Part shown: positions 1-38,793 of the stretch, piece after piece
Numbering within the stretch: position 1 is the first letter of the stretch
Layout: each line of letters begins with the position of its first letter
NCBI GenBank assembly: GCA_934481325.1
Contig: CAKSPL010000002.1
Location: forward strand, 1 to 38,793
Length of the DNA stretch: 38,793 nt
Reading direction: 5' to 3'
Source of the DNA: an uncultured Eubacteriales bacterium
Lineage (GTDB): Bacteria; Bacillota; Clostridia; Oscillospirales; CAG-272
Position numbers and translations under genes: made by a program
Notes under the pieces: generated by a model
The model's input: the letters and a program-made list of their open reading frames with translations, nothing else
The model's database searches: none
What the model was told of the DNA's origin: nothing

Positions 1-760
1 CGCCGGTGCAATCCAGTACGGGGGCGAAGAACGCGGGGGCGGCGGTTTCCACCGGTTCGACCTCCGCTCTGCCGTCCCGCACGGTGCAGAGCAGGGCGTG
101 TCCCGCTCCGAGCTCGTCAAACCCGCGCCCGCCGAAAAAGCCGCTGTATGCGGCAAGCGTTTCGCCATAGCGCGCGGGCGGGGGCGGGTTGTGAATATGC
201 CCGAGTGCCGCGTAGGCAAAGCCGGAGGCGGCAAGCGCGCCGGTCGGCAGAGGGGCGTAGGGTGAGGTTGGGGAAACAGTGTCCCCGTGCGCCAGCAGAA
301 GCGACACGCGCCCCGCCGGTCGGTCGGCGGTGATGCCGAGGGCGGGCGCGCCCCCGGTGGCGGAGCGGAAAGCATAGCCGAATACCGTTACGCCAAGCTC
401 GGGAAAATCAAAATATCCCAGCTCCCGCTCCGTAAAAAGGCACACGCTTTCCGGAATCGTTGCCGCGTGCCAGCATCCGGTTTCGGTGTAAAAATCGTGA
501 TTACCGGGGGCGATGACCGTCGGCAAACCGACCCTGGCAAGAATCCGGTAAAAGAGCGCAACGTCCTCGCCGGGGGCGTGCGGGGAGTCAAACACATCGC
601 CGGCAAACAAAACAAGGGAGGCACCGTCTGCTTTTGCTTTGGTCAGCAGGGCTTCCAGCGCGGCAAACTGCGCCTCGCGCCAGTGCCGTGCCGTTTCGGG
701 CGGGAAAGCCGCCAAGGGGCTTGACAGATGGAGATCCGCCAGGTGGAGAAAACGAATCAT
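1..760 (-). CDS. Metallophosphoesterase (calcineurin-like, SbcD/YhaO-type), N-terminal part; C-terminus runs off the window
   Basis: Absent from the ORF track because it is open at the window edge. My minus-strand translation from ATG (760..758) reads MIRFLHLADLHLSS...LVLFAGDVFDSPH...VIAPGNHDF...LLLAHGD...ALGHIHNP. These are the DxH / GD / GNHD / H / GHxH phosphoesterase motifs in canonical order. AGGAG lies on the complement of 764..770. Confidence 0.75.
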   Translation of the reverse strand, partial: MIRFLHLADLHLSSPLAAFPPETARHWREAQFAALEALLTKAKADGASLVLFAGDVFDSPHAPGEDVALFYRILARVGLPTVIAPGNHDFYTETGCWHAATIPESVCLFTERELGYFDFPELGVTVFGYAFRSATGGAPALGITADRPAGRVSLLLAHGDTVSPTSPYAPLPTGALAASGFAYAALGHIHNPPPPARYGETLAAYSGFFGGRGFDELGAGHALLCTVRDGRAEVEPVETAAPAFFAPVLDCTG

Positions 761-831
761 AATCGCTCCTTTCGGGGGCGGCGCGGAGGACACCCGGCTC
801 GCCGCGTGCAGGTCGTTTTTGTGATTACACT

Positions 832-844
832 TATTATACCACGA
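832..844 (-). promoter_or_regulatory. Extended -10 promoter-like box, proximal copy (minus strand TCGTGGTATAATA)
   Basis: The minus strand reads TGgTATAAT (TGn + perfect -10) about 70 nt upstream of the metallophosphoesterase ATG. No good -35 is present. Confidence 0.35.
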
Positions 845-958
845 TGCAAAAATGTTTGCTCGCAAGGGCATTTTTGCGAGGCCGTCAATGCCACAGCCGT
901 GCGCAAGCACGGGGAGGCGACAGCCGTGAAGGCTTGTGTGAACAAGACTTCCTGTGGC

Positions 959-971
959 TATTATACCACGA
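959..971 (-). promoter_or_regulatory. Extended -10 promoter-like box, distal copy (identical 13-mer)
   Basis: The same 13 nt (plus strand tattataccacga) recurs 127 bp from the first copy. Confidence 0.3.
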
Positions 972-996
972 AAAGAGGGGGCTTGCAAGGCAGCAC

Positions 997-1025
997 TTGA
1001 TTTTTACGGGGAAATATGGTAAAAT
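997..1025 (+). promoter_or_regulatory. Sigma-70-type promoter for the DUF445 gene
   Basis: TTGATT (997..1002), 17-nt spacer, then TGgTAAAAT with the -10 at 1020..1025. It lies about 40 nt upstream of ATG 1064. Confidence 0.45.
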
Positions 1026-1063
1026 AAGAAAAAAGCCCGCACGCGGGCGGGAGAGGACAGGAT

Positions 1064-1948
1064 ATGGAACAGTTTCTGAAAATCGTGGGGGTGCTCTCGG
1101 GTCCCCTGGTCGGTCTTGTAATCGGCATTATCACCAACTATATTGCGGTTAAAATGCTGTTTCGCCCCCTGAAGGAGGTGCGGATTTTCGGGCTTCGGCT
1201 GCCCTTTACCCCCGGCATTATTCCGCGCCGTCAGTCGGCGTTGGCGCACGCGATGGGCGTGATGGTGGGGCAGTCGCTGGTACGGGAGGAGGACCTTTAT
1301 CGGGTTTTCCTGTCGGACGAGATTGCCGACGTGGTGATTCGCAAGGCAACGGAGCTGCCCGTGTTTGCCGTGATGGGGGCAAACGTATTCCGTGAGGCGT
1401 ACCCCGAAAAACGCGAGAAAATCCTGGACTTTTTAGAGGAAAAAATCCTTGCCGCCGTGCGGGAATTTGACCCCGCCGCCGTGGTGTTTGAGGAGGGGAG
1501 TGCCGCACTGAAAAACGCGGCGGCGGGCAATCCGCTGTTGCGGATGTTTGTGACCGATTCTCTCATTGCATCCTTTGCACAGCCGGTCAGTGACAAGGTC
1601 AACGAATACCTGGATACCACCGGCAGGGAAAAACTGCGCGAAAAGCTTTCGGCGGAGCTTGCGGCAATTGAGGCAAAAGCCCCCGCCGATCTCGTGGGGG
1701 GAAAGGAAGCCCTTGCGGGGCTGGTGCGCAATGCTTACGAGCATCTCATCGGCGCGTTTGCAAAGGAGCTTTCCTCCAAATTCCACCTGGCGGAAATCGT
1801 GGAGGAAAAAATCAACGCAATGCCCGCAAAGGAGCTGGAAACGCTGGTGCTTTCGGTGATGAAGAAGGAGCTGAACGCCGTGATCTGGCTTGGCGGCGTG
1901 ATCGGGTTTGTGCTGGGGCTGATTACGATGCTGGTCAATATGATTTGA
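1064..1948 (+). CDS. DUF445-family membrane protein (YheB-like)
   Basis: 294-aa ORF with an N-terminal TM helix and the motif NYIAVKMLFRP...PFTPGIIPRR, typical of DUF445. There is also a C-terminal TM helix. GAGAGGA lies upstream of the ATG. Confidence 0.8.
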   Translation: MEQFLKIVGVLSGPLVGLVIGIITNYIAVKMLFRPLKEVRIFGLRLPFTPGIIPRRQSALAHAMGVMVGQSLVREEDLYRVFLSDEIADVVIRKATELPVFAVMGANVFREAYPEKREKILDFLEEKILAAVREFDPAAVVFEEGSAALKNAAAGNPLLRMFVTDSLIASFAQPVSDKVNEYLDTTGREKLREKLSAELAAIEAKAPADLVGGKEALAGLVRNAYEHLIGAFAKELSSKFHLAEIVEEKINAMPAKELETLVLSVMKKELNAVIWLGGVIGFVLGLITMLVNMI

Positions 1949-2074
1949 CAGGAGACCTGAAAATGAAACTGGAAAACGGGGCAAATTGTCACGATTTGTT
2001 GGGTAAAGAGGCGAAACCGACGCTTGGGTTTTCCCCGCGGGCAGTTTGCGATTCAGGCGGTCAGTGAGTGAGAC

Positions 2075-2377
2075 GGCAGGCACAAAGAAAAAGCTATGGA
2101 AAAAGAAATGCCGAGGAGAGACGCGCCAAAGGAAACTTTTTGAGAAAAGTTTCCTCTGGACTCCTTCCAAAATCTTTGCACGGCTGATGCCGGACTTTGG
2201 GTGTGTAAACTCAAGGCAACGCGAGAGCCTATTAGCCGCCGTCGAAGACGGAGTTCGCAGGTGCCCGGGGGTAGTTATCCTTTTGTTTGAAAGGTTTTGA
2301 AGGGGGGTCAAGGGGGGTGCCTTTCCCAAAAGGCACCCCCCTTGCGCGTCCCCTCGCGTCTCCCGTATCCCTTGCGC
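2075..2377 (+). repeat. Mosaic intergenic repeat, copy A (full: left module + core + tail hairpin)
   Basis: Core ggactccttccaaaatctttgcacggctgatgccggactttgggtgtgt starts at 2157. Hairpins are GGAAACTTTT..AAAAGTTTCC (2130..2153) and GGGGGGTGCCTTT..AAAGGCACCCCCC (2311..2340). The element is homologous to copies at 3509, 17160, 35134(-) and 38666(-). Confidence 0.8.
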
Positions 2378-2395
2378 GTTTTAAATGAATAATGT

Positions 2396-3469
2396 TCAGA
2401 AAAACGCGCGGTAGGCACGGTAGGCACCGGGCAGGGCGAATGTCCGATCCAACTCCTCCCGGTCGGTAAAAAAGAGGCTTTCCGGCAAAAAGGTGGCACA
2501 CGTGCTGAGTTTTGCGGCACTTCCGCTCGGGAGAACGACCTCAAAGCCCGTCATTTGCCACTCGATATGCGTAAAAATGTGCTTGGCTTGCCCCAACGGT
2601 GCCACGCGCAAGGGTGGAAACCCTGCGGCGGCAAACAGCGCGGCAAGTTCCTCCGTGTTGTAAAAGCCGTTCAGACACGGCGGCTCGTAAAGTCCGGCAA
2701 GCAGACCTTTCCCCGGGCGTTTGGTCAGCGCGGTGCGTGCGCCGTCCCGCAGGAGCAAAACCGTGCGTTTCTCCACCCGTCTGGGGGCTTTTTTTGTTTT
2801 TTGGGGGAATTCCGTCTCTTTTCCGGCAAGGTGCGCGGCACACAAACGGGACATCGGACATTCCGCGCATTTCGGCGCGCCGTTCGGCAGGCAAACGGTA
2901 GCACCCAACTCCATTATCGCCTGATTGAACAGTGCGGGTGCGTTTTCCGGTTGTGCCGCCGCAACCGCGGCGGTGATTTCTTTTTTGACCGCAGGAACGG
3001 TAATCGGTTCCCCATACGCGCAAAGGCGCGTGACCACGCGCATCACGTTCCCGTCCACGGCGGGGTAGGGCAAATCAAACGCAAAGGAGGCAATTGCCCC
3101 GGCGGTGTAGTCTCCGATGCCGCACAGGGCGCGGATTTCGGGATAAGTATGCGGAAAAATGCCGCCGTACTCTGCCATCACGATTTTGGCGGCCCTTTGC
3201 ATATTGCGCACCCGGCTGTAATAGCCGAGCCCCTCCCAGAGCTTGAGTAAAAGCTCCTCCGGCGCGGCGGCGAGTGCCGCCACCCCCGGCAGATAGTCAA
3301 GGAAGTTGAAATAGTAGGGAATTACTGCCTCCACGCGGGTTTGCTGCAACATAATTTCGGAAAGCCAGATGCGGTAAGGATCCTTTGTTTTCCGCCAGGG
3401 CAGGTCGCGCGCGTTGGTTTGATACCACGGAAATAGCGGGGTAAGATCGGGCAGGGTCAGGGAAGCCAT
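2396..3469 (-). CDS. mutY: A/G-specific adenine DNA glycosylase MutY
   Basis: Motifs seen: LPWR..DPYRIWLSEIMLQQTRV, GLGYYSRVRNM, and the Fe-S loop CLPNGAPKCAECPMSRLC, plus a NUDIX-like C-terminal domain. The start was moved from 3661 (repeat-derived) to ATG 3469..3467 (MASLTLPD), which has AGGAG upstream. Confidence 0.9.
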   Translation of the reverse strand: MASLTLPDLTPLFPWYQTNARDLPWRKTKDPYRIWLSEIMLQQTRVEAVIPYYFNFLDYLPGVAALAAAPEELLLKLWEGLGYYSRVRNMQRAAKIVMAEYGGIFPHTYPEIRALCGIGDYTAGAIASFAFDLPYPAVDGNVMRVVTRLCAYGEPITVPAVKKEITAAVAAAQPENAPALFNQAIMELGATVCLPNGAPKCAECPMSRLCAAHLAGKETEFPQKTKKAPRRVEKRTVLLLRDGARTALTKRPGKGLLAGLYEPPCLNGFYNTEELAALFAAAGFPPLRVAPLGQAKHIFTHIEWQMTGFEVVLPSGSAAKLSTCATFLPESLFFTDREELDRTFALPGAYRAYRAFF

Positions 3470-3508
3470 TTCAAAACTCCTTTCATATAGAATGTGAGCG
3501 TCCGGGTG

Positions 3509-3686
3509 CCGGAGGAAACTTTTTTCAAAAAGTTTCCTCCGGACTCCTTCCAAAATCTTTGCACGGCTGATGCCGGACTTTGGGTGTGTGAACCTAAAGC
3601 AACGCGTGAGCCGTATAGCCGCCGTCGAAGACGGAGTCCGCAGGTGGTGCAGGGGGGACACTTTCCAAAAAGCGTCCCCCCTGCCG
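3509..3686 (+). repeat. Mosaic intergenic repeat, copy B (core + variant hairpins)
   Basis: Contains the hairpin GGAGGAAACTTTTT..AAAAAGTTTCCTCC (3511..3540). The core from 3541 is identical to copy A for its first 49 nt. The terminal hairpin is GGGGGGAC..GTCCCCCC (about 3653..3680). Confidence 0.8.
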
Positions 3687-3688
3687 GG

Positions 3689-4615
3689 TTATTTCAGGAA
3701 CCCGTTGATGATTTGTTCTTCGGCTTCCTTTTCGGTCAGTCCCAGCGTCATCAGCTTGATGAGCTGTTCGCCCGCAATCTTGCCGATTGCCGCTTCGTGA
3801 ATCAGCGACGCCTCGGGGTGGTTGGCGGCGATTTCCGGCACGGCACTGACCCGCGCGCCGTCCATAATGATGGCGTCACATTCCGTGTGTCCCGAACAGC
3901 GGTTGTTGCCGTTGATATGAGAAACGAATTTTTGCGCGGAGCTGTCCTTTGCCACCGAGCGGGAGACCACGTGAGTGCCGCAGTCCGTGCCGTCGAGATC
4001 CACGTCAAAGCGGGTTTCGGCGTGCTGTGCGCCGTGGGTCATAATTTTTTCGTGAATAATCAGCGTTGCCCCGTCCGAGAGTTTGCCGGAGGTAGTGCGG
4101 AGCGTGGAGTCAATGCCCTTGATTTGTGCGGTTTCCATCTCCATATAGGCGTTTTTGCCGAGATATACCACAGTGGTGGGGTTCATCGTGTTTTTGCCGT
4201 TTCCGTCCCCCTCTCCGTAGTGCTTTTCAATATATTTGACCTTGGCACCCTCCTCCAGATAAAAGGTGTGGATACCGCTGTGTTCGCTTTCCTTACTGCC
4301 CGCGTTGTGAATGCCGCAACCGGCAACGATGGTCACATCCGCGCCCGCGCCGACGTGAAAATCGTTGTAAACAAGGTCGTGAAGTCCGGTTTCCGCCAGC
4401 AGAACCGGAATATGCACGCTCTCCTTTTTGGTGCCGGGCTTGATGTAAATATCAATGCCGGGCTTGTCCTCTTTTTTCACAATATCGATATGCTCCGAGG
4501 AGTTTTTACCGAAAAGACTGCCGTTGATGCGCAACGAGTAAGCCCCCTGCGGCACATCGTGAATGCCGGCAATTTCCTCCAAAAGATTTTTCTCAATCTG
4601 CGTCAGTTCAGCCAT
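3689..4615 (-). CDS. SufB/SufD-family Fe-S cluster assembly protein (short form)
   Basis: 308 aa with a beta-helix-like repeat sequence and the C-terminal ...HEAAIGKIAGEQLIKLMTLGLTEKEAEEQIINGFL typical of SufB/D. It overlaps the upstream sufC by 8 nt. Confidence 0.85.
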   Translation of the reverse strand: MAELTQIEKNLLEEIAGIHDVPQGAYSLRINGSLFGKNSSEHIDIVKKEDKPGIDIYIKPGTKKESVHIPVLLAETGLHDLVYNDFHVGAGADVTIVAGCGIHNAGSKESEHSGIHTFYLEEGAKVKYIEKHYGEGDGNGKNTMNPTTVVYLGKNAYMEMETAQIKGIDSTLRTTSGKLSDGATLIIHEKIMTHGAQHAETRFDVDLDGTDCGTHVVSRSVAKDSSAQKFVSHINGNNRCSGHTECDAIIMDGARVSAVPEIAANHPEASLIHEAAIGKIAGEQLIKLMTLGLTEKEAEEQIINGFLK

Positions 4616-5339
4616 TGTTTTTCACCTCCGCGTAACGGCACATTCCCTGTGCGTTCAGCAAGTTGGGCATAATTTCTTCCTTGGAGCCGATTGCCGCCAC
4701 CCTGCCGCCCGAAATCACGATGATTTTGTCGGCGATGTCGAGAATCCGCTCCTGATGCGAAATGATGAGAATACTGCCCTTGGTGCGCTCATACATTTTT
4801 TCAAACACGCGAATCAGGCTGTTGAAGCTCCACAGGTCGATGCCCGCCTCCGGTTCGTCAAACACCGAAAACGCGGTGCCGCGCGCGTTGATCATCGCAA
4901 TTTCAATGCGTTTGAGTTCGCCCCCCGAGAGCGACGCGTTGACCTCACGGTTCACATATTCCTTGGCGCAAAGCCCGACCTCGGAAAGGTATTCGCACAC
5001 GCCGGAGATCGTCATTTTTTCACCGGCGGCAAGCGAGATAAGGTCCTTTACCGTCAGCCCCTTGAAGCGCACGGGCTGCTGAAACGCAAAGCTGATGCCG
5101 CGCCGCGCCCGCTCGGTGACCGAAAGCCCGGTGATGTCCTCTCCGTCCAAAAGCACCCTGCCGGTGGTGGGGGTTACGATGCCGGCAATGATTTTGGCGA
5201 GCGTGGATTTGCCGGAGCCGTTGGGCCCCGTGACCGCCACAAACCGTTCGCTGACCGAAAAGCTCACATCCTCGAGAATGACGGTTTTTCCGCCGTCCTC
5301 GGCGGGAACGGTCAGCCCGATATGCTGTAACTCTAACAT
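4608..5339 (-). CDS. sufC: Fe-S cluster assembly ATPase SufC (ABC ATPase)
   Basis: Walker A GPNGSGKST, ABC signature LSGGELKR, Walker B FSVFDEPEAGID, H-loop IISHQ. It is paired with the SufB/D gene. Confidence 0.9.
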   Translation of the reverse strand: MLELQHIGLTVPAEDGGKTVILEDVSFSVSERFVAVTGPNGSGKSTLAKIIAGIVTPTTGRVLLDGEDITGLSVTERARRGISFAFQQPVRFKGLTVKDLISLAAGEKMTISGVCEYLSEVGLCAKEYVNREVNASLSGGELKRIEIAMINARGTAFSVFDEPEAGIDLWSFNSLIRVFEKMYERTKGSILIISHQERILDIADKIIVISGGRVAAIGSKEEIMPNLLNAQGMCRYAEVKNNG

Positions 5340-5375
5340 AAGTGAAAAACTCCTTTTGGGATAAAATCATTTTTC

Positions 5376-5404
5376 AGTATAGCACACCGCGCGGCGGTTT
5401 GCAA
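5376..5404 (-). promoter_or_regulatory. Sigma-70-type promoter for sufC-sufB/D
   Basis: On the minus strand: TTGCAA (5404..5399), 17 nt, then TGcTATACT with the -10 at 5381..5376. It lies about 35 nt upstream of ATG 5339. Confidence 0.5.
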
Positions 5405-5484
5405 GCGTGATTTTCGTGCTTTTCCTTATTTTGAGCAAAAAGGAGAGAAATATCACAGAGAAAGAGGGAAAAGAAAAACCAAAT

Positions 5485-5502
5485 TTGTTACAAATTTCAC
5501 AA
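5485..5502. promoter_or_regulatory. Rex-like operator dyad TTGTTAC-AAAT-TTCACAA
   Basis: The right half TTCACAA matches the general Rex half-site exactly. The left half TTGTTAC matches the clostridial variant TTGTTAA at 6/7. It ends 9 nt before the -35 of the operon promoter. It overlaps a perfect dyad AAATTTGT-T-ACAAATTT (5481..5497). Confidence 0.45.
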
Positions 5503-5511
5503 GTGCGCCCC

Positions 5512-5541
5512 TTGACGAAAAAAGGCGGGGTGTGCTATAAT
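5512..5541 (+). promoter_or_regulatory. Strong sigma-70-type promoter of the fumC-hdr-flx-frd operon
   Basis: TTGACG (5512..5517), 18-nt spacer, then TGcTATAAT with the -10 at 5536..5541. A second TATAAT lies at 5543..5548. It is about 50 nt upstream of fumC. Confidence 0.6.
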
Positions 5542-5595
5542 GTATAATGTAAATTTGCGGCTTTTGCCGCGCGAAAATACAGGAGGATTTGCAAA

Positions 5596-6972
5596 ATGGA
5601 ATATCGCATTGAACACGACTCGATGGGTGAAGTGAAAGTACCCGCCGACCGCTACTGGGCGGCGCAGACCGAACGCAGCCACGAAAACTTTCCGATCGGT
5701 GTGGGAATTGAGACGATGCCCCGCGAGATTACGCACGCGTTCGGCATTCTGAAAAAGGCGGCGGCAATGGCAAACGCCACGCTCAAGCCCGAAAAGATGA
5801 CCGCCGAGAAGCTTGCCGCCATCAGTGCCGCGTGCGACGAAGTGATTTCCGGCAAGCTGAACGACCATTTCCCGCTTGTGGTATGGCAGACCGGTTCCGG
5901 CACGCAGTCCAATATGAACGCCAACGAGGTGATTGCCAACCGCGCCAACGAGATTGCCGGCGCGAAGCTCTGCCACCCGAACGACGATATCAACATGAGC
6001 CAGTCCTCCAACGACACCTTCCCCACGGCAATGCACATTGCGGCGGTTGCGGCGATTGAGGACAAGCTGTTCCCGGCGATTGACAAGCTGGTGGAGACCT
6101 TCAAGCGGCTGGAAAAAGAGAACGAGGGCATCATCAAGAGCGGACGCACCCACCTGCAGGACGCGACCCCGATTGCCTTCTCCCAGGAGATTTCGGGTTG
6201 GAGAACGAGTCTGGAACGCGACCGCGAGCAATTGGCAATCGCCCTGCCGGGGCTCAAAGAGCTGGCACTCGGCGGCACGGCGGTCGGCACCGGACTCAAC
6301 GCCCCCAAGGGCTTTGACGTGAAGGTGGCGGAAGCGGTTTCCGAAATCACGGGCAAAAACTTCACCACGGCGGGCAACAAATTCCACGCGCTGACCTCCA
6401 AGGACGAGATCGTGTTTGCGCACGGTGCCATCAAGGCACTTGCCTGCGATATGATGAAGATTGCCAACGACGTGCGCTGGCTGGCTTCGGGTCCCCGTCT
6501 CGGACTCGGTGAGATTCACATTCCCGAAAACGAGCCCGGCTCCTCTATTATGCCCGGCAAGGTCAACCCCACGCAGTGCGAGGCGGTGACGATGGTAGCG
6601 GTGCAGGTCATGGGCAACGACGTGGCGGTCGGTATGGCGGCGTCCCAGGGCAACTTTGAGCTGAACGTGTTTATGCCCGTGTGCATTTACAACTTCCTGC
6701 AATCCGCCCGCCTGCTCTCCGAGGCAATGATTTCCTTCAACGATCACTGCGCCGTGGGCATTACCGCCAACAAGGAGAAAATGCACGACAACCTGCACAA
6801 CTCCCTGATGCTGGTGACGGCACTGAACCCCTACATCGGCTACGAGAATGCCGCAAAGACCGTCAAGAAGGCGTTCAAGGAGAATATCTCCCTCAAAGAG
6901 GCGTGCGTGGCACTCGGGTTCCTCACCGCGGAGCGGTTTGACGAAGTGTTCCACCCGGAGCAGATGGTCTGA
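5596..6972 (+). CDS. fumC: Class II fumarate hydratase FumC
   Basis: Motifs seen: [50 protein letters not shown], and the signature [16 protein letters not shown]. These are FumC-type rather than AspA-type. AGGAGG RBS. Confidence 0.92.
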
Positions 6973-7020
6973 TTCCGCCTTGCGGACGACCCCAAAAACT
7001 TGAAGAAGGGAAACAACCCT

Positions 7021-7803
7021 ATGAAATTCAGTTATTATCCCGGATGCACCCTGAAAACCAAGGCAAAGGATCTGGATGCTTACGCACGCAAAAGTGCGGA
7101 GGCACTGGGCTTTACCCTGGAGGAGCTGCCGGAATGGCAGTGCTGCGGGGCGGTTTATCCGATGGCAAGTGACGACATTGCACCCAAGCTCTCCGCCGTG
7201 CGCGCTCTGATGATCGCGCACGAGCGCGGGGAGGAGCTGGTAACGCTGTGTTCTGCCTGCCATAATGTCCTCAAACAGACGAATTATATGATGAAAACCG
7301 ACGCGGCAGGTGCCGCCAAGGTCAACGCTTACTTAAAGCCGGAAGTGCCGTATGCCGGCGAAGCGACGGTGTTGCACTTCCTGGAAGTTCTGCGCGACCG
7401 CGTGGGCTTTGAGGAGCTGGCAAAAAAGGTGGTCAAGCCCCTTACGGGCAGAAAAATCGCCGCGTATTACGGGTGCCTGCTCCTGCGCCCCGGTAAGGTG
7501 ATGGCAATGGACGACCCGGAAAATCCGCGCATCTTAGAAGATTTTATCCGTGCTATCGGCGCGGAGCCGGTTGTTTACGGGATGCGCAACGAATGTTGCG
7601 GCGGATACGTGACGCTGGAAGATAAGTCCCTTGCCGCGAAAAAGAGTACCGCGGTGATGGACAGCGCGGCGGCAAAGGGCGCGGATACCGTGGTAACGGC
7701 GTGCCCGTTGTGCCTGTACAACCTGAAAAAGAACGGCGCACACGCGGAATTGCCCGTGGTTTACTTTACCGAGCTGCTTGCCGAAGCACTGGGTGTGAAA
7801 TGA
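7021..7803 (+). CDS. hdrB: Heterodisulfide reductase subunit B-like (two CCG domains)
   Basis: The pattern C..CCG..CxxC occurs twice: PGCTLK..WQCCGAVYP..LCSACHNV and YYGCLLL..NECCGGYV..ACPLCLYN. I prefer ATG 7021 (MKFSYYPGC) over TTG 7000. Confidence 0.85.
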   Translation: MKFSYYPGCTLKTKAKDLDAYARKSAEALGFTLEELPEWQCCGAVYPMASDDIAPKLSAVRALMIAHERGEELVTLCSACHNVLKQTNYMMKTDAAGAAKVNAYLKPEVPYAGEATVLHFLEVLRDRVGFEELAKKVVKPLTGRKIAAYYGCLLLRPGKVMAMDDPENPRILEDFIRAIGAEPVVYGMRNECCGGYVTLEDKSLAAKKSTAVMDSAAAKGADTVVTACPLCLYNLKKNGAHAELPVVYFTELLAEALGVK

Positions 7804-7813
7804 GGAGGAGACG

Positions 7814-8212
7814 ATGAGCGGTTTTAACAAACACGACGCGCTGGTAGATGAGGTGCTTCGTTCCTCCGGCGTCAACCCCCGCAAATGTATGCGGTGCGGC
7901 AAATGCACCGCCACCTGCCCCGCGTTTGACGAGATGGAATATCACCCGCACCAGTTTGTTTATATGGTGGAGCGGGGCGAGATTGAAAAGCTGATGGCAT
8001 CCCCCTCGATTTACAAATGTCTTTCCTGCTTTGCGTGCCTGGAACGCTGTCCGAGGCAGGTGGAGCCGGTAAAACTGGTGGAGGCGGTGCGCCTTGCCGT
8101 GGTACGGGAGCAGGGGAAAAATCACCTGTCCACCGACGCGATTCCCGCGATGCTGGACGACGACCTGCCCCAGCAGGCAATCACGTCCGCACTGCGGAAA
8201 TACAGAAAGTAA
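7814..8212 (+). CDS. hdrC: Heterodisulfide reductase subunit C-like (2x[4Fe-4S])
   Basis: CMRCGKCTATCP and CLSCFACLERCP motifs; 132 aa; GAGGAGG RBS; 10 nt after hdrB. Confidence 0.85.
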   Translation: MSGFNKHDALVDEVLRSSGVNPRKCMRCGKCTATCPAFDEMEYHPHQFVYMVERGEIEKLMASPSIYKCLSCFACLERCPRQVEPVKLVEAVRLAVVREQGKNHLSTDAIPAMLDDDLPQQAITSALRKYRK

Positions 8213-8227
8213 GGGGGAGGGGACGAA

Positions 8228-10222
8228 ATGCAGAAAATCGGCGTATTCGTATGTCATTGCGGCACCAACATTGCCGGCACGGTGGACGTGAAGGCGGTTG
8301 CCGAAGCACTCTCGCACGAGCCGGGCGTGGTGTTTTCCACCGACTATCAGTATATGTGCTCCGAATCGGGTCAGAGCCTGATGAGAAGCGCAATCAGAGA
8401 ACACGGTCTTACCGGCGTGGTGGTATGCTCCTGCTCCCCCCGGATGCACGAGGCAACCTTCCGCAAAGCGGCGGCAGCAGAGGGGCTGAACCCCTATATG
8501 GTGGAAATTGCCAACATCCGCGAGCAGGTGTCGTGGATTCATAAAGATGTGAAAGAAGCCACCGAAAAGGCAATTATTCTTGCCCGTGCGGCGGTGGCAA
8601 AGGTACACCTCAACAAACCCTTAACGGCAGGGCAAAGCCCCGTGACCAAGCGTGCGCTGGTCATCGGCGGCGGCATTGCCGGCATTCAGACCGCGCTGGA
8701 CATCGCAGAGGCGGGCTTTGAGGTGGATATTGTGGAAAAATCCCCCACCATCGGCGGGAAAATGGCGCAGATTGACAAAACCTTTCCGACCCTGGACTGC
8801 GCCGCCTGTATCCTGACCCCGAAAATGGTGGATGCCGCGCAGAATGACAAAATCACCATTTATTCGTACAGCGAGGTGGAGTCGGTCAAGGGCTTTGTGG
8901 GCAATTTCCGCGTCGGCATCCGGCGCAAGGCGCGCTACGTGGACGAAACGAAATGCACGGGTTGCGGGCTTTGCACCGAAAAATGCCCGCAGAAAAAAGT
9001 GCCCAACGAGTTCAACCTGGGGCTTGACAACCGCCGCGCCATTTACATTCCCTTTGCGCAGGCGGTGCCGAAGGTGGCAACCATTGACGCGGACTACTGC
9101 AATATGCTGAAAAACGGCAAGTGCGGCGTTTGCTCCAAGGTGTGTGGCGCGGGCGCGATTGATTACACGCAAAAGGACGAGGTCATCGAGCGGGAGTACG
9201 GCGCAATCGTTGCCGCCACCGGTTTTAACCCCATCGACGTGAAGCCGTTCGGCGAGTACGGCTATGCCGAGTATCCGGACGTGGTGACCTCGCTGGAGCT
9301 GGAACGCCTGATGAACGCGGCGGGTCCCACGGCGGGCACGCTCCTGCGCCCTTCGGACAAGACCCACCCACACACGCTGGTGTTTGTGCAGTGCGTGGGT
9401 TCCCGTTGCGACGCGGAAAACACCAAGGGCAAGACCTACTGCTCCAAAATCTGCTGTATGTACACGGCAAAGCACGCGATGCTGGTGCGCGAAAAATACC
9501 CGGATACCGAGGTTTACGTGTTCTACATCGACGTGCGCACCCCCGGCAAGAACTTTGACGAGTTTTACCGCCGCGCGGTGGAGCAATACGGCGTACATTA
9601 CATCAAAGGTGCCGTCGGCAAGGTGACGGAGGAAAACGGCAAGCTGAAGGTACAGGCAAGCGACCTGCTTTCCGGTGAGCAGCTGCACATTGACGCCGAT
9701 ATGGTGGTGCTTGCCGCCGCGATTGAGCCGGATAAGAGCGCAAGACATCTTGCCACGATGCTGACTGCCAGTATGGATACCAACGATTTCTTCACCGAGG
9801 CGCACCCGAAGCTCCGCCCGGTGGAAAGCCCTACGGCGGGCATCTTCCTCTCCGGCGTGTGCCAGGGACCCAAGGATATTCCGGAAACGGTGTCGCAGGC
9901 GTCCGCCTGTGCCGCCAAGGTCATCGGGCTTCTTGCCAAGGATCATCTGGTGGGCAACCCCTGCGTGGCACATTCGGACGAGATGCTCTGCAACGGCTGT
10001 TCCTCCTGTGAAAAGGTCTGCCCGTACGGAGCCATCAGCTATTCCGACAAGGAATTCCGCGGGCCCAACCGCACCACGCTGATCCGGCGTGTGGCAAGCG
10101 TCAACGAGGCGGTGTGCCAGGGCTGCGGTGCCTGCACGGTTGCCTGCCCCTCCGGCGCAATGGATTTGAAGGGCTTCTCCAATAAACAGATTATGGCGGA
10201 GGTGGACGCGATATGCAAGTAA
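8228..10222 (+). CDS. hdrA: Heterodisulfide reductase subunit A-like flavoprotein (full-length, bifurcating-type architecture)
   Basis: N-terminal IGVFVCHCGTNIAGTVD...YMCSESGQ...NIREQVSWIH. FAD fold VIGGGIAGIQTALDIAEAG, then DKTFPTLDCAACILTP. Inserted and C-terminal ferredoxin motifs: CTGCGLCTEKCP, CGVCSKVC, CNGCSSCEKVCP, CQGCGACTVACP. Confidence 0.9.
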   Translation: MQKIGVFVCHCGTNIAGTVDVKAVAEALSHEPGVVFSTDYQYMCSESGQSLMRSAIREHGLTGVVVCSCSPRMHEATFRKAAAAEGLNPYMVEIANIREQVSWIHKDVKEATEKAIILARAAVAKVHLNKPLTAGQSPVTKRALVIGGGIAGIQTALDIAEAGFEVDIVEKSPTIGGKMAQIDKTFPTLDCAACILTPKMVDAAQNDKITIYSYSEVESVKGFVGNFRVGIRRKARYVDETKCTGCGLCTEKCPQKKVPNEFNLGLDNRRAIYIPFAQAVPKVATIDADYCNMLKNGKCGVCSKVCGAGAIDYTQKDEVIEREYGAIVAATGFNPIDVKPFGEYGYAEYPDVVTSLELERLMNAAGPTAGTLLRPSDKTHPHTLVFVQCVGSRCDAENTKGKTYCSKICCMYTAKHAMLVREKYPDTEVYVFYIDVRTPGKNFDEFYRRAVEQYGVHYIKGAVGKVTEENGKLKVQASDLLSGEQLHIDADMVVLAAAIEPDKSARHLATMLTASMDTNDFFTEAHPKLRPVESPTAGIFLSGVCQGPKDIPETVSQASACAAKVIGLLAKDHLVGNPCVAHSDEMLCNGCSSCEKVCPYGAISYSDKEFRGPNRTTLIRRVASVNEAVCQGCGACTVACPSGAMDLKGFSNKQIMAEVDAICK

Positions 10223-10653
10223 ACGAAACCGGATATAAACCGAAAATCGTGGCGTTCTGCTGCAACTGGTGTTCCTATGCCGGCGGGGATCTGGCGGGTT
10301 CCTCCCGTCTTTCCTACCCCGCAGAGGTCAAAGTCATCCGCGTACCCTGCTCCTGTCGTGTCAACCCGATGTTCGTACTGCGGGCATTTCAGCGCGGGGC
10401 GGACGGCGTGATCATCGCCGGCTGTCACCCCGGGGACTGTCACTATACCAGCGGCAACTATTTTGCGCGCCGCCGGATGGCATTGCTCTTCTCGATGCTG
10501 GATTACCTCGGCATTGAAAAGGAGCGCACCCGCGTGGAATGGATTTCCGCCGCGGAGGGTGCGAAATTCTCCAAAACGATGAACGAATTCTGTGAAACCG
10601 TTGCCGCGCTCGGCGAAAACAAGCGATTGGAGGACTTACGATGCAAGAAATGA
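10213..10653 (+). CDS. mvhD: MvhD/FlxD-type [2Fe-2S] electron-transfer subunit
   Basis: IVAFCCNWCSYAGGDLAG...VIRVPCSCRVNP...GADGVIIAGCHPGDCHYTSGN is the classical MvhD/FlpD pattern. It overlaps the hdrA stop by 10 nt. Confidence 0.88.
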   Translation: MQVNETGYKPKIVAFCCNWCSYAGGDLAGSSRLSYPAEVKVIRVPCSCRVNPMFVLRAFQRGADGVIIAGCHPGDCHYTSGNYFARRRMALLFSMLDYLGIEKERTRVEWISAAEGAKFSKTMNEFCETVAALGENKRLEDLRCKK

Positions 10654-11615
10654 TGGAAAAACGCGCCGTGGAGCTCCTCGAGGCCGGCACGGTAGACCGT
10701 GTGCTCGGCTGGGCGGCGGGCGAGTTTGCCTATGACCCGACCCCGGCGGTGTTCCGCACCCCCGAGGAAGTGAAGGCACGCTTTGTCTACAACGATTTCT
10801 GCGGGGCAAACCTGTCGAAATATTTGGTGAAGGAATGCAAGGCGGGGGGGAAGATTGCGGTCTTTCTCAAGCCCTGTGACACTTACAGCTTCAACGAACT
10901 GCTGAACGAACACCGCATCAAGCGTGAGATGGTGTACGTGATCGGCATCGAGTGCTACGGCAAAGCCGACGTGGAAAAACTGACGGCAATGGGGCTTTCC
11001 GGCATCACGGGCATCGTGATGAAAAACGGGGAGTACACCGTGGAGACCGTGTACGGCAACAAAACCGTGAAAGCCGCGGATGCCACCGCCGACCGTTGCC
11101 TTGCCTGCAAGAGCAAGAAACACGTGGTGTATGATGAGCTGATCGGTGAGGACGGCGAGTGGACAGAGGACTGCAACCGCTTTGATACGGTGGAAAAACT
11201 GGAGGCAATGACTCCGGACGAGAGATATGCGTTCTGGCAGAACGAGCTTTCGCGTTGCATCCGTTGCAATGCCTGCCGCAACGTATGTCCCGCCTGCACC
11301 TGCGAGCAGTGCGTGTTCGACAACCCGAACTCCGGCGTGGCGCAGAAGGCGGCGGTCAACTCCTTTGAGGAGAGCATGTTCCACATCATCCGCGCGTTCC
11401 ACGTGGCGGGCAGATGTACCGACTGCGGCGAATGCTCCCGCGTGTGTCCTCAGCATATTCCGCTCCACCTGCTCAACCGCAAATTCATCCTGGACGTGAA
11501 CCGCTTCTACGGGGACTATCAGGCGGGCGCGGATACCGAAACCAAGCCTCCGCTTGGCACTTATCGGCAAAACGACATCGAACCCGGTGCCGCCGTGGGA
11601 GGTGGAAAACAATGA
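10641..11615 (+). CDS. Fe-S subunit, FlxB/C-like (HydB/AsrA-related 4Fe-4S dicluster protein)
   Basis: CIRCNACRNVCPACTCEQC and CTDCGECSRVCPQHIP motifs. GGAGG lies 7 nt upstream. It overlaps mvhD by 13 nt. Confidence 0.7.
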   Translation: MQEMMEKRAVELLEAGTVDRVLGWAAGEFAYDPTPAVFRTPEEVKARFVYNDFCGANLSKYLVKECKAGGKIAVFLKPCDTYSFNELLNEHRIKREMVYVIGIECYGKADVEKLTAMGLSGITGIVMKNGEYTVETVYGNKTVKAADATADRCLACKSKKHVVYDELIGEDGEWTEDCNRFDTVEKLEAMTPDERYAFWQNELSRCIRCNACRNVCPACTCEQCVFDNPNSGVAQKAAVNSFEESMFHIIRAFHVAGRCTDCGECSRVCPQHIPLHLLNRKFILDVNRFYGDYQAGADTETKPPLGTYRQNDIEPGAAVGGGKQ

Positions 11616-12640
11616 AATTTCTGAAACAAGAATCGCTTTCCGCCCTTTTTGCCAAAATTGCGGAAAAAGAGACGCTGTACCTGCCGCAAAAGCAGGAGAA
11701 CGGCAAAGCCGCTTACAAGGAGTGGCACGAGGGCGCGGAATATGCGCGGAGCCTGAATACCGTGCGCTCCGCAAAGGACTTTTTCTTCCCCCAGACCGAA
11801 AACCTGATGGATTTCAAAATGGAAGGGAAGAACATCACGATAGAGGACACGAGAAAAGAGTGTGAGGATTTTGTGCTGTTCGGCGTGCGCGCCTGTGACG
11901 CACGGAGTTTTGACATTCTCGACAGCGTGTACCTTGCAAACCCCGTGGATACCTATTATCAGAACCGCCGGGCGCACGGCACCGTGGTAACGGTTGCCTG
12001 CACGCGCCCCGGTGAGAGTTGTTTTTGCCACGTGTTCGGCATTGACGCTACCGACCCCGCCGGCGACGTGACCGCGTGGGAGACGGAAGAAGGCTTCTTC
12101 CTCCGCCCGAACACCGAAAAGGGCGAGGCTCTGCTTGCCGCCGCGGGCGACCTGCTTTCCGAAAAGGACGCCGCCGCGGTAGAGGCACAGCGTGCCGCCG
12201 TAAAGGAAATTCAGGCGAAGCTGCCGCTCGCAACGCTCACCGCCAAGGGCTTTGGCGGGGGGCTGACGAAGGAGCTGTTTGACCGCCCGGAGTGGAAAAC
12301 GCTGTCCGAGGCGTGCCTCGGGTGCGGCAGTTGTACCTTCCATTGTCCCACCTGTCAGTGCTACGACATCCGGGATTTTGACACCGGACACGGAATCAAA
12401 CGCTTCCGGTGCTGGGATTCCTGTATGTATTCCGATTTCACGAAGATGTCCGCGGGTCAGCCCCGCCCCACACAGCTGGAGCGGTTCCGCCAACGCTTTA
12501 TGCACAAGCTGGTTTACTACCCCGAAAACAACGGCGGGGTGTTCGGCTGTGTGGGTTGCGGGCGGTGCCTGATCGGGTGTCCGATTTCGATGAACATCGT
12601 CAAAGTGATGAAAACGCTGGGAGGGAAGAGCAATGAATAA
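11612..12640 (+). CDS. Fe-S subunit, AsrA/HydB/FlxB-C-like
   Basis: The start was moved to ATG 11612 (MKFLKQESL), forming an ATGA overlap with the upstream stop. Motifs: GVRACDARS, ESCFCHVFG, CLGCGSCTFHCPTCQCYD, CVGCGRCLIGCP. This resembles the anaerobic sulfite reductase A / sulfhydrogenase beta pattern. Confidence 0.75.
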   Translation: MKFLKQESLSALFAKIAEKETLYLPQKQENGKAAYKEWHEGAEYARSLNTVRSAKDFFFPQTENLMDFKMEGKNITIEDTRKECEDFVLFGVRACDARSFDILDSVYLANPVDTYYQNRRAHGTVVTVACTRPGESCFCHVFGIDATDPAGDVTAWETEEGFFLRPNTEKGEALLAAAGDLLSEKDAAAVEAQRAAVKEIQAKLPLATLTAKGFGGGLTKELFDRPEWKTLSEACLGCGSCTFHCPTCQCYDIRDFDTGHGIKRFRCWDSCMYSDFTKMSAGQPRPTQLERFRQRFMHKLVYYPENNGGVFGCVGCGRCLIGCPISMNIVKVMKTLGGKSNE

Positions 12641-13460
12641 CGAAACCCTGATTCCTGTGGTCTGCAAGGTCATTGACATCCGGCAGGACACTCCCGACGT
12701 GAAAACCTTCCGCGTAGTCACGCCGGACGGAAAAAAGCCCTTTGACCACCGCCCCGGGCAGTGCGCAATGCTCTCGGTACCCGGCATCAGCGAAGCGATG
12801 ATTTCCATTACCTCCTCGCCGACCAACAGGGAGTATATGGAGTTCAGCGTGAAGAAATGCGGGTGCTTAACCGAGTGGCTCCACGCAATGGAGGTGGGGC
12901 AGTGCATCACGGTGAGAGGCCCGTACGGGCGTCCTTTTCCCGTGGATGACGAGCTTGCCGGCAAGGATTTACTCTTTGTGGCGGGCGGCATCGGGCTTGC
13001 GCCCTTGCGCTCCGTCATCAATTACGTGCGGGATAACCGCGGGAAATACGGCACCGTGGACATCGTGTACGGCTCCCGCTCCAAGGACGACCTGGTGGAT
13101 TACCGCGAGATCGTGGAGGAATGGGAAAAGACCGAGGGCTTCCGCGTGCATCTGACCATCGACCGTGAGCAGGAGGGCTGGGACGGGCACGTCGGCTTTG
13201 TGCCGAACTACGTCAAGGAGCTTGCCCCCGACGTGAAAAAGACCGTTCTGATGTGCGGGCCTCCCATTATGATCAAATTCACTCTGCAGGGACTGATGGA
13301 GCTGGGCTTTGACAAAACCCGGATTTATACCACGATGGAACTGCGGATGAAGTGCGGGATCGGCAAGTGCGGGCGTTGCAATATCGGCAGTAAGTACGTC
13401 TGCAAGGACGGGCCCGTCTTCCGGTTTGACGAGCTGGATGAGCTTCCCAACGAATACTGA
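12633..13460 (+). CDS. FAD/NAD(P)H-binding [2Fe-2S] oxidoreductase subunit (AsrB/HydG/FlxA/PyrK-like)
   Basis: FNR-like fold with RPGQCAML..., NAD(P)-binding LLFVAGGIGLAPLRS, and a C-terminal cluster MKCGIGKCGRCN...CKDGPVF. It overlaps the upstream gene by 8 nt. Confidence 0.8.
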   Translation: MNNETLIPVVCKVIDIRQDTPDVKTFRVVTPDGKKPFDHRPGQCAMLSVPGISEAMISITSSPTNREYMEFSVKKCGCLTEWLHAMEVGQCITVRGPYGRPFPVDDELAGKDLLFVAGGIGLAPLRSVINYVRDNRGKYGTVDIVYGSRSKDDLVDYREIVEEWEKTEGFRVHLTIDREQEGWDGHVGFVPNYVKELAPDVKKTVLMCGPPIMIKFTLQGLMELGFDKTRIYTTMELRMKCGIGKCGRCNIGSKYVCKDGPVFRFDELDELPNEY

Positions 13461-13478
13461 TAAGGAGACAGCACAAAA

Positions 13479-14156
13479 ATGGAACAGAATATGATTCATA
13501 TTTACCTGATGGGCAAGCAGTATGAAGTGCCTGCCAGCCTGACCATTATGGGCGCGATGGAATACGCCGGCTATCAGCTGGTGCGCGGGTGCGGGTGCCG
13601 TTGCGGATTTTGCGGCGCGTGCGCCACAATCTACCGCGTGAAGGGGGATACCGAGCTTCACGCCTGCCTTGCGTGCCAGACGCAGGTGGTGGACAATATG
13701 TACGTGGCAACCCTGCCGTTCTTCCCGCTGGTGAAAAAGCCGTTTGATATCGAAAAAATCAAACCCACCGAGCAGATTATGATGCAGCTTTACCCCGAGA
13801 TTTACGCTTGCGTGGGCTGTAACGCCTGCACCAAGGCGTGCACCCAGGGGCTGAACGTGATGCAGTACATCGCTTACGCTCAGCGCGGCGAGTACGAAAA
13901 GTGCGCAGAGGCTTCCTTTGACTGCGTGATGTGCGGCGTTTGCTCGTCGAGATGTCCCGCCGGCATCAGCCACCCGCAGGTGGCGTTGCTGGCGCGCCGA
14001 CTGACCGGCAAGTACATTGCCCCCCGCTCCGAGCATCTGGAAAAGCGGGTGGAGGAGATTCTGCACGGCGATTACAAGGCACTGATCGAGAGCCTGATGC
14101 AGAAGCCGCTGGAAGAGCTCAAAGAGCTGTACAACAACCGCGTCATCGAGAAATAA
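13479..14156 (+). CDS. Succinate dehydrogenase/fumarate reductase iron-sulfur subunit-like protein
   Basis: N-terminal Cys cluster GCGCRCGFCGAC...HACLAC (2Fe-2S-like), followed by CVGCNACTKAC and CVMCGVCSSRCP. TAAGGAG RBS. Confidence 0.7.
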   Translation: MEQNMIHIYLMGKQYEVPASLTIMGAMEYAGYQLVRGCGCRCGFCGACATIYRVKGDTELHACLACQTQVVDNMYVATLPFFPLVKKPFDIEKIKPTEQIMMQLYPEIYACVGCNACTKACTQGLNVMQYIAYAQRGEYEKCAEASFDCVMCGVCSSRCPAGISHPQVALLARRLTGKYIAPRSEHLEKRVEEILHGDYKALIESLMQKPLEELKELYNNRVIEK

Positions 14157-14171
14157 GGAGGGGAGCGCACA

Positions 14172-15788
14172 ATGTATACACAGGAAATGCTGGAATCCAT
14201 CAAAAAGGTGGAAGCAACGAGAGCCTCGCGCCTTGGCGTGGAGCCCCGCCGGATGACCGCGGACGAAAAGGAAGCTCTGCTTGCCGAGTTTCACCCCGAT
14301 CACATTGCCTCTCAGTTTGCCACACTGAAAATCGGACCCAACAAGGGTGAGAAAGTGCCGCTGGAACTGGCGGATATTCTGCAGGCAAACAGCCGCGTCA
14401 ATCCCGCCGCCGTTGACCTTTCCAACCCGGATTACGACGTGGACGTTCTGATTATCGGCGGCGGCGGAGCCGGCTCCGCCGCGGCAATTATGGCACACGA
14501 AAACGGTGCCGACGTGATGATTGTGACCAAGCTCCGCCACGGCGACGCCAACACCATGATGGCAGAGGGCGGCATCCAGGCGGCGGACAAGGAGGGCGAC
14601 AGCCCCGCGATTCACTACCTGGACGCACTGGGCGGCGGTCACTTCAAAAACGTGCCGGAGCTGCTGGAAAAACTGGTGACCGAGGGTCCGATTGCCGTGA
14701 AATGGCTCAACGACCTCGGCGTGATGTTTGACAAGGAGCCGGACGGTACCATGATCACCACCCACGGCGGCGGCACCTCCCGCAAGAGAATGCACGCGGC
14801 AAAGGACTATTCCGGTGCCGAGATTATGCGGGTGTTGCGCGATGAGGTCATCAACCGCGGGATTCCGGTGGTGGACTTTACCTCCGCCATCGAGATTATC
14901 AAGGACGAAAACGGCAGGGCGGCAGGTGCCGTGCTGATGAATATGGAGACGAAGGAGATTCTGATTGCCCGTGCGAAAACCGTGATTATCGCCACCGGCG
15001 GTGCGGGGCGGATGCACTATCAGGGCTTCCCCACCTCCAACCACTACGGTGCCACGGCGGACGGGCTGGTTCTGGCTTACCGCGCGGGCGCGCCGCTGCT
15101 TTACGCATACACTCTGCAATACCACCCCACGGGCGTGGCGTATCCCTCCCAGATTTTCGGCGCACTGGTCACCGAAAAGGTGCGTTCCATCGGCGCAATG
15201 CTGGTTAACTCCGAGGGCGAGGCGTTTATGCACCCGTTGGAAACGCGTGACGTTGCCGCCGCCTCCATTATCCGGGAGTGCAAGGCGCGTCACAAGGGCG
15301 TTGCCACCCCCGACGGGGGCTTTGGCGTGTGGTTGGATTCGCCGATGATTGAGCTTCTCCACGGAGAGGGAACTATCGAAAAGCGAATTCCGGCAATGAT
15401 GCGGATGTATCTCAAATACGGCATCGATATGCGCAAGCAGCCGATTCTCGTTTACCCCACGCTCCATTATCAGAACGGCGGCATCAAGATTGCCGCAAAC
15501 GCGATGTCGGATGTGGAAAACCTGTTTGTGGCGGGCGAGGCTGTGGGCGGTATCCACGGCGAAAACCGCCTGATGGGCAACTCGTTGCTTGACATCATCG
15601 TGTTCGGCAGAACGGCGGGTATCGAGGCGGCAAAAACCGCCAAAAACACCACGGTGGGCAAACTGAACCTTGACCACGTGACCGCGTTTGCCAAGGAAAT
15701 GGCGGATGCCGGGATCAAGACCGACAAGGTCTCCCCGATTCTGCTTCCGCACTACACGCACGGAAACCCCCGGTTTGAAGCAAAATAA
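14172..15788 (+). CDS. Fumarate reductase/succinate dehydrogenase-family flavoprotein (soluble type, non-covalent FAD predicted)
   Basis: DVLIIGGGGAGSAAA Rossmann fold, then ...ANTMMAEGGIQAA, LQYHPTG, LVTEKVRSIGAMLVN, PTLHYQNGGI and HGENRLMGNSLLDIIVFGR. By eye these align to E. coli FrdA H232, R287, H355 and R390. AAGGAGG RBS. Confidence 0.75.
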   Translation: MYTQEMLESIKKVEATRASRLGVEPRRMTADEKEALLAEFHPDHIASQFATLKIGPNKGEKVPLELADILQANSRVNPAAVDLSNPDYDVDVLIIGGGGAGSAAAIMAHENGADVMIVTKLRHGDANTMMAEGGIQAADKEGDSPAIHYLDALGGGHFKNVPELLEKLVTEGPIAVKWLNDLGVMFDKEPDGTMITTHGGGTSRKRMHAAKDYSGAEIMRVLRDEVINRGIPVVDFTSAIEIIKDENGRAAGAVLMNMETKEILIARAKTVIIATGGAGRMHYQGFPTSNHYGATADGLVLAYRAGAPLLYAYTLQYHPTGVAYPSQIFGALVTEKVRSIGAMLVNSEGEAFMHPLETRDVAAASIIRECKARHKGVATPDGGFGVWLDSPMIELLHGEGTIEKRIPAMMRMYLKYGIDMRKQPILVYPTLHYQNGGIKIAANAMSDVENLFVAGEAVGGIHGENRLMGNSLLDIIVFGRTAGIEAAKTAKNTTVGKLNLDHVTAFAKEMADAGIKTDKVSPILLPHYTHGNPRFEAK

Positions 15789-15803
15789 GGGAGAACTGAC
15801 GGA

Positions 15804-17000
15804 ATGATTGACTATCTTGGCGGGGTGCTTGGCTCCTGGCTCGGCATCATTTTCTTCGTCTTTGTGATTGCAACGCTTGGCTATCTTGTGGGCGGCATCA
15901 CCATCAAGGGCATTTCTCTCGGCACTGCGGGCGTATTGCTTGTGGCATTGCTTTTCGGGATTCTTGCAAACTTTGTACCTTCCTTTACGGTGGGCAGTAC
16001 CACCGTTACGCTGTTTGACGCAGGGCTGAAAACCAAATTCAGCCTGGTGTCCAGCCTTGGCACCGCGATGTTTGTCACGGCGGTGGGGTTGATTGCGGGG
16101 CCGAAATTCTTCCGCACCTTCAACCGCAAGTCGCTGGCGTACATCTGCATGGGCGTGATTGTGATTCTGGTCGGCTCGCTGACCGCGTTCCTCTGCTCGT
16201 TCCTTGACGGGGGGCTGAGCGTGGATATGGCGGTGGGTCTGATGACCGGCGCACTGACCTCCACCCCGGGGCTTTCCGCCGCAAAGGAGGTTGCCGCCGA
16301 CGAGGCGGCGGTGACCGCCGGTTACGGTATCGCGTATCTTTTCGGCGTGCTCGGCGTGGTGTTTTTCGTTCAGCTGGTGCCGAAAATCCTGCGCGTGAAT
16401 ATGGAGAAGGAGCGCGAGAGCTTTGTGGCGGCAAACGCCGTGGAGGTAAAGCCGATTGAGCGGCGGCTTGTGAAGCTGGAGCCGTTCGGCTTTTTCCCGT
16501 TCTTTCTTGCCATTGCGTTGGGGTGCTTCATCGGCTCTGTCAAAATTCCGGGCATCAACTTCTCGCTCGGTACCTCGGGCGGCACGCTGATTGCGGGCTT
16601 GCTGATCGGGCATTTCGGGCATATCGGGCCGATTGACTGCCGCATCGGCAAGGACACGCTGAAATTCTTCCGGGAGCTGGGGCTGGTGCTGTTTCTCATC
16701 GGCGCGGGCGTACCCGGCGGCGTGAACTTCGTTTCCAACGTCAAGGTGTCGTATTTCCTGTACGGTGCACTGATGACACTGCTGCCGATGCTGGTCGGGT
16801 TCCTGCTTGCCAAATATGTGTTCAAGCTGAGCGTGTTCAACAACCTCGGCTCCATCACCGGCGGTATGACCTCCACCCCCGCGCTCGGTGCGCTGATCAG
16901 CACTGCCGGCACGGACGACGTGTCCTCTGCCTACGCGCTGACCTACCCCGTGGCACTGGTGTGCGTGGTGCTGGCGGCAAAGATTTTGCTGATGCTCTGA
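15804..17000 (+). CDS. AAEx-family (AspT/YidE/YbjL/SucE-like) transporter, short form
   Basis: 398 aa made of two homologous multi-TM halves (G..LG.AGVLLVALLFG / G..GGTLIAGLLIGHFG) joined by a short linker. No room is visible for TrkA-C domains. Confidence 0.75.
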   Translation: MIDYLGGVLGSWLGIIFFVFVIATLGYLVGGITIKGISLGTAGVLLVALLFGILANFVPSFTVGSTTVTLFDAGLKTKFSLVSSLGTAMFVTAVGLIAGPKFFRTFNRKSLAYICMGVIVILVGSLTAFLCSFLDGGLSVDMAVGLMTGALTSTPGLSAAKEVAADEAAVTAGYGIAYLFGVLGVVFFVQLVPKILRVNMEKERESFVAANAVEVKPIERRLVKLEPFGFFPFFLAIALGCFIGSVKIPGINFSLGTSGGTLIAGLLIGHFGHIGPIDCRIGKDTLKFFRELGLVLFLIGAGVPGGVNFVSNVKVSYFLYGALMTLLPMLVGFLLAKYVFKLSVFNNLGSITGGMTSTPALGALISTAGTDDVSSAYALTYPVALVCVVLAAKILLML

Positions 17001-17024
17001 TTTCCCGCGGCAAAAACCGCAAAT

Positions 17025-17064
17025 AAAAAAGAAACCCGTATGCTCTGCGTTCGGGTTTCTTTTG
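17025..17064 (+). terminator. Rho-independent terminator of the 11-gene operon
   Basis: GAAACCCG (17031..17038), 13-nt loop, CGGGTTTC (17052..17059), then TTTTG. An A-run lies upstream. Confidence 0.7.
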
Positions 17065-17159
17065 CGTTCTCAGTCCGACAGGTACTCCTATAAGCGGAAA
17101 TTTCTCGGCAGGGAGGACTATTTTTGGGAATCGCTGTTTTTTTGGATTTTTCTGCCCGC

Positions 17160-17415
17160 TTTCTTTGCAGGGAGCAGGCGCAAAGAAAGTGGACAAAGAA
17201 ACGCCGAAAGGAGACGCGCCAGAGAATGGACTCCTTCCAAAATCTTTGCACGGCTGATGTGGGACTTTGGGTGCGTGAACTCAAGGCAACAAACGAGCCG
17301 CTGCATTACAGGAAATTTTCCCGGGGGGAGTTCTCCTTTTGTTTGAAAGGTTTTGAAGGGGGTCAAGGGGGTGCCTTGCAGGGAAGGCACCCCCTTGCGC
17401 ATCCCCCGCGCCCCC
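17160..17415 (+). repeat. Mosaic intergenic repeat, copy C (left module + core + tail hairpin)
   Basis: The core starts at 17228 (ggactccttccaaaatctttgcacggctgatgtgggactttgggtgcgtgaactcaaggcaac). The tail is ccttttgtttgaaaggttttgaaggggg, followed by the hairpin GGGGGTGCCTT..AAGGCACCCCC (17367..17394). Confidence 0.8.
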
Positions 17416-17417
17416 GA

Positions 17418-18197
17418 TTAGTTGTTCAGCAGGTGCCCGTCAACCGAAACGGTCACAACCTGCCACGGGATAAATTTTCCGCTAGTTTTCAGGGCATTGA
17501 TTGCCGCCTGTTGAAGTCCGCCACAGCAGGGGACCTCCATTCGCACCACCGTTACACTGCGGATGTCGTTATTCCGGATGATTTCGGTCAGCTTTTCGCT
17601 GTAATCCACCGCATCCAGCTTCGGGCATCCGATCAGCGTAATTTTGCCGCGCATCAATTCCTCGTGCAGTCCGGCATAGGCAAAGGCGGTGCAGTCGGCG
17701 GCAATCAGCAGGTTGGCACCGTCAAAATACGGCGCGTTGACAGGCACCAGCCTGATCTGGCAGGGCCATTGCCCCAAGCGCGAAATCGGCGTGCGCGTTG
17801 TGGCTCCCACCGTGTCGCCCGGTTCCTCGCGGCGAAATTGCCGCAACCGATGCCCCGGGCAACCGTGAAAACCACCGTGCGCACCGCCGCCCGTGGCAAA
17901 ATCACCCACGGCAAAATCACCCGCGGCAAAATCCCCCGCGCCGCCGCCCGCGGCGGTTTTTTTCTTTTGACGCGCCGCCACTGCCGCCGCATCGTACGCC
18001 GCCGCTTCCCGCTCGGTAAAGCGGATGGCTCCCGTGGGGCATTCGGGCAGGCAGTCCCCCATTCCGTCACAATAATCGTCCCGAATCAGCTTTGCCTTTC
18101 CGTTTACCATCGCAATGGCACCCTCGTGGCAGGCATTTGCACACGCGCCGCAGCCGTTGCACTTTTCTTCGTCTATTTCGATGATTTTTCGGATCAT
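17418..18197 (-). CDS. Ferredoxin-domain protein (2x[4Fe-4S] N-domain plus a Cys-containing C-domain; frdX-like)
   Basis: CNGCGACANACHEGAI and CDGMGDCLPECPTGAI are followed by a low-complexity linker (AGDFAAGDFAVGDFATGG). The C-domain reads ...LIAADCTAFAY...LIGCPKLD...VPCCGG. GAAGGAGG RBS. Confidence 0.8.
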   Translation of the reverse strand: MIRKIIEIDEEKCNGCGACANACHEGAIAMVNGKAKLIRDDYCDGMGDCLPECPTGAIRFTEREAAAYDAAAVAARQKKKTAAGGGAGDFAAGDFAVGDFATGGGAHGGFHGCPGHRLRQFRREEPGDTVGATTRTPISRLGQWPCQIRLVPVNAPYFDGANLLIAADCTAFAYAGLHEELMRGKITLIGCPKLDAVDYSEKLTEIIRNNDIRSVTVVRMEVPCCGGLQQAAINALKTSGKFIPWQVVTVSVDGHLLNN

Positions 18198-18226
18198 TTT
18201 TTGTCCTCCTTCGCTTTTCTGAGTGC

Positions 18227-18268
18227 ATTATAGCGCGTTTTCTGACGTTTGTATGTGGTTATAACCAC
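18227..18268 (-). promoter_or_regulatory. Class-II-type promoter of the ferredoxin gene: -10 TATAAT plus 14-bp dyad GTGGT-TATA-ACCAC
   Basis: On the minus strand TATAAT lies at 18232..18227 with no good -35. The perfect 5-4-5 palindrome sits at 18255..18268. Its centre is about 41.5 nt upstream of the TSS inferred from the -10. Confidence 0.45.
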
Positions 18269-18341
18269 GAAATTTTCGGTTTTGGACTTGAATTTCGGAT
18301 TCCCGATGCGTACAATAAAAGAAAACACCAAGGAGGCAGAA

Positions 18342-18980
18342 ATGGAAACCCTGCTGTTGGAAGTGCTGAACGAGGCGGAGCGGGCGGATTTGGAATCCTT
18401 ATCCGCCGTCCGACGCGCGCATTACCGAAAAGGAGAATATATTCTGCACGCCGAGGATACGGTGCGGGAGGTCGGCAGTGTGCTTTCGGGCAGTGTGATT
18501 TTGGAATATGTGGATCTTTGGGGCAATCGGAGTATCCTCGGGCGCGCGGAGGCGGGGCAGATTTTCGCGGAGACTTATGCGCTCTCCCGCCGCCCGCTGA
18601 CGGTGGATGCGGTAGCCGCAGAGGATACCGAGGTGCTGTTTTTGGATATTTCCCGCGTAACAGACCCCGCCCATTCGGCGCGGGCGTGGTATCCGAAGCT
18701 GCTTTTTCGCCTGCTGACGCTCACGGCGGATAAGAACCGTGTGCTTTCCCGCCGCATTTTCTGTACCTCCGCCAAAACCATCCGGGCGCGGCTGAACACT
18801 TACTTTTCACTGATGGCAAAGGAGACGGGCAGTACAACCTTTTGTATTCCGTTTGACCGCCGCCAGATGGCGGATTATCTCAATCTGGATCGCAGTGCGC
18901 TTTCCAAGGAATTGGGCAAAATGCGCGACGAGGGGCTGATTGAATTTTATAAGAATACCTTTCGCCTGAAACGGTTGTAA
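18342..18980 (+). CDS. Crp/Fnr-family transcriptional regulator
   Basis: The start was moved to ATG 18342 (METLLLEV), which has AGGAGG at 18331. It has a cNMP-binding-like beta-roll and a C-terminal HTH (RRQMADYLNLDRSALSKELGKMRDEGLI). There is no N-terminal Cys cluster. Confidence 0.85.
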   Translation: METLLLEVLNEAERADLESLSAVRRAHYRKGEYILHAEDTVREVGSVLSGSVILEYVDLWGNRSILGRAEAGQIFAETYALSRRPLTVDAVAAEDTEVLFLDISRVTDPAHSARAWYPKLLFRLLTLTADKNRVLSRRIFCTSAKTIRARLNTYFSLMAKETGSTTFCIPFDRRQMADYLNLDRSALSKELGKMRDEGLIEFYKNTFRLKRL

Positions 18981-19122
18981 GGGGAAAGCCCCCGGGCAAG
19001 CATCACCCGCCCGGGGCGTGGTACTTTTGTGGTACCGGATACAAAAAGAGTACCGGCACAAAGAGAATTCGCGCGGCAATTGCGGTTTGCCCGCGAAAAT
19101 AGAGAAAAAGTACCGCGATACA

Positions 19123-19231
19123 AAAAGTGCGGCGGTCGGGGGAACCCGCGCAAAGGGGAAAACAGAAAAGCATCGGGATGTGAAAAGCGTGGCGGTTGGG
19201 GGAACCCGCGCAAAGGGAAAAAACAGAAAAA
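19123..19231. repeat. Two tandem ~60-bp repeat units
   Basis: aaaagYgYggcggtYgggggaacccgcgcaaaggg(g)aaaacagaaaa occurs at 19123 and again at 19183. Confidence 0.7.
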
Positions 19232-19259
19232 CACCGCGATTGCGGTGCTTTTCTGTTTT
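19220..19259. terminator. Long perfect hairpin, bidirectional-terminator-like
   Basis: AAAACAGAAAA-a-CACCGC-gatt-GCGGTG-c-TTTTCTGTTTT. It has A/T runs on both sides. Confidence 0.6.
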
Positions 19260-19274
19260 GGTGACCCCTACGGG
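19258..19274 (-). other. Orphan copy of the tRNA-Glu 3' end (17 nt, CCCGTAGGGGTCACCAA on minus strand)
   Basis: ttggtgacccctacggg is identical at 19258..19274 and 19414..19430. No cloverleaf can be built around the orphan copy. Confidence 0.7.
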
Positions 19275-19380
19275 GAGATCATTGCGAACGCTGCGCGTCC
19301 GCTCCGGTTGCGTATGGTTCCGGCGAAAGGCGGTGTGGCAACCGAAAGGGTTCGATTCTGCGAAAGGAATCACAATAAGA

Positions 19381-19409
19381 AAAAGAAGCGCACACTGTGC
19401 GCTTCTTTT
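19381..19409 (-). terminator. Rho-independent terminator after tRNA-Glu
   Basis: GAAGCGCAC-agt-GTGCGCTTC is followed by TTTTTCTTATT on the minus strand, 5 nt after the tRNA CCA end. Confidence 0.75.
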
Positions 19410-19414
19410 CTGAT

Positions 19415-19489
19415 TGGTGACCCCTACGGGAATCGAACCCATGCCTTCGCCGTGAGAGGGCGACGTCTTAGCCGCTTGACTAAGGGGCC
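19415..19489 (-). tRNA. tRNA-Glu (anticodon CUC), CCA encoded
   Basis: The minus strand reads GGCCCCTTAGTCAAGCGGCTAAGACGTCGCCCTCTCACGGCGAAGGCATGGGTTCGATTCCCGTAGGGGTCACCA. Acceptor stem GGCCCCT/AGGGGTC, anticodon stem TCGCC/GGCGA with loop CTCTCAC, T-arm ATGGG-TTCGATT-CCCGT. Confidence 0.93.
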
Positions 19490-19506
19490 TTACGGAATGC
19501 TTTGCT

Positions 19507-19535
19507 ATTATAACACATTCCGCGCGGAATTGCAA
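19507..19535 (-). promoter_or_regulatory. Strong promoter for tRNA-Glu
   Basis: On the minus strand: TTGCAA (19535..19530), 17 nt, then TGtTATAAT with the -10 at 19512..19507. An A/T-rich UP-like tract lies upstream. The tRNA 5' end is about 18 nt after the -10. Confidence 0.6.
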
Positions 19536-19576
19536 CCCCTTTTTGCAAAATTTTTTGATTTTTTTGCGGTTTTCTT

Positions 19577-20860
19577 TTACGGTGCATCCTCTTGTCGGAA
19601 ACGGTACAGTTTTTGCATCAGCGGGAGTTTTTCCGGGTCGCTCCCGGTGATCAGCACCCGCCCCGGGTACCACGCGGGGGGCAATGGCTCCGGTAGATCG
19701 TGCGCCTGCGCGGCGGGCGCGCGGAGGATGGCGGGCGTGCAGGGCGTGGCAGGTGCGTAGGGCGTGACGGGTGTGCAGGGCGTGGCAGGTGCGCGAGGGG
19801 CGGCAGGTGTGCGGGGAACGGCGGTCGTTGTGCCGAGGTTCGGGGCGGTGTTTGCGTTGAGGTTCGTGCCGACACCCGCGGCGGCGGTTGCGCTGACACC
19901 TGTGCCGATGCTCGCACTGTCATCTGTGACAGAGTTCGCGTCAAAACCTGCGGCGGTGTTTGGGGCGGAGCCTGTGCGGATGCCCGGGGTGGCGTTCGTC
20001 CCGGGGTCTGCGTTGCGGGGCGGTTTTTTGATCAAAAAGTATTTGAAATTGCCCGAGATGAAATCTGCGTCGGTTGGCGTGGCGAAATCTGTGCCGAGGT
20101 CCGGGGCGGTATTCGTTCCGATATTTGCGCCGGCGCGATTGCCGATGGTTAAGGCAAAATCCGCCCCGGCGGTTGCGCCGCGCAACAGTCCCGCCGCCGC
20201 AAGGCGGCGTACCGTTTCCTTTGCGGTGCCTGCCGCGCCGTCAAAAAACGGCACGGGATACCCCAGCGCACGGTGAAGTGCGCCCGAAAGGAACGGAAAA
20301 TGCGTGCATCCCAGCACCACGGCATCAAAACGCACGCCGCGATACGGTGCCAGCAGCTCGGTCAGGTATTTTTCCGGGGCTTCCCCCCAAAACACGCCCG
20401 CCTCCGCAAAGCGCACCATTCCGGGGGCAGCAAGTGCCGTTACCGACCCGCCGGCGGCTTCTGCCTTTTGAACCGCAGTTCGGAATTTTCCGCCCTCCAG
20501 CGTTGCCTCGGTTGCCAGCACCAGTACGCGGGGGCGGGGGCAGACGCGAAGGGCGGGGGCGAGAGCCGGTTCCATCCCGATGACGGGTAATTCCGTGCGG
20601 GCGCGCAATTCCGCCGCCGCCACCGAGGTGGCGGTGTTGCAGGCAAGCACCAGAGCCTTGGCGCGGCAAAGGAGCCGCATTGCACGCGCGAGAACGATTT
20701 TTTGGATTTCCTGCCTTGTTTTTTCCCCATACGGGGCGTTGGCACAGTCACCGAAATACAGAAAGCTCTCGGCGGGCAGTGCTTTTTGCAGTTCCCGAAG
20801 GACACCGATGCCCCCAACGCCGGAGTCCAGCACGGCGATGGGGGCGGTGATACACTTCAT
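19577..20860 (-). CDS. murI: Glutamate racemase MurI carrying a ~170-aa internal low-complexity insertion
   Basis: IAVLDSGVGGIGVLRE, YFGDCANAPYG, both catalytic Cys motifs (LACNTAT and LGCTHFPF) and the typical C-terminal VLITGSDPEKL are all in one frame. Residues about 229-397 are Ala/Thr/Gly/Pro/Asn-rich. Confidence 0.85.
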   Translation of the reverse strand: MKCITAPIAVLDSGVGGIGVLRELQKALPAESFLYFGDCANAPYGEKTRQEIQKIVLARAMRLLCRAKALVLACNTATSVAAAELRARTELPVIGMEPALAPALRVCPRPRVLVLATEATLEGGKFRTAVQKAEAAGGSVTALAAPGMVRFAEAGVFWGEAPEKYLTELLAPYRGVRFDAVVLGCTHFPFLSGALHRALGYPVPFFDGAAGTAKETVRRLAAAGLLRGATAGADFALTIGNRAGANIGTNTAPDLGTDFATPTDADFISGNFKYFLIKKPPRNADPGTNATPGIRTGSAPNTAAGFDANSVTDDSASIGTGVSATAAAGVGTNLNANTAPNLGTTTAVPRTPAAPRAPATPCTPVTPYAPATPCTPAILRAPAAQAHDLPEPLPPAWYPGRVLITGSDPEKLPLMQKLYRFRQEDAP

Positions 20861-21432
20861 TATTTTTCAGCCTTGGCGGCGTTTTCCGCCCCTTGCTTCA
20901 ACAGTCCAGAAAACTCCTCCACCAATGCCGAAAGGTTGGAAAGGTGAGAGGTGGACGGCGTTTGCAGTGCCGCCATATCCGTGGTGACGGTATGCGTTTG
21001 TCCCAGCTCCGTTACGCTGAGGGTCACGGTTACCGTCCCTTCCGGTGCGTCGGCTCCGGTCAGGGTTTTGGTGGTCATATCCTCGGGCAGATTTTTGAAA
21101 TTATGTTCCAGAACGGTATTGTAATAAGCGGCAAGCACGGCGGTAAAATCGATGCGGTAGGTCACACCGCCGGAAACGATTTCGCCGCGGGCGGTATCCA
21201 GCACGTCATCGCCCTTACAGAAGCGCACTGCAAAGTCCTCGGTGTATCCGTGCCGGTCAAAAAATTCATTGGTATTGCCGCGGTCGTCGTTCTCCTGCCC
21301 GTTCTGCGCTCCGTCGTCGGCAGGCGGGAACAAGACTCCGTCCCCTCCCGGCAGCGGTTCGGTTTTTTTGCACGCGGAAAGCGATAACAGCAACAGCAGT
21401 GCCGCAAGGCAGACCAAAATCTTTTTTCTCAT
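20860..21432 (-). CDS. Putative lipoprotein, unknown function
   Basis: The signal peptide MRKKILVCLAALLLLLSLSAC has a lipobox. Its stop overlaps the murI ATG (TAATG). Confidence 0.7.
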   Translation of the reverse strand: MRKKILVCLAALLLLLSLSACKKTEPLPGGDGVLFPPADDGAQNGQENDDRGNTNEFFDRHGYTEDFAVRFCKGDDVLDTARGEIVSGGVTYRIDFTAVLAAYYNTVLEHNFKNLPEDMTTKTLTGADAPEGTVTVTLSVTELGQTHTVTTDMAALQTPSTSHLSNLSALVEEFSGLLKQGAENAAKAEK

Positions 21433-21462
21433 CGGATTTCCTCCCTGTTCGGATTACAGCAT

Positions 21463-22473
21463 TTACGGATCAAGGCGGGAAAGCACCTCCCGCACCTCCT
21501 CTATGGTGGTTACGCGCATCAGCGCGTCCCGCACGGCGGGCGCGCCGCGCATCCCCTTGGTATACCACGCAAGGTGCTTGCGCGCCTCCGGCACGCCGAT
21601 ACGCTCGCCCTTCCTTTTCACAATGTCCGCCGTGTGCGCAAGAGCCACGGCAAGGCGTTCCCGCACGGTGGGCGGGGTGTAAGGGCGATTTTCCAGCATT
21701 GCCAGCGTTTCGGCAAACAAAAACGGGTTTCCGAGTGCCCCGCGGGCAAGCATCACTCCGTCACACCCGGTGGTTTCCAACATTCTTTGAACATCCGCGG
21801 CGCAAAACAGGTCCCCGTTTCCGATTACGGGAATCGAGACCGCTTTTTTGACTGCCGCGATGACGCGATTGTCACTGCCCGGCTGATAAAACTGCTGTCT
21901 GGTGCGCCCGTGGATGCAGATTGCCGCCGCGCCGGCGGCTTCCAGCCGTTTTGCCAGCTCCGGGGCAACGATGCTGTTCGCATCCCACCCGGCGCGCAAT
22001 TTCACGGTTACGGGCAGATGCACAGCGTGCACCACGGCGCGCACGATTGCCTCCGCCCGCCGCGGGTCGCGCAAAAGCGCGCTACCTTCTCCGTTTTTGA
22101 CAACCTTTTCCACGGGACAGCCCATATTCAGGTCAATCGCCGCGGGGGAAAGGCTCCCGCGCCGCCCGCGGTATTCGCCGCATTCCAGCATTGCCGCCGC
22201 CCGAGCGAGAAATTCCGGCTCCGCGCCGAAAAGCTGAATTGCCATCGGCGTGCTGTCCGCCTCCACCTCCGCCAATCGGGCGGTGCGGGCGGGTGCCGTT
22301 TCTTTTCCGTTTTGCTCAAAGCACAGGGCCTTGGCGGAAATCATTTCACTGACAGTATATTCCGCTCCGAATTTTTTGCAAAGCGCGCGGAACGCGGCGT
22401 CCCCCACGCCCGCCATCGGAGCCAGAAACAGCCCGTGCGGCACGGTTATCGTGCCGATGCGAACAGCGGGCAT
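21463..22473 (-). CDS. dusB: tRNA-dihydrouridine synthase (DusB-like)
   Basis: LFLAPMAGVGDAAFRALC..., IDLNMGCPVEKVVK and a TIM-barrel pattern. The start is set at MPAVRIG (ATG 22473..22471), which overlaps the upstream stop (TGATG). Confidence 0.88.
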   Translation of the reverse strand: MPAVRIGTITVPHGLFLAPMAGVGDAAFRALCKKFGAEYTVSEMISAKALCFEQNGKETAPARTARLAEVEADSTPMAIQLFGAEPEFLARAAAMLECGEYRGRRGSLSPAAIDLNMGCPVEKVVKNGEGSALLRDPRRAEAIVRAVVHAVHLPVTVKLRAGWDANSIVAPELAKRLEAAGAAAICIHGRTRQQFYQPGSDNRVIAAVKKAVSIPVIGNGDLFCAADVQRMLETTGCDGVMLARGALGNPFLFAETLAMLENRPYTPPTVRERLAVALAHTADIVKRKGERIGVPEARKHLAWYTKGMRGAPAVRDALMRVTTIEEVREVLSRLDP

Positions 22474-23117
22474 CAGCCGTTGTACAGGCGCGTCATCCGG
22501 CACGCCTCGGTATGAATCCTCTGGCACAGCTCCACGGGGATGCCCGCCGCCACGCCGGGGTCTTTGATGGAATTGACGTCAATAATCCGCTTGCGTCCCG
22601 TAACGGTGTAAAAAACGGTGACGGCGGCAACGTAGCTACCCACCGGGGTGGCGTGATTGCCGTCCTCCCGATAGAGCGTTTCTGCGGGTTCGTGCAGGAG
22701 AATCCGCGTAAAAACCTCTCCTGCCGGGGCAAAAAAGCACCCGTTGGCACGGCAGAACGCGTGATAGGCATCGGTCATCGGACGCTGTGCCGCCCGGTTG
22801 TCACGCCGCGCCCACGGCATATACAGATAAAAGCGGGAGCCTGCCTTATCCGCCAGCTCCTTGATTGCCTTTGCACCCTCACGGAACGCCGCGGCGTCAA
22901 AGGCGGCGGCACTGTCCTGCGCCACCACCGCATCGTATTCCCCGCACCGGATGTTGAACGGAATATCGGGAACCGACAGGTGAAAAAGCAGGTTTTTTCC
23001 GCCCTCGGTAAGCATCGTTACGTGGGTCTTCTGCCCGGTGGCTTCCAAAAGCCGCTTCACGATCTCCGGCATTGAATTATAATATGTATGACTGTTTCCG
23101 ATAAATAACAGTTTCAT
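22473..23117 (-). CDS. SGNH/GDSL-like hydrolase-fold protein
   Basis: The start was moved to ATG 23117 (MKLLFIGNSHTYYNSMP). It carries the GNSxT block I motif and ...EDGNHATPVGSY (block V-like DxxH). Confidence 0.7.
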   Translation of the reverse strand: MKLLFIGNSHTYYNSMPEIVKRLLEATGQKTHVTMLTEGGKNLLFHLSVPDIPFNIRCGEYDAVVAQDSAAAFDAAAFREGAKAIKELADKAGSRFYLYMPWARRDNRAAQRPMTDAYHAFCRANGCFFAPAGEVFTRILLHEPAETLYREDGNHATPVGSYVAAVTVFYTVTGRKRIIDVNSIKDPGVAAGIPVELCQRIHTEACRMTRLYNG

Positions 23118-23425
23118 AAAAGCCTCGCCTTTGCACAAATTTTCAGTATTATCATAGCACAAAGCCCGCGGTTTGTCAAGCAAAGAGGGCGCGAATTGGG
23201 GCGGGAAAAACCGGTTCTTTTTCCGCCCCCCCGGAAAAGTTTTCACCGCAAAAACCGCCCCGCCCCGCCCGCCGCCCCCGCGGTTTGGCAAAATCCGCCA
23301 CCGAGCCTGACGCTTTTGCACCTCACCGGTCGTTTTCTCTGCACGATTGGGGCTTGACCGCAGGAATAAAGTGTGGTACCATCGGCATACACACCCCCAA
23401 AAACGGGGCGAAAGGAGGAAGAAAA

Positions 23426-24139
23426 ATGAAAATCGTGAAAACCATAGGGTGCCTTGCCCTGCTTTGTGTCATCATCTGCGGCTGTATTGCGATGGCGAAG
23501 AGGGGAGAACCGAATCAGGCAACGGGCACCAACGACACCCCCACGGGAGAGGCAACCGTCAACCCGCCGCAAAACGACGCGGGCGGAGAGCCGGCGCAGG
23601 AGATTACCGGCAGTGTCACCGTGCCGAAAAAGTACAGCGAGGGCTTGAAGTTCCGCAGTAACGGGGACGGCACCTGCTCGGTGGCGGGGATGGGGAGCTG
23701 TACCGCTTCCTGCGTGCTGATTCCGCCGCAAAGCCCCGCAGGGGATACCGTAACCGGAATTTTGCCCTTTGCCTTTCGGGACAGTATCGTGGGGGCAATC
23801 GAATTGCCGACCACGGTTACGGTGCTGGATGCCGCCTCGTTTGCGGGGTGCAATCGGCTGGCGTACGTGCGGGTGAGTGCCGGAAATCCCGCGTTTCTGG
23901 AGGAGGACGGCGTTCTGTACACGGCGGACGGCACCACGCTGGTTTACTGCCCCTCGGGCAGGAGTGCCGACACGCTGACGCTCTCCTCCTCGCTGACCCG
24001 CATTGCGGCGGGCGCATTTGCCGATTGCACCACCCTGCGTACCGTCAACTATGCAGGCACCACCTCGGAGTGGCACAATGTGATTGTGGGGGACGATAAC
24101 GACCCGCTTTACGCCGCCACTCTGCGGTTCCGGACATAA
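23426..24139 (+). CDS. Surface-anchored leucine-rich-repeat (BspA/LRR_5-like) protein
   Basis: The start is at ATG 23426, with AAGGAGG upstream. There is an N-terminal signal/anchor MKIVKTIGCLALLCVIICGC. Repeats of the form ..IELPTTVTVLDAASFAGCNRL.. / ..LSSSLTRIAAGAFADCTTL.. follow. Confidence 0.75.
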   Translation: MKIVKTIGCLALLCVIICGCIAMAKRGEPNQATGTNDTPTGEATVNPPQNDAGGEPAQEITGSVTVPKKYSEGLKFRSNGDGTCSVAGMGSCTASCVLIPPQSPAGDTVTGILPFAFRDSIVGAIELPTTVTVLDAASFAGCNRLAYVRVSAGNPAFLEEDGVLYTADGTTLVYCPSGRSADTLTLSSSLTRIAAGAFADCTTLRTVNYAGTTSEWHNVIVGDDNDPLYAATLRFRT

Positions 24140-24292
24140 AAAAGCGGCGGATTTCGGCTCCGCCGCGCGTCGGCAAACCCGGATTTCTCCCGGGCCGGAT
24201 CGTATTTCCCGTTTTTGCGTGCCGTGCAACGGGAAGCGGCTTCCGTGCGTAAACGCAACGGAAAAACACCGGAAAGGATTCCGGAGATATTT

Positions 24293-24327
24293 GCGGGGAG
24301 CCCGTCAAAAGGCTCCCCGCATTTTTA
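24293..24327 (+). terminator. Terminator between the convergent LRR and SDR genes
   Basis: GCGGGGAGCC-cgtcaaaa-GGCTCCCCGC followed by ATTTTTA. Confidence 0.6.
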
Positions 24328-25044
24328 TATGGCAAACCCGCCGTCCACGCCAAGGCACTGCCCGGTGATAAAGGACGCCTCCTTACTGGCGAAAAACCGC
24401 ACAGCCGCCGCCACGTCCGCCGGGGTGCCGAGGCGGCAGAGCGGGGTTTCCTCCGTCAGCGCGGAAAGCGTGCCGCTGTCCAATGCCGCGTTCATTTCGG
24501 TATCGATCACGCCCGGCTCCACACAGTTTACGGTGATGCCGGAGGGACCAAGTTCCTTGGCAAGTGCCATTGTCAGCCCGCGCACGCCCGCTTTTGCGGC
24601 GGAATACGCCACCTCCATTGAGGCACCGATTTTCCCCCACATCGAGCCGATGTTGATGATGCGCCCACAGCCCCGGCGGATCATATCCTCCTGTACCTCG
24701 CGGGCGGGATAAAAAGCCCCCGAGAGGTTGGTATCCAACAGCCGCCGCCAGTCCGCGTCCCCAAGGTCGCGGGAGAGGGCGATTCCGGAAATGCCCGCAT
24801 TGCACACCAGCACGTCTATTCCGCCGCCGAGAGCCGTTCTGGCACGGGCAACCCCGCGGCGCACCTCGTCGGGGTCGGAAACATCGGCGGCAATTGCCGT
24901 GGCACCGGTTTCGGCGGCGATTGCCGCCGCCTCCTTTTCGCGGGTGCGGTAAAAAAACGCAACCGCATCGCCGTCGGCGGCAAAGGTGCGCACGATTTCG
25001 GCACCGATCCCGCGGGAGCCGCCCGTAATCAGAATTCTTCTCAT
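24325..25044 (-). CDS. SDR-family oxidoreductase (FabG-like)
   Basis: The start was moved to ATG 25044 (MRRILITGGSRGIG). Motifs: NAGI and the catalytic YSAAK. Confidence 0.88.
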   Translation of the reverse strand: MRRILITGGSRGIGAEIVRTFAADGDAVAFFYRTREKEAAAIAAETGATAIAADVSDPDEVRRGVARARTALGGGIDVLVCNAGISGIALSRDLGDADWRRLLDTNLSGAFYPAREVQEDMIRRGCGRIINIGSMWGKIGASMEVAYSAAKAGVRGLTMALAKELGPSGITVNCVEPGVIDTEMNAALDSGTLSALTEETPLCRLGTPADVAAAVRFFASKEASFITGQCLGVDGGFAI

Positions 25045-25159
25045 TGTTTTTCCTTTCGGGTGCCGCGGCACCCTTTTGTTTTTCGTATGGATTTTATAAC
25101 TTTTCGTATGGATATTTTGTGTCGTATCGGGGATTTTTCGCTCCCGTGTGATAGGATAT

Positions 25160-25987
25160 TTACTTTTTCGGGGTGAAATGCTCAAAAATCGGATAATTGC
25201 CGTCGCGAAGGAACGCAGCATATTCCACGGGGTCGCGCACGGTATACACAAACGAGAGCGCACCGCGCGCTACATTGAGTTTTCTCGCAACACTATCGGG
25301 GTATTTTCGGTCATACGCCACAAACGCGGGGCGGCAAAGAAAGTTCAGCCATTCGGCGGAAAGCGCGAAGTTGGCGAGCTTTGACCCCGCCTTTTTCTCC
25401 CGAATCAAATCGGTGACGAGAAGCCCGCGCACCGCCGCCTTCCGGTTTTTGTAAAACCAGCGCAACAGCATCGGATTAAAGGATTCCACGCACCATTCGC
25501 CGGGATAATTGTCGAGCAGGGCTGCCACCTTGGGGCAGAGTGCGGTGTCAAAATTCTCACCTTTGAGTTCAATCAGAAGCGGCACGCGCCCCGCTACCGC
25601 CGCAAGCACCTCGGCAAGGGTGGGGATGGTGTATTCCGTACCCGAAAGGTGCGTGTTTCTCAGCACGTTTGCGGGGGTATCGGTCAAAAGTGCATCCTTG
25701 CCACACATTCTTTTCAGGTTGTAATCGTGAAAAACAAACACTTCACCGTCCGAGGAAAGCTGAACGTCCAGCTCTATGGCAAAGCCCGCCTCCGCCGCCC
25801 GTCGGAAGGCGGGCAGGGAGTTTTCCGGGGCGTCCCCGCCGTACAGACCCCGGTGGGCGTAGGAACGGAGAAACGGAGCCGCCTTTTCCTTTTTTACGGG
25901 CTTTGCGGCAGTGAGAAAGAACCAAAGGAGAAGCAGGAGCAGTGCGGCACCGGCAAGTGCTGAAAGAACGATAACGGGTACCGGCAT
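25160..25987 (-). CDS. Membrane-anchored glycerophosphodiester phosphodiesterase-family protein
   Basis: An N-terminal TM helix is followed by YAHRGLYGGDAPENSLPAFRRA..GFAIELDVQLSSDGEVFVFHD, the GDPD signature. Confidence 0.85.
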   Translation of the reverse strand: MPVPVIVLSALAGAALLLLLLWFFLTAAKPVKKEKAAPFLRSYAHRGLYGGDAPENSLPAFRRAAEAGFAIELDVQLSSDGEVFVFHDYNLKRMCGKDALLTDTPANVLRNTHLSGTEYTIPTLAEVLAAVAGRVPLLIELKGENFDTALCPKVAALLDNYPGEWCVESFNPMLLRWFYKNRKAAVRGLLVTDLIREKKAGSKLANFALSAEWLNFLCRPAFVAYDRKYPDSVARKLNVARGALSFVYTVRDPVEYAAFLRDGNYPIFEHFTPKK

Positions 25988-27573
25988 CAGTCACCGCCTC
26001 CGATCCCCTCCAGCACGGTAGCCTTTGCCTCGGGCTTGGCATCGCCGTGGCGCACGAACAGCATCGTCAGGAATGCTGCCGCCACAAAGAAGGTGGCATA
26101 GGGGAAGAGCGTGGTGAAACGGATGTCCAGGAACACGCCCGAGAGAATGGGGGTTACCACCTGCGCCGCCATACTGGCGGTATAATAGTAGCCCGTGTAT
26201 TTGCCGACGTTGCCGCCGCGGGAAAGCTCCACTACCATCGGGTAGGAGTTGACGTTGATGGTAGCCCAGCCGATGCCCGCCGTGGCAAACAGCAGGTTCA
26301 TCAGCATTACGGGGCTGCCCGCCCGCAGGAACGACGCCGTGAAAAACGAGCCGGTAAGAATCACAATTCCCGCCAGAATCATCTTCTTGCGCCCGAATTT
26401 GGAGGAGAGAATCCCAATCGGAATATAGGAAACGATTGCCGCCGCGTTGGCGATAATCAGCGTGGCGTTGTAGTCCATATTCAGCACCGAGCCTGCATAG
26501 ACCGAGTATTTGCTGGTAACGGCGTTATAGCCCGTGAACCAAAGCACCACCGAAGCGAGAATCAGCAACAGCGACCGCCGTTCGGCAGGGGTGAGGCGGC
26601 GGTCGCCGCCCGTGTCCTCCTCTTTTTCCTCAATGCCGAGCCGCTTGCTTTCCTCCTCCATTTCCGCCGCCCAGCGCGGCTCTCTGACCAGCCACAGGAA
26701 AAGGGCAAGGGAGACTAACATAATTCCGGCAATGATGCCGAAAAAGAGCGTGTAGCTCATCAGGGCGTTGGAGGCTTTGCCGGTGCCGAGAAGCATTCCC
26801 AGCCCCAGCACAATCACGCCGCCTGCCGCCCCCATCAGGTTGATGACCGCATTTGCCTTGGAGCGGAGCGGCTTGACGATGACGTCCGGCATCAGTGCCA
26901 CGGCGGGGGAACGGAAGGTCCCCATTGACACCAGCAGCAGCAGCAGAATACAGACAAACGCCACCAGGGGTGCGGGATGCGCCGCGGTGACCGAGGAGGC
27001 GTACGCCTGCCGCGCGGGGACAACATACGCCGCATAGCTTTCCGCGTCCTGCGGGGTGATGGCTTTGAAATTTTCCTCGCTGATTACGGACTGCAACGGC
27101 TGCTTCCGATCGCCGCGGAACGGGTTGACATCCTGCAGAATCTCGGAAAAGCTCTTATGGTCGGTGGTTTCGGATTCCATACGGATGTTGGGGTTGGCTT
27201 CCCAAAGGGTATCCAGTGCCTCGGTGTACGCCTGCCCCTCGGTTGCCTCCACCGCGCTGAGGTTTTTCAGTTGTGCGTTGTCGGGCAGGGACAGCAGCAC
27301 CAGTGCCGCCGCCGCGATAATCGTGCCGCAAAAGATGAACGGCGTGCGCCGCCCGTGGCGACTGCGGCATTTGTCGGACAGCGCGCCGAACAGGGGCAGG
27401 AGAAAGAGTGCCAGCACGTTGTCCAGTGCCATAATCGCGCCCGACCAGGTCTGCGGCAGACCGAATTTGTCGGTCAGAATTTTGGGGATGATGTTGTCGT
27501 ATGCCTGCCAGAATGCGCAGATGAGGAAAAAGGCAAACCCGACGAACAGGGTGCGCTTGTAATTCAGCTTCAT
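25987..27573 (-). CDS. MFS-type transporter with a large hydrophilic loop
   Basis: Multiple TM segments, LPLFGALSDKCRSRHGRRTPFIF (an MFS loop 2-3-like motif), and a hydrophilic insert of about 100 aa after TM3-4. AAGGAGG RBS. ATGA overlap with the GDPD gene. Confidence 0.8.
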   Translation of the reverse strand: MKLNYKRTLFVGFAFFLICAFWQAYDNIIPKILTDKFGLPQTWSGAIMALDNVLALFLLPLFGALSDKCRSRHGRRTPFIFCGTIIAAAALVLLSLPDNAQLKNLSAVEATEGQAYTEALDTLWEANPNIRMESETTDHKSFSEILQDVNPFRGDRKQPLQSVISEENFKAITPQDAESYAAYVVPARQAYASSVTAAHPAPLVAFVCILLLLLVSMGTFRSPAVALMPDVIVKPLRSKANAVINLMGAAGGVIVLGLGMLLGTGKASNALMSYTLFFGIIAGIMLVSLALFLWLVREPRWAAEMEEESKRLGIEEKEEDTGGDRRLTPAERRSLLLILASVVLWFTGYNAVTSKYSVYAGSVLNMDYNATLIIANAAAIVSYIPIGILSSKFGRKKMILAGIVILTGSFFTASFLRAGSPVMLMNLLFATAGIGWATINVNSYPMVVELSRGGNVGKYTGYYYTASMAAQVVTPILSGVFLDIRFTTLFPYATFFVAAAFLTMLFVRHGDAKPEAKATVLEGIGGGD

Positions 27574-27585
27574 ATCGTTGCCTCC

Positions 27586-28134
27586 TTATATACTGCCCGC
27601 ACGGCGCATTGCCGCCGCACGGAGGATCGCCGCCTGCGTTTTTCCGTCCGGAATTTCCCCGCGCAATACCGCCGCCTCGGCTTCCTCCAGGGGCAGGCGG
27701 AACACCTCCAGAAATTCGTCGTCGTCAAAATCCGTTTCGCCGAAGGAAAGCCCCTTGGCAAGAAACATCCGGATGCGCTCGCCAAGGATCGCGGGGGAGC
27801 CGTAATAATCCCCCAACGGAATCATTTCGCCCGCGGTGGCACCGGTTTCCTCTTTCAGCTCCCGGATTGCCGCCGAGAGCGGGTCCTCGTCCGGCGCGTC
27901 CAGCTTTCCGGCGGGAATTTCGGTCAGCACCTGTCCCACGGCGTAGCGGTATTGGCGTTCCAACAGCACCTCGCCCTTGTCGGTCAGCGGCAGAATACAG
28001 ACCGCACCGATGTGCTTGATATATTCCCGCACCGAGGCTTCGCCGTTCGGCAGGCGGACGGTATCCTTATAAAGATGCACCACCGTGCCGTCAAAAATCA
28101 GGCGGGAATCAACGGTTTTTTCTTCCAGCTCCAA
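27586..28134 (-). CDS. NUDIX hydrolase (ADP-ribose pyrophosphatase-like)
   Basis: Nudix box GKLDAPDEDPLSAAIRELKEETG. I place the start at TTG 28134..28132, with AAAGGAG 8 nt upstream. The longer track ORF (to 28377) has no SD. Confidence 0.8.
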   Translation of the reverse strand: MELEEKTVDSRLIFDGTVVHLYKDTVRLPNGEASVREYIKHIGAVCILPLTDKGEVLLERQYRYAVGQVLTEIPAGKLDAPDEDPLSAAIRELKEETGATAGEMIPLGDYYGSPAILGERIRMFLAKGLSFGETDFDDDEFLEVFRLPLEEAEAAVLRGEIPDGKTQAAILRAAAMRRAGSI

Positions 28135-28267
28135 GAAAATCACTCCTTTCCTTCTTATTGTAGCCGATTTTTTCGGTTTTGTAAAGAGGAAAAAATGCGG
28201 CAATGCGCGGGGGTGTTTATTTTTCCGCTCGGCGGGCAATACTCGGGGAAAAGAAAGGGGTGGCTTT

Positions 28268-28531
28268 ATGCTGAAAGGATGCCAGAAAGAGATGATTGTA
28301 CTGCACACAACCGACAGCCCGCTGTTTGAGGACGCGTTTTTTGTGTTGCGTGCGGGAAAGCCCGCACCGGCGCACACGGATATGCTGACCGAGGCAAACA
28401 GAATTGCCTTCGGTGGGCGGGATTATTTTCTGCATCGCAGGCGTTCCGCCGTCGGATGGCTCTTTTTCGGAGCCGGAGTGCTGGCAGGTTCGGGAATATT
28501 TTTCCTGCTTCATTTTCTGATCGGATTTTAA
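28268..28531 (+). CDS. Small hypothetical membrane protein
   Basis: 87 aa from ATG 28268 (MLKGCQKEMIVLHTTDSPLFEDAFFVLR...) with a C-terminal TM helix (GWLFFGAGVLAGSGIFFLLHFLIGF). The SD is weak (AAAGGGG). Confidence 0.5.
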   Translation: MLKGCQKEMIVLHTTDSPLFEDAFFVLRAGKPAPAHTDMLTEANRIAFGGRDYFLHRRRSAVGWLFFGAGVLAGSGIFFLLHFLIGF

Positions 28532-28533
28532 TC

Positions 28534-28562
28534 TTGACAAACGGGGAGCTTTGGTGTATCAT
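28534..28562 (+). promoter_or_regulatory. Candidate promoter for rnj
   Basis: TTGACA (28534..28539), 17 nt, TATCAT (28557..28562). This would give a leader of about 85 nt. Confidence 0.4.
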
Positions 28563-28652
28563 AAAATGAATGTACCGTATCTGTATCCGCCGCGCGCCGT
28601 TGCCGCGCCGGATTTTGCGCGATGGCGCGTGATAGAAGCAAAAGGAGAATAT

Positions 28653-30806
28653 ATGCCGAGAAACCCAAGAAAAAAAACGGTCGGTGAGCCGGGCGGGGCA
28701 GTCTATACCCCGGAGGCACCGCAGAAAAACAAAAAGGGCGGGGCAAGGAACGGAAAAAGACCCGTCGGGCGTGAGGAAACACCGCCCGTAAAACCCGCCA
28801 AAAACACAAAAAGCCCCGGAACGGGTAGCGAAAAAGCCGCCACACAGGGCGGAACCCGGTCAGCAGGAGGCGGCAGACACCTGACGCGAGCCGCCGGAAA
28901 ACAGGCAAGAGCCGCCGGAAAACAGGAAAAGAACGCCGGGTGGCAGGAAAGAAGTGCCGGAAAGCCGGAAAAAACCGCCGGAAAGCAGGCACGCGGCATC
29001 GGGCGGCAGACGCCGCCGGAATCGCGGGGCAGTGCGCAGAAAAAAGCGGCATTTGCCGAAAATACCCCCATACGCGATGAGAAAAGCCGAAACGGCGCGT
29101 CGAAATCGGGTGGCAAAGGTCGGAACCGGACGGGTGCCGTTCCCGGTGCAAAGTTGCGGATTATTCCGCTGGGGGGGCTTCACGAAATCGGCAAAAACCT
29201 TACCGTAATCGAATACGGCAACGATATGATTGCCGTGGACTGCGGGCTTGCCTTTCCTGATGACGATATGCTGGGGATTGACCTGGTGATTCCTGACGTG
29301 ACCTACCTGGAACAGAACAGTGACCGCTTGCGGGGGATTTTCCTCACCCACGGACACGAGGATCATATCGGGGCAATTCCGTACGTCCTTCGCACGATTC
29401 ATCCGCCGGTGTACGGCACCAAGCTGACCGTCGGCATCATCAAAAACAAGCTGGAAGAACACGCACTGCCGTGGAAAGCCGACCTTCGCACCGTTTGCGC
29501 GGGCGACACCGTGCAGGCGGGCGCGCTTTCGGTGGAATTTATTCACGTGAACCACTCGATTGCGGATGCGTGCTGTCTTGCCATTCATACCCCGCTGGGG
29601 ACGGTGATTCACACCGGTGACTTCAAGCTGGACATCACACCGATTCAGGGTGAGATGATGGATCTGGCGCGCCTTGGCGAGCTTGGAAACGAGGGCGTGC
29701 TGGCACTGCTGTGCGAATCCACCAACGCGGAGCGTCCGGGCTTTACCCCCTCCGAGAAAAAGGTGGGCAGGTCGCTGGAATATATTTTCACCTCCAATCC
29801 GGACAAGCGGATTGTGATTGCCACGTTTTCCTCCAACGTTCACCGGGTACAGCAGATTATCGATATCAGTGCCGAGCACGGCAGAAAGGTGGCTGTGACC
29901 GGGCGGAGTATGCTGAATATCGTGGGTGCCGCGGTAGAGCTGGGCTATATGAAGGTACCGAAGGATACGCTGATTGACATCACCGAAATCCGCCGTTATA
30001 AGCCCGAACAGCTGACGCTGGTGACCACGGGCAGTCAGGGGGAGCCGATGTCGGCTCTTTACCGGATGGCGTATTCCGACCACAATCAGGTCACGCTGGG
30101 ACACGGCGATCTGGTGGTGCTTTCCTCCAGTGCCATCCCCGGCAACGAAAAGCTGGTGGGGCGCGTAATCAACGAGCTTTCCAAAAACGGCGTGGAGGTT
30201 CTGAACGACGCGGCAATGGCGGTTCACGTTTCGGGTCACGCCTGTCAGGAAGAGCTGAAACTGATGCAGGGGCTGACCAAACCGAAATATTTTATGCCCG
30301 TACACGGGGAATGCCGCCATATGCAGGCAAACCGGAGGCTGGCTTTGGAAATGGGGATTCCGGACGAGAATATCTTCCTCTCCGAAATCGGCAGGGTGCT
30401 GGAAATTGACGAAAACGGCGCGCGCTTTGCCGGCACGGTGCCTGCGGGGCAGGTGCTGGTGGACGGCTACGGCGTGGGCGACGTGGGCAATATCGTGCTT
30501 CGCGACCGCAAGCATCTCTCGCAGGACGGTCTGATTGTGGTGGTTGCCACGGTGGACGAGGAAAGCGGACTGCTGATTTCGGGTCCCGACGTGGTGTCCC
30601 GCGGGTTTGTGTACGTCAAGGAAAACGAGGAGCTGATGGTGGAGGCAAAGCGCGTGGTACAGCGTTCGCTTGACGCGTGCCTCTCCGGCAAGGGAGACAG
30701 CGACTGGCTCCAGCTCAAAACCCGCGTAAAGGACGATCTGTCCAGATTTTTGTTTTCCAAAACCGGGCGCAAACCGATGATTCTGCCCGTGATTATGAAT
30801 GTGTGA
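28653..30806 (+). CDS. rnj: Ribonuclease J with a ~166-aa basic N-terminal extension
   Basis: KLRIIPLGGLHEIGKN, the metallo-beta-lactamase motif LTHGHEDHIG, the beta-CASP region and the C-terminal domain are present. The start is chosen at ATG 28653, with AAAGGAG 6 nt upstream. The extension is Lys/Arg/Gly/Ala-rich with AAGKQ-type repeats. Confidence 0.88.
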   Translation: MPRNPRKKTVGEPGGAVYTPEAPQKNKKGGARNGKRPVGREETPPVKPAKNTKSPGTGSEKAATQGGTRSAGGGRHLTRAAGKQARAAGKQEKNAGWQERSAGKPEKTAGKQARGIGRQTPPESRGSAQKKAAFAENTPIRDEKSRNGASKSGGKGRNRTGAVPGAKLRIIPLGGLHEIGKNLTVIEYGNDMIAVDCGLAFPDDDMLGIDLVIPDVTYLEQNSDRLRGIFLTHGHEDHIGAIPYVLRTIHPPVYGTKLTVGIIKNKLEEHALPWKADLRTVCAGDTVQAGALSVEFIHVNHSIADACCLAIHTPLGTVIHTGDFKLDITPIQGEMMDLARLGELGNEGVLALLCESTNAERPGFTPSEKKVGRSLEYIFTSNPDKRIVIATFSSNVHRVQQIIDISAEHGRKVAVTGRSMLNIVGAAVELGYMKVPKDTLIDITEIRRYKPEQLTLVTTGSQGEPMSALYRMAYSDHNQVTLGHGDLVVLSSSAIPGNEKLVGRVINELSKNGVEVLNDAAMAVHVSGHACQEELKLMQGLTKPKYFMPVHGECRHMQANRRLALEMGIPDENIFLSEIGRVLEIDENGARFAGTVPAGQVLVDGYGVGDVGNIVLRDRKHLSQDGLIVVVATVDEESGLLISGPDVVSRGFVYVKENEELMVEAKRVVQRSLDACLSGKGDSDWLQLKTRVKDDLSRFLFSKTGRKPMILPVIMNV

Positions 30807-30925
30807 TGCGGTGTGCCTTCACAGAAGCGACACCGTGTATACACATCGGCGCGTTAAAATGTACTTCCCGGTCGGCTGACCGTTGAATAATGAACAAAAC
30901 AAAATAAAGCAAAGGGGTCCTTACA

Positions 30926-32770
30926 ATGGGAAAAGGAAACAGAACAGAAAACGAAAAAGCAAGTGAACTGCTTGCCTCCGCCAAGGGCGGAAAAGCGGCA
31001 AAAGCCAAAAAGGGTCTGCCCGTGTGGGCGGGAACGCTGATTCTCGTTGCGGTGCTGGTAGCACTGGTGCTGATTGCCACATTTTCCGCACTGAACGCAA
31101 AGGGCGTATTCCTGCACGGCAAAACCGTGGCGTCTACCGAGCATTACAAAATCAATGCCGCGATGATGTCCTACGTGATTTATTCGGAATATCAGAATTT
31201 CGTGACCACCTATTCCTCCTCCAGTTACGGGAATATTCTGGCTTACATCCGCGGCACGGGCGGGGACGCGCTGAGTACCTCCACGCCTCTGCGCTCCCAG
31301 TATTACAGCAAGCCCACGGCGGATAAGCCCGAAACCGAAAAGCTGACCTGGTTTGACTACTTTGCCAAGAGCGCGGAGAGCCAGGTAACGCAGATTCTGA
31401 TTTACTGCGAAATCGCAAGAGCCAACGGCGTGGAGCTGGATGACGAGGATCGCGCTACGATTGAGAGCACGCTTGACAGCCTGAAAACCCATGCCGAAAC
31501 ACAGGGGTATTCGGTCAACGATTACCTGATGGCAATGTACGGCAAGGGCGTGAATCTGAAGGAAGTGCGCAAAATCCTGGAGCTTTCTCAGCTTTCCTCC
31601 AAAATGGCAAACAAGAAGCAGGACGAATACAAGGGCCTGGCAACCGATGTCCGCGTGGACGCGGAGTATGAGGCAAACCGCTCCAAGTACGACCTGTATT
31701 ACGGATACATCGCTTACACCTTTACGGCAAAGTTTGAACCCAAGAGCGACGCGACCGACGAGGAGAAGGCAGCTGCACTGGAAGCATACAAGGCAGAGCA
31801 GAAGAAATACGCCGAGTGGGTGGAACGCCTGAAAGGCATCACCGATCAGAGCAAGTTTGAGACCTTTGCGGCAACCGTGCGCGAGGAAACCTTTGAGCGC
31901 GTGAAGGCAGAGGAGCTGGAAAAGGGAACCGACGAAGAAGAAGCAACCAAGCTTGCAAACGAGGCGGCGGATGCGGTTGCCAAAGAACTTTCGATGATGG
32001 AAAACAAGCCGCACTATAAAAAAGGCGACGATTCCGGGGACCTTGACACCTGGATTTCCAATGTGGAGCGCGCACTCGGTGACACCACGACCGTGATTTC
32101 CGAGGCGGACGCCACCAACAAAACCGCCGAGGGCGAGCCTGTCAGCTACGTGGACAAGGCGGAATCCACCTATTCCGTTTATATGCTGACCGCTACCGTA
32201 CATCCCGACAGCGGCGACAGATGGCGCAGTGTGGGGCATATCCTTTTCAAGAGCGATACCTATGATAAGCTGGAAAACACCGAAAAGCTGACCGGCAAGG
32301 TCAAAGAACTGGCGGACAAGGTGCTGGAAAAAGAGGGTGCCATCACTGCCGAGGCAATGGCGAAAGCCCTGCTGGAAGAGCTGATGAACGAGGGCAAAAT
32401 CACCACCGTGAACACCGATGACAAGACCTACTATATGATTGACAAGAATGTGTTTGAGGAATACGGCAAGATTTACACCGAGGACGGCAATGTGTTCTAT
32501 ACCGACGTCAAACCCGGCGCAATGGTGAAGGAGTTTGAAAACTGGCTGATGGATTCCTCCCGCGTGGTGGGCGAAATCTCCTACCCCGAGGCAATCAAAT
32601 CCACTTACGGCTATCACATTATGACCTACACCGGCGATGAAAAGCTCGCCTGGAAAGAGGAAATCCGCGATTCTCTTGCCAATACCGATTTTGAGAACTG
32701 GTATAACGGCGAGAAGGAGAATATCACCGTGAATGTGAACATGAAAGCGGTGAAGTCTATTTCGGGCTGA
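30926..32770 (+). CDS. Membrane-anchored peptidyl-prolyl isomerase (parvulin/PrsA-SurA-like)
   Basis: A basic N-terminus with one TM anchor (WAGTLILVAVLVALVLIATF). A parvulin domain near the C-terminus (VGHILFKS ... STYGYHIMTY). Confidence 0.8.
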   Translation: MGKGNRTENEKASELLASAKGGKAAKAKKGLPVWAGTLILVAVLVALVLIATFSALNAKGVFLHGKTVASTEHYKINAAMMSYVIYSEYQNFVTTYSSSSYGNILAYIRGTGGDALSTSTPLRSQYYSKPTADKPETEKLTWFDYFAKSAESQVTQILIYCEIARANGVELDDEDRATIESTLDSLKTHAETQGYSVNDYLMAMYGKGVNLKEVRKILELSQLSSKMANKKQDEYKGLATDVRVDAEYEANRSKYDLYYGYIAYTFTAKFEPKSDATDEEKAAALEAYKAEQKKYAEWVERLKGITDQSKFETFAATVREETFERVKAEELEKGTDEEEATKLANEAADAVAKELSMMENKPHYKKGDDSGDLDTWISNVERALGDTTTVISEADATNKTAEGEPVSYVDKAESTYSVYMLTATVHPDSGDRWRSVGHILFKSDTYDKLENTEKLTGKVKELADKVLEKEGAITAEAMAKALLEELMNEGKITTVNTDDKTYYMIDKNVFEEYGKIYTEDGNVFYTDVKPGAMVKEFENWLMDSSRVVGEISYPEAIKSTYGYHIMTYTGDEKLAWKEEIRDSLANTDFENWYNGEKENITVNVNMKAVKSISG

Positions 32771-32937
32771 TTCCGAAAACCGCAAAGGGCTGTTGCGCTT
32801 TGCCGGGTGACCCCTGCGGAGCCGATCCGCAGGGGTGCCGGGGCGCGACAGCCCTTTGCCGATGCGGCGGAACGCCGCACGGAATACACGCGAAATACAT
32901 ACGGAATACGCAAGGAAAACCGAAAGGAGGGGAACGG

Positions 32938-34239
32938 ATGAAAAGCGGTTTGCAACAGCCGCCCTGCGCGGCGCGCGATACGGTAGCTACCGGGACGGCA
33001 CGCGCAGACACTCTTCATATGGCGCACAAAACAACTTCGGATACGGCACACGCAGGCACTGCCGATACGGTACGCACGGCATTTTCGGATACGGCGCACG
33101 CGGCATCCGTCGGGGCGCGCGGCATTTTCGGCACCGCGCGTACAGGCACTTCGCGAACGGCGCGCGCGGTATTTTGCCGGGTGCTTTGCTTGCTTTGCGC
33201 GGCATTGCTGATGCTTTCCGGTGTTTCCTGCCGCAAAAAAAGCGGCGGGAGCGAGGTGCCGCTCTCGCCCGGGCTTTCCCTGATTGAGGGGAGTGCCATT
33301 CACGAGCAGGGGGTGGCACTTCGCACCGAGCATTACACCGTAACCGACGGAATGCTTGCCTACTGGTGTTACGATTACGGACTTTCGGTGATGCGGGAGA
33401 TGGAAAAAAACAAAGCGTTTGATTCCGCAAAAAATCTGCACGATCAGATGTATAGCGAAACCGAAAGTTGGTATGATACCATAATGAACACCGTGCTTGA
33501 CGCGGTTTGCCGCACCCTGATTTACTGTGAGGGGGCAACGGCGGCAGGCGAGGCGGAATTGCCGGCTGAAACCGAGGCGGCAATCGAGCAACAGCTGTAT
33601 ACCCTGCGCTTTCGTGCGGCGGCAGAAAACGGGGAGGATCTGACTGCTTATCTTCGCCGCTCCTACGGCTCGCTGATGGATGAGGAGGACCTTGCCACGG
33701 TGCTTCGGTACGAGGCGATTGCAAGCCGCTATTCCTCGCTGTTGAGTGACCGCCTGGAGACGGAAATTTCCGCCGCGGACGCACTCTCCTATGCCGCGGC
33801 GCATAATCTTTCCGATGAGACTCCTTCCCGCAATCTGGAATATCTGATTGTGAGCGGCAGTGACGAGGCGGCGGTCAAAAAGAATGCGGCGGCGGCACTG
33901 GCGGCGGTGCAAAAAGCACCGGTGTCCGGCACGCTGGCAGGGCTGGAGACGCTTGGCACCGCGCATACGGAGCGGAATATGATTCCCGAAAACGCGGGGG
34001 TTGCCGCGATTTCCGATTGGCTGTATGCCACGGGGCGAAAGCCCGGTGATGCGGGCACCGTGACCTCCGACGGCGTAATCTTTGTACTGCTGTATACCGG
34101 AAACGGTGTGTCACGCGGCGAGGTGCGCGGGCGGATGGCTCTGTTTGATGCGGCATATGCCGAGTGGTATAACGCATTGGTCGCCGGTCTGCATTTCGGC
34201 TATAATTACGATGTGATTGACAGTTATGACGTGTCCTGA
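32938..34239 (+). CDS. Membrane/lipid-anchored hypothetical protein, distantly PrsA/SurA-N-like paralogue
   Basis: ATG 32938 has GAAAGGAGG upstream. There is a hydrophobic segment with a lipobox-like LMLSGVSC about 85 aa in. The overall pattern resembles the upstream gene (..EHYTVTDGMLAYWCYDY.. versus ..EHYKINAAMMSYVIYSEY..). No clear parvulin motif is present. The start is uncertain. Confidence 0.55.
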   Translation: MKSGLQQPPCAARDTVATGTARADTLHMAHKTTSDTAHAGTADTVRTAFSDTAHAASVGARGIFGTARTGTSRTARAVFCRVLCLLCAALLMLSGVSCRKKSGGSEVPLSPGLSLIEGSAIHEQGVALRTEHYTVTDGMLAYWCYDYGLSVMREMEKNKAFDSAKNLHDQMYSETESWYDTIMNTVLDAVCRTLIYCEGATAAGEAELPAETEAAIEQQLYTLRFRAAAENGEDLTAYLRRSYGSLMDEEDLATVLRYEAIASRYSSLLSDRLETEISAADALSYAAAHNLSDETPSRNLEYLIVSGSDEAAVKKNAAAALAAVQKAPVSGTLAGLETLGTAHTERNMIPENAGVAAISDWLYATGRKPGDAGTVTSDGVIFVLLYTGNGVSRGEVRGRMALFDAAYAEWYNALVAGLHFGYNYDVIDSYDVS

Positions 34240-34258
34240 GGCACGGAAGGGAGAAAAA

Positions 34259-34933
34259 ATGGTACTTGACGCCAAAAAAACCACCGTTGCTTACCGTTGC
34301 CCGCATTGCGGCGCGGGAGTGATGAGTGCCGTAAGCCTGTTTCATCTGAAGGGCTCTATGGTGCGGCTGAAATGTGATTGCGGCAAGAGCGTGATGGAGG
34401 TTCAGCCCGCGGGGGACGGAAAGCTGAGGCTGACCGTACCCTGCATCATCTGCCCCAAGCCCCATCACTTTACGGTCAGCGAAAAGGTGTTTTTTGATAA
34501 GGAGTTGTTTTCCATCCCCTGTCCTTATACCGATATCAATATCTGTACCACGGGGGAGATCAACCACGTAAAAGCGGAGCTTGCCCGCACGGAATTGCAG
34601 CTACTGGATATGATGGAGAAAAGCGGCGTCCGGGATTTCGGGGCGTTGCACCGGGACGCCGAAGCGTGCGTTTCCGACCCGCAGGTGCTGGAAATCGTGC
34701 TGTTTGTCATCCGCGATCTGGACGACGAGGGCAAGATTCATTGCCTTTGCCCCGCCGAGGAGGAGCACGAATTTGACGTGGATCTCCTGCCCGACGCGGT
34801 GCGTGTGACCTGCCGCAAATGCGGTTCCTCGGCGTTCATCCCCACGGGCTCGTTGCTGGATGCACACGATTTCCTCAATTGTGAGGAGCTGACGCTCACG
34901 CCGCCCGATTCCGCGCGGCACAAGGAGGAGTAA
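34259..34933 (+). CDS. Cys-rich (zinc-ribbon-like) hypothetical protein
   Basis: ATG 34259 has GGAAGGGAG upstream. Motifs: CPHCG...CDCG, VPCIICPKPHH, CLCP...CRKCG. I do not recognise a family. Confidence 0.6.
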   Translation: MVLDAKKTTVAYRCPHCGAGVMSAVSLFHLKGSMVRLKCDCGKSVMEVQPAGDGKLRLTVPCIICPKPHHFTVSEKVFFDKELFSIPCPYTDINICTTGEINHVKAELARTELQLLDMMEKSGVRDFGALHRDAEACVSDPQVLEIVLFVIRDLDDEGKIHCLCPAEEEHEFDVDLLPDAVRVTCRKCGSSAFIPTGSLLDAHDFLNCEELTLTPPDSARHKEE

Positions 34934-34982
34934 CGGGGCGCGTATGCGCCGGAGCCTCCGTCCCGGAAACGGCAGAAAACTG

Positions 34983-35133
34983 TCGATTCCGCCAAAAACA
35001 CGGGCAAAACCCGTGGAATCCGCGAAAACGCGGGAAAAATCATCGATGCCGCAAAAACGCGGGAAAAAGCCCATCAATGCGCAAAAACTGCGTGCAAAAC
35101 CCTTTGATTTTGCGAAAATGCGTGCGAAATTCC
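34983..35133. repeat. Five tandem degenerate ~30-bp repeats with phased A-tracts
   Basis: Units start at 34983, 35013, 35043, 35073 and 35103. The consensus is roughly tYgaWKcSgcRaaaaYgcgKgMaaaaNcc. Each unit has a short dyad, for example CCGCGaaaaCGCGG. Confidence 0.75.
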
Positions 35134-35318
35134 GCTTTGGGTTCACACGCCCAAAGCCCGGCACCACCTGCGAACTCCGTCTCCGACGGCGGCTGCACGG
35201 CTCCCGCGTTGCCTTGGGTTCACACGCCCAAAGTCCGGCATCAGCCGTGCAAAAGTTTTTGAAGGAGGTGGGGAGGGGACTTTTTGTAAAAAGTCCCCTC
35301 TTGCGCGTCCCCTCTTGC
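35134..35318 (-). repeat. Mosaic intergenic repeat, copy D (inverted orientation, core partly duplicated)
   Basis: The reverse complement carries gcacggctgatgccggactttgggcgtgtgaacccaaggcaacgcgggagcc...ccgtcggagacggagttcgcaggtgg. A hairpin AGGGGACTTTTT-gt-AAAAAGTCCCCT is also present. Confidence 0.75.
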
Positions 35319-35327
35319 CGAAACCGC

Positions 35328-35362
35328 AAAAAAAGCGGGGGCTGAAAGCCCCCGCTTTTTTT
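35328..35362. terminator. Bidirectional rho-independent terminator
   Basis: AAAAAAAGCGGGGGCT-gaa-AGCCCCCGCTTTTTTT lies between convergent genes. Confidence 0.75.
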
Positions 35363-35370
35363 GACGTTTC

Positions 35371-36441
35371 TCAGCGGATGTATTCGGTTTCAAATTTTGT
35401 CCACGGAATGTTGACGTCGGCATTGTCCACCAACAGCTCGCGGATGTGGAACAGGAGCGGGAAGTCCTCCGCTTTTGCCTTGCCGTTTTTCACCAGCTCA
35501 ATCACAGCGTCTGCGGTGCGGCGCGCGATGACGATGGATTCCAGCGTCACGCCCTTGAGGATTTCCATTGCTTCGTCAAAGTGCTTGCCCTCGCCAAGCA
35601 GGGTGCCGATTTTGCGGGTGCGCCCGCCAAACACGGTCACATACAGGTCACCGATACCAAGGAAAATGTTTTCGGGCTTGCCGTCGCAAAGGCAAAGCAA
35701 GCGGTTCATCTCCTTTGCCGCCTGACCGAACAGTGCCGCCTGGGAGTTGTAATGCTCAAACACGCGCCCCTCGCGGCGGTAGGACATTCCGATTGCCAGC
35801 GAAACACCGAGTGCGTAAGCGTTTTTCAGAGCCACGGCGCATTCCACACCGCGGATGTCGGTAGAAAGGCTGATGTGGTAAAAATCGGTTTCAAAAAGGG
35901 ACTTGATCCAGCGGAGCAGCTCCATATCAGGGCCGCAGAAGGTGACCTCCGTGGGGTCCAGGTCTGCCAGCTCATAGCTGGTGCAGGGGCCGCCCACCGC
36001 GTTGATTTTCAGCTTTTTGTCGGTAAATTTGAGCATATGCTCGGGGTAGGAAATGAGATTTCCCTTGCCCTCGCCGTTGTCAATCATCCCTTTGGTGATG
36101 GAAAGCACGGGCAATTCCTCCGGAATCACGGGAACCACGTTTTCGCAGAACCAGTCCAGCCCGAAGCTGCTCACGCCGCAAATCAGCAGGTCTGCACCCT
36201 TCAGGCACTTGCCGAAGTCCTCATACTGATAGAAAGTGACGCCCTCGGGCATTTTGAAGGAAGTTTTTTTGCCGTTCACGTCGTGGGTCAGGGTCAGATG
36301 CTCGCTCGTTTTCTGCCCGTGCTCGATGATGGCGCGATCCAGCGGAGTGCCGACCAGGCGCACCGTATTGCCGTTTGCGCAAGCCGGAAAGGACATTGCC
36401 GAACCCATCATACCCGCGCCGATAATTGTAATGATTGCCAT
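35371..36441 (-). CDS. NAD(P)H-dependent glycerol-3-phosphate dehydrogenase-family protein
   Basis: The start was moved to ATG 36441 (MAIITIIGAGMMGSAMS, Rossmann fold). The GpsA-like central and C-terminal pattern is present (..GPCTSYELA.., ..ALKNAYALG.., ..GDLYVTVFGGRTRKIG..). Confidence 0.75.
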   Translation of the reverse strand: MAIITIIGAGMMGSAMSFPACANGNTVRLVGTPLDRAIIEHGQKTSEHLTLTHDVNGKKTSFKMPEGVTFYQYEDFGKCLKGADLLICGVSSFGLDWFCENVVPVIPEELPVLSITKGMIDNGEGKGNLISYPEHMLKFTDKKLKINAVGGPCTSYELADLDPTEVTFCGPDMELLRWIKSLFETDFYHISLSTDIRGVECAVALKNAYALGVSLAIGMSYRREGRVFEHYNSQAALFGQAAKEMNRLLCLCDGKPENIFLGIGDLYVTVFGGRTRKIGTLLGEGKHFDEAMEILKGVTLESIVIARRTADAVIELVKNGKAKAEDFPLLFHIRELLVDNADVNIPWTKFETEYIR

Positions 36442-36613
36442 TTTCAAAACCTGCCTTATTTTTGATTTTCGGCTTGCCAAATGCACGCCGATGTGGTATT
36501 ATTAGAATAAACCACGCGGGCGCACTTGTCAAGGCGTGGCGGAAAAGTTGACAAACTTTCACAATCTCGCGCAAATTCAATCAATTTTTTGAGTGAGGAC
36601 AAGGGGGGACGAT

Positions 36614-37348
36614 ATGCTGCAAGTGGAACGGCAGGAGGAGATTCTGCAGCTTCTGAAATCGCATCAGGCATTGCGCGTCAGTCAGCTGGCAAAGCTCCTG
36701 TATACCAGTGAGGCAACCGTGAGGCGTGACCTGGCGGCATTGGAGCGGGACGGCTCAGTGCGAAGGGTGTTCGGCGGCGTGGTGGCGGTGCAGGAACAGC
36801 TGCCGCTGGATTTCCGCCGTCAGAAAAACGCCGCGGCAAAAGAGGAGATCGCCCGCCGTGCGGCGGCAATGGTGGCGGACGGGGAGACCGTGTTTTTGGA
36901 CGCTTCCTCCACCGCGCTCCATCTGCTTCCTTACTTATTAAAGAAAAAGGAACTGACCGTAGTGACCAACAGTCACCGCGTGGTGGAGCAGGCGCGGGAG
37001 AGCAAGGCACGCGTGTTCTGCACGGGCGGGGAGCTTTCGCGGCGCAATTTCGCCTTTGTGGGGCGGGGTGCCGAGCGCGCCGTGGCGGCATTTCACCCGG
37101 ACACGGTGTTCTTTTCCAGTCAGGGCGTGAGTGAGGACGGGGACATTACCGATTCCTCCCAGGAGGAAACGGATTTAAGGCTTGCGGCAATCGCCGCGGG
37201 CGGGCGCAAGGTGTTTTTGTGCGATTCCGGCAAGGTGGGCAAGAGCTATCTGTTCCGCCTTTGCCGTATTTCGGATGTGGACGCCGTGGTGGCGGACGGG
37301 GATTTCCCTGCGGCACTCCTGGCGGGAAAAGGAGTGAAAAATGGGTAA
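36614..37348 (+). CDS. DeoR-family transcriptional regulator
   Basis: From ATG 36614 (MLQVERQEEILQLLKSHQALRVSQLAKLLYTSEATVRRDLAALE), followed by a DeoR C-terminal sensor domain. Confidence 0.85.
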   Translation: MLQVERQEEILQLLKSHQALRVSQLAKLLYTSEATVRRDLAALERDGSVRRVFGGVVAVQEQLPLDFRRQKNAAAKEEIARRAAAMVADGETVFLDASSTALHLLPYLLKKKELTVVTNSHRVVEQARESKARVFCTGGELSRRNFAFVGRGAERAVAAFHPDTVFFSSQGVSEDGDITDSSQEETDLRLAAIAAGGRKVFLCDSGKVGKSYLFRLCRISDVDAVVADGDFPAALLAGKGVKNG

Positions 37349-38276
37349 AATCGTATGTGTGGGCAGTGCCAATGTGGATATTACCGCCACGGCAAAGCAC
37401 CTGCCCGTCGGCGGGGAAACCGTGATGGGCAGTGCCCTTTCGTTCGGTCCCGGCGGCAAAGGCTCCAATCAGGTGACCGCCGCACACCGCGCGGGGGCAG
37501 AGCTGGTGTTCCTCACCAAAATCGGAGACGATCCGCTTGCCGCTACGCTCACGGAGCATTACCGAAGGGACGGGATTGACAGTCGGTATATCGAGGTGGT
37601 GCCGGGAGCCGTGACCTCCACGGCGTTGATTGAGGTGGACGGGCAAACCGCCCAGAACAGCATCGTGGTGGTGGCACCGTTGTTGGAAACCATCTCCGCG
37701 GACGACGTAAACCGCGCCGAGGCGGAATTTGCCACGGCGGACGTGGTGCTGGTGCAGTTTGAAACCTCGGTGGAAAGCATCCTTGCCGCCAAGGCACTGG
37801 CAAAGAAGTATCACAAAACCTTCGTGGTCAATCCTGCGCCGTTTCGTCAAATGCCGGAAGGATTTTACAACGGAGTGGATCTGCTGACCCCGAACGAGAC
37901 CGAGGCGGAGTTTCTCACCGGGGTGAAAATCACCGACACCGAAAGCGCGGCTGCGGCGGGCAAGAAGCTCGCGGAAATGGGCGTGGGTGCTGCGGTAATC
38001 ACGCTCGGCAAAAACGGCGCACTGTACACGGACGGCAGGGAAACGGTTCTCGTGCCGGGGCTTTGTGTGAAAGCCGTGGACACCACCGGTGCCGGGGATT
38101 CCTTTAACGGCGGGCTTTGCACGGCACTTGCCGAGGGCGCGGATATGAAAACCGCCTTGCAGTTTGCCAATTGCACGGGCGCGCTTTCGGTCACCAGGCA
38201 CGGGGCGGCAACCGCCGCGCCTGCCCGCGCCGAGATTCTTGACCTGATGAAAAAAACCTACGGAACGGAGCTGTGA
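37341..38276 (+). CDS. rbsK: Ribokinase (PfkB family)
   Basis: VGSANVDI, GGKGSNQ, NETE and DTTGAGDSFNGG motifs. It overlaps the deoR stop by 8 nt. Confidence 0.85.
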   Translation: MGKIVCVGSANVDITATAKHLPVGGETVMGSALSFGPGGKGSNQVTAAHRAGAELVFLTKIGDDPLAATLTEHYRRDGIDSRYIEVVPGAVTSTALIEVDGQTAQNSIVVVAPLLETISADDVNRAEAEFATADVVLVQFETSVESILAAKALAKKYHKTFVVNPAPFRQMPEGFYNGVDLLTPNETEAEFLTGVKITDTESAAAAGKKLAEMGVGAAVITLGKNGALYTDGRETVLVPGLCVKAVDTTGAGDSFNGGLCTALAEGADMKTALQFANCTGALSVTRHGAATAAPARAEILDLMKKTYGTEL

Positions 38277-38280
38277 AGAA

Positions 38281-38655
38281 ATGACCGACCCGAAAACCGT
38301 CAGCACTGCCGCGCTTGCCTATCTCGGTGACGCGGTGTTGGAGCTGTTTGTGCGCTCGCTTTTGGTGGATCGGGGCGTTTCCTCCTCCAAGGCACTCAAT
38401 GCCAAAGCTCTGGAATTTGTGCGCGCCCCGGTGCAAGCCAAAGCGATGGAGCGGATTCTGCCGCTCCTCGGGGAAGAGGAAATTGCCGTGTTTCACCGCG
38501 GGCGGAATCTGGGGCATACCAATACACCGAAAAATGCAACGGTGGCGGAATACCGCAATGCTACGGGGATGGAAGCCCTTTTCGGCTTTCTGCACCTGAC
38601 CGGAAACGCCGAGCGCGCCGCCGAATTGTTTGCGCTCGCCTATCCCGAGGCTTAA
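38281..38655 (+). CDS. mrnC: Mini-ribonuclease 3
   Basis: LAYLGDAVLELFVR... and ...YRNATGMEALFGFL in a 124-aa protein, which is the classical Mini-III pattern. Confidence 0.85.
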   Translation: MTDPKTVSTAALAYLGDAVLELFVRSLLVDRGVSSSKALNAKALEFVRAPVQAKAMERILPLLGEEEIAVFHRGRNLGHTNTPKNATVAEYRNATGMEALFGFLHLTGNAERAAELFALAYPEA

Positions 38656-38665
38656 TGCAACACCG

Positions 38666-38793
38666 CAGACGCGAGGGACGCGGGGGGGGGACACGCAAGG
38701 AGGTGCCTTCCCTGCAAGGCACCCCCTTGACCCCCTTCAAAACCTTTCAAACAAGGAAAAGGCTACCCCCGGGGCACCTGCGCCACCTGCGCC
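38666..38793 (-). repeat. Mosaic intergenic repeat, copy E (inverted; tail module only, cut by window end)
   Basis: This is the reverse complement of the tail of copies A and C: GGTGCCTTCCCTGCAAGGCACC hairpin, ccttcaaaacctttcaaacaa, then ggggcacctgcg. Confidence 0.75.

Follow-up and report, generated by a model that had tools for sequence, protein, structure and literature searches.

A published counterpart of the locus analysed here is the 'succinate operon' of Pseudoclostridium thermosuccinogenes, which comprises a fumarase gene, seven Flx-Hdr genes and two fumarate reductase (Frd) genes, and which is expressed highly and coordinately in this succinate producer (PMC7282089). Its Flx-Hdr proteins have been described as delivering electrons to 'ferredoxin (and thiols)', and an electron-bifurcating fumarate reductase was already proposed for P. 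thermosuccinogenes in a 2019 preprint and the 2020 paper (PMC7282089). A linkage of tfrAB, flx and hdr genes has also been proposed for tubeworm symbionts, in a related proposal that covers Ca. Endoriftia and Thioflavicoccus (PMC6315080). The idea behind the operon described below is therefore not new. The original prediction, made from the DNA sequence of this locus, had stated that no characterised enzyme of such composition was known. In the literature searched up to 2026 we likewise found no biochemistry of complex formation, ferredoxin reduction or stoichiometry from any organism, but the design itself had been published.

Our analyses covered a window of 38,793 nucleotides from an uncultured Eubacteriales bacterium. 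Eleven co-directional genes on the + strand (5596-17000) form an operon bounded by a strong sigma-70-like promoter and a strong hairpin terminator, with SufC-like and SufD-like genes upstream on the opposite strand. For the fumarase, Flx-Hdr and Frd genes, order and sizes match those of the P. thermosuccinogenes operon. None of the eleven open reading frames contains an internal stop, and each is preceded by a GGAGG-like ribosome-binding site. The intergenic gaps are 48, 10, 15, 18, 15 and 15 nt, where the largest value holds for an hdrB start at ATG 7021 (the longest hdrB reading frame opens at TTG 7000). The remaining four junctions overlap (10222/10213, 10653/10641, 11615/11612 and 12640/12633), exactly as had been claimed, and the predicted translational coupling is upheld. 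The intrinsic terminator (17027..17064, + strand), a hairpin followed by a U run, folds with a predicted energy of -26.9 kcal/mol (z = -5.0; 0 of 200 shuffles as stable), and was not picked up by a pattern scan because its loop exceeds 8 nt. Reading frames, sites and fold thus agree with the predicted eleven-gene unit and with gaps of at most 48 nt. No rnf or ferredoxin-consuming genes were found in the window, which counts against the electron-bifurcating reading proposed below.

The promoter (5512..5541, + strand) has the arrangement TTGACG-18-TATAAT with an extended -10 TG and 11 of 12 matches, and is the top-scoring site in the 14 kb scanned (4500-18500). Ten nucleotides upstream of its -35 element lies a palindrome (5485..5502) that resembles an operator for Rex, an NADH-sensing repressor. 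This sequence, TTGTTACAAATTTCACAA, differs by one mismatch from the clostridial Rex consensus TTGTTAANNNNTTAACAA as quoted in PMC9600882. The pattern TGTNA-N6-TCACA occurs only once in the window, at this position, with 0.13 occurrences expected. Among 54 related loci, 10 have a site of the Rex type (at most one mismatch) upstream of the operon, compared with 7 in 1080 random windows and 1 in 1080 shuffled sequences. We count this putative operator, enriched as it is in related loci, as evidence for an electron-bifurcating fumarate reductase.

Genes 2 to 8 correspond to the FlxABCD-HdrABC subunit set in inverted order, as originally predicted; none of these parts is missing, and their cofactor motifs are complete. 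The hdrB-like product (7021..7803; 260 aa) carries two CCG domains (PF02754) and matches the NCBIfam HdrB model; its two C-X(31-39)-CC-X(34)-C-XX-C motifs contain 10 cysteines, all invariant in 58 homologues. It keeps a complete disulfide-reductase-type site, which leaves room for a possible thiol or disulfide intermediate. HdrC (7814..8212; 132 aa; TIGR03290 and dicluster Pfam domains) would hold two [4Fe-4S] clusters, and all 8 of its cysteines are invariant in 55 homologues. The flavoprotein HdrA, with its Fe-S domains (8228..10222; 664 aa), is full length, aligning end to end (residues 3-661, 712 bits) with the crystallised bifurcating HdrA 5odc_A and scoring 802 bits against positions 1-641 of the NCBIfam HdrA2 model. 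The MvhD part of the same model (positions 643-774) is matched by the mvhD/flxD product (10213..10653; 146 aa; PF02662 FlpD, 183 bits), a [2Fe-2S] electron-transfer protein.

The two Fe-S proteins that follow had both been called HydB/AsrA-like. This description suits gene 7 (11612..12640; 342 aa; FlxB position), which matches Fer4_22 with 101 bits and the NCBIfam models ShyB and AsrA with 182 and 140 bits, both under cutoff. It is not demonstrable for gene 6 (10641..11615; 324 aa; FlxC position), which matches only a 4Fe-4S dicluster domain and, weakly, FrhB_FdhB_N, and whose likeness to gene 7 is confined to one Cys motif; gene 6 is colinear in 56 of 57 loci. Gene 8 (12633..13460; 275 aa) encodes a FlxA-like protein with FAD_binding_6, NAD_binding_1 and DHODB_Fe-S_bind domains (AsrB/HydG-like in NCBIfam), and is presumed to be the entry point for NAD(P)H. 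Domain and profile searches upheld the gene inventory, with details amended for genes 6, 9 and 10.

Gene 9 (13479..14156; 225 aa; Fer2_4 and a dicluster domain) encodes the iron-sulfur subunit of the reductase. Its assignment as FrdB-like stands, but the relationship is distant, with weak similarity to SdhB/FrdB (E about 1e-4). The protein has one [2Fe-2S] and two [4Fe-4S] motifs and lacks a 3Fe-4S motif; cysteines 40/45/48/66, 111/114/117/121 and 149/152/155/159 show no variation among 80 homologues, and in one homologue (P0122) this subunit is naturally fused to the flavoprotein. The NCBIfam TfrB model is covered in succession by the gene 9 product (19-92), HdrC (134-220) and HdrB (257-487), which bears out the predicted analogy to thiol:fumarate reductase. 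Methanogen TfrB is a single polypeptide, whereas here the same stretch is split over three proteins. By analogy, TfrB offers a precedent for CCG clusters that pass electrons on to a fumarate reductase.

The flavoprotein encoded by gene 10 (14172..15788; 538 aa), predicted to bind FAD non-covalently, matches FAD_binding_2 with 227 bits, and its best NCBIfam match is TfrA (332 bits; cutoff 718). The FrdA-like assignment is borne out by fold and catalytic residues. The protein has an 87-aa N-terminal extension and, in domain and profile searches, no Succ_DH_flav_C domain. An AlphaFold2 model (pLDDT 88) has the FrdA/SdhA fold, with E. coli FrdA as its top structural match (E = 2e-33). No residue for dicarboxylate binding or catalysis is missing: SdhA residues H242, E255, R286, H354 and R399 correspond to H318, E335, R359, H432 and R466. 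Asn127 occupies the position of the covalent-FAD histidine, and none of these six gene 10 residues varies in the family, with members of as little as 40% identity included. In FrdA/SdhA enzymes this histidine is needed for efficient succinate oxidation, and an asparagine in its place is a signature of fumarate-reducing enzymes. Thus, Asn127 suggests that fumarate reduction is favoured over succinate oxidation.

The flanking genes of the operon encode a class II fumarate hydratase (fumC, 5596..6972; 458 aa; Pfam Lyase_1 and FumaraseC_C), whose product scores 719 bits against the fumC equivalog TIGR00979 (cutoff 665), and a short transporter of the AAEx family (15804..17000; 398 aa). The latter has two PF06826 Asp-Al_Ex matches (224 bits) and no TrkA_C domain reported by the domain search, lies downstream of the core genes in 40 of 68 related loci, and is probably a succinate exporter.

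The original prediction had staked itself on the co-conservation of frdBA with the hdr/flx genes. Of 57 species-level genomes with sufficient DNA on the flanks, 56 have the nine core genes (hdrBCA-mvhD-flx-frdBA) in colinear order, a linkage beyond chance that upholds the prediction on this point. Among the 40 fully flanked loci, 38 have a fumarase gene beside the core cluster, either class II fumC upstream (25) or a two-subunit class I fumarase downstream (13) but never both, and 32 carry an Ldh_1-family (Ldh/Mdh) dehydrogenase gene that is probably a malate dehydrogenase. These interchangeable fumarases and the recurrent dehydrogenase, together with the invariant catalytic residues and modelled fold of gene 10, strongly support fumarate as its substrate, as had been predicted.

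We consider it probable that the operon encodes an electron-bifurcating fumarate reductase ending a reductive, succinate-forming fermentation branch. FumC would convert malate to fumarate, which would be reduced to succinate by a soluble two-subunit enzyme, composed of the non-covalent-FAD flavoprotein and the subunit that carries a single [2Fe-2S] cluster and two [4Fe-4S] clusters, and succinate would leave the cell via the AAEx transporter. We infer that the proteins form a complex in which electrons from NAD(P)H, the likely donor, pass through the FlxA-like flavoprotein, the two Fe-S proteins and MvhD/FlxD to the FAD of HdrA, where flavin-based electron bifurcation is the likeliest mechanism. 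The downhill electron would then take a direct path via HdrC and HdrB, with its non-cubane clusters, to the Frd Fe-S subunit and fumarate, and the uphill electron would reach ferredoxin through the ferredoxin domains of HdrA. In sum, this would give 2 NADH + Fd(ox) + fumarate -> 2 NAD+ + Fd(red, 2 e-) + succinate, at about -33 to -49 kJ/mol as calculated from standard potentials (fumarate +33 mV, NAD -320 mV, ferredoxin -420 to -500 mV).

Electron transfer from NADH to fumarate alone is strongly exergonic (about -68 kJ/mol, calculated), and the Flx-Hdr proteins might do no more than conduct electrons from NAD(P)H to the reductase, leaving ferredoxin unreduced. Bifurcation by bacterial Flx-Hdr systems is unproven; Ramos et al. 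2015 reportedly did not show it in vitro for the reference FlxABCD-HdrABC. In addition, in a gammaproteobacterial metagenome-assembled genome (L084) a relative of the frdBA pair adjoins an NADH module of the NuoF type, so a soluble fumarate reductase that simply depends on NADH is a viable design, and the pair occurs without Hdr/Flx in L082 and a Prochlorococcus-like genome; the reductase can therefore do without Hdr. However, such a wire would be costly, requiring seven extra Fe-S/flavin subunits where one NuoF-like subunit serves elsewhere, and in 56 of 57 loci the reductase is strictly conserved together with MvhD and a full-length HdrA that has every domain of the crystallised bifurcating enzyme, which makes this non-bifurcating alternative unlikely. 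A diffusible thiol/disulfide couple could instead join two separate enzymes: Flx-Hdr, with bifurcation to ferredoxin, would reduce the disulfide, and the reductase would draw its electrons from the thiol. The complete, invariant CCG motifs of HdrB, the published mention of thiols and the precedent of methanogen TfrAB fit this arrangement. Nevertheless, we regard it as improbable: a Pfam search found no CCG domain in the Frd Fe-S subunit, the operon encodes a single CCG protein and therefore no second site for thiol re-oxidation, no thiol-cofactor biosynthesis or DsrC-like gene lies in the operon or window, and in a locus with 56% identity and another gene order (L088; hdrA-mvhD-hdrC-hdrB-frdB-frdA) hdrB directly adjoins frdB.

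The identity of the substrate and the direction of the reaction bear on the remaining alternatives. Gene 10 reaches no NCBIfam cutoff, with NadB models scoring almost as high as Frd/Sdh models, and its residues, taken alone, would be compatible with an L-aspartate oxidase-type active site. L-Aspartate or another unsaturated or 2-substituted carboxylate might accordingly be considered as substrate, given the unusual N-terminal extension, the missing C-terminal domain, the aspartate:alanine exchangers within the AAEx family and the homology of aspartase to class II fumarase. However, this is quite improbable, as the lyase fails to reach the aspartase equivalog cutoffs, other lineages swap in a class I Fe-S fumarase unrelated to aspartase along with the Ldh/Mdh-family dehydrogenase, a dedicated Fe-S subunit is typical for Frd/Sdh rather than NadB, the best structural matches are FrdA and SdhA, and P. 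thermosuccinogenes produces succinate. The reverse, confurcating oxidation of succinate with reduced ferredoxin to yield 2 NADH had been called equally compatible with the operon. Hdr-type complexes are reversible in principle, and one related locus (L078) is labelled Phascolarctobacterium, a succinate consumer. Yet from standard potentials this direction would cost about 33-49 kJ/mol, the covalent-FAD histidine is invariably replaced, and the context is one of Mdh, fumarase and exporter, with a known operon host that makes succinate; we thus consider it very improbable, and equal compatibility does not stand.

The operon design is very widespread across gut Clostridia. If the electron-bifurcating fumarate reductase operates as proposed, the reduced ferredoxin that it generates could feed energy conservation by a membrane enzyme such as Rnf.

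The eleven plus-strand ORFs originally predicted between positions 5485 and 17064 are free of internal stop codons, and a GGAGG-like ribosome-binding site lies ahead of each one. Their order is fumC, hdrB, hdrC, hdrA, mvhD (flxD), genes 6 and 7 in the FlxC and FlxB positions, the flxA-like gene 8, gene 9 for an Fe-S subunit (frdB), gene 10 for a flavoprotein (frdA) and gene 11 for an AAEx transporter. The compact spacing described earlier was recovered exactly: four junctions overlap by 4-13 nt and the remaining spacers are 48, 10, 15, 18, 15 and 15 nt, where the 48-nt spacer presumes that hdrB begins at the ATG at 7021 (the longest hdrB ORF begins at the TTG at 7000, and hdrB homologues are annotated with 261 aa). 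A promoter at 5512-5541 (TTGACG-18-TATAAT, 11 of 12 positions matched, with an extended -10 TG) is the top site in the 14 kb scanned. At the other end, a terminator at 17027-17064 forms a 12-bp stem followed by U residues (-26.9 kcal/mol, z = -5.0, equalled by 0 of 200 shuffles); it is missing from the pattern-scan list because its loop exceeds 8 nt. The 5ʹ neighbours, which encode a SufD-like protein, a SufC-like ATPase and MutY, lie on the strand opposite to the operon, and the 3ʹ neighbours are a minus-strand gene for a ferredoxin-domain protein and then a gene for a Crp/Fnr-family regulator. Thus, the transcription unit is well bounded by its promoter, terminator and flanking genes. Rfam and tRNA scans of the window yielded only a tRNA-Glu at 19415-19489, with no riboswitch or leader before the operon. 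Base composition is uniform across the operon; a mis-assembly or a horizontally transferred island was rejected because GC content and skew are unremarkable throughout and GC3 is uniform at 0.69-0.80.

Several features of the surrounding DNA were recorded separately. The SufD-like and SufC-like Fe-S cluster assembly genes (3689-5339, minus strand) are divergent from and directly 5ʹ of this Fe-S-rich operon, which may be a coincidence. Directly past the terminator, a minus-strand gene at 17418-18197 encodes a protein of 259 aa whose N-terminal part is a 2x[4Fe-4S] ferredoxin domain, and beside this gene lies the Crp/Fnr-family regulator gene (18249-18980, plus strand); neither gene is kept beside the operon in the human-gut loci L001-L003. 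Farther downstream, three consecutive long plus-strand ORFs of 614, 479 and 238 aa (30926-34933) have no Pfam match at E <= 1e-5 and are overlapped by long ORFs on the opposite strand, such that either strand may be the coding one.

The gene products were assigned by HMM searches (Pfam, NCBIfam). HdrB carries two CCG domains and HdrC carries two [4Fe-4S] motifs, and all 10 and all 8 of their respective Cys residues are invariant across homologues. HdrA (664 aa) aligns over residues 3-661, at 712 bits, with the HdrA of the crystallised bifurcating methanogen complex MvhAGD-HdrABC (5odc), and MvhD/FlxD (gene 5) matches PF02662 at 183 bits. The product of gene 8 matches FAD_binding_6 (PF00970), NAD_binding_1 (PF00175) and DHODB_Fe-S_bind (PF10418) and is AsrB/HydG/FlxA-like, whereas the products of genes 6 and 7 are a 324-aa Fe-S protein with a dicluster domain and an AsrA/HydB/ShyB-like protein with a Fer4_22 domain, respectively. 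The original prediction had also called gene 6 HydB/AsrA-like, a likeness that could not be demonstrated. A paralogous relationship between genes 6 and 7 was rejected as well, given that BLASTP finds just one common Cys motif. FlxA-type domains, two Fe-S proteins and an MvhD-like FlxD are therefore present with HdrA, HdrB and HdrC alongside, which is the composition of FlxABCD-HdrABC. The window shares with the methanogen complex a full-length HdrA, MvhD, HdrB, HdrC and all cluster ligands. However, HMM searches of the operon and its flanks found no hydrogenase domains (MvhA, MvhG), which points to Flx as the probable donor module, fed by NAD(P)H, and fumarate, reached through Frd, is presumed to replace CoM-S-S-CoB as the terminal acceptor.

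The reductase itself is encoded by genes 9 and 10. The 225-aa product of gene 9 carries one [2Fe-2S] and two [4Fe-4S] motifs, whose 12 cluster-ligand Cys residues are invariant across homologues, and Pfam searches found no CCG domain in it. Its third cluster motif has four Cys residues; since CxxCxxCxxxC occurs twice, a second [4Fe-4S] cluster is predicted where complex II has [3Fe-4S]. The earlier description of this protein as FrdB-like holds to the extent that a resemblance to SdhB/FrdB exists, although it is a distant one. Gene 10 encodes a 538-aa flavoprotein with a FAD_binding_2 domain (PF00890, 227 bits). Its top NCBIfam match, ahead of the Frd/Sdh and NadB models, is TfrA (NF004900), the flavoprotein of methanogen thiol:fumarate reductase, at 332 bits against a cutoff of 718. 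The match covers model positions 6-419 of 546 and spans the FAD and capping domains alone, such that the C-terminal 127 residues of TfrA and a Succ_DH_flav_C domain are missing and 87 N-terminal residues are added. In a confident AlphaFold2 model (pLDDT 88, pTM 0.89) this extension is predicted to be folded, and the Foldseek neighbours of the model are E. coli FrdA (E = 2e-33), M. smegmatis SdhA and flavocytochrome c3 (E ~1e-33 to 1e-31).

Alignment to E. coli SdhA, M. smegmatis SdhA and family members down to 40% identity places H318, E335, R359, H432 and R466 of gene 10 at the positions of SdhA H242, E255, R286, H354 and R399. All five are invariant, and SdhA T254 corresponds to a conserved Thr/Ser. 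The position of the covalent-FAD histidine is occupied by an invariant Asn (Asn127). Non-covalent FAD in FrdA/SdhA enzymes allows fumarate reduction, but not efficient succinate oxidation. Compared with complex II (E. coli FrdABCD), the window enzyme retains the flavoprotein fold, the catalytic residues and the N-terminal [2Fe-2S] part of the Fe-S subunit. It differs in lacking the covalent-FAD His, Succ_DH_flav_C and the membrane anchors, for which the operon contains no gene, and in carrying the second [4Fe-4S] motif instead of [3Fe-4S]. The Fe-S subunit and the flavoprotein occur naturally as a single 727-aa fusion protein (P0122, a flavoprotein-family protein encoded at 5250-7433 of locus L086), which indicates that the products of genes 9 and 10 form one enzyme; upstream hdr genes are absent from the short contig on which this fusion resides.

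The gene neighbourhood lends independent support to fumarate as the substrate. FumC passes the TIGR00979 equivalog cutoff (719 bits versus 665) and falls below the cutoffs of the aspartase models, save for the broad subfamily model NF008909 (517 versus 510). Among 40 related loci for which both flanks were available, class II fumC is upstream in 25, a class I fumarase is downstream in 13, both fumarases occur in none and no fumarase is present in two, while 32 carry an Ldh/Mdh-family (probable malate) dehydrogenase gene. Where fumC is absent, a two-subunit class I fumarase (Fumerase plus Fumerase_C) lies directly 3ʹ of frdA, and a presumed malate dehydrogenase of the Ldh_1 family lies 5ʹ of hdrB. 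Lachnospiraceae-type versions without fumC, at L041 (1795-2742 and 11678-13076) and L063 (1899-2846 and 11615-13014), have the dehydrogenase and the class I fumarase at these positions. Such non-orthologous replacement of a fumarase within one operon is strong genomic evidence for a pathway that would run (from oxaloacetate) through malate and fumarate to succinate; the window itself has no mdh gene. Gene 11 (15804-17000) encodes a short protein of 398 aa with two Asp-Al_Ex repeats (PF06826, 224 bits), in which an HMM search did not detect the central TrkA_C domain pair that is typical of AspT and SucE.

Relatives of the flavoprotein are encoded by at least 576 species-level GTDB genomes. More than 120 clusters of the family share >=83% identity; clusters with more than 1000 metagenomic members were encountered around a second query. 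We examined the neighbourhoods of the best 80 loci of these at least 576 genomes (69-84% flavoprotein identity), which come almost entirely from gut and rumen Clostridia (Acutalibacteraceae, Oscillospiraceae, Lachnospiraceae, Christensenellaceae and Ruminococcus) and include the cultured Ohessyouella blattaphilus PAL227 (L063). When the eleven window proteins were compared with these loci by tblastn, the series hdrB-hdrC-hdrA-mvhD-Fe-S-Fe-S-flxA-frdB-frdA was colinear in 56 of 57 loci whose upstream sequence reached far enough. Co-conservation of frdBA with the hdr and flx genes, on which the original prediction had been made to depend, is therefore borne out. The single exception is L082, where frdBA follows a CitMHS-family transporter. 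Human-gut contigs carry the same eleven genes within wholly different flanks. Near-identical operons (69-73% flavoprotein identity) were also seen in five bins labelled Planctomycetota, Bacteroides uniformis, Bacteroidaceae, Synergistaceae and Phascolarctobacterium (L022, L027, L028, L060 and L078); these are probably mis-binned Clostridia contigs, or else products of horizontal transfer.

More distant relatives of the pair have different partners. In a gammaproteobacterial MAG (L084, 9366-12891), the Fe-S subunit and a flavoprotein that is 47% identical to that of the window are accompanied by a NuoF-like protein (Complex1_51K plus NADH_4Fe-4S) in a neighbourhood free of Hdr and Flx, apparently a plain form of this reductase that is linked to NADH. 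At a Prochlorococcus-labelled locus (L087, 8001-10357), the gene for a flavoprotein (42% identical) precedes that for the Fe-S subunit, the reverse of the order in the window, and the pair stands alone, as Hdr, Flx and NuoF are all lacking nearby; this organism is an oxygenic phototroph, and the cluster also includes Prochlorococcus sp. MIT 1201. At L088 (811-9771), genes for a four-subunit 2-oxoacid:ferredoxin oxidoreductase precede hdrA-mvhD-hdrC-hdrB-frdB-frdA (flavoprotein 56% identical) without interposed flx genes, on a contig that ends at both sides. Hdr accompanies frdBA in two distinct gene orders, and the variety of partners indicates a modular reductase that docks to electron-input modules of different kinds.

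The closest published parallel is the ‘succinate operon’ of Pseudoclostridium thermosuccinogenes (CDQ83_RS03365 to RS03315), for which Flx-Hdr has been proposed to couple fumarate reduction to ferredoxin reduction (Koendjbiharie et al. 2020, BMC Microbiol, PMC7282089). Its genes are highly expressed and ~4-fold co-regulated (PMC7282089, RNA-seq table). On one strand, they follow the order of window genes 1-10, namely fumarase, hdrB, hdrC, hdrA, mvhD, two Fe-S proteins, flxA, the frd Fe-S subunit and the frd flavoprotein. Matched by order, annotation and size from the RNA-seq table coordinates rather than by alignment, RS03360 measures 784 bp (window hdrB, 783 bp), RS03355 measures 325 bp (hdrC, 399 bp), the five genes RS03350-30 measure 5348 bp (hdrA to flxA, 5233 bp), RS03325 measures 676 bp (Fe-S subunit, 678 bp) and RS03320 measures 1603 bp (flavoprotein, 1617 bp). 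The last genes are not equivalent: RS03315 is only ~250 bp (~82 aa, hypothetical), and therefore the 398-aa AAEx transporter belongs to the gut lineages and not to the P. thermosuccinogenes operon. This thermophile belongs to another order than the window host, its locus is not among the best 80 loci, and a second search seeded with a Ruminiclostridium-labelled homologue returned no named match.

Related proposals have arisen elsewhere. An electron-shuttling complex of tfrAB and flxABCD-hdrABC was proposed independently by Rubin-Blum et al. (mSphere 2019, PMC6315080); in the tubeworm symbiont Ca. Endoriftia persephone and in Thioflavicoccus mobilis, these genes are interspersed in the rTCA cluster, along with korABCD. 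For this arrangement, bifurcation driven by NADH, with fumarate and ferredoxin as the two acceptors, has been put forward (PMC6315080, PMC13147460), and in a 2026 survey the complex is still a suggestion whose sole support is co-expression (PMC13147460). Those gammaproteobacterial clusters serve autotrophic CO2 fixation alongside 2-oxoglutarate:ferredoxin oxidoreductase and ATP citrate lyase, whereas the window operon, with fumC and a presumed exporter, belongs to fermentative gut Clostridia; the kor, hdr and frdBA cluster at L088 resembles the rTCA type of the tubeworm symbionts. For Ruminococcus champanellensis, a 2024 preprint reports that HdrA is associated with succinate dehydrogenase/fumarate reductase and calls this ‘unusual’. 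No enzymological characterisation of such a complex was found in the literature searched, which mostly excludes subscription journals. The Flx-Hdr-linked fumarate reductase is thus a published concept, in print since 2019-2020, and the window operon is a further example of this proposed kind of system.

Two older systems bear on how the parts might work together. Desulfovibrio vulgaris FlxABCD-HdrABC, an NADH dehydrogenase/heterodisulfide reductase (Ramos et al. 2015), has the same seven-subunit inventory as the window, where the order hdrBCA-flxDCBA is inverted. In the window, these genes share one operon with a fumarate reductase, fumarase and transporter. The acceptor proposed for the D. 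vulgaris system is DsrC or a disulfide, in ethanol metabolism; the window contains no DsrC-like gene. Methanothermobacter TfrAB (Heim et al. 1998) resembles the window reductase in being soluble and quinone-independent. The product of gene 9, HdrC and HdrB match the NCBIfam TfrB model end to end (positions 19-92, 134-220 and 257-487), such that the functions of this single polypeptide, which has [2Fe-2S], two [4Fe-4S] and two CCG domains, are divided in the window among three genes, to which HdrA, MvhD and Flx are added. A bacterium would not be expected to have the thiols CoM and CoB.

In Tfr, electrons already follow a single path that links the CCG clusters, the [4Fe-4S]/[2Fe-2S] clusters and the Frd flavin, and by this precedent HdrB/HdrC could pass electrons directly to the Frd Fe-S subunit. 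By analogy, we favour a route in which electrons from NAD(P)H would pass through FlxA, the Fe-S proteins and MvhD to the FAD of HdrA and be bifurcated there, with a downhill branch that may lead through HdrC/HdrB, FrdB and the FAD of FrdA to fumarate and another that may lead to ferredoxin. Standard potentials are +33 mV for fumarate/succinate, -320 mV for NAD+/NADH and -420 to -500 mV for ferredoxin, from which the coupled reaction is computed to be exergonic by ~33-49 kJ per 2 NADH. Confurcating succinate oxidation, which had been regarded as equally compatible, is correspondingly endergonic by the same arithmetic and, given also the Asn at the FAD-histidine position, is unlikely. A non-bifurcating NADH:fumarate reductase is a viable alternative, as the NuoF coupling of the type seen at L084 shows. 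Comparative genomics gives good support to the functional assignment, in which an operon leading from malate to succinate encodes a soluble fumarate reductase that is wired to Flx-Hdr. The bifurcation mechanism is plausible and thermodynamically sound, whereas bifurcation itself, complex formation and donor specificity are inferred. It is possible, at a confidence a little short of even, that HdrB, HdrC, HdrA, MvhD/FlxD, the products of genes 6 and 7, FlxA and FrdBA form one soluble complex, the first flavin-based bifurcating enzyme with fumarate as its high-potential acceptor, in which the non-cubane clusters of HdrB would do no more than relay electrons to the Frd Fe-S subunit, without any thiol as substrate.

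Control of the operon may be linked to the NADH pool. The 18-mer TTGTTACAAATTTCACAA (5485-5502), located 10 nt 5ʹ of the -35 element, is a palindrome resembling a Rex-type operator and is one position off the clostridial consensus TTGTTAANNNNTTAACAA quoted in PMC9600882. The pattern TGTNA-N6-TCACA occurs only at 5485-5502 in the window, against 0.13 occurrences expected. In the 250 nt that precede the first operon gene, sites with at most one mismatch occur in 10 of 54 related loci, compared with 7 of 1080 random windows of the same loci and 1 of 1080 shuffled upstream regions; with at most two mismatches, the corresponding counts are 17 of 54, 26 of 1080 and 10 of 1080. Two related loci have perfect sites. 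A Crp-type reading of the palindrome at 5486-5501 could draw on the Crp/Fnr-family gene at 18249-18980, but was set aside because the 18-mer fits the clostridial Rex consensus; near-perfect TTGTTAA-N4-TTAACAA sites that recur in related loci were also counted in favour of Rex. Although the window contains no rex gene, control by an NADH/NAD+-sensing repressor through this candidate operator would suit an NADH-consuming enzyme.

The system would not surprise a specialist in flavin-based bifurcation. This analysis adds the extent of its conservation across gut Clostridia, which gives broad comparative support, together with the replacement between class I and class II fumarases and the linkage to an Ldh/Mdh-family dehydrogenase, the invariant catalytic and cofactor motifs (including the Asn for the FAD histidine), the relatives that are fused or have other partners, and the candidate Rex operator. 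The system is ecologically widespread, the proposal has been standing for six years, and its counterpart is of biotechnological interest as the succinate route of the thermophile P. thermosuccinogenes. If the nine-subunit bifurcating complex is real, fumarate would become one of the few high-potential acceptors known for flavin-based bifurcation, and HdrB-type non-cubane clusters would acquire a thiol-free role. Hundreds of species of quinone-free gut Clostridia would gain a cytoplasmic ‘fumarate respiration’ that conserves energy via reduced ferredoxin, such that succinate fermentation would yield this reductant besides re-oxidising NADH. The reduced ferredoxin could support extra ATP synthesis through Rnf, or extra H2, and succinate production in gut and rumen communities would have other energy and redox balances than those now assumed.
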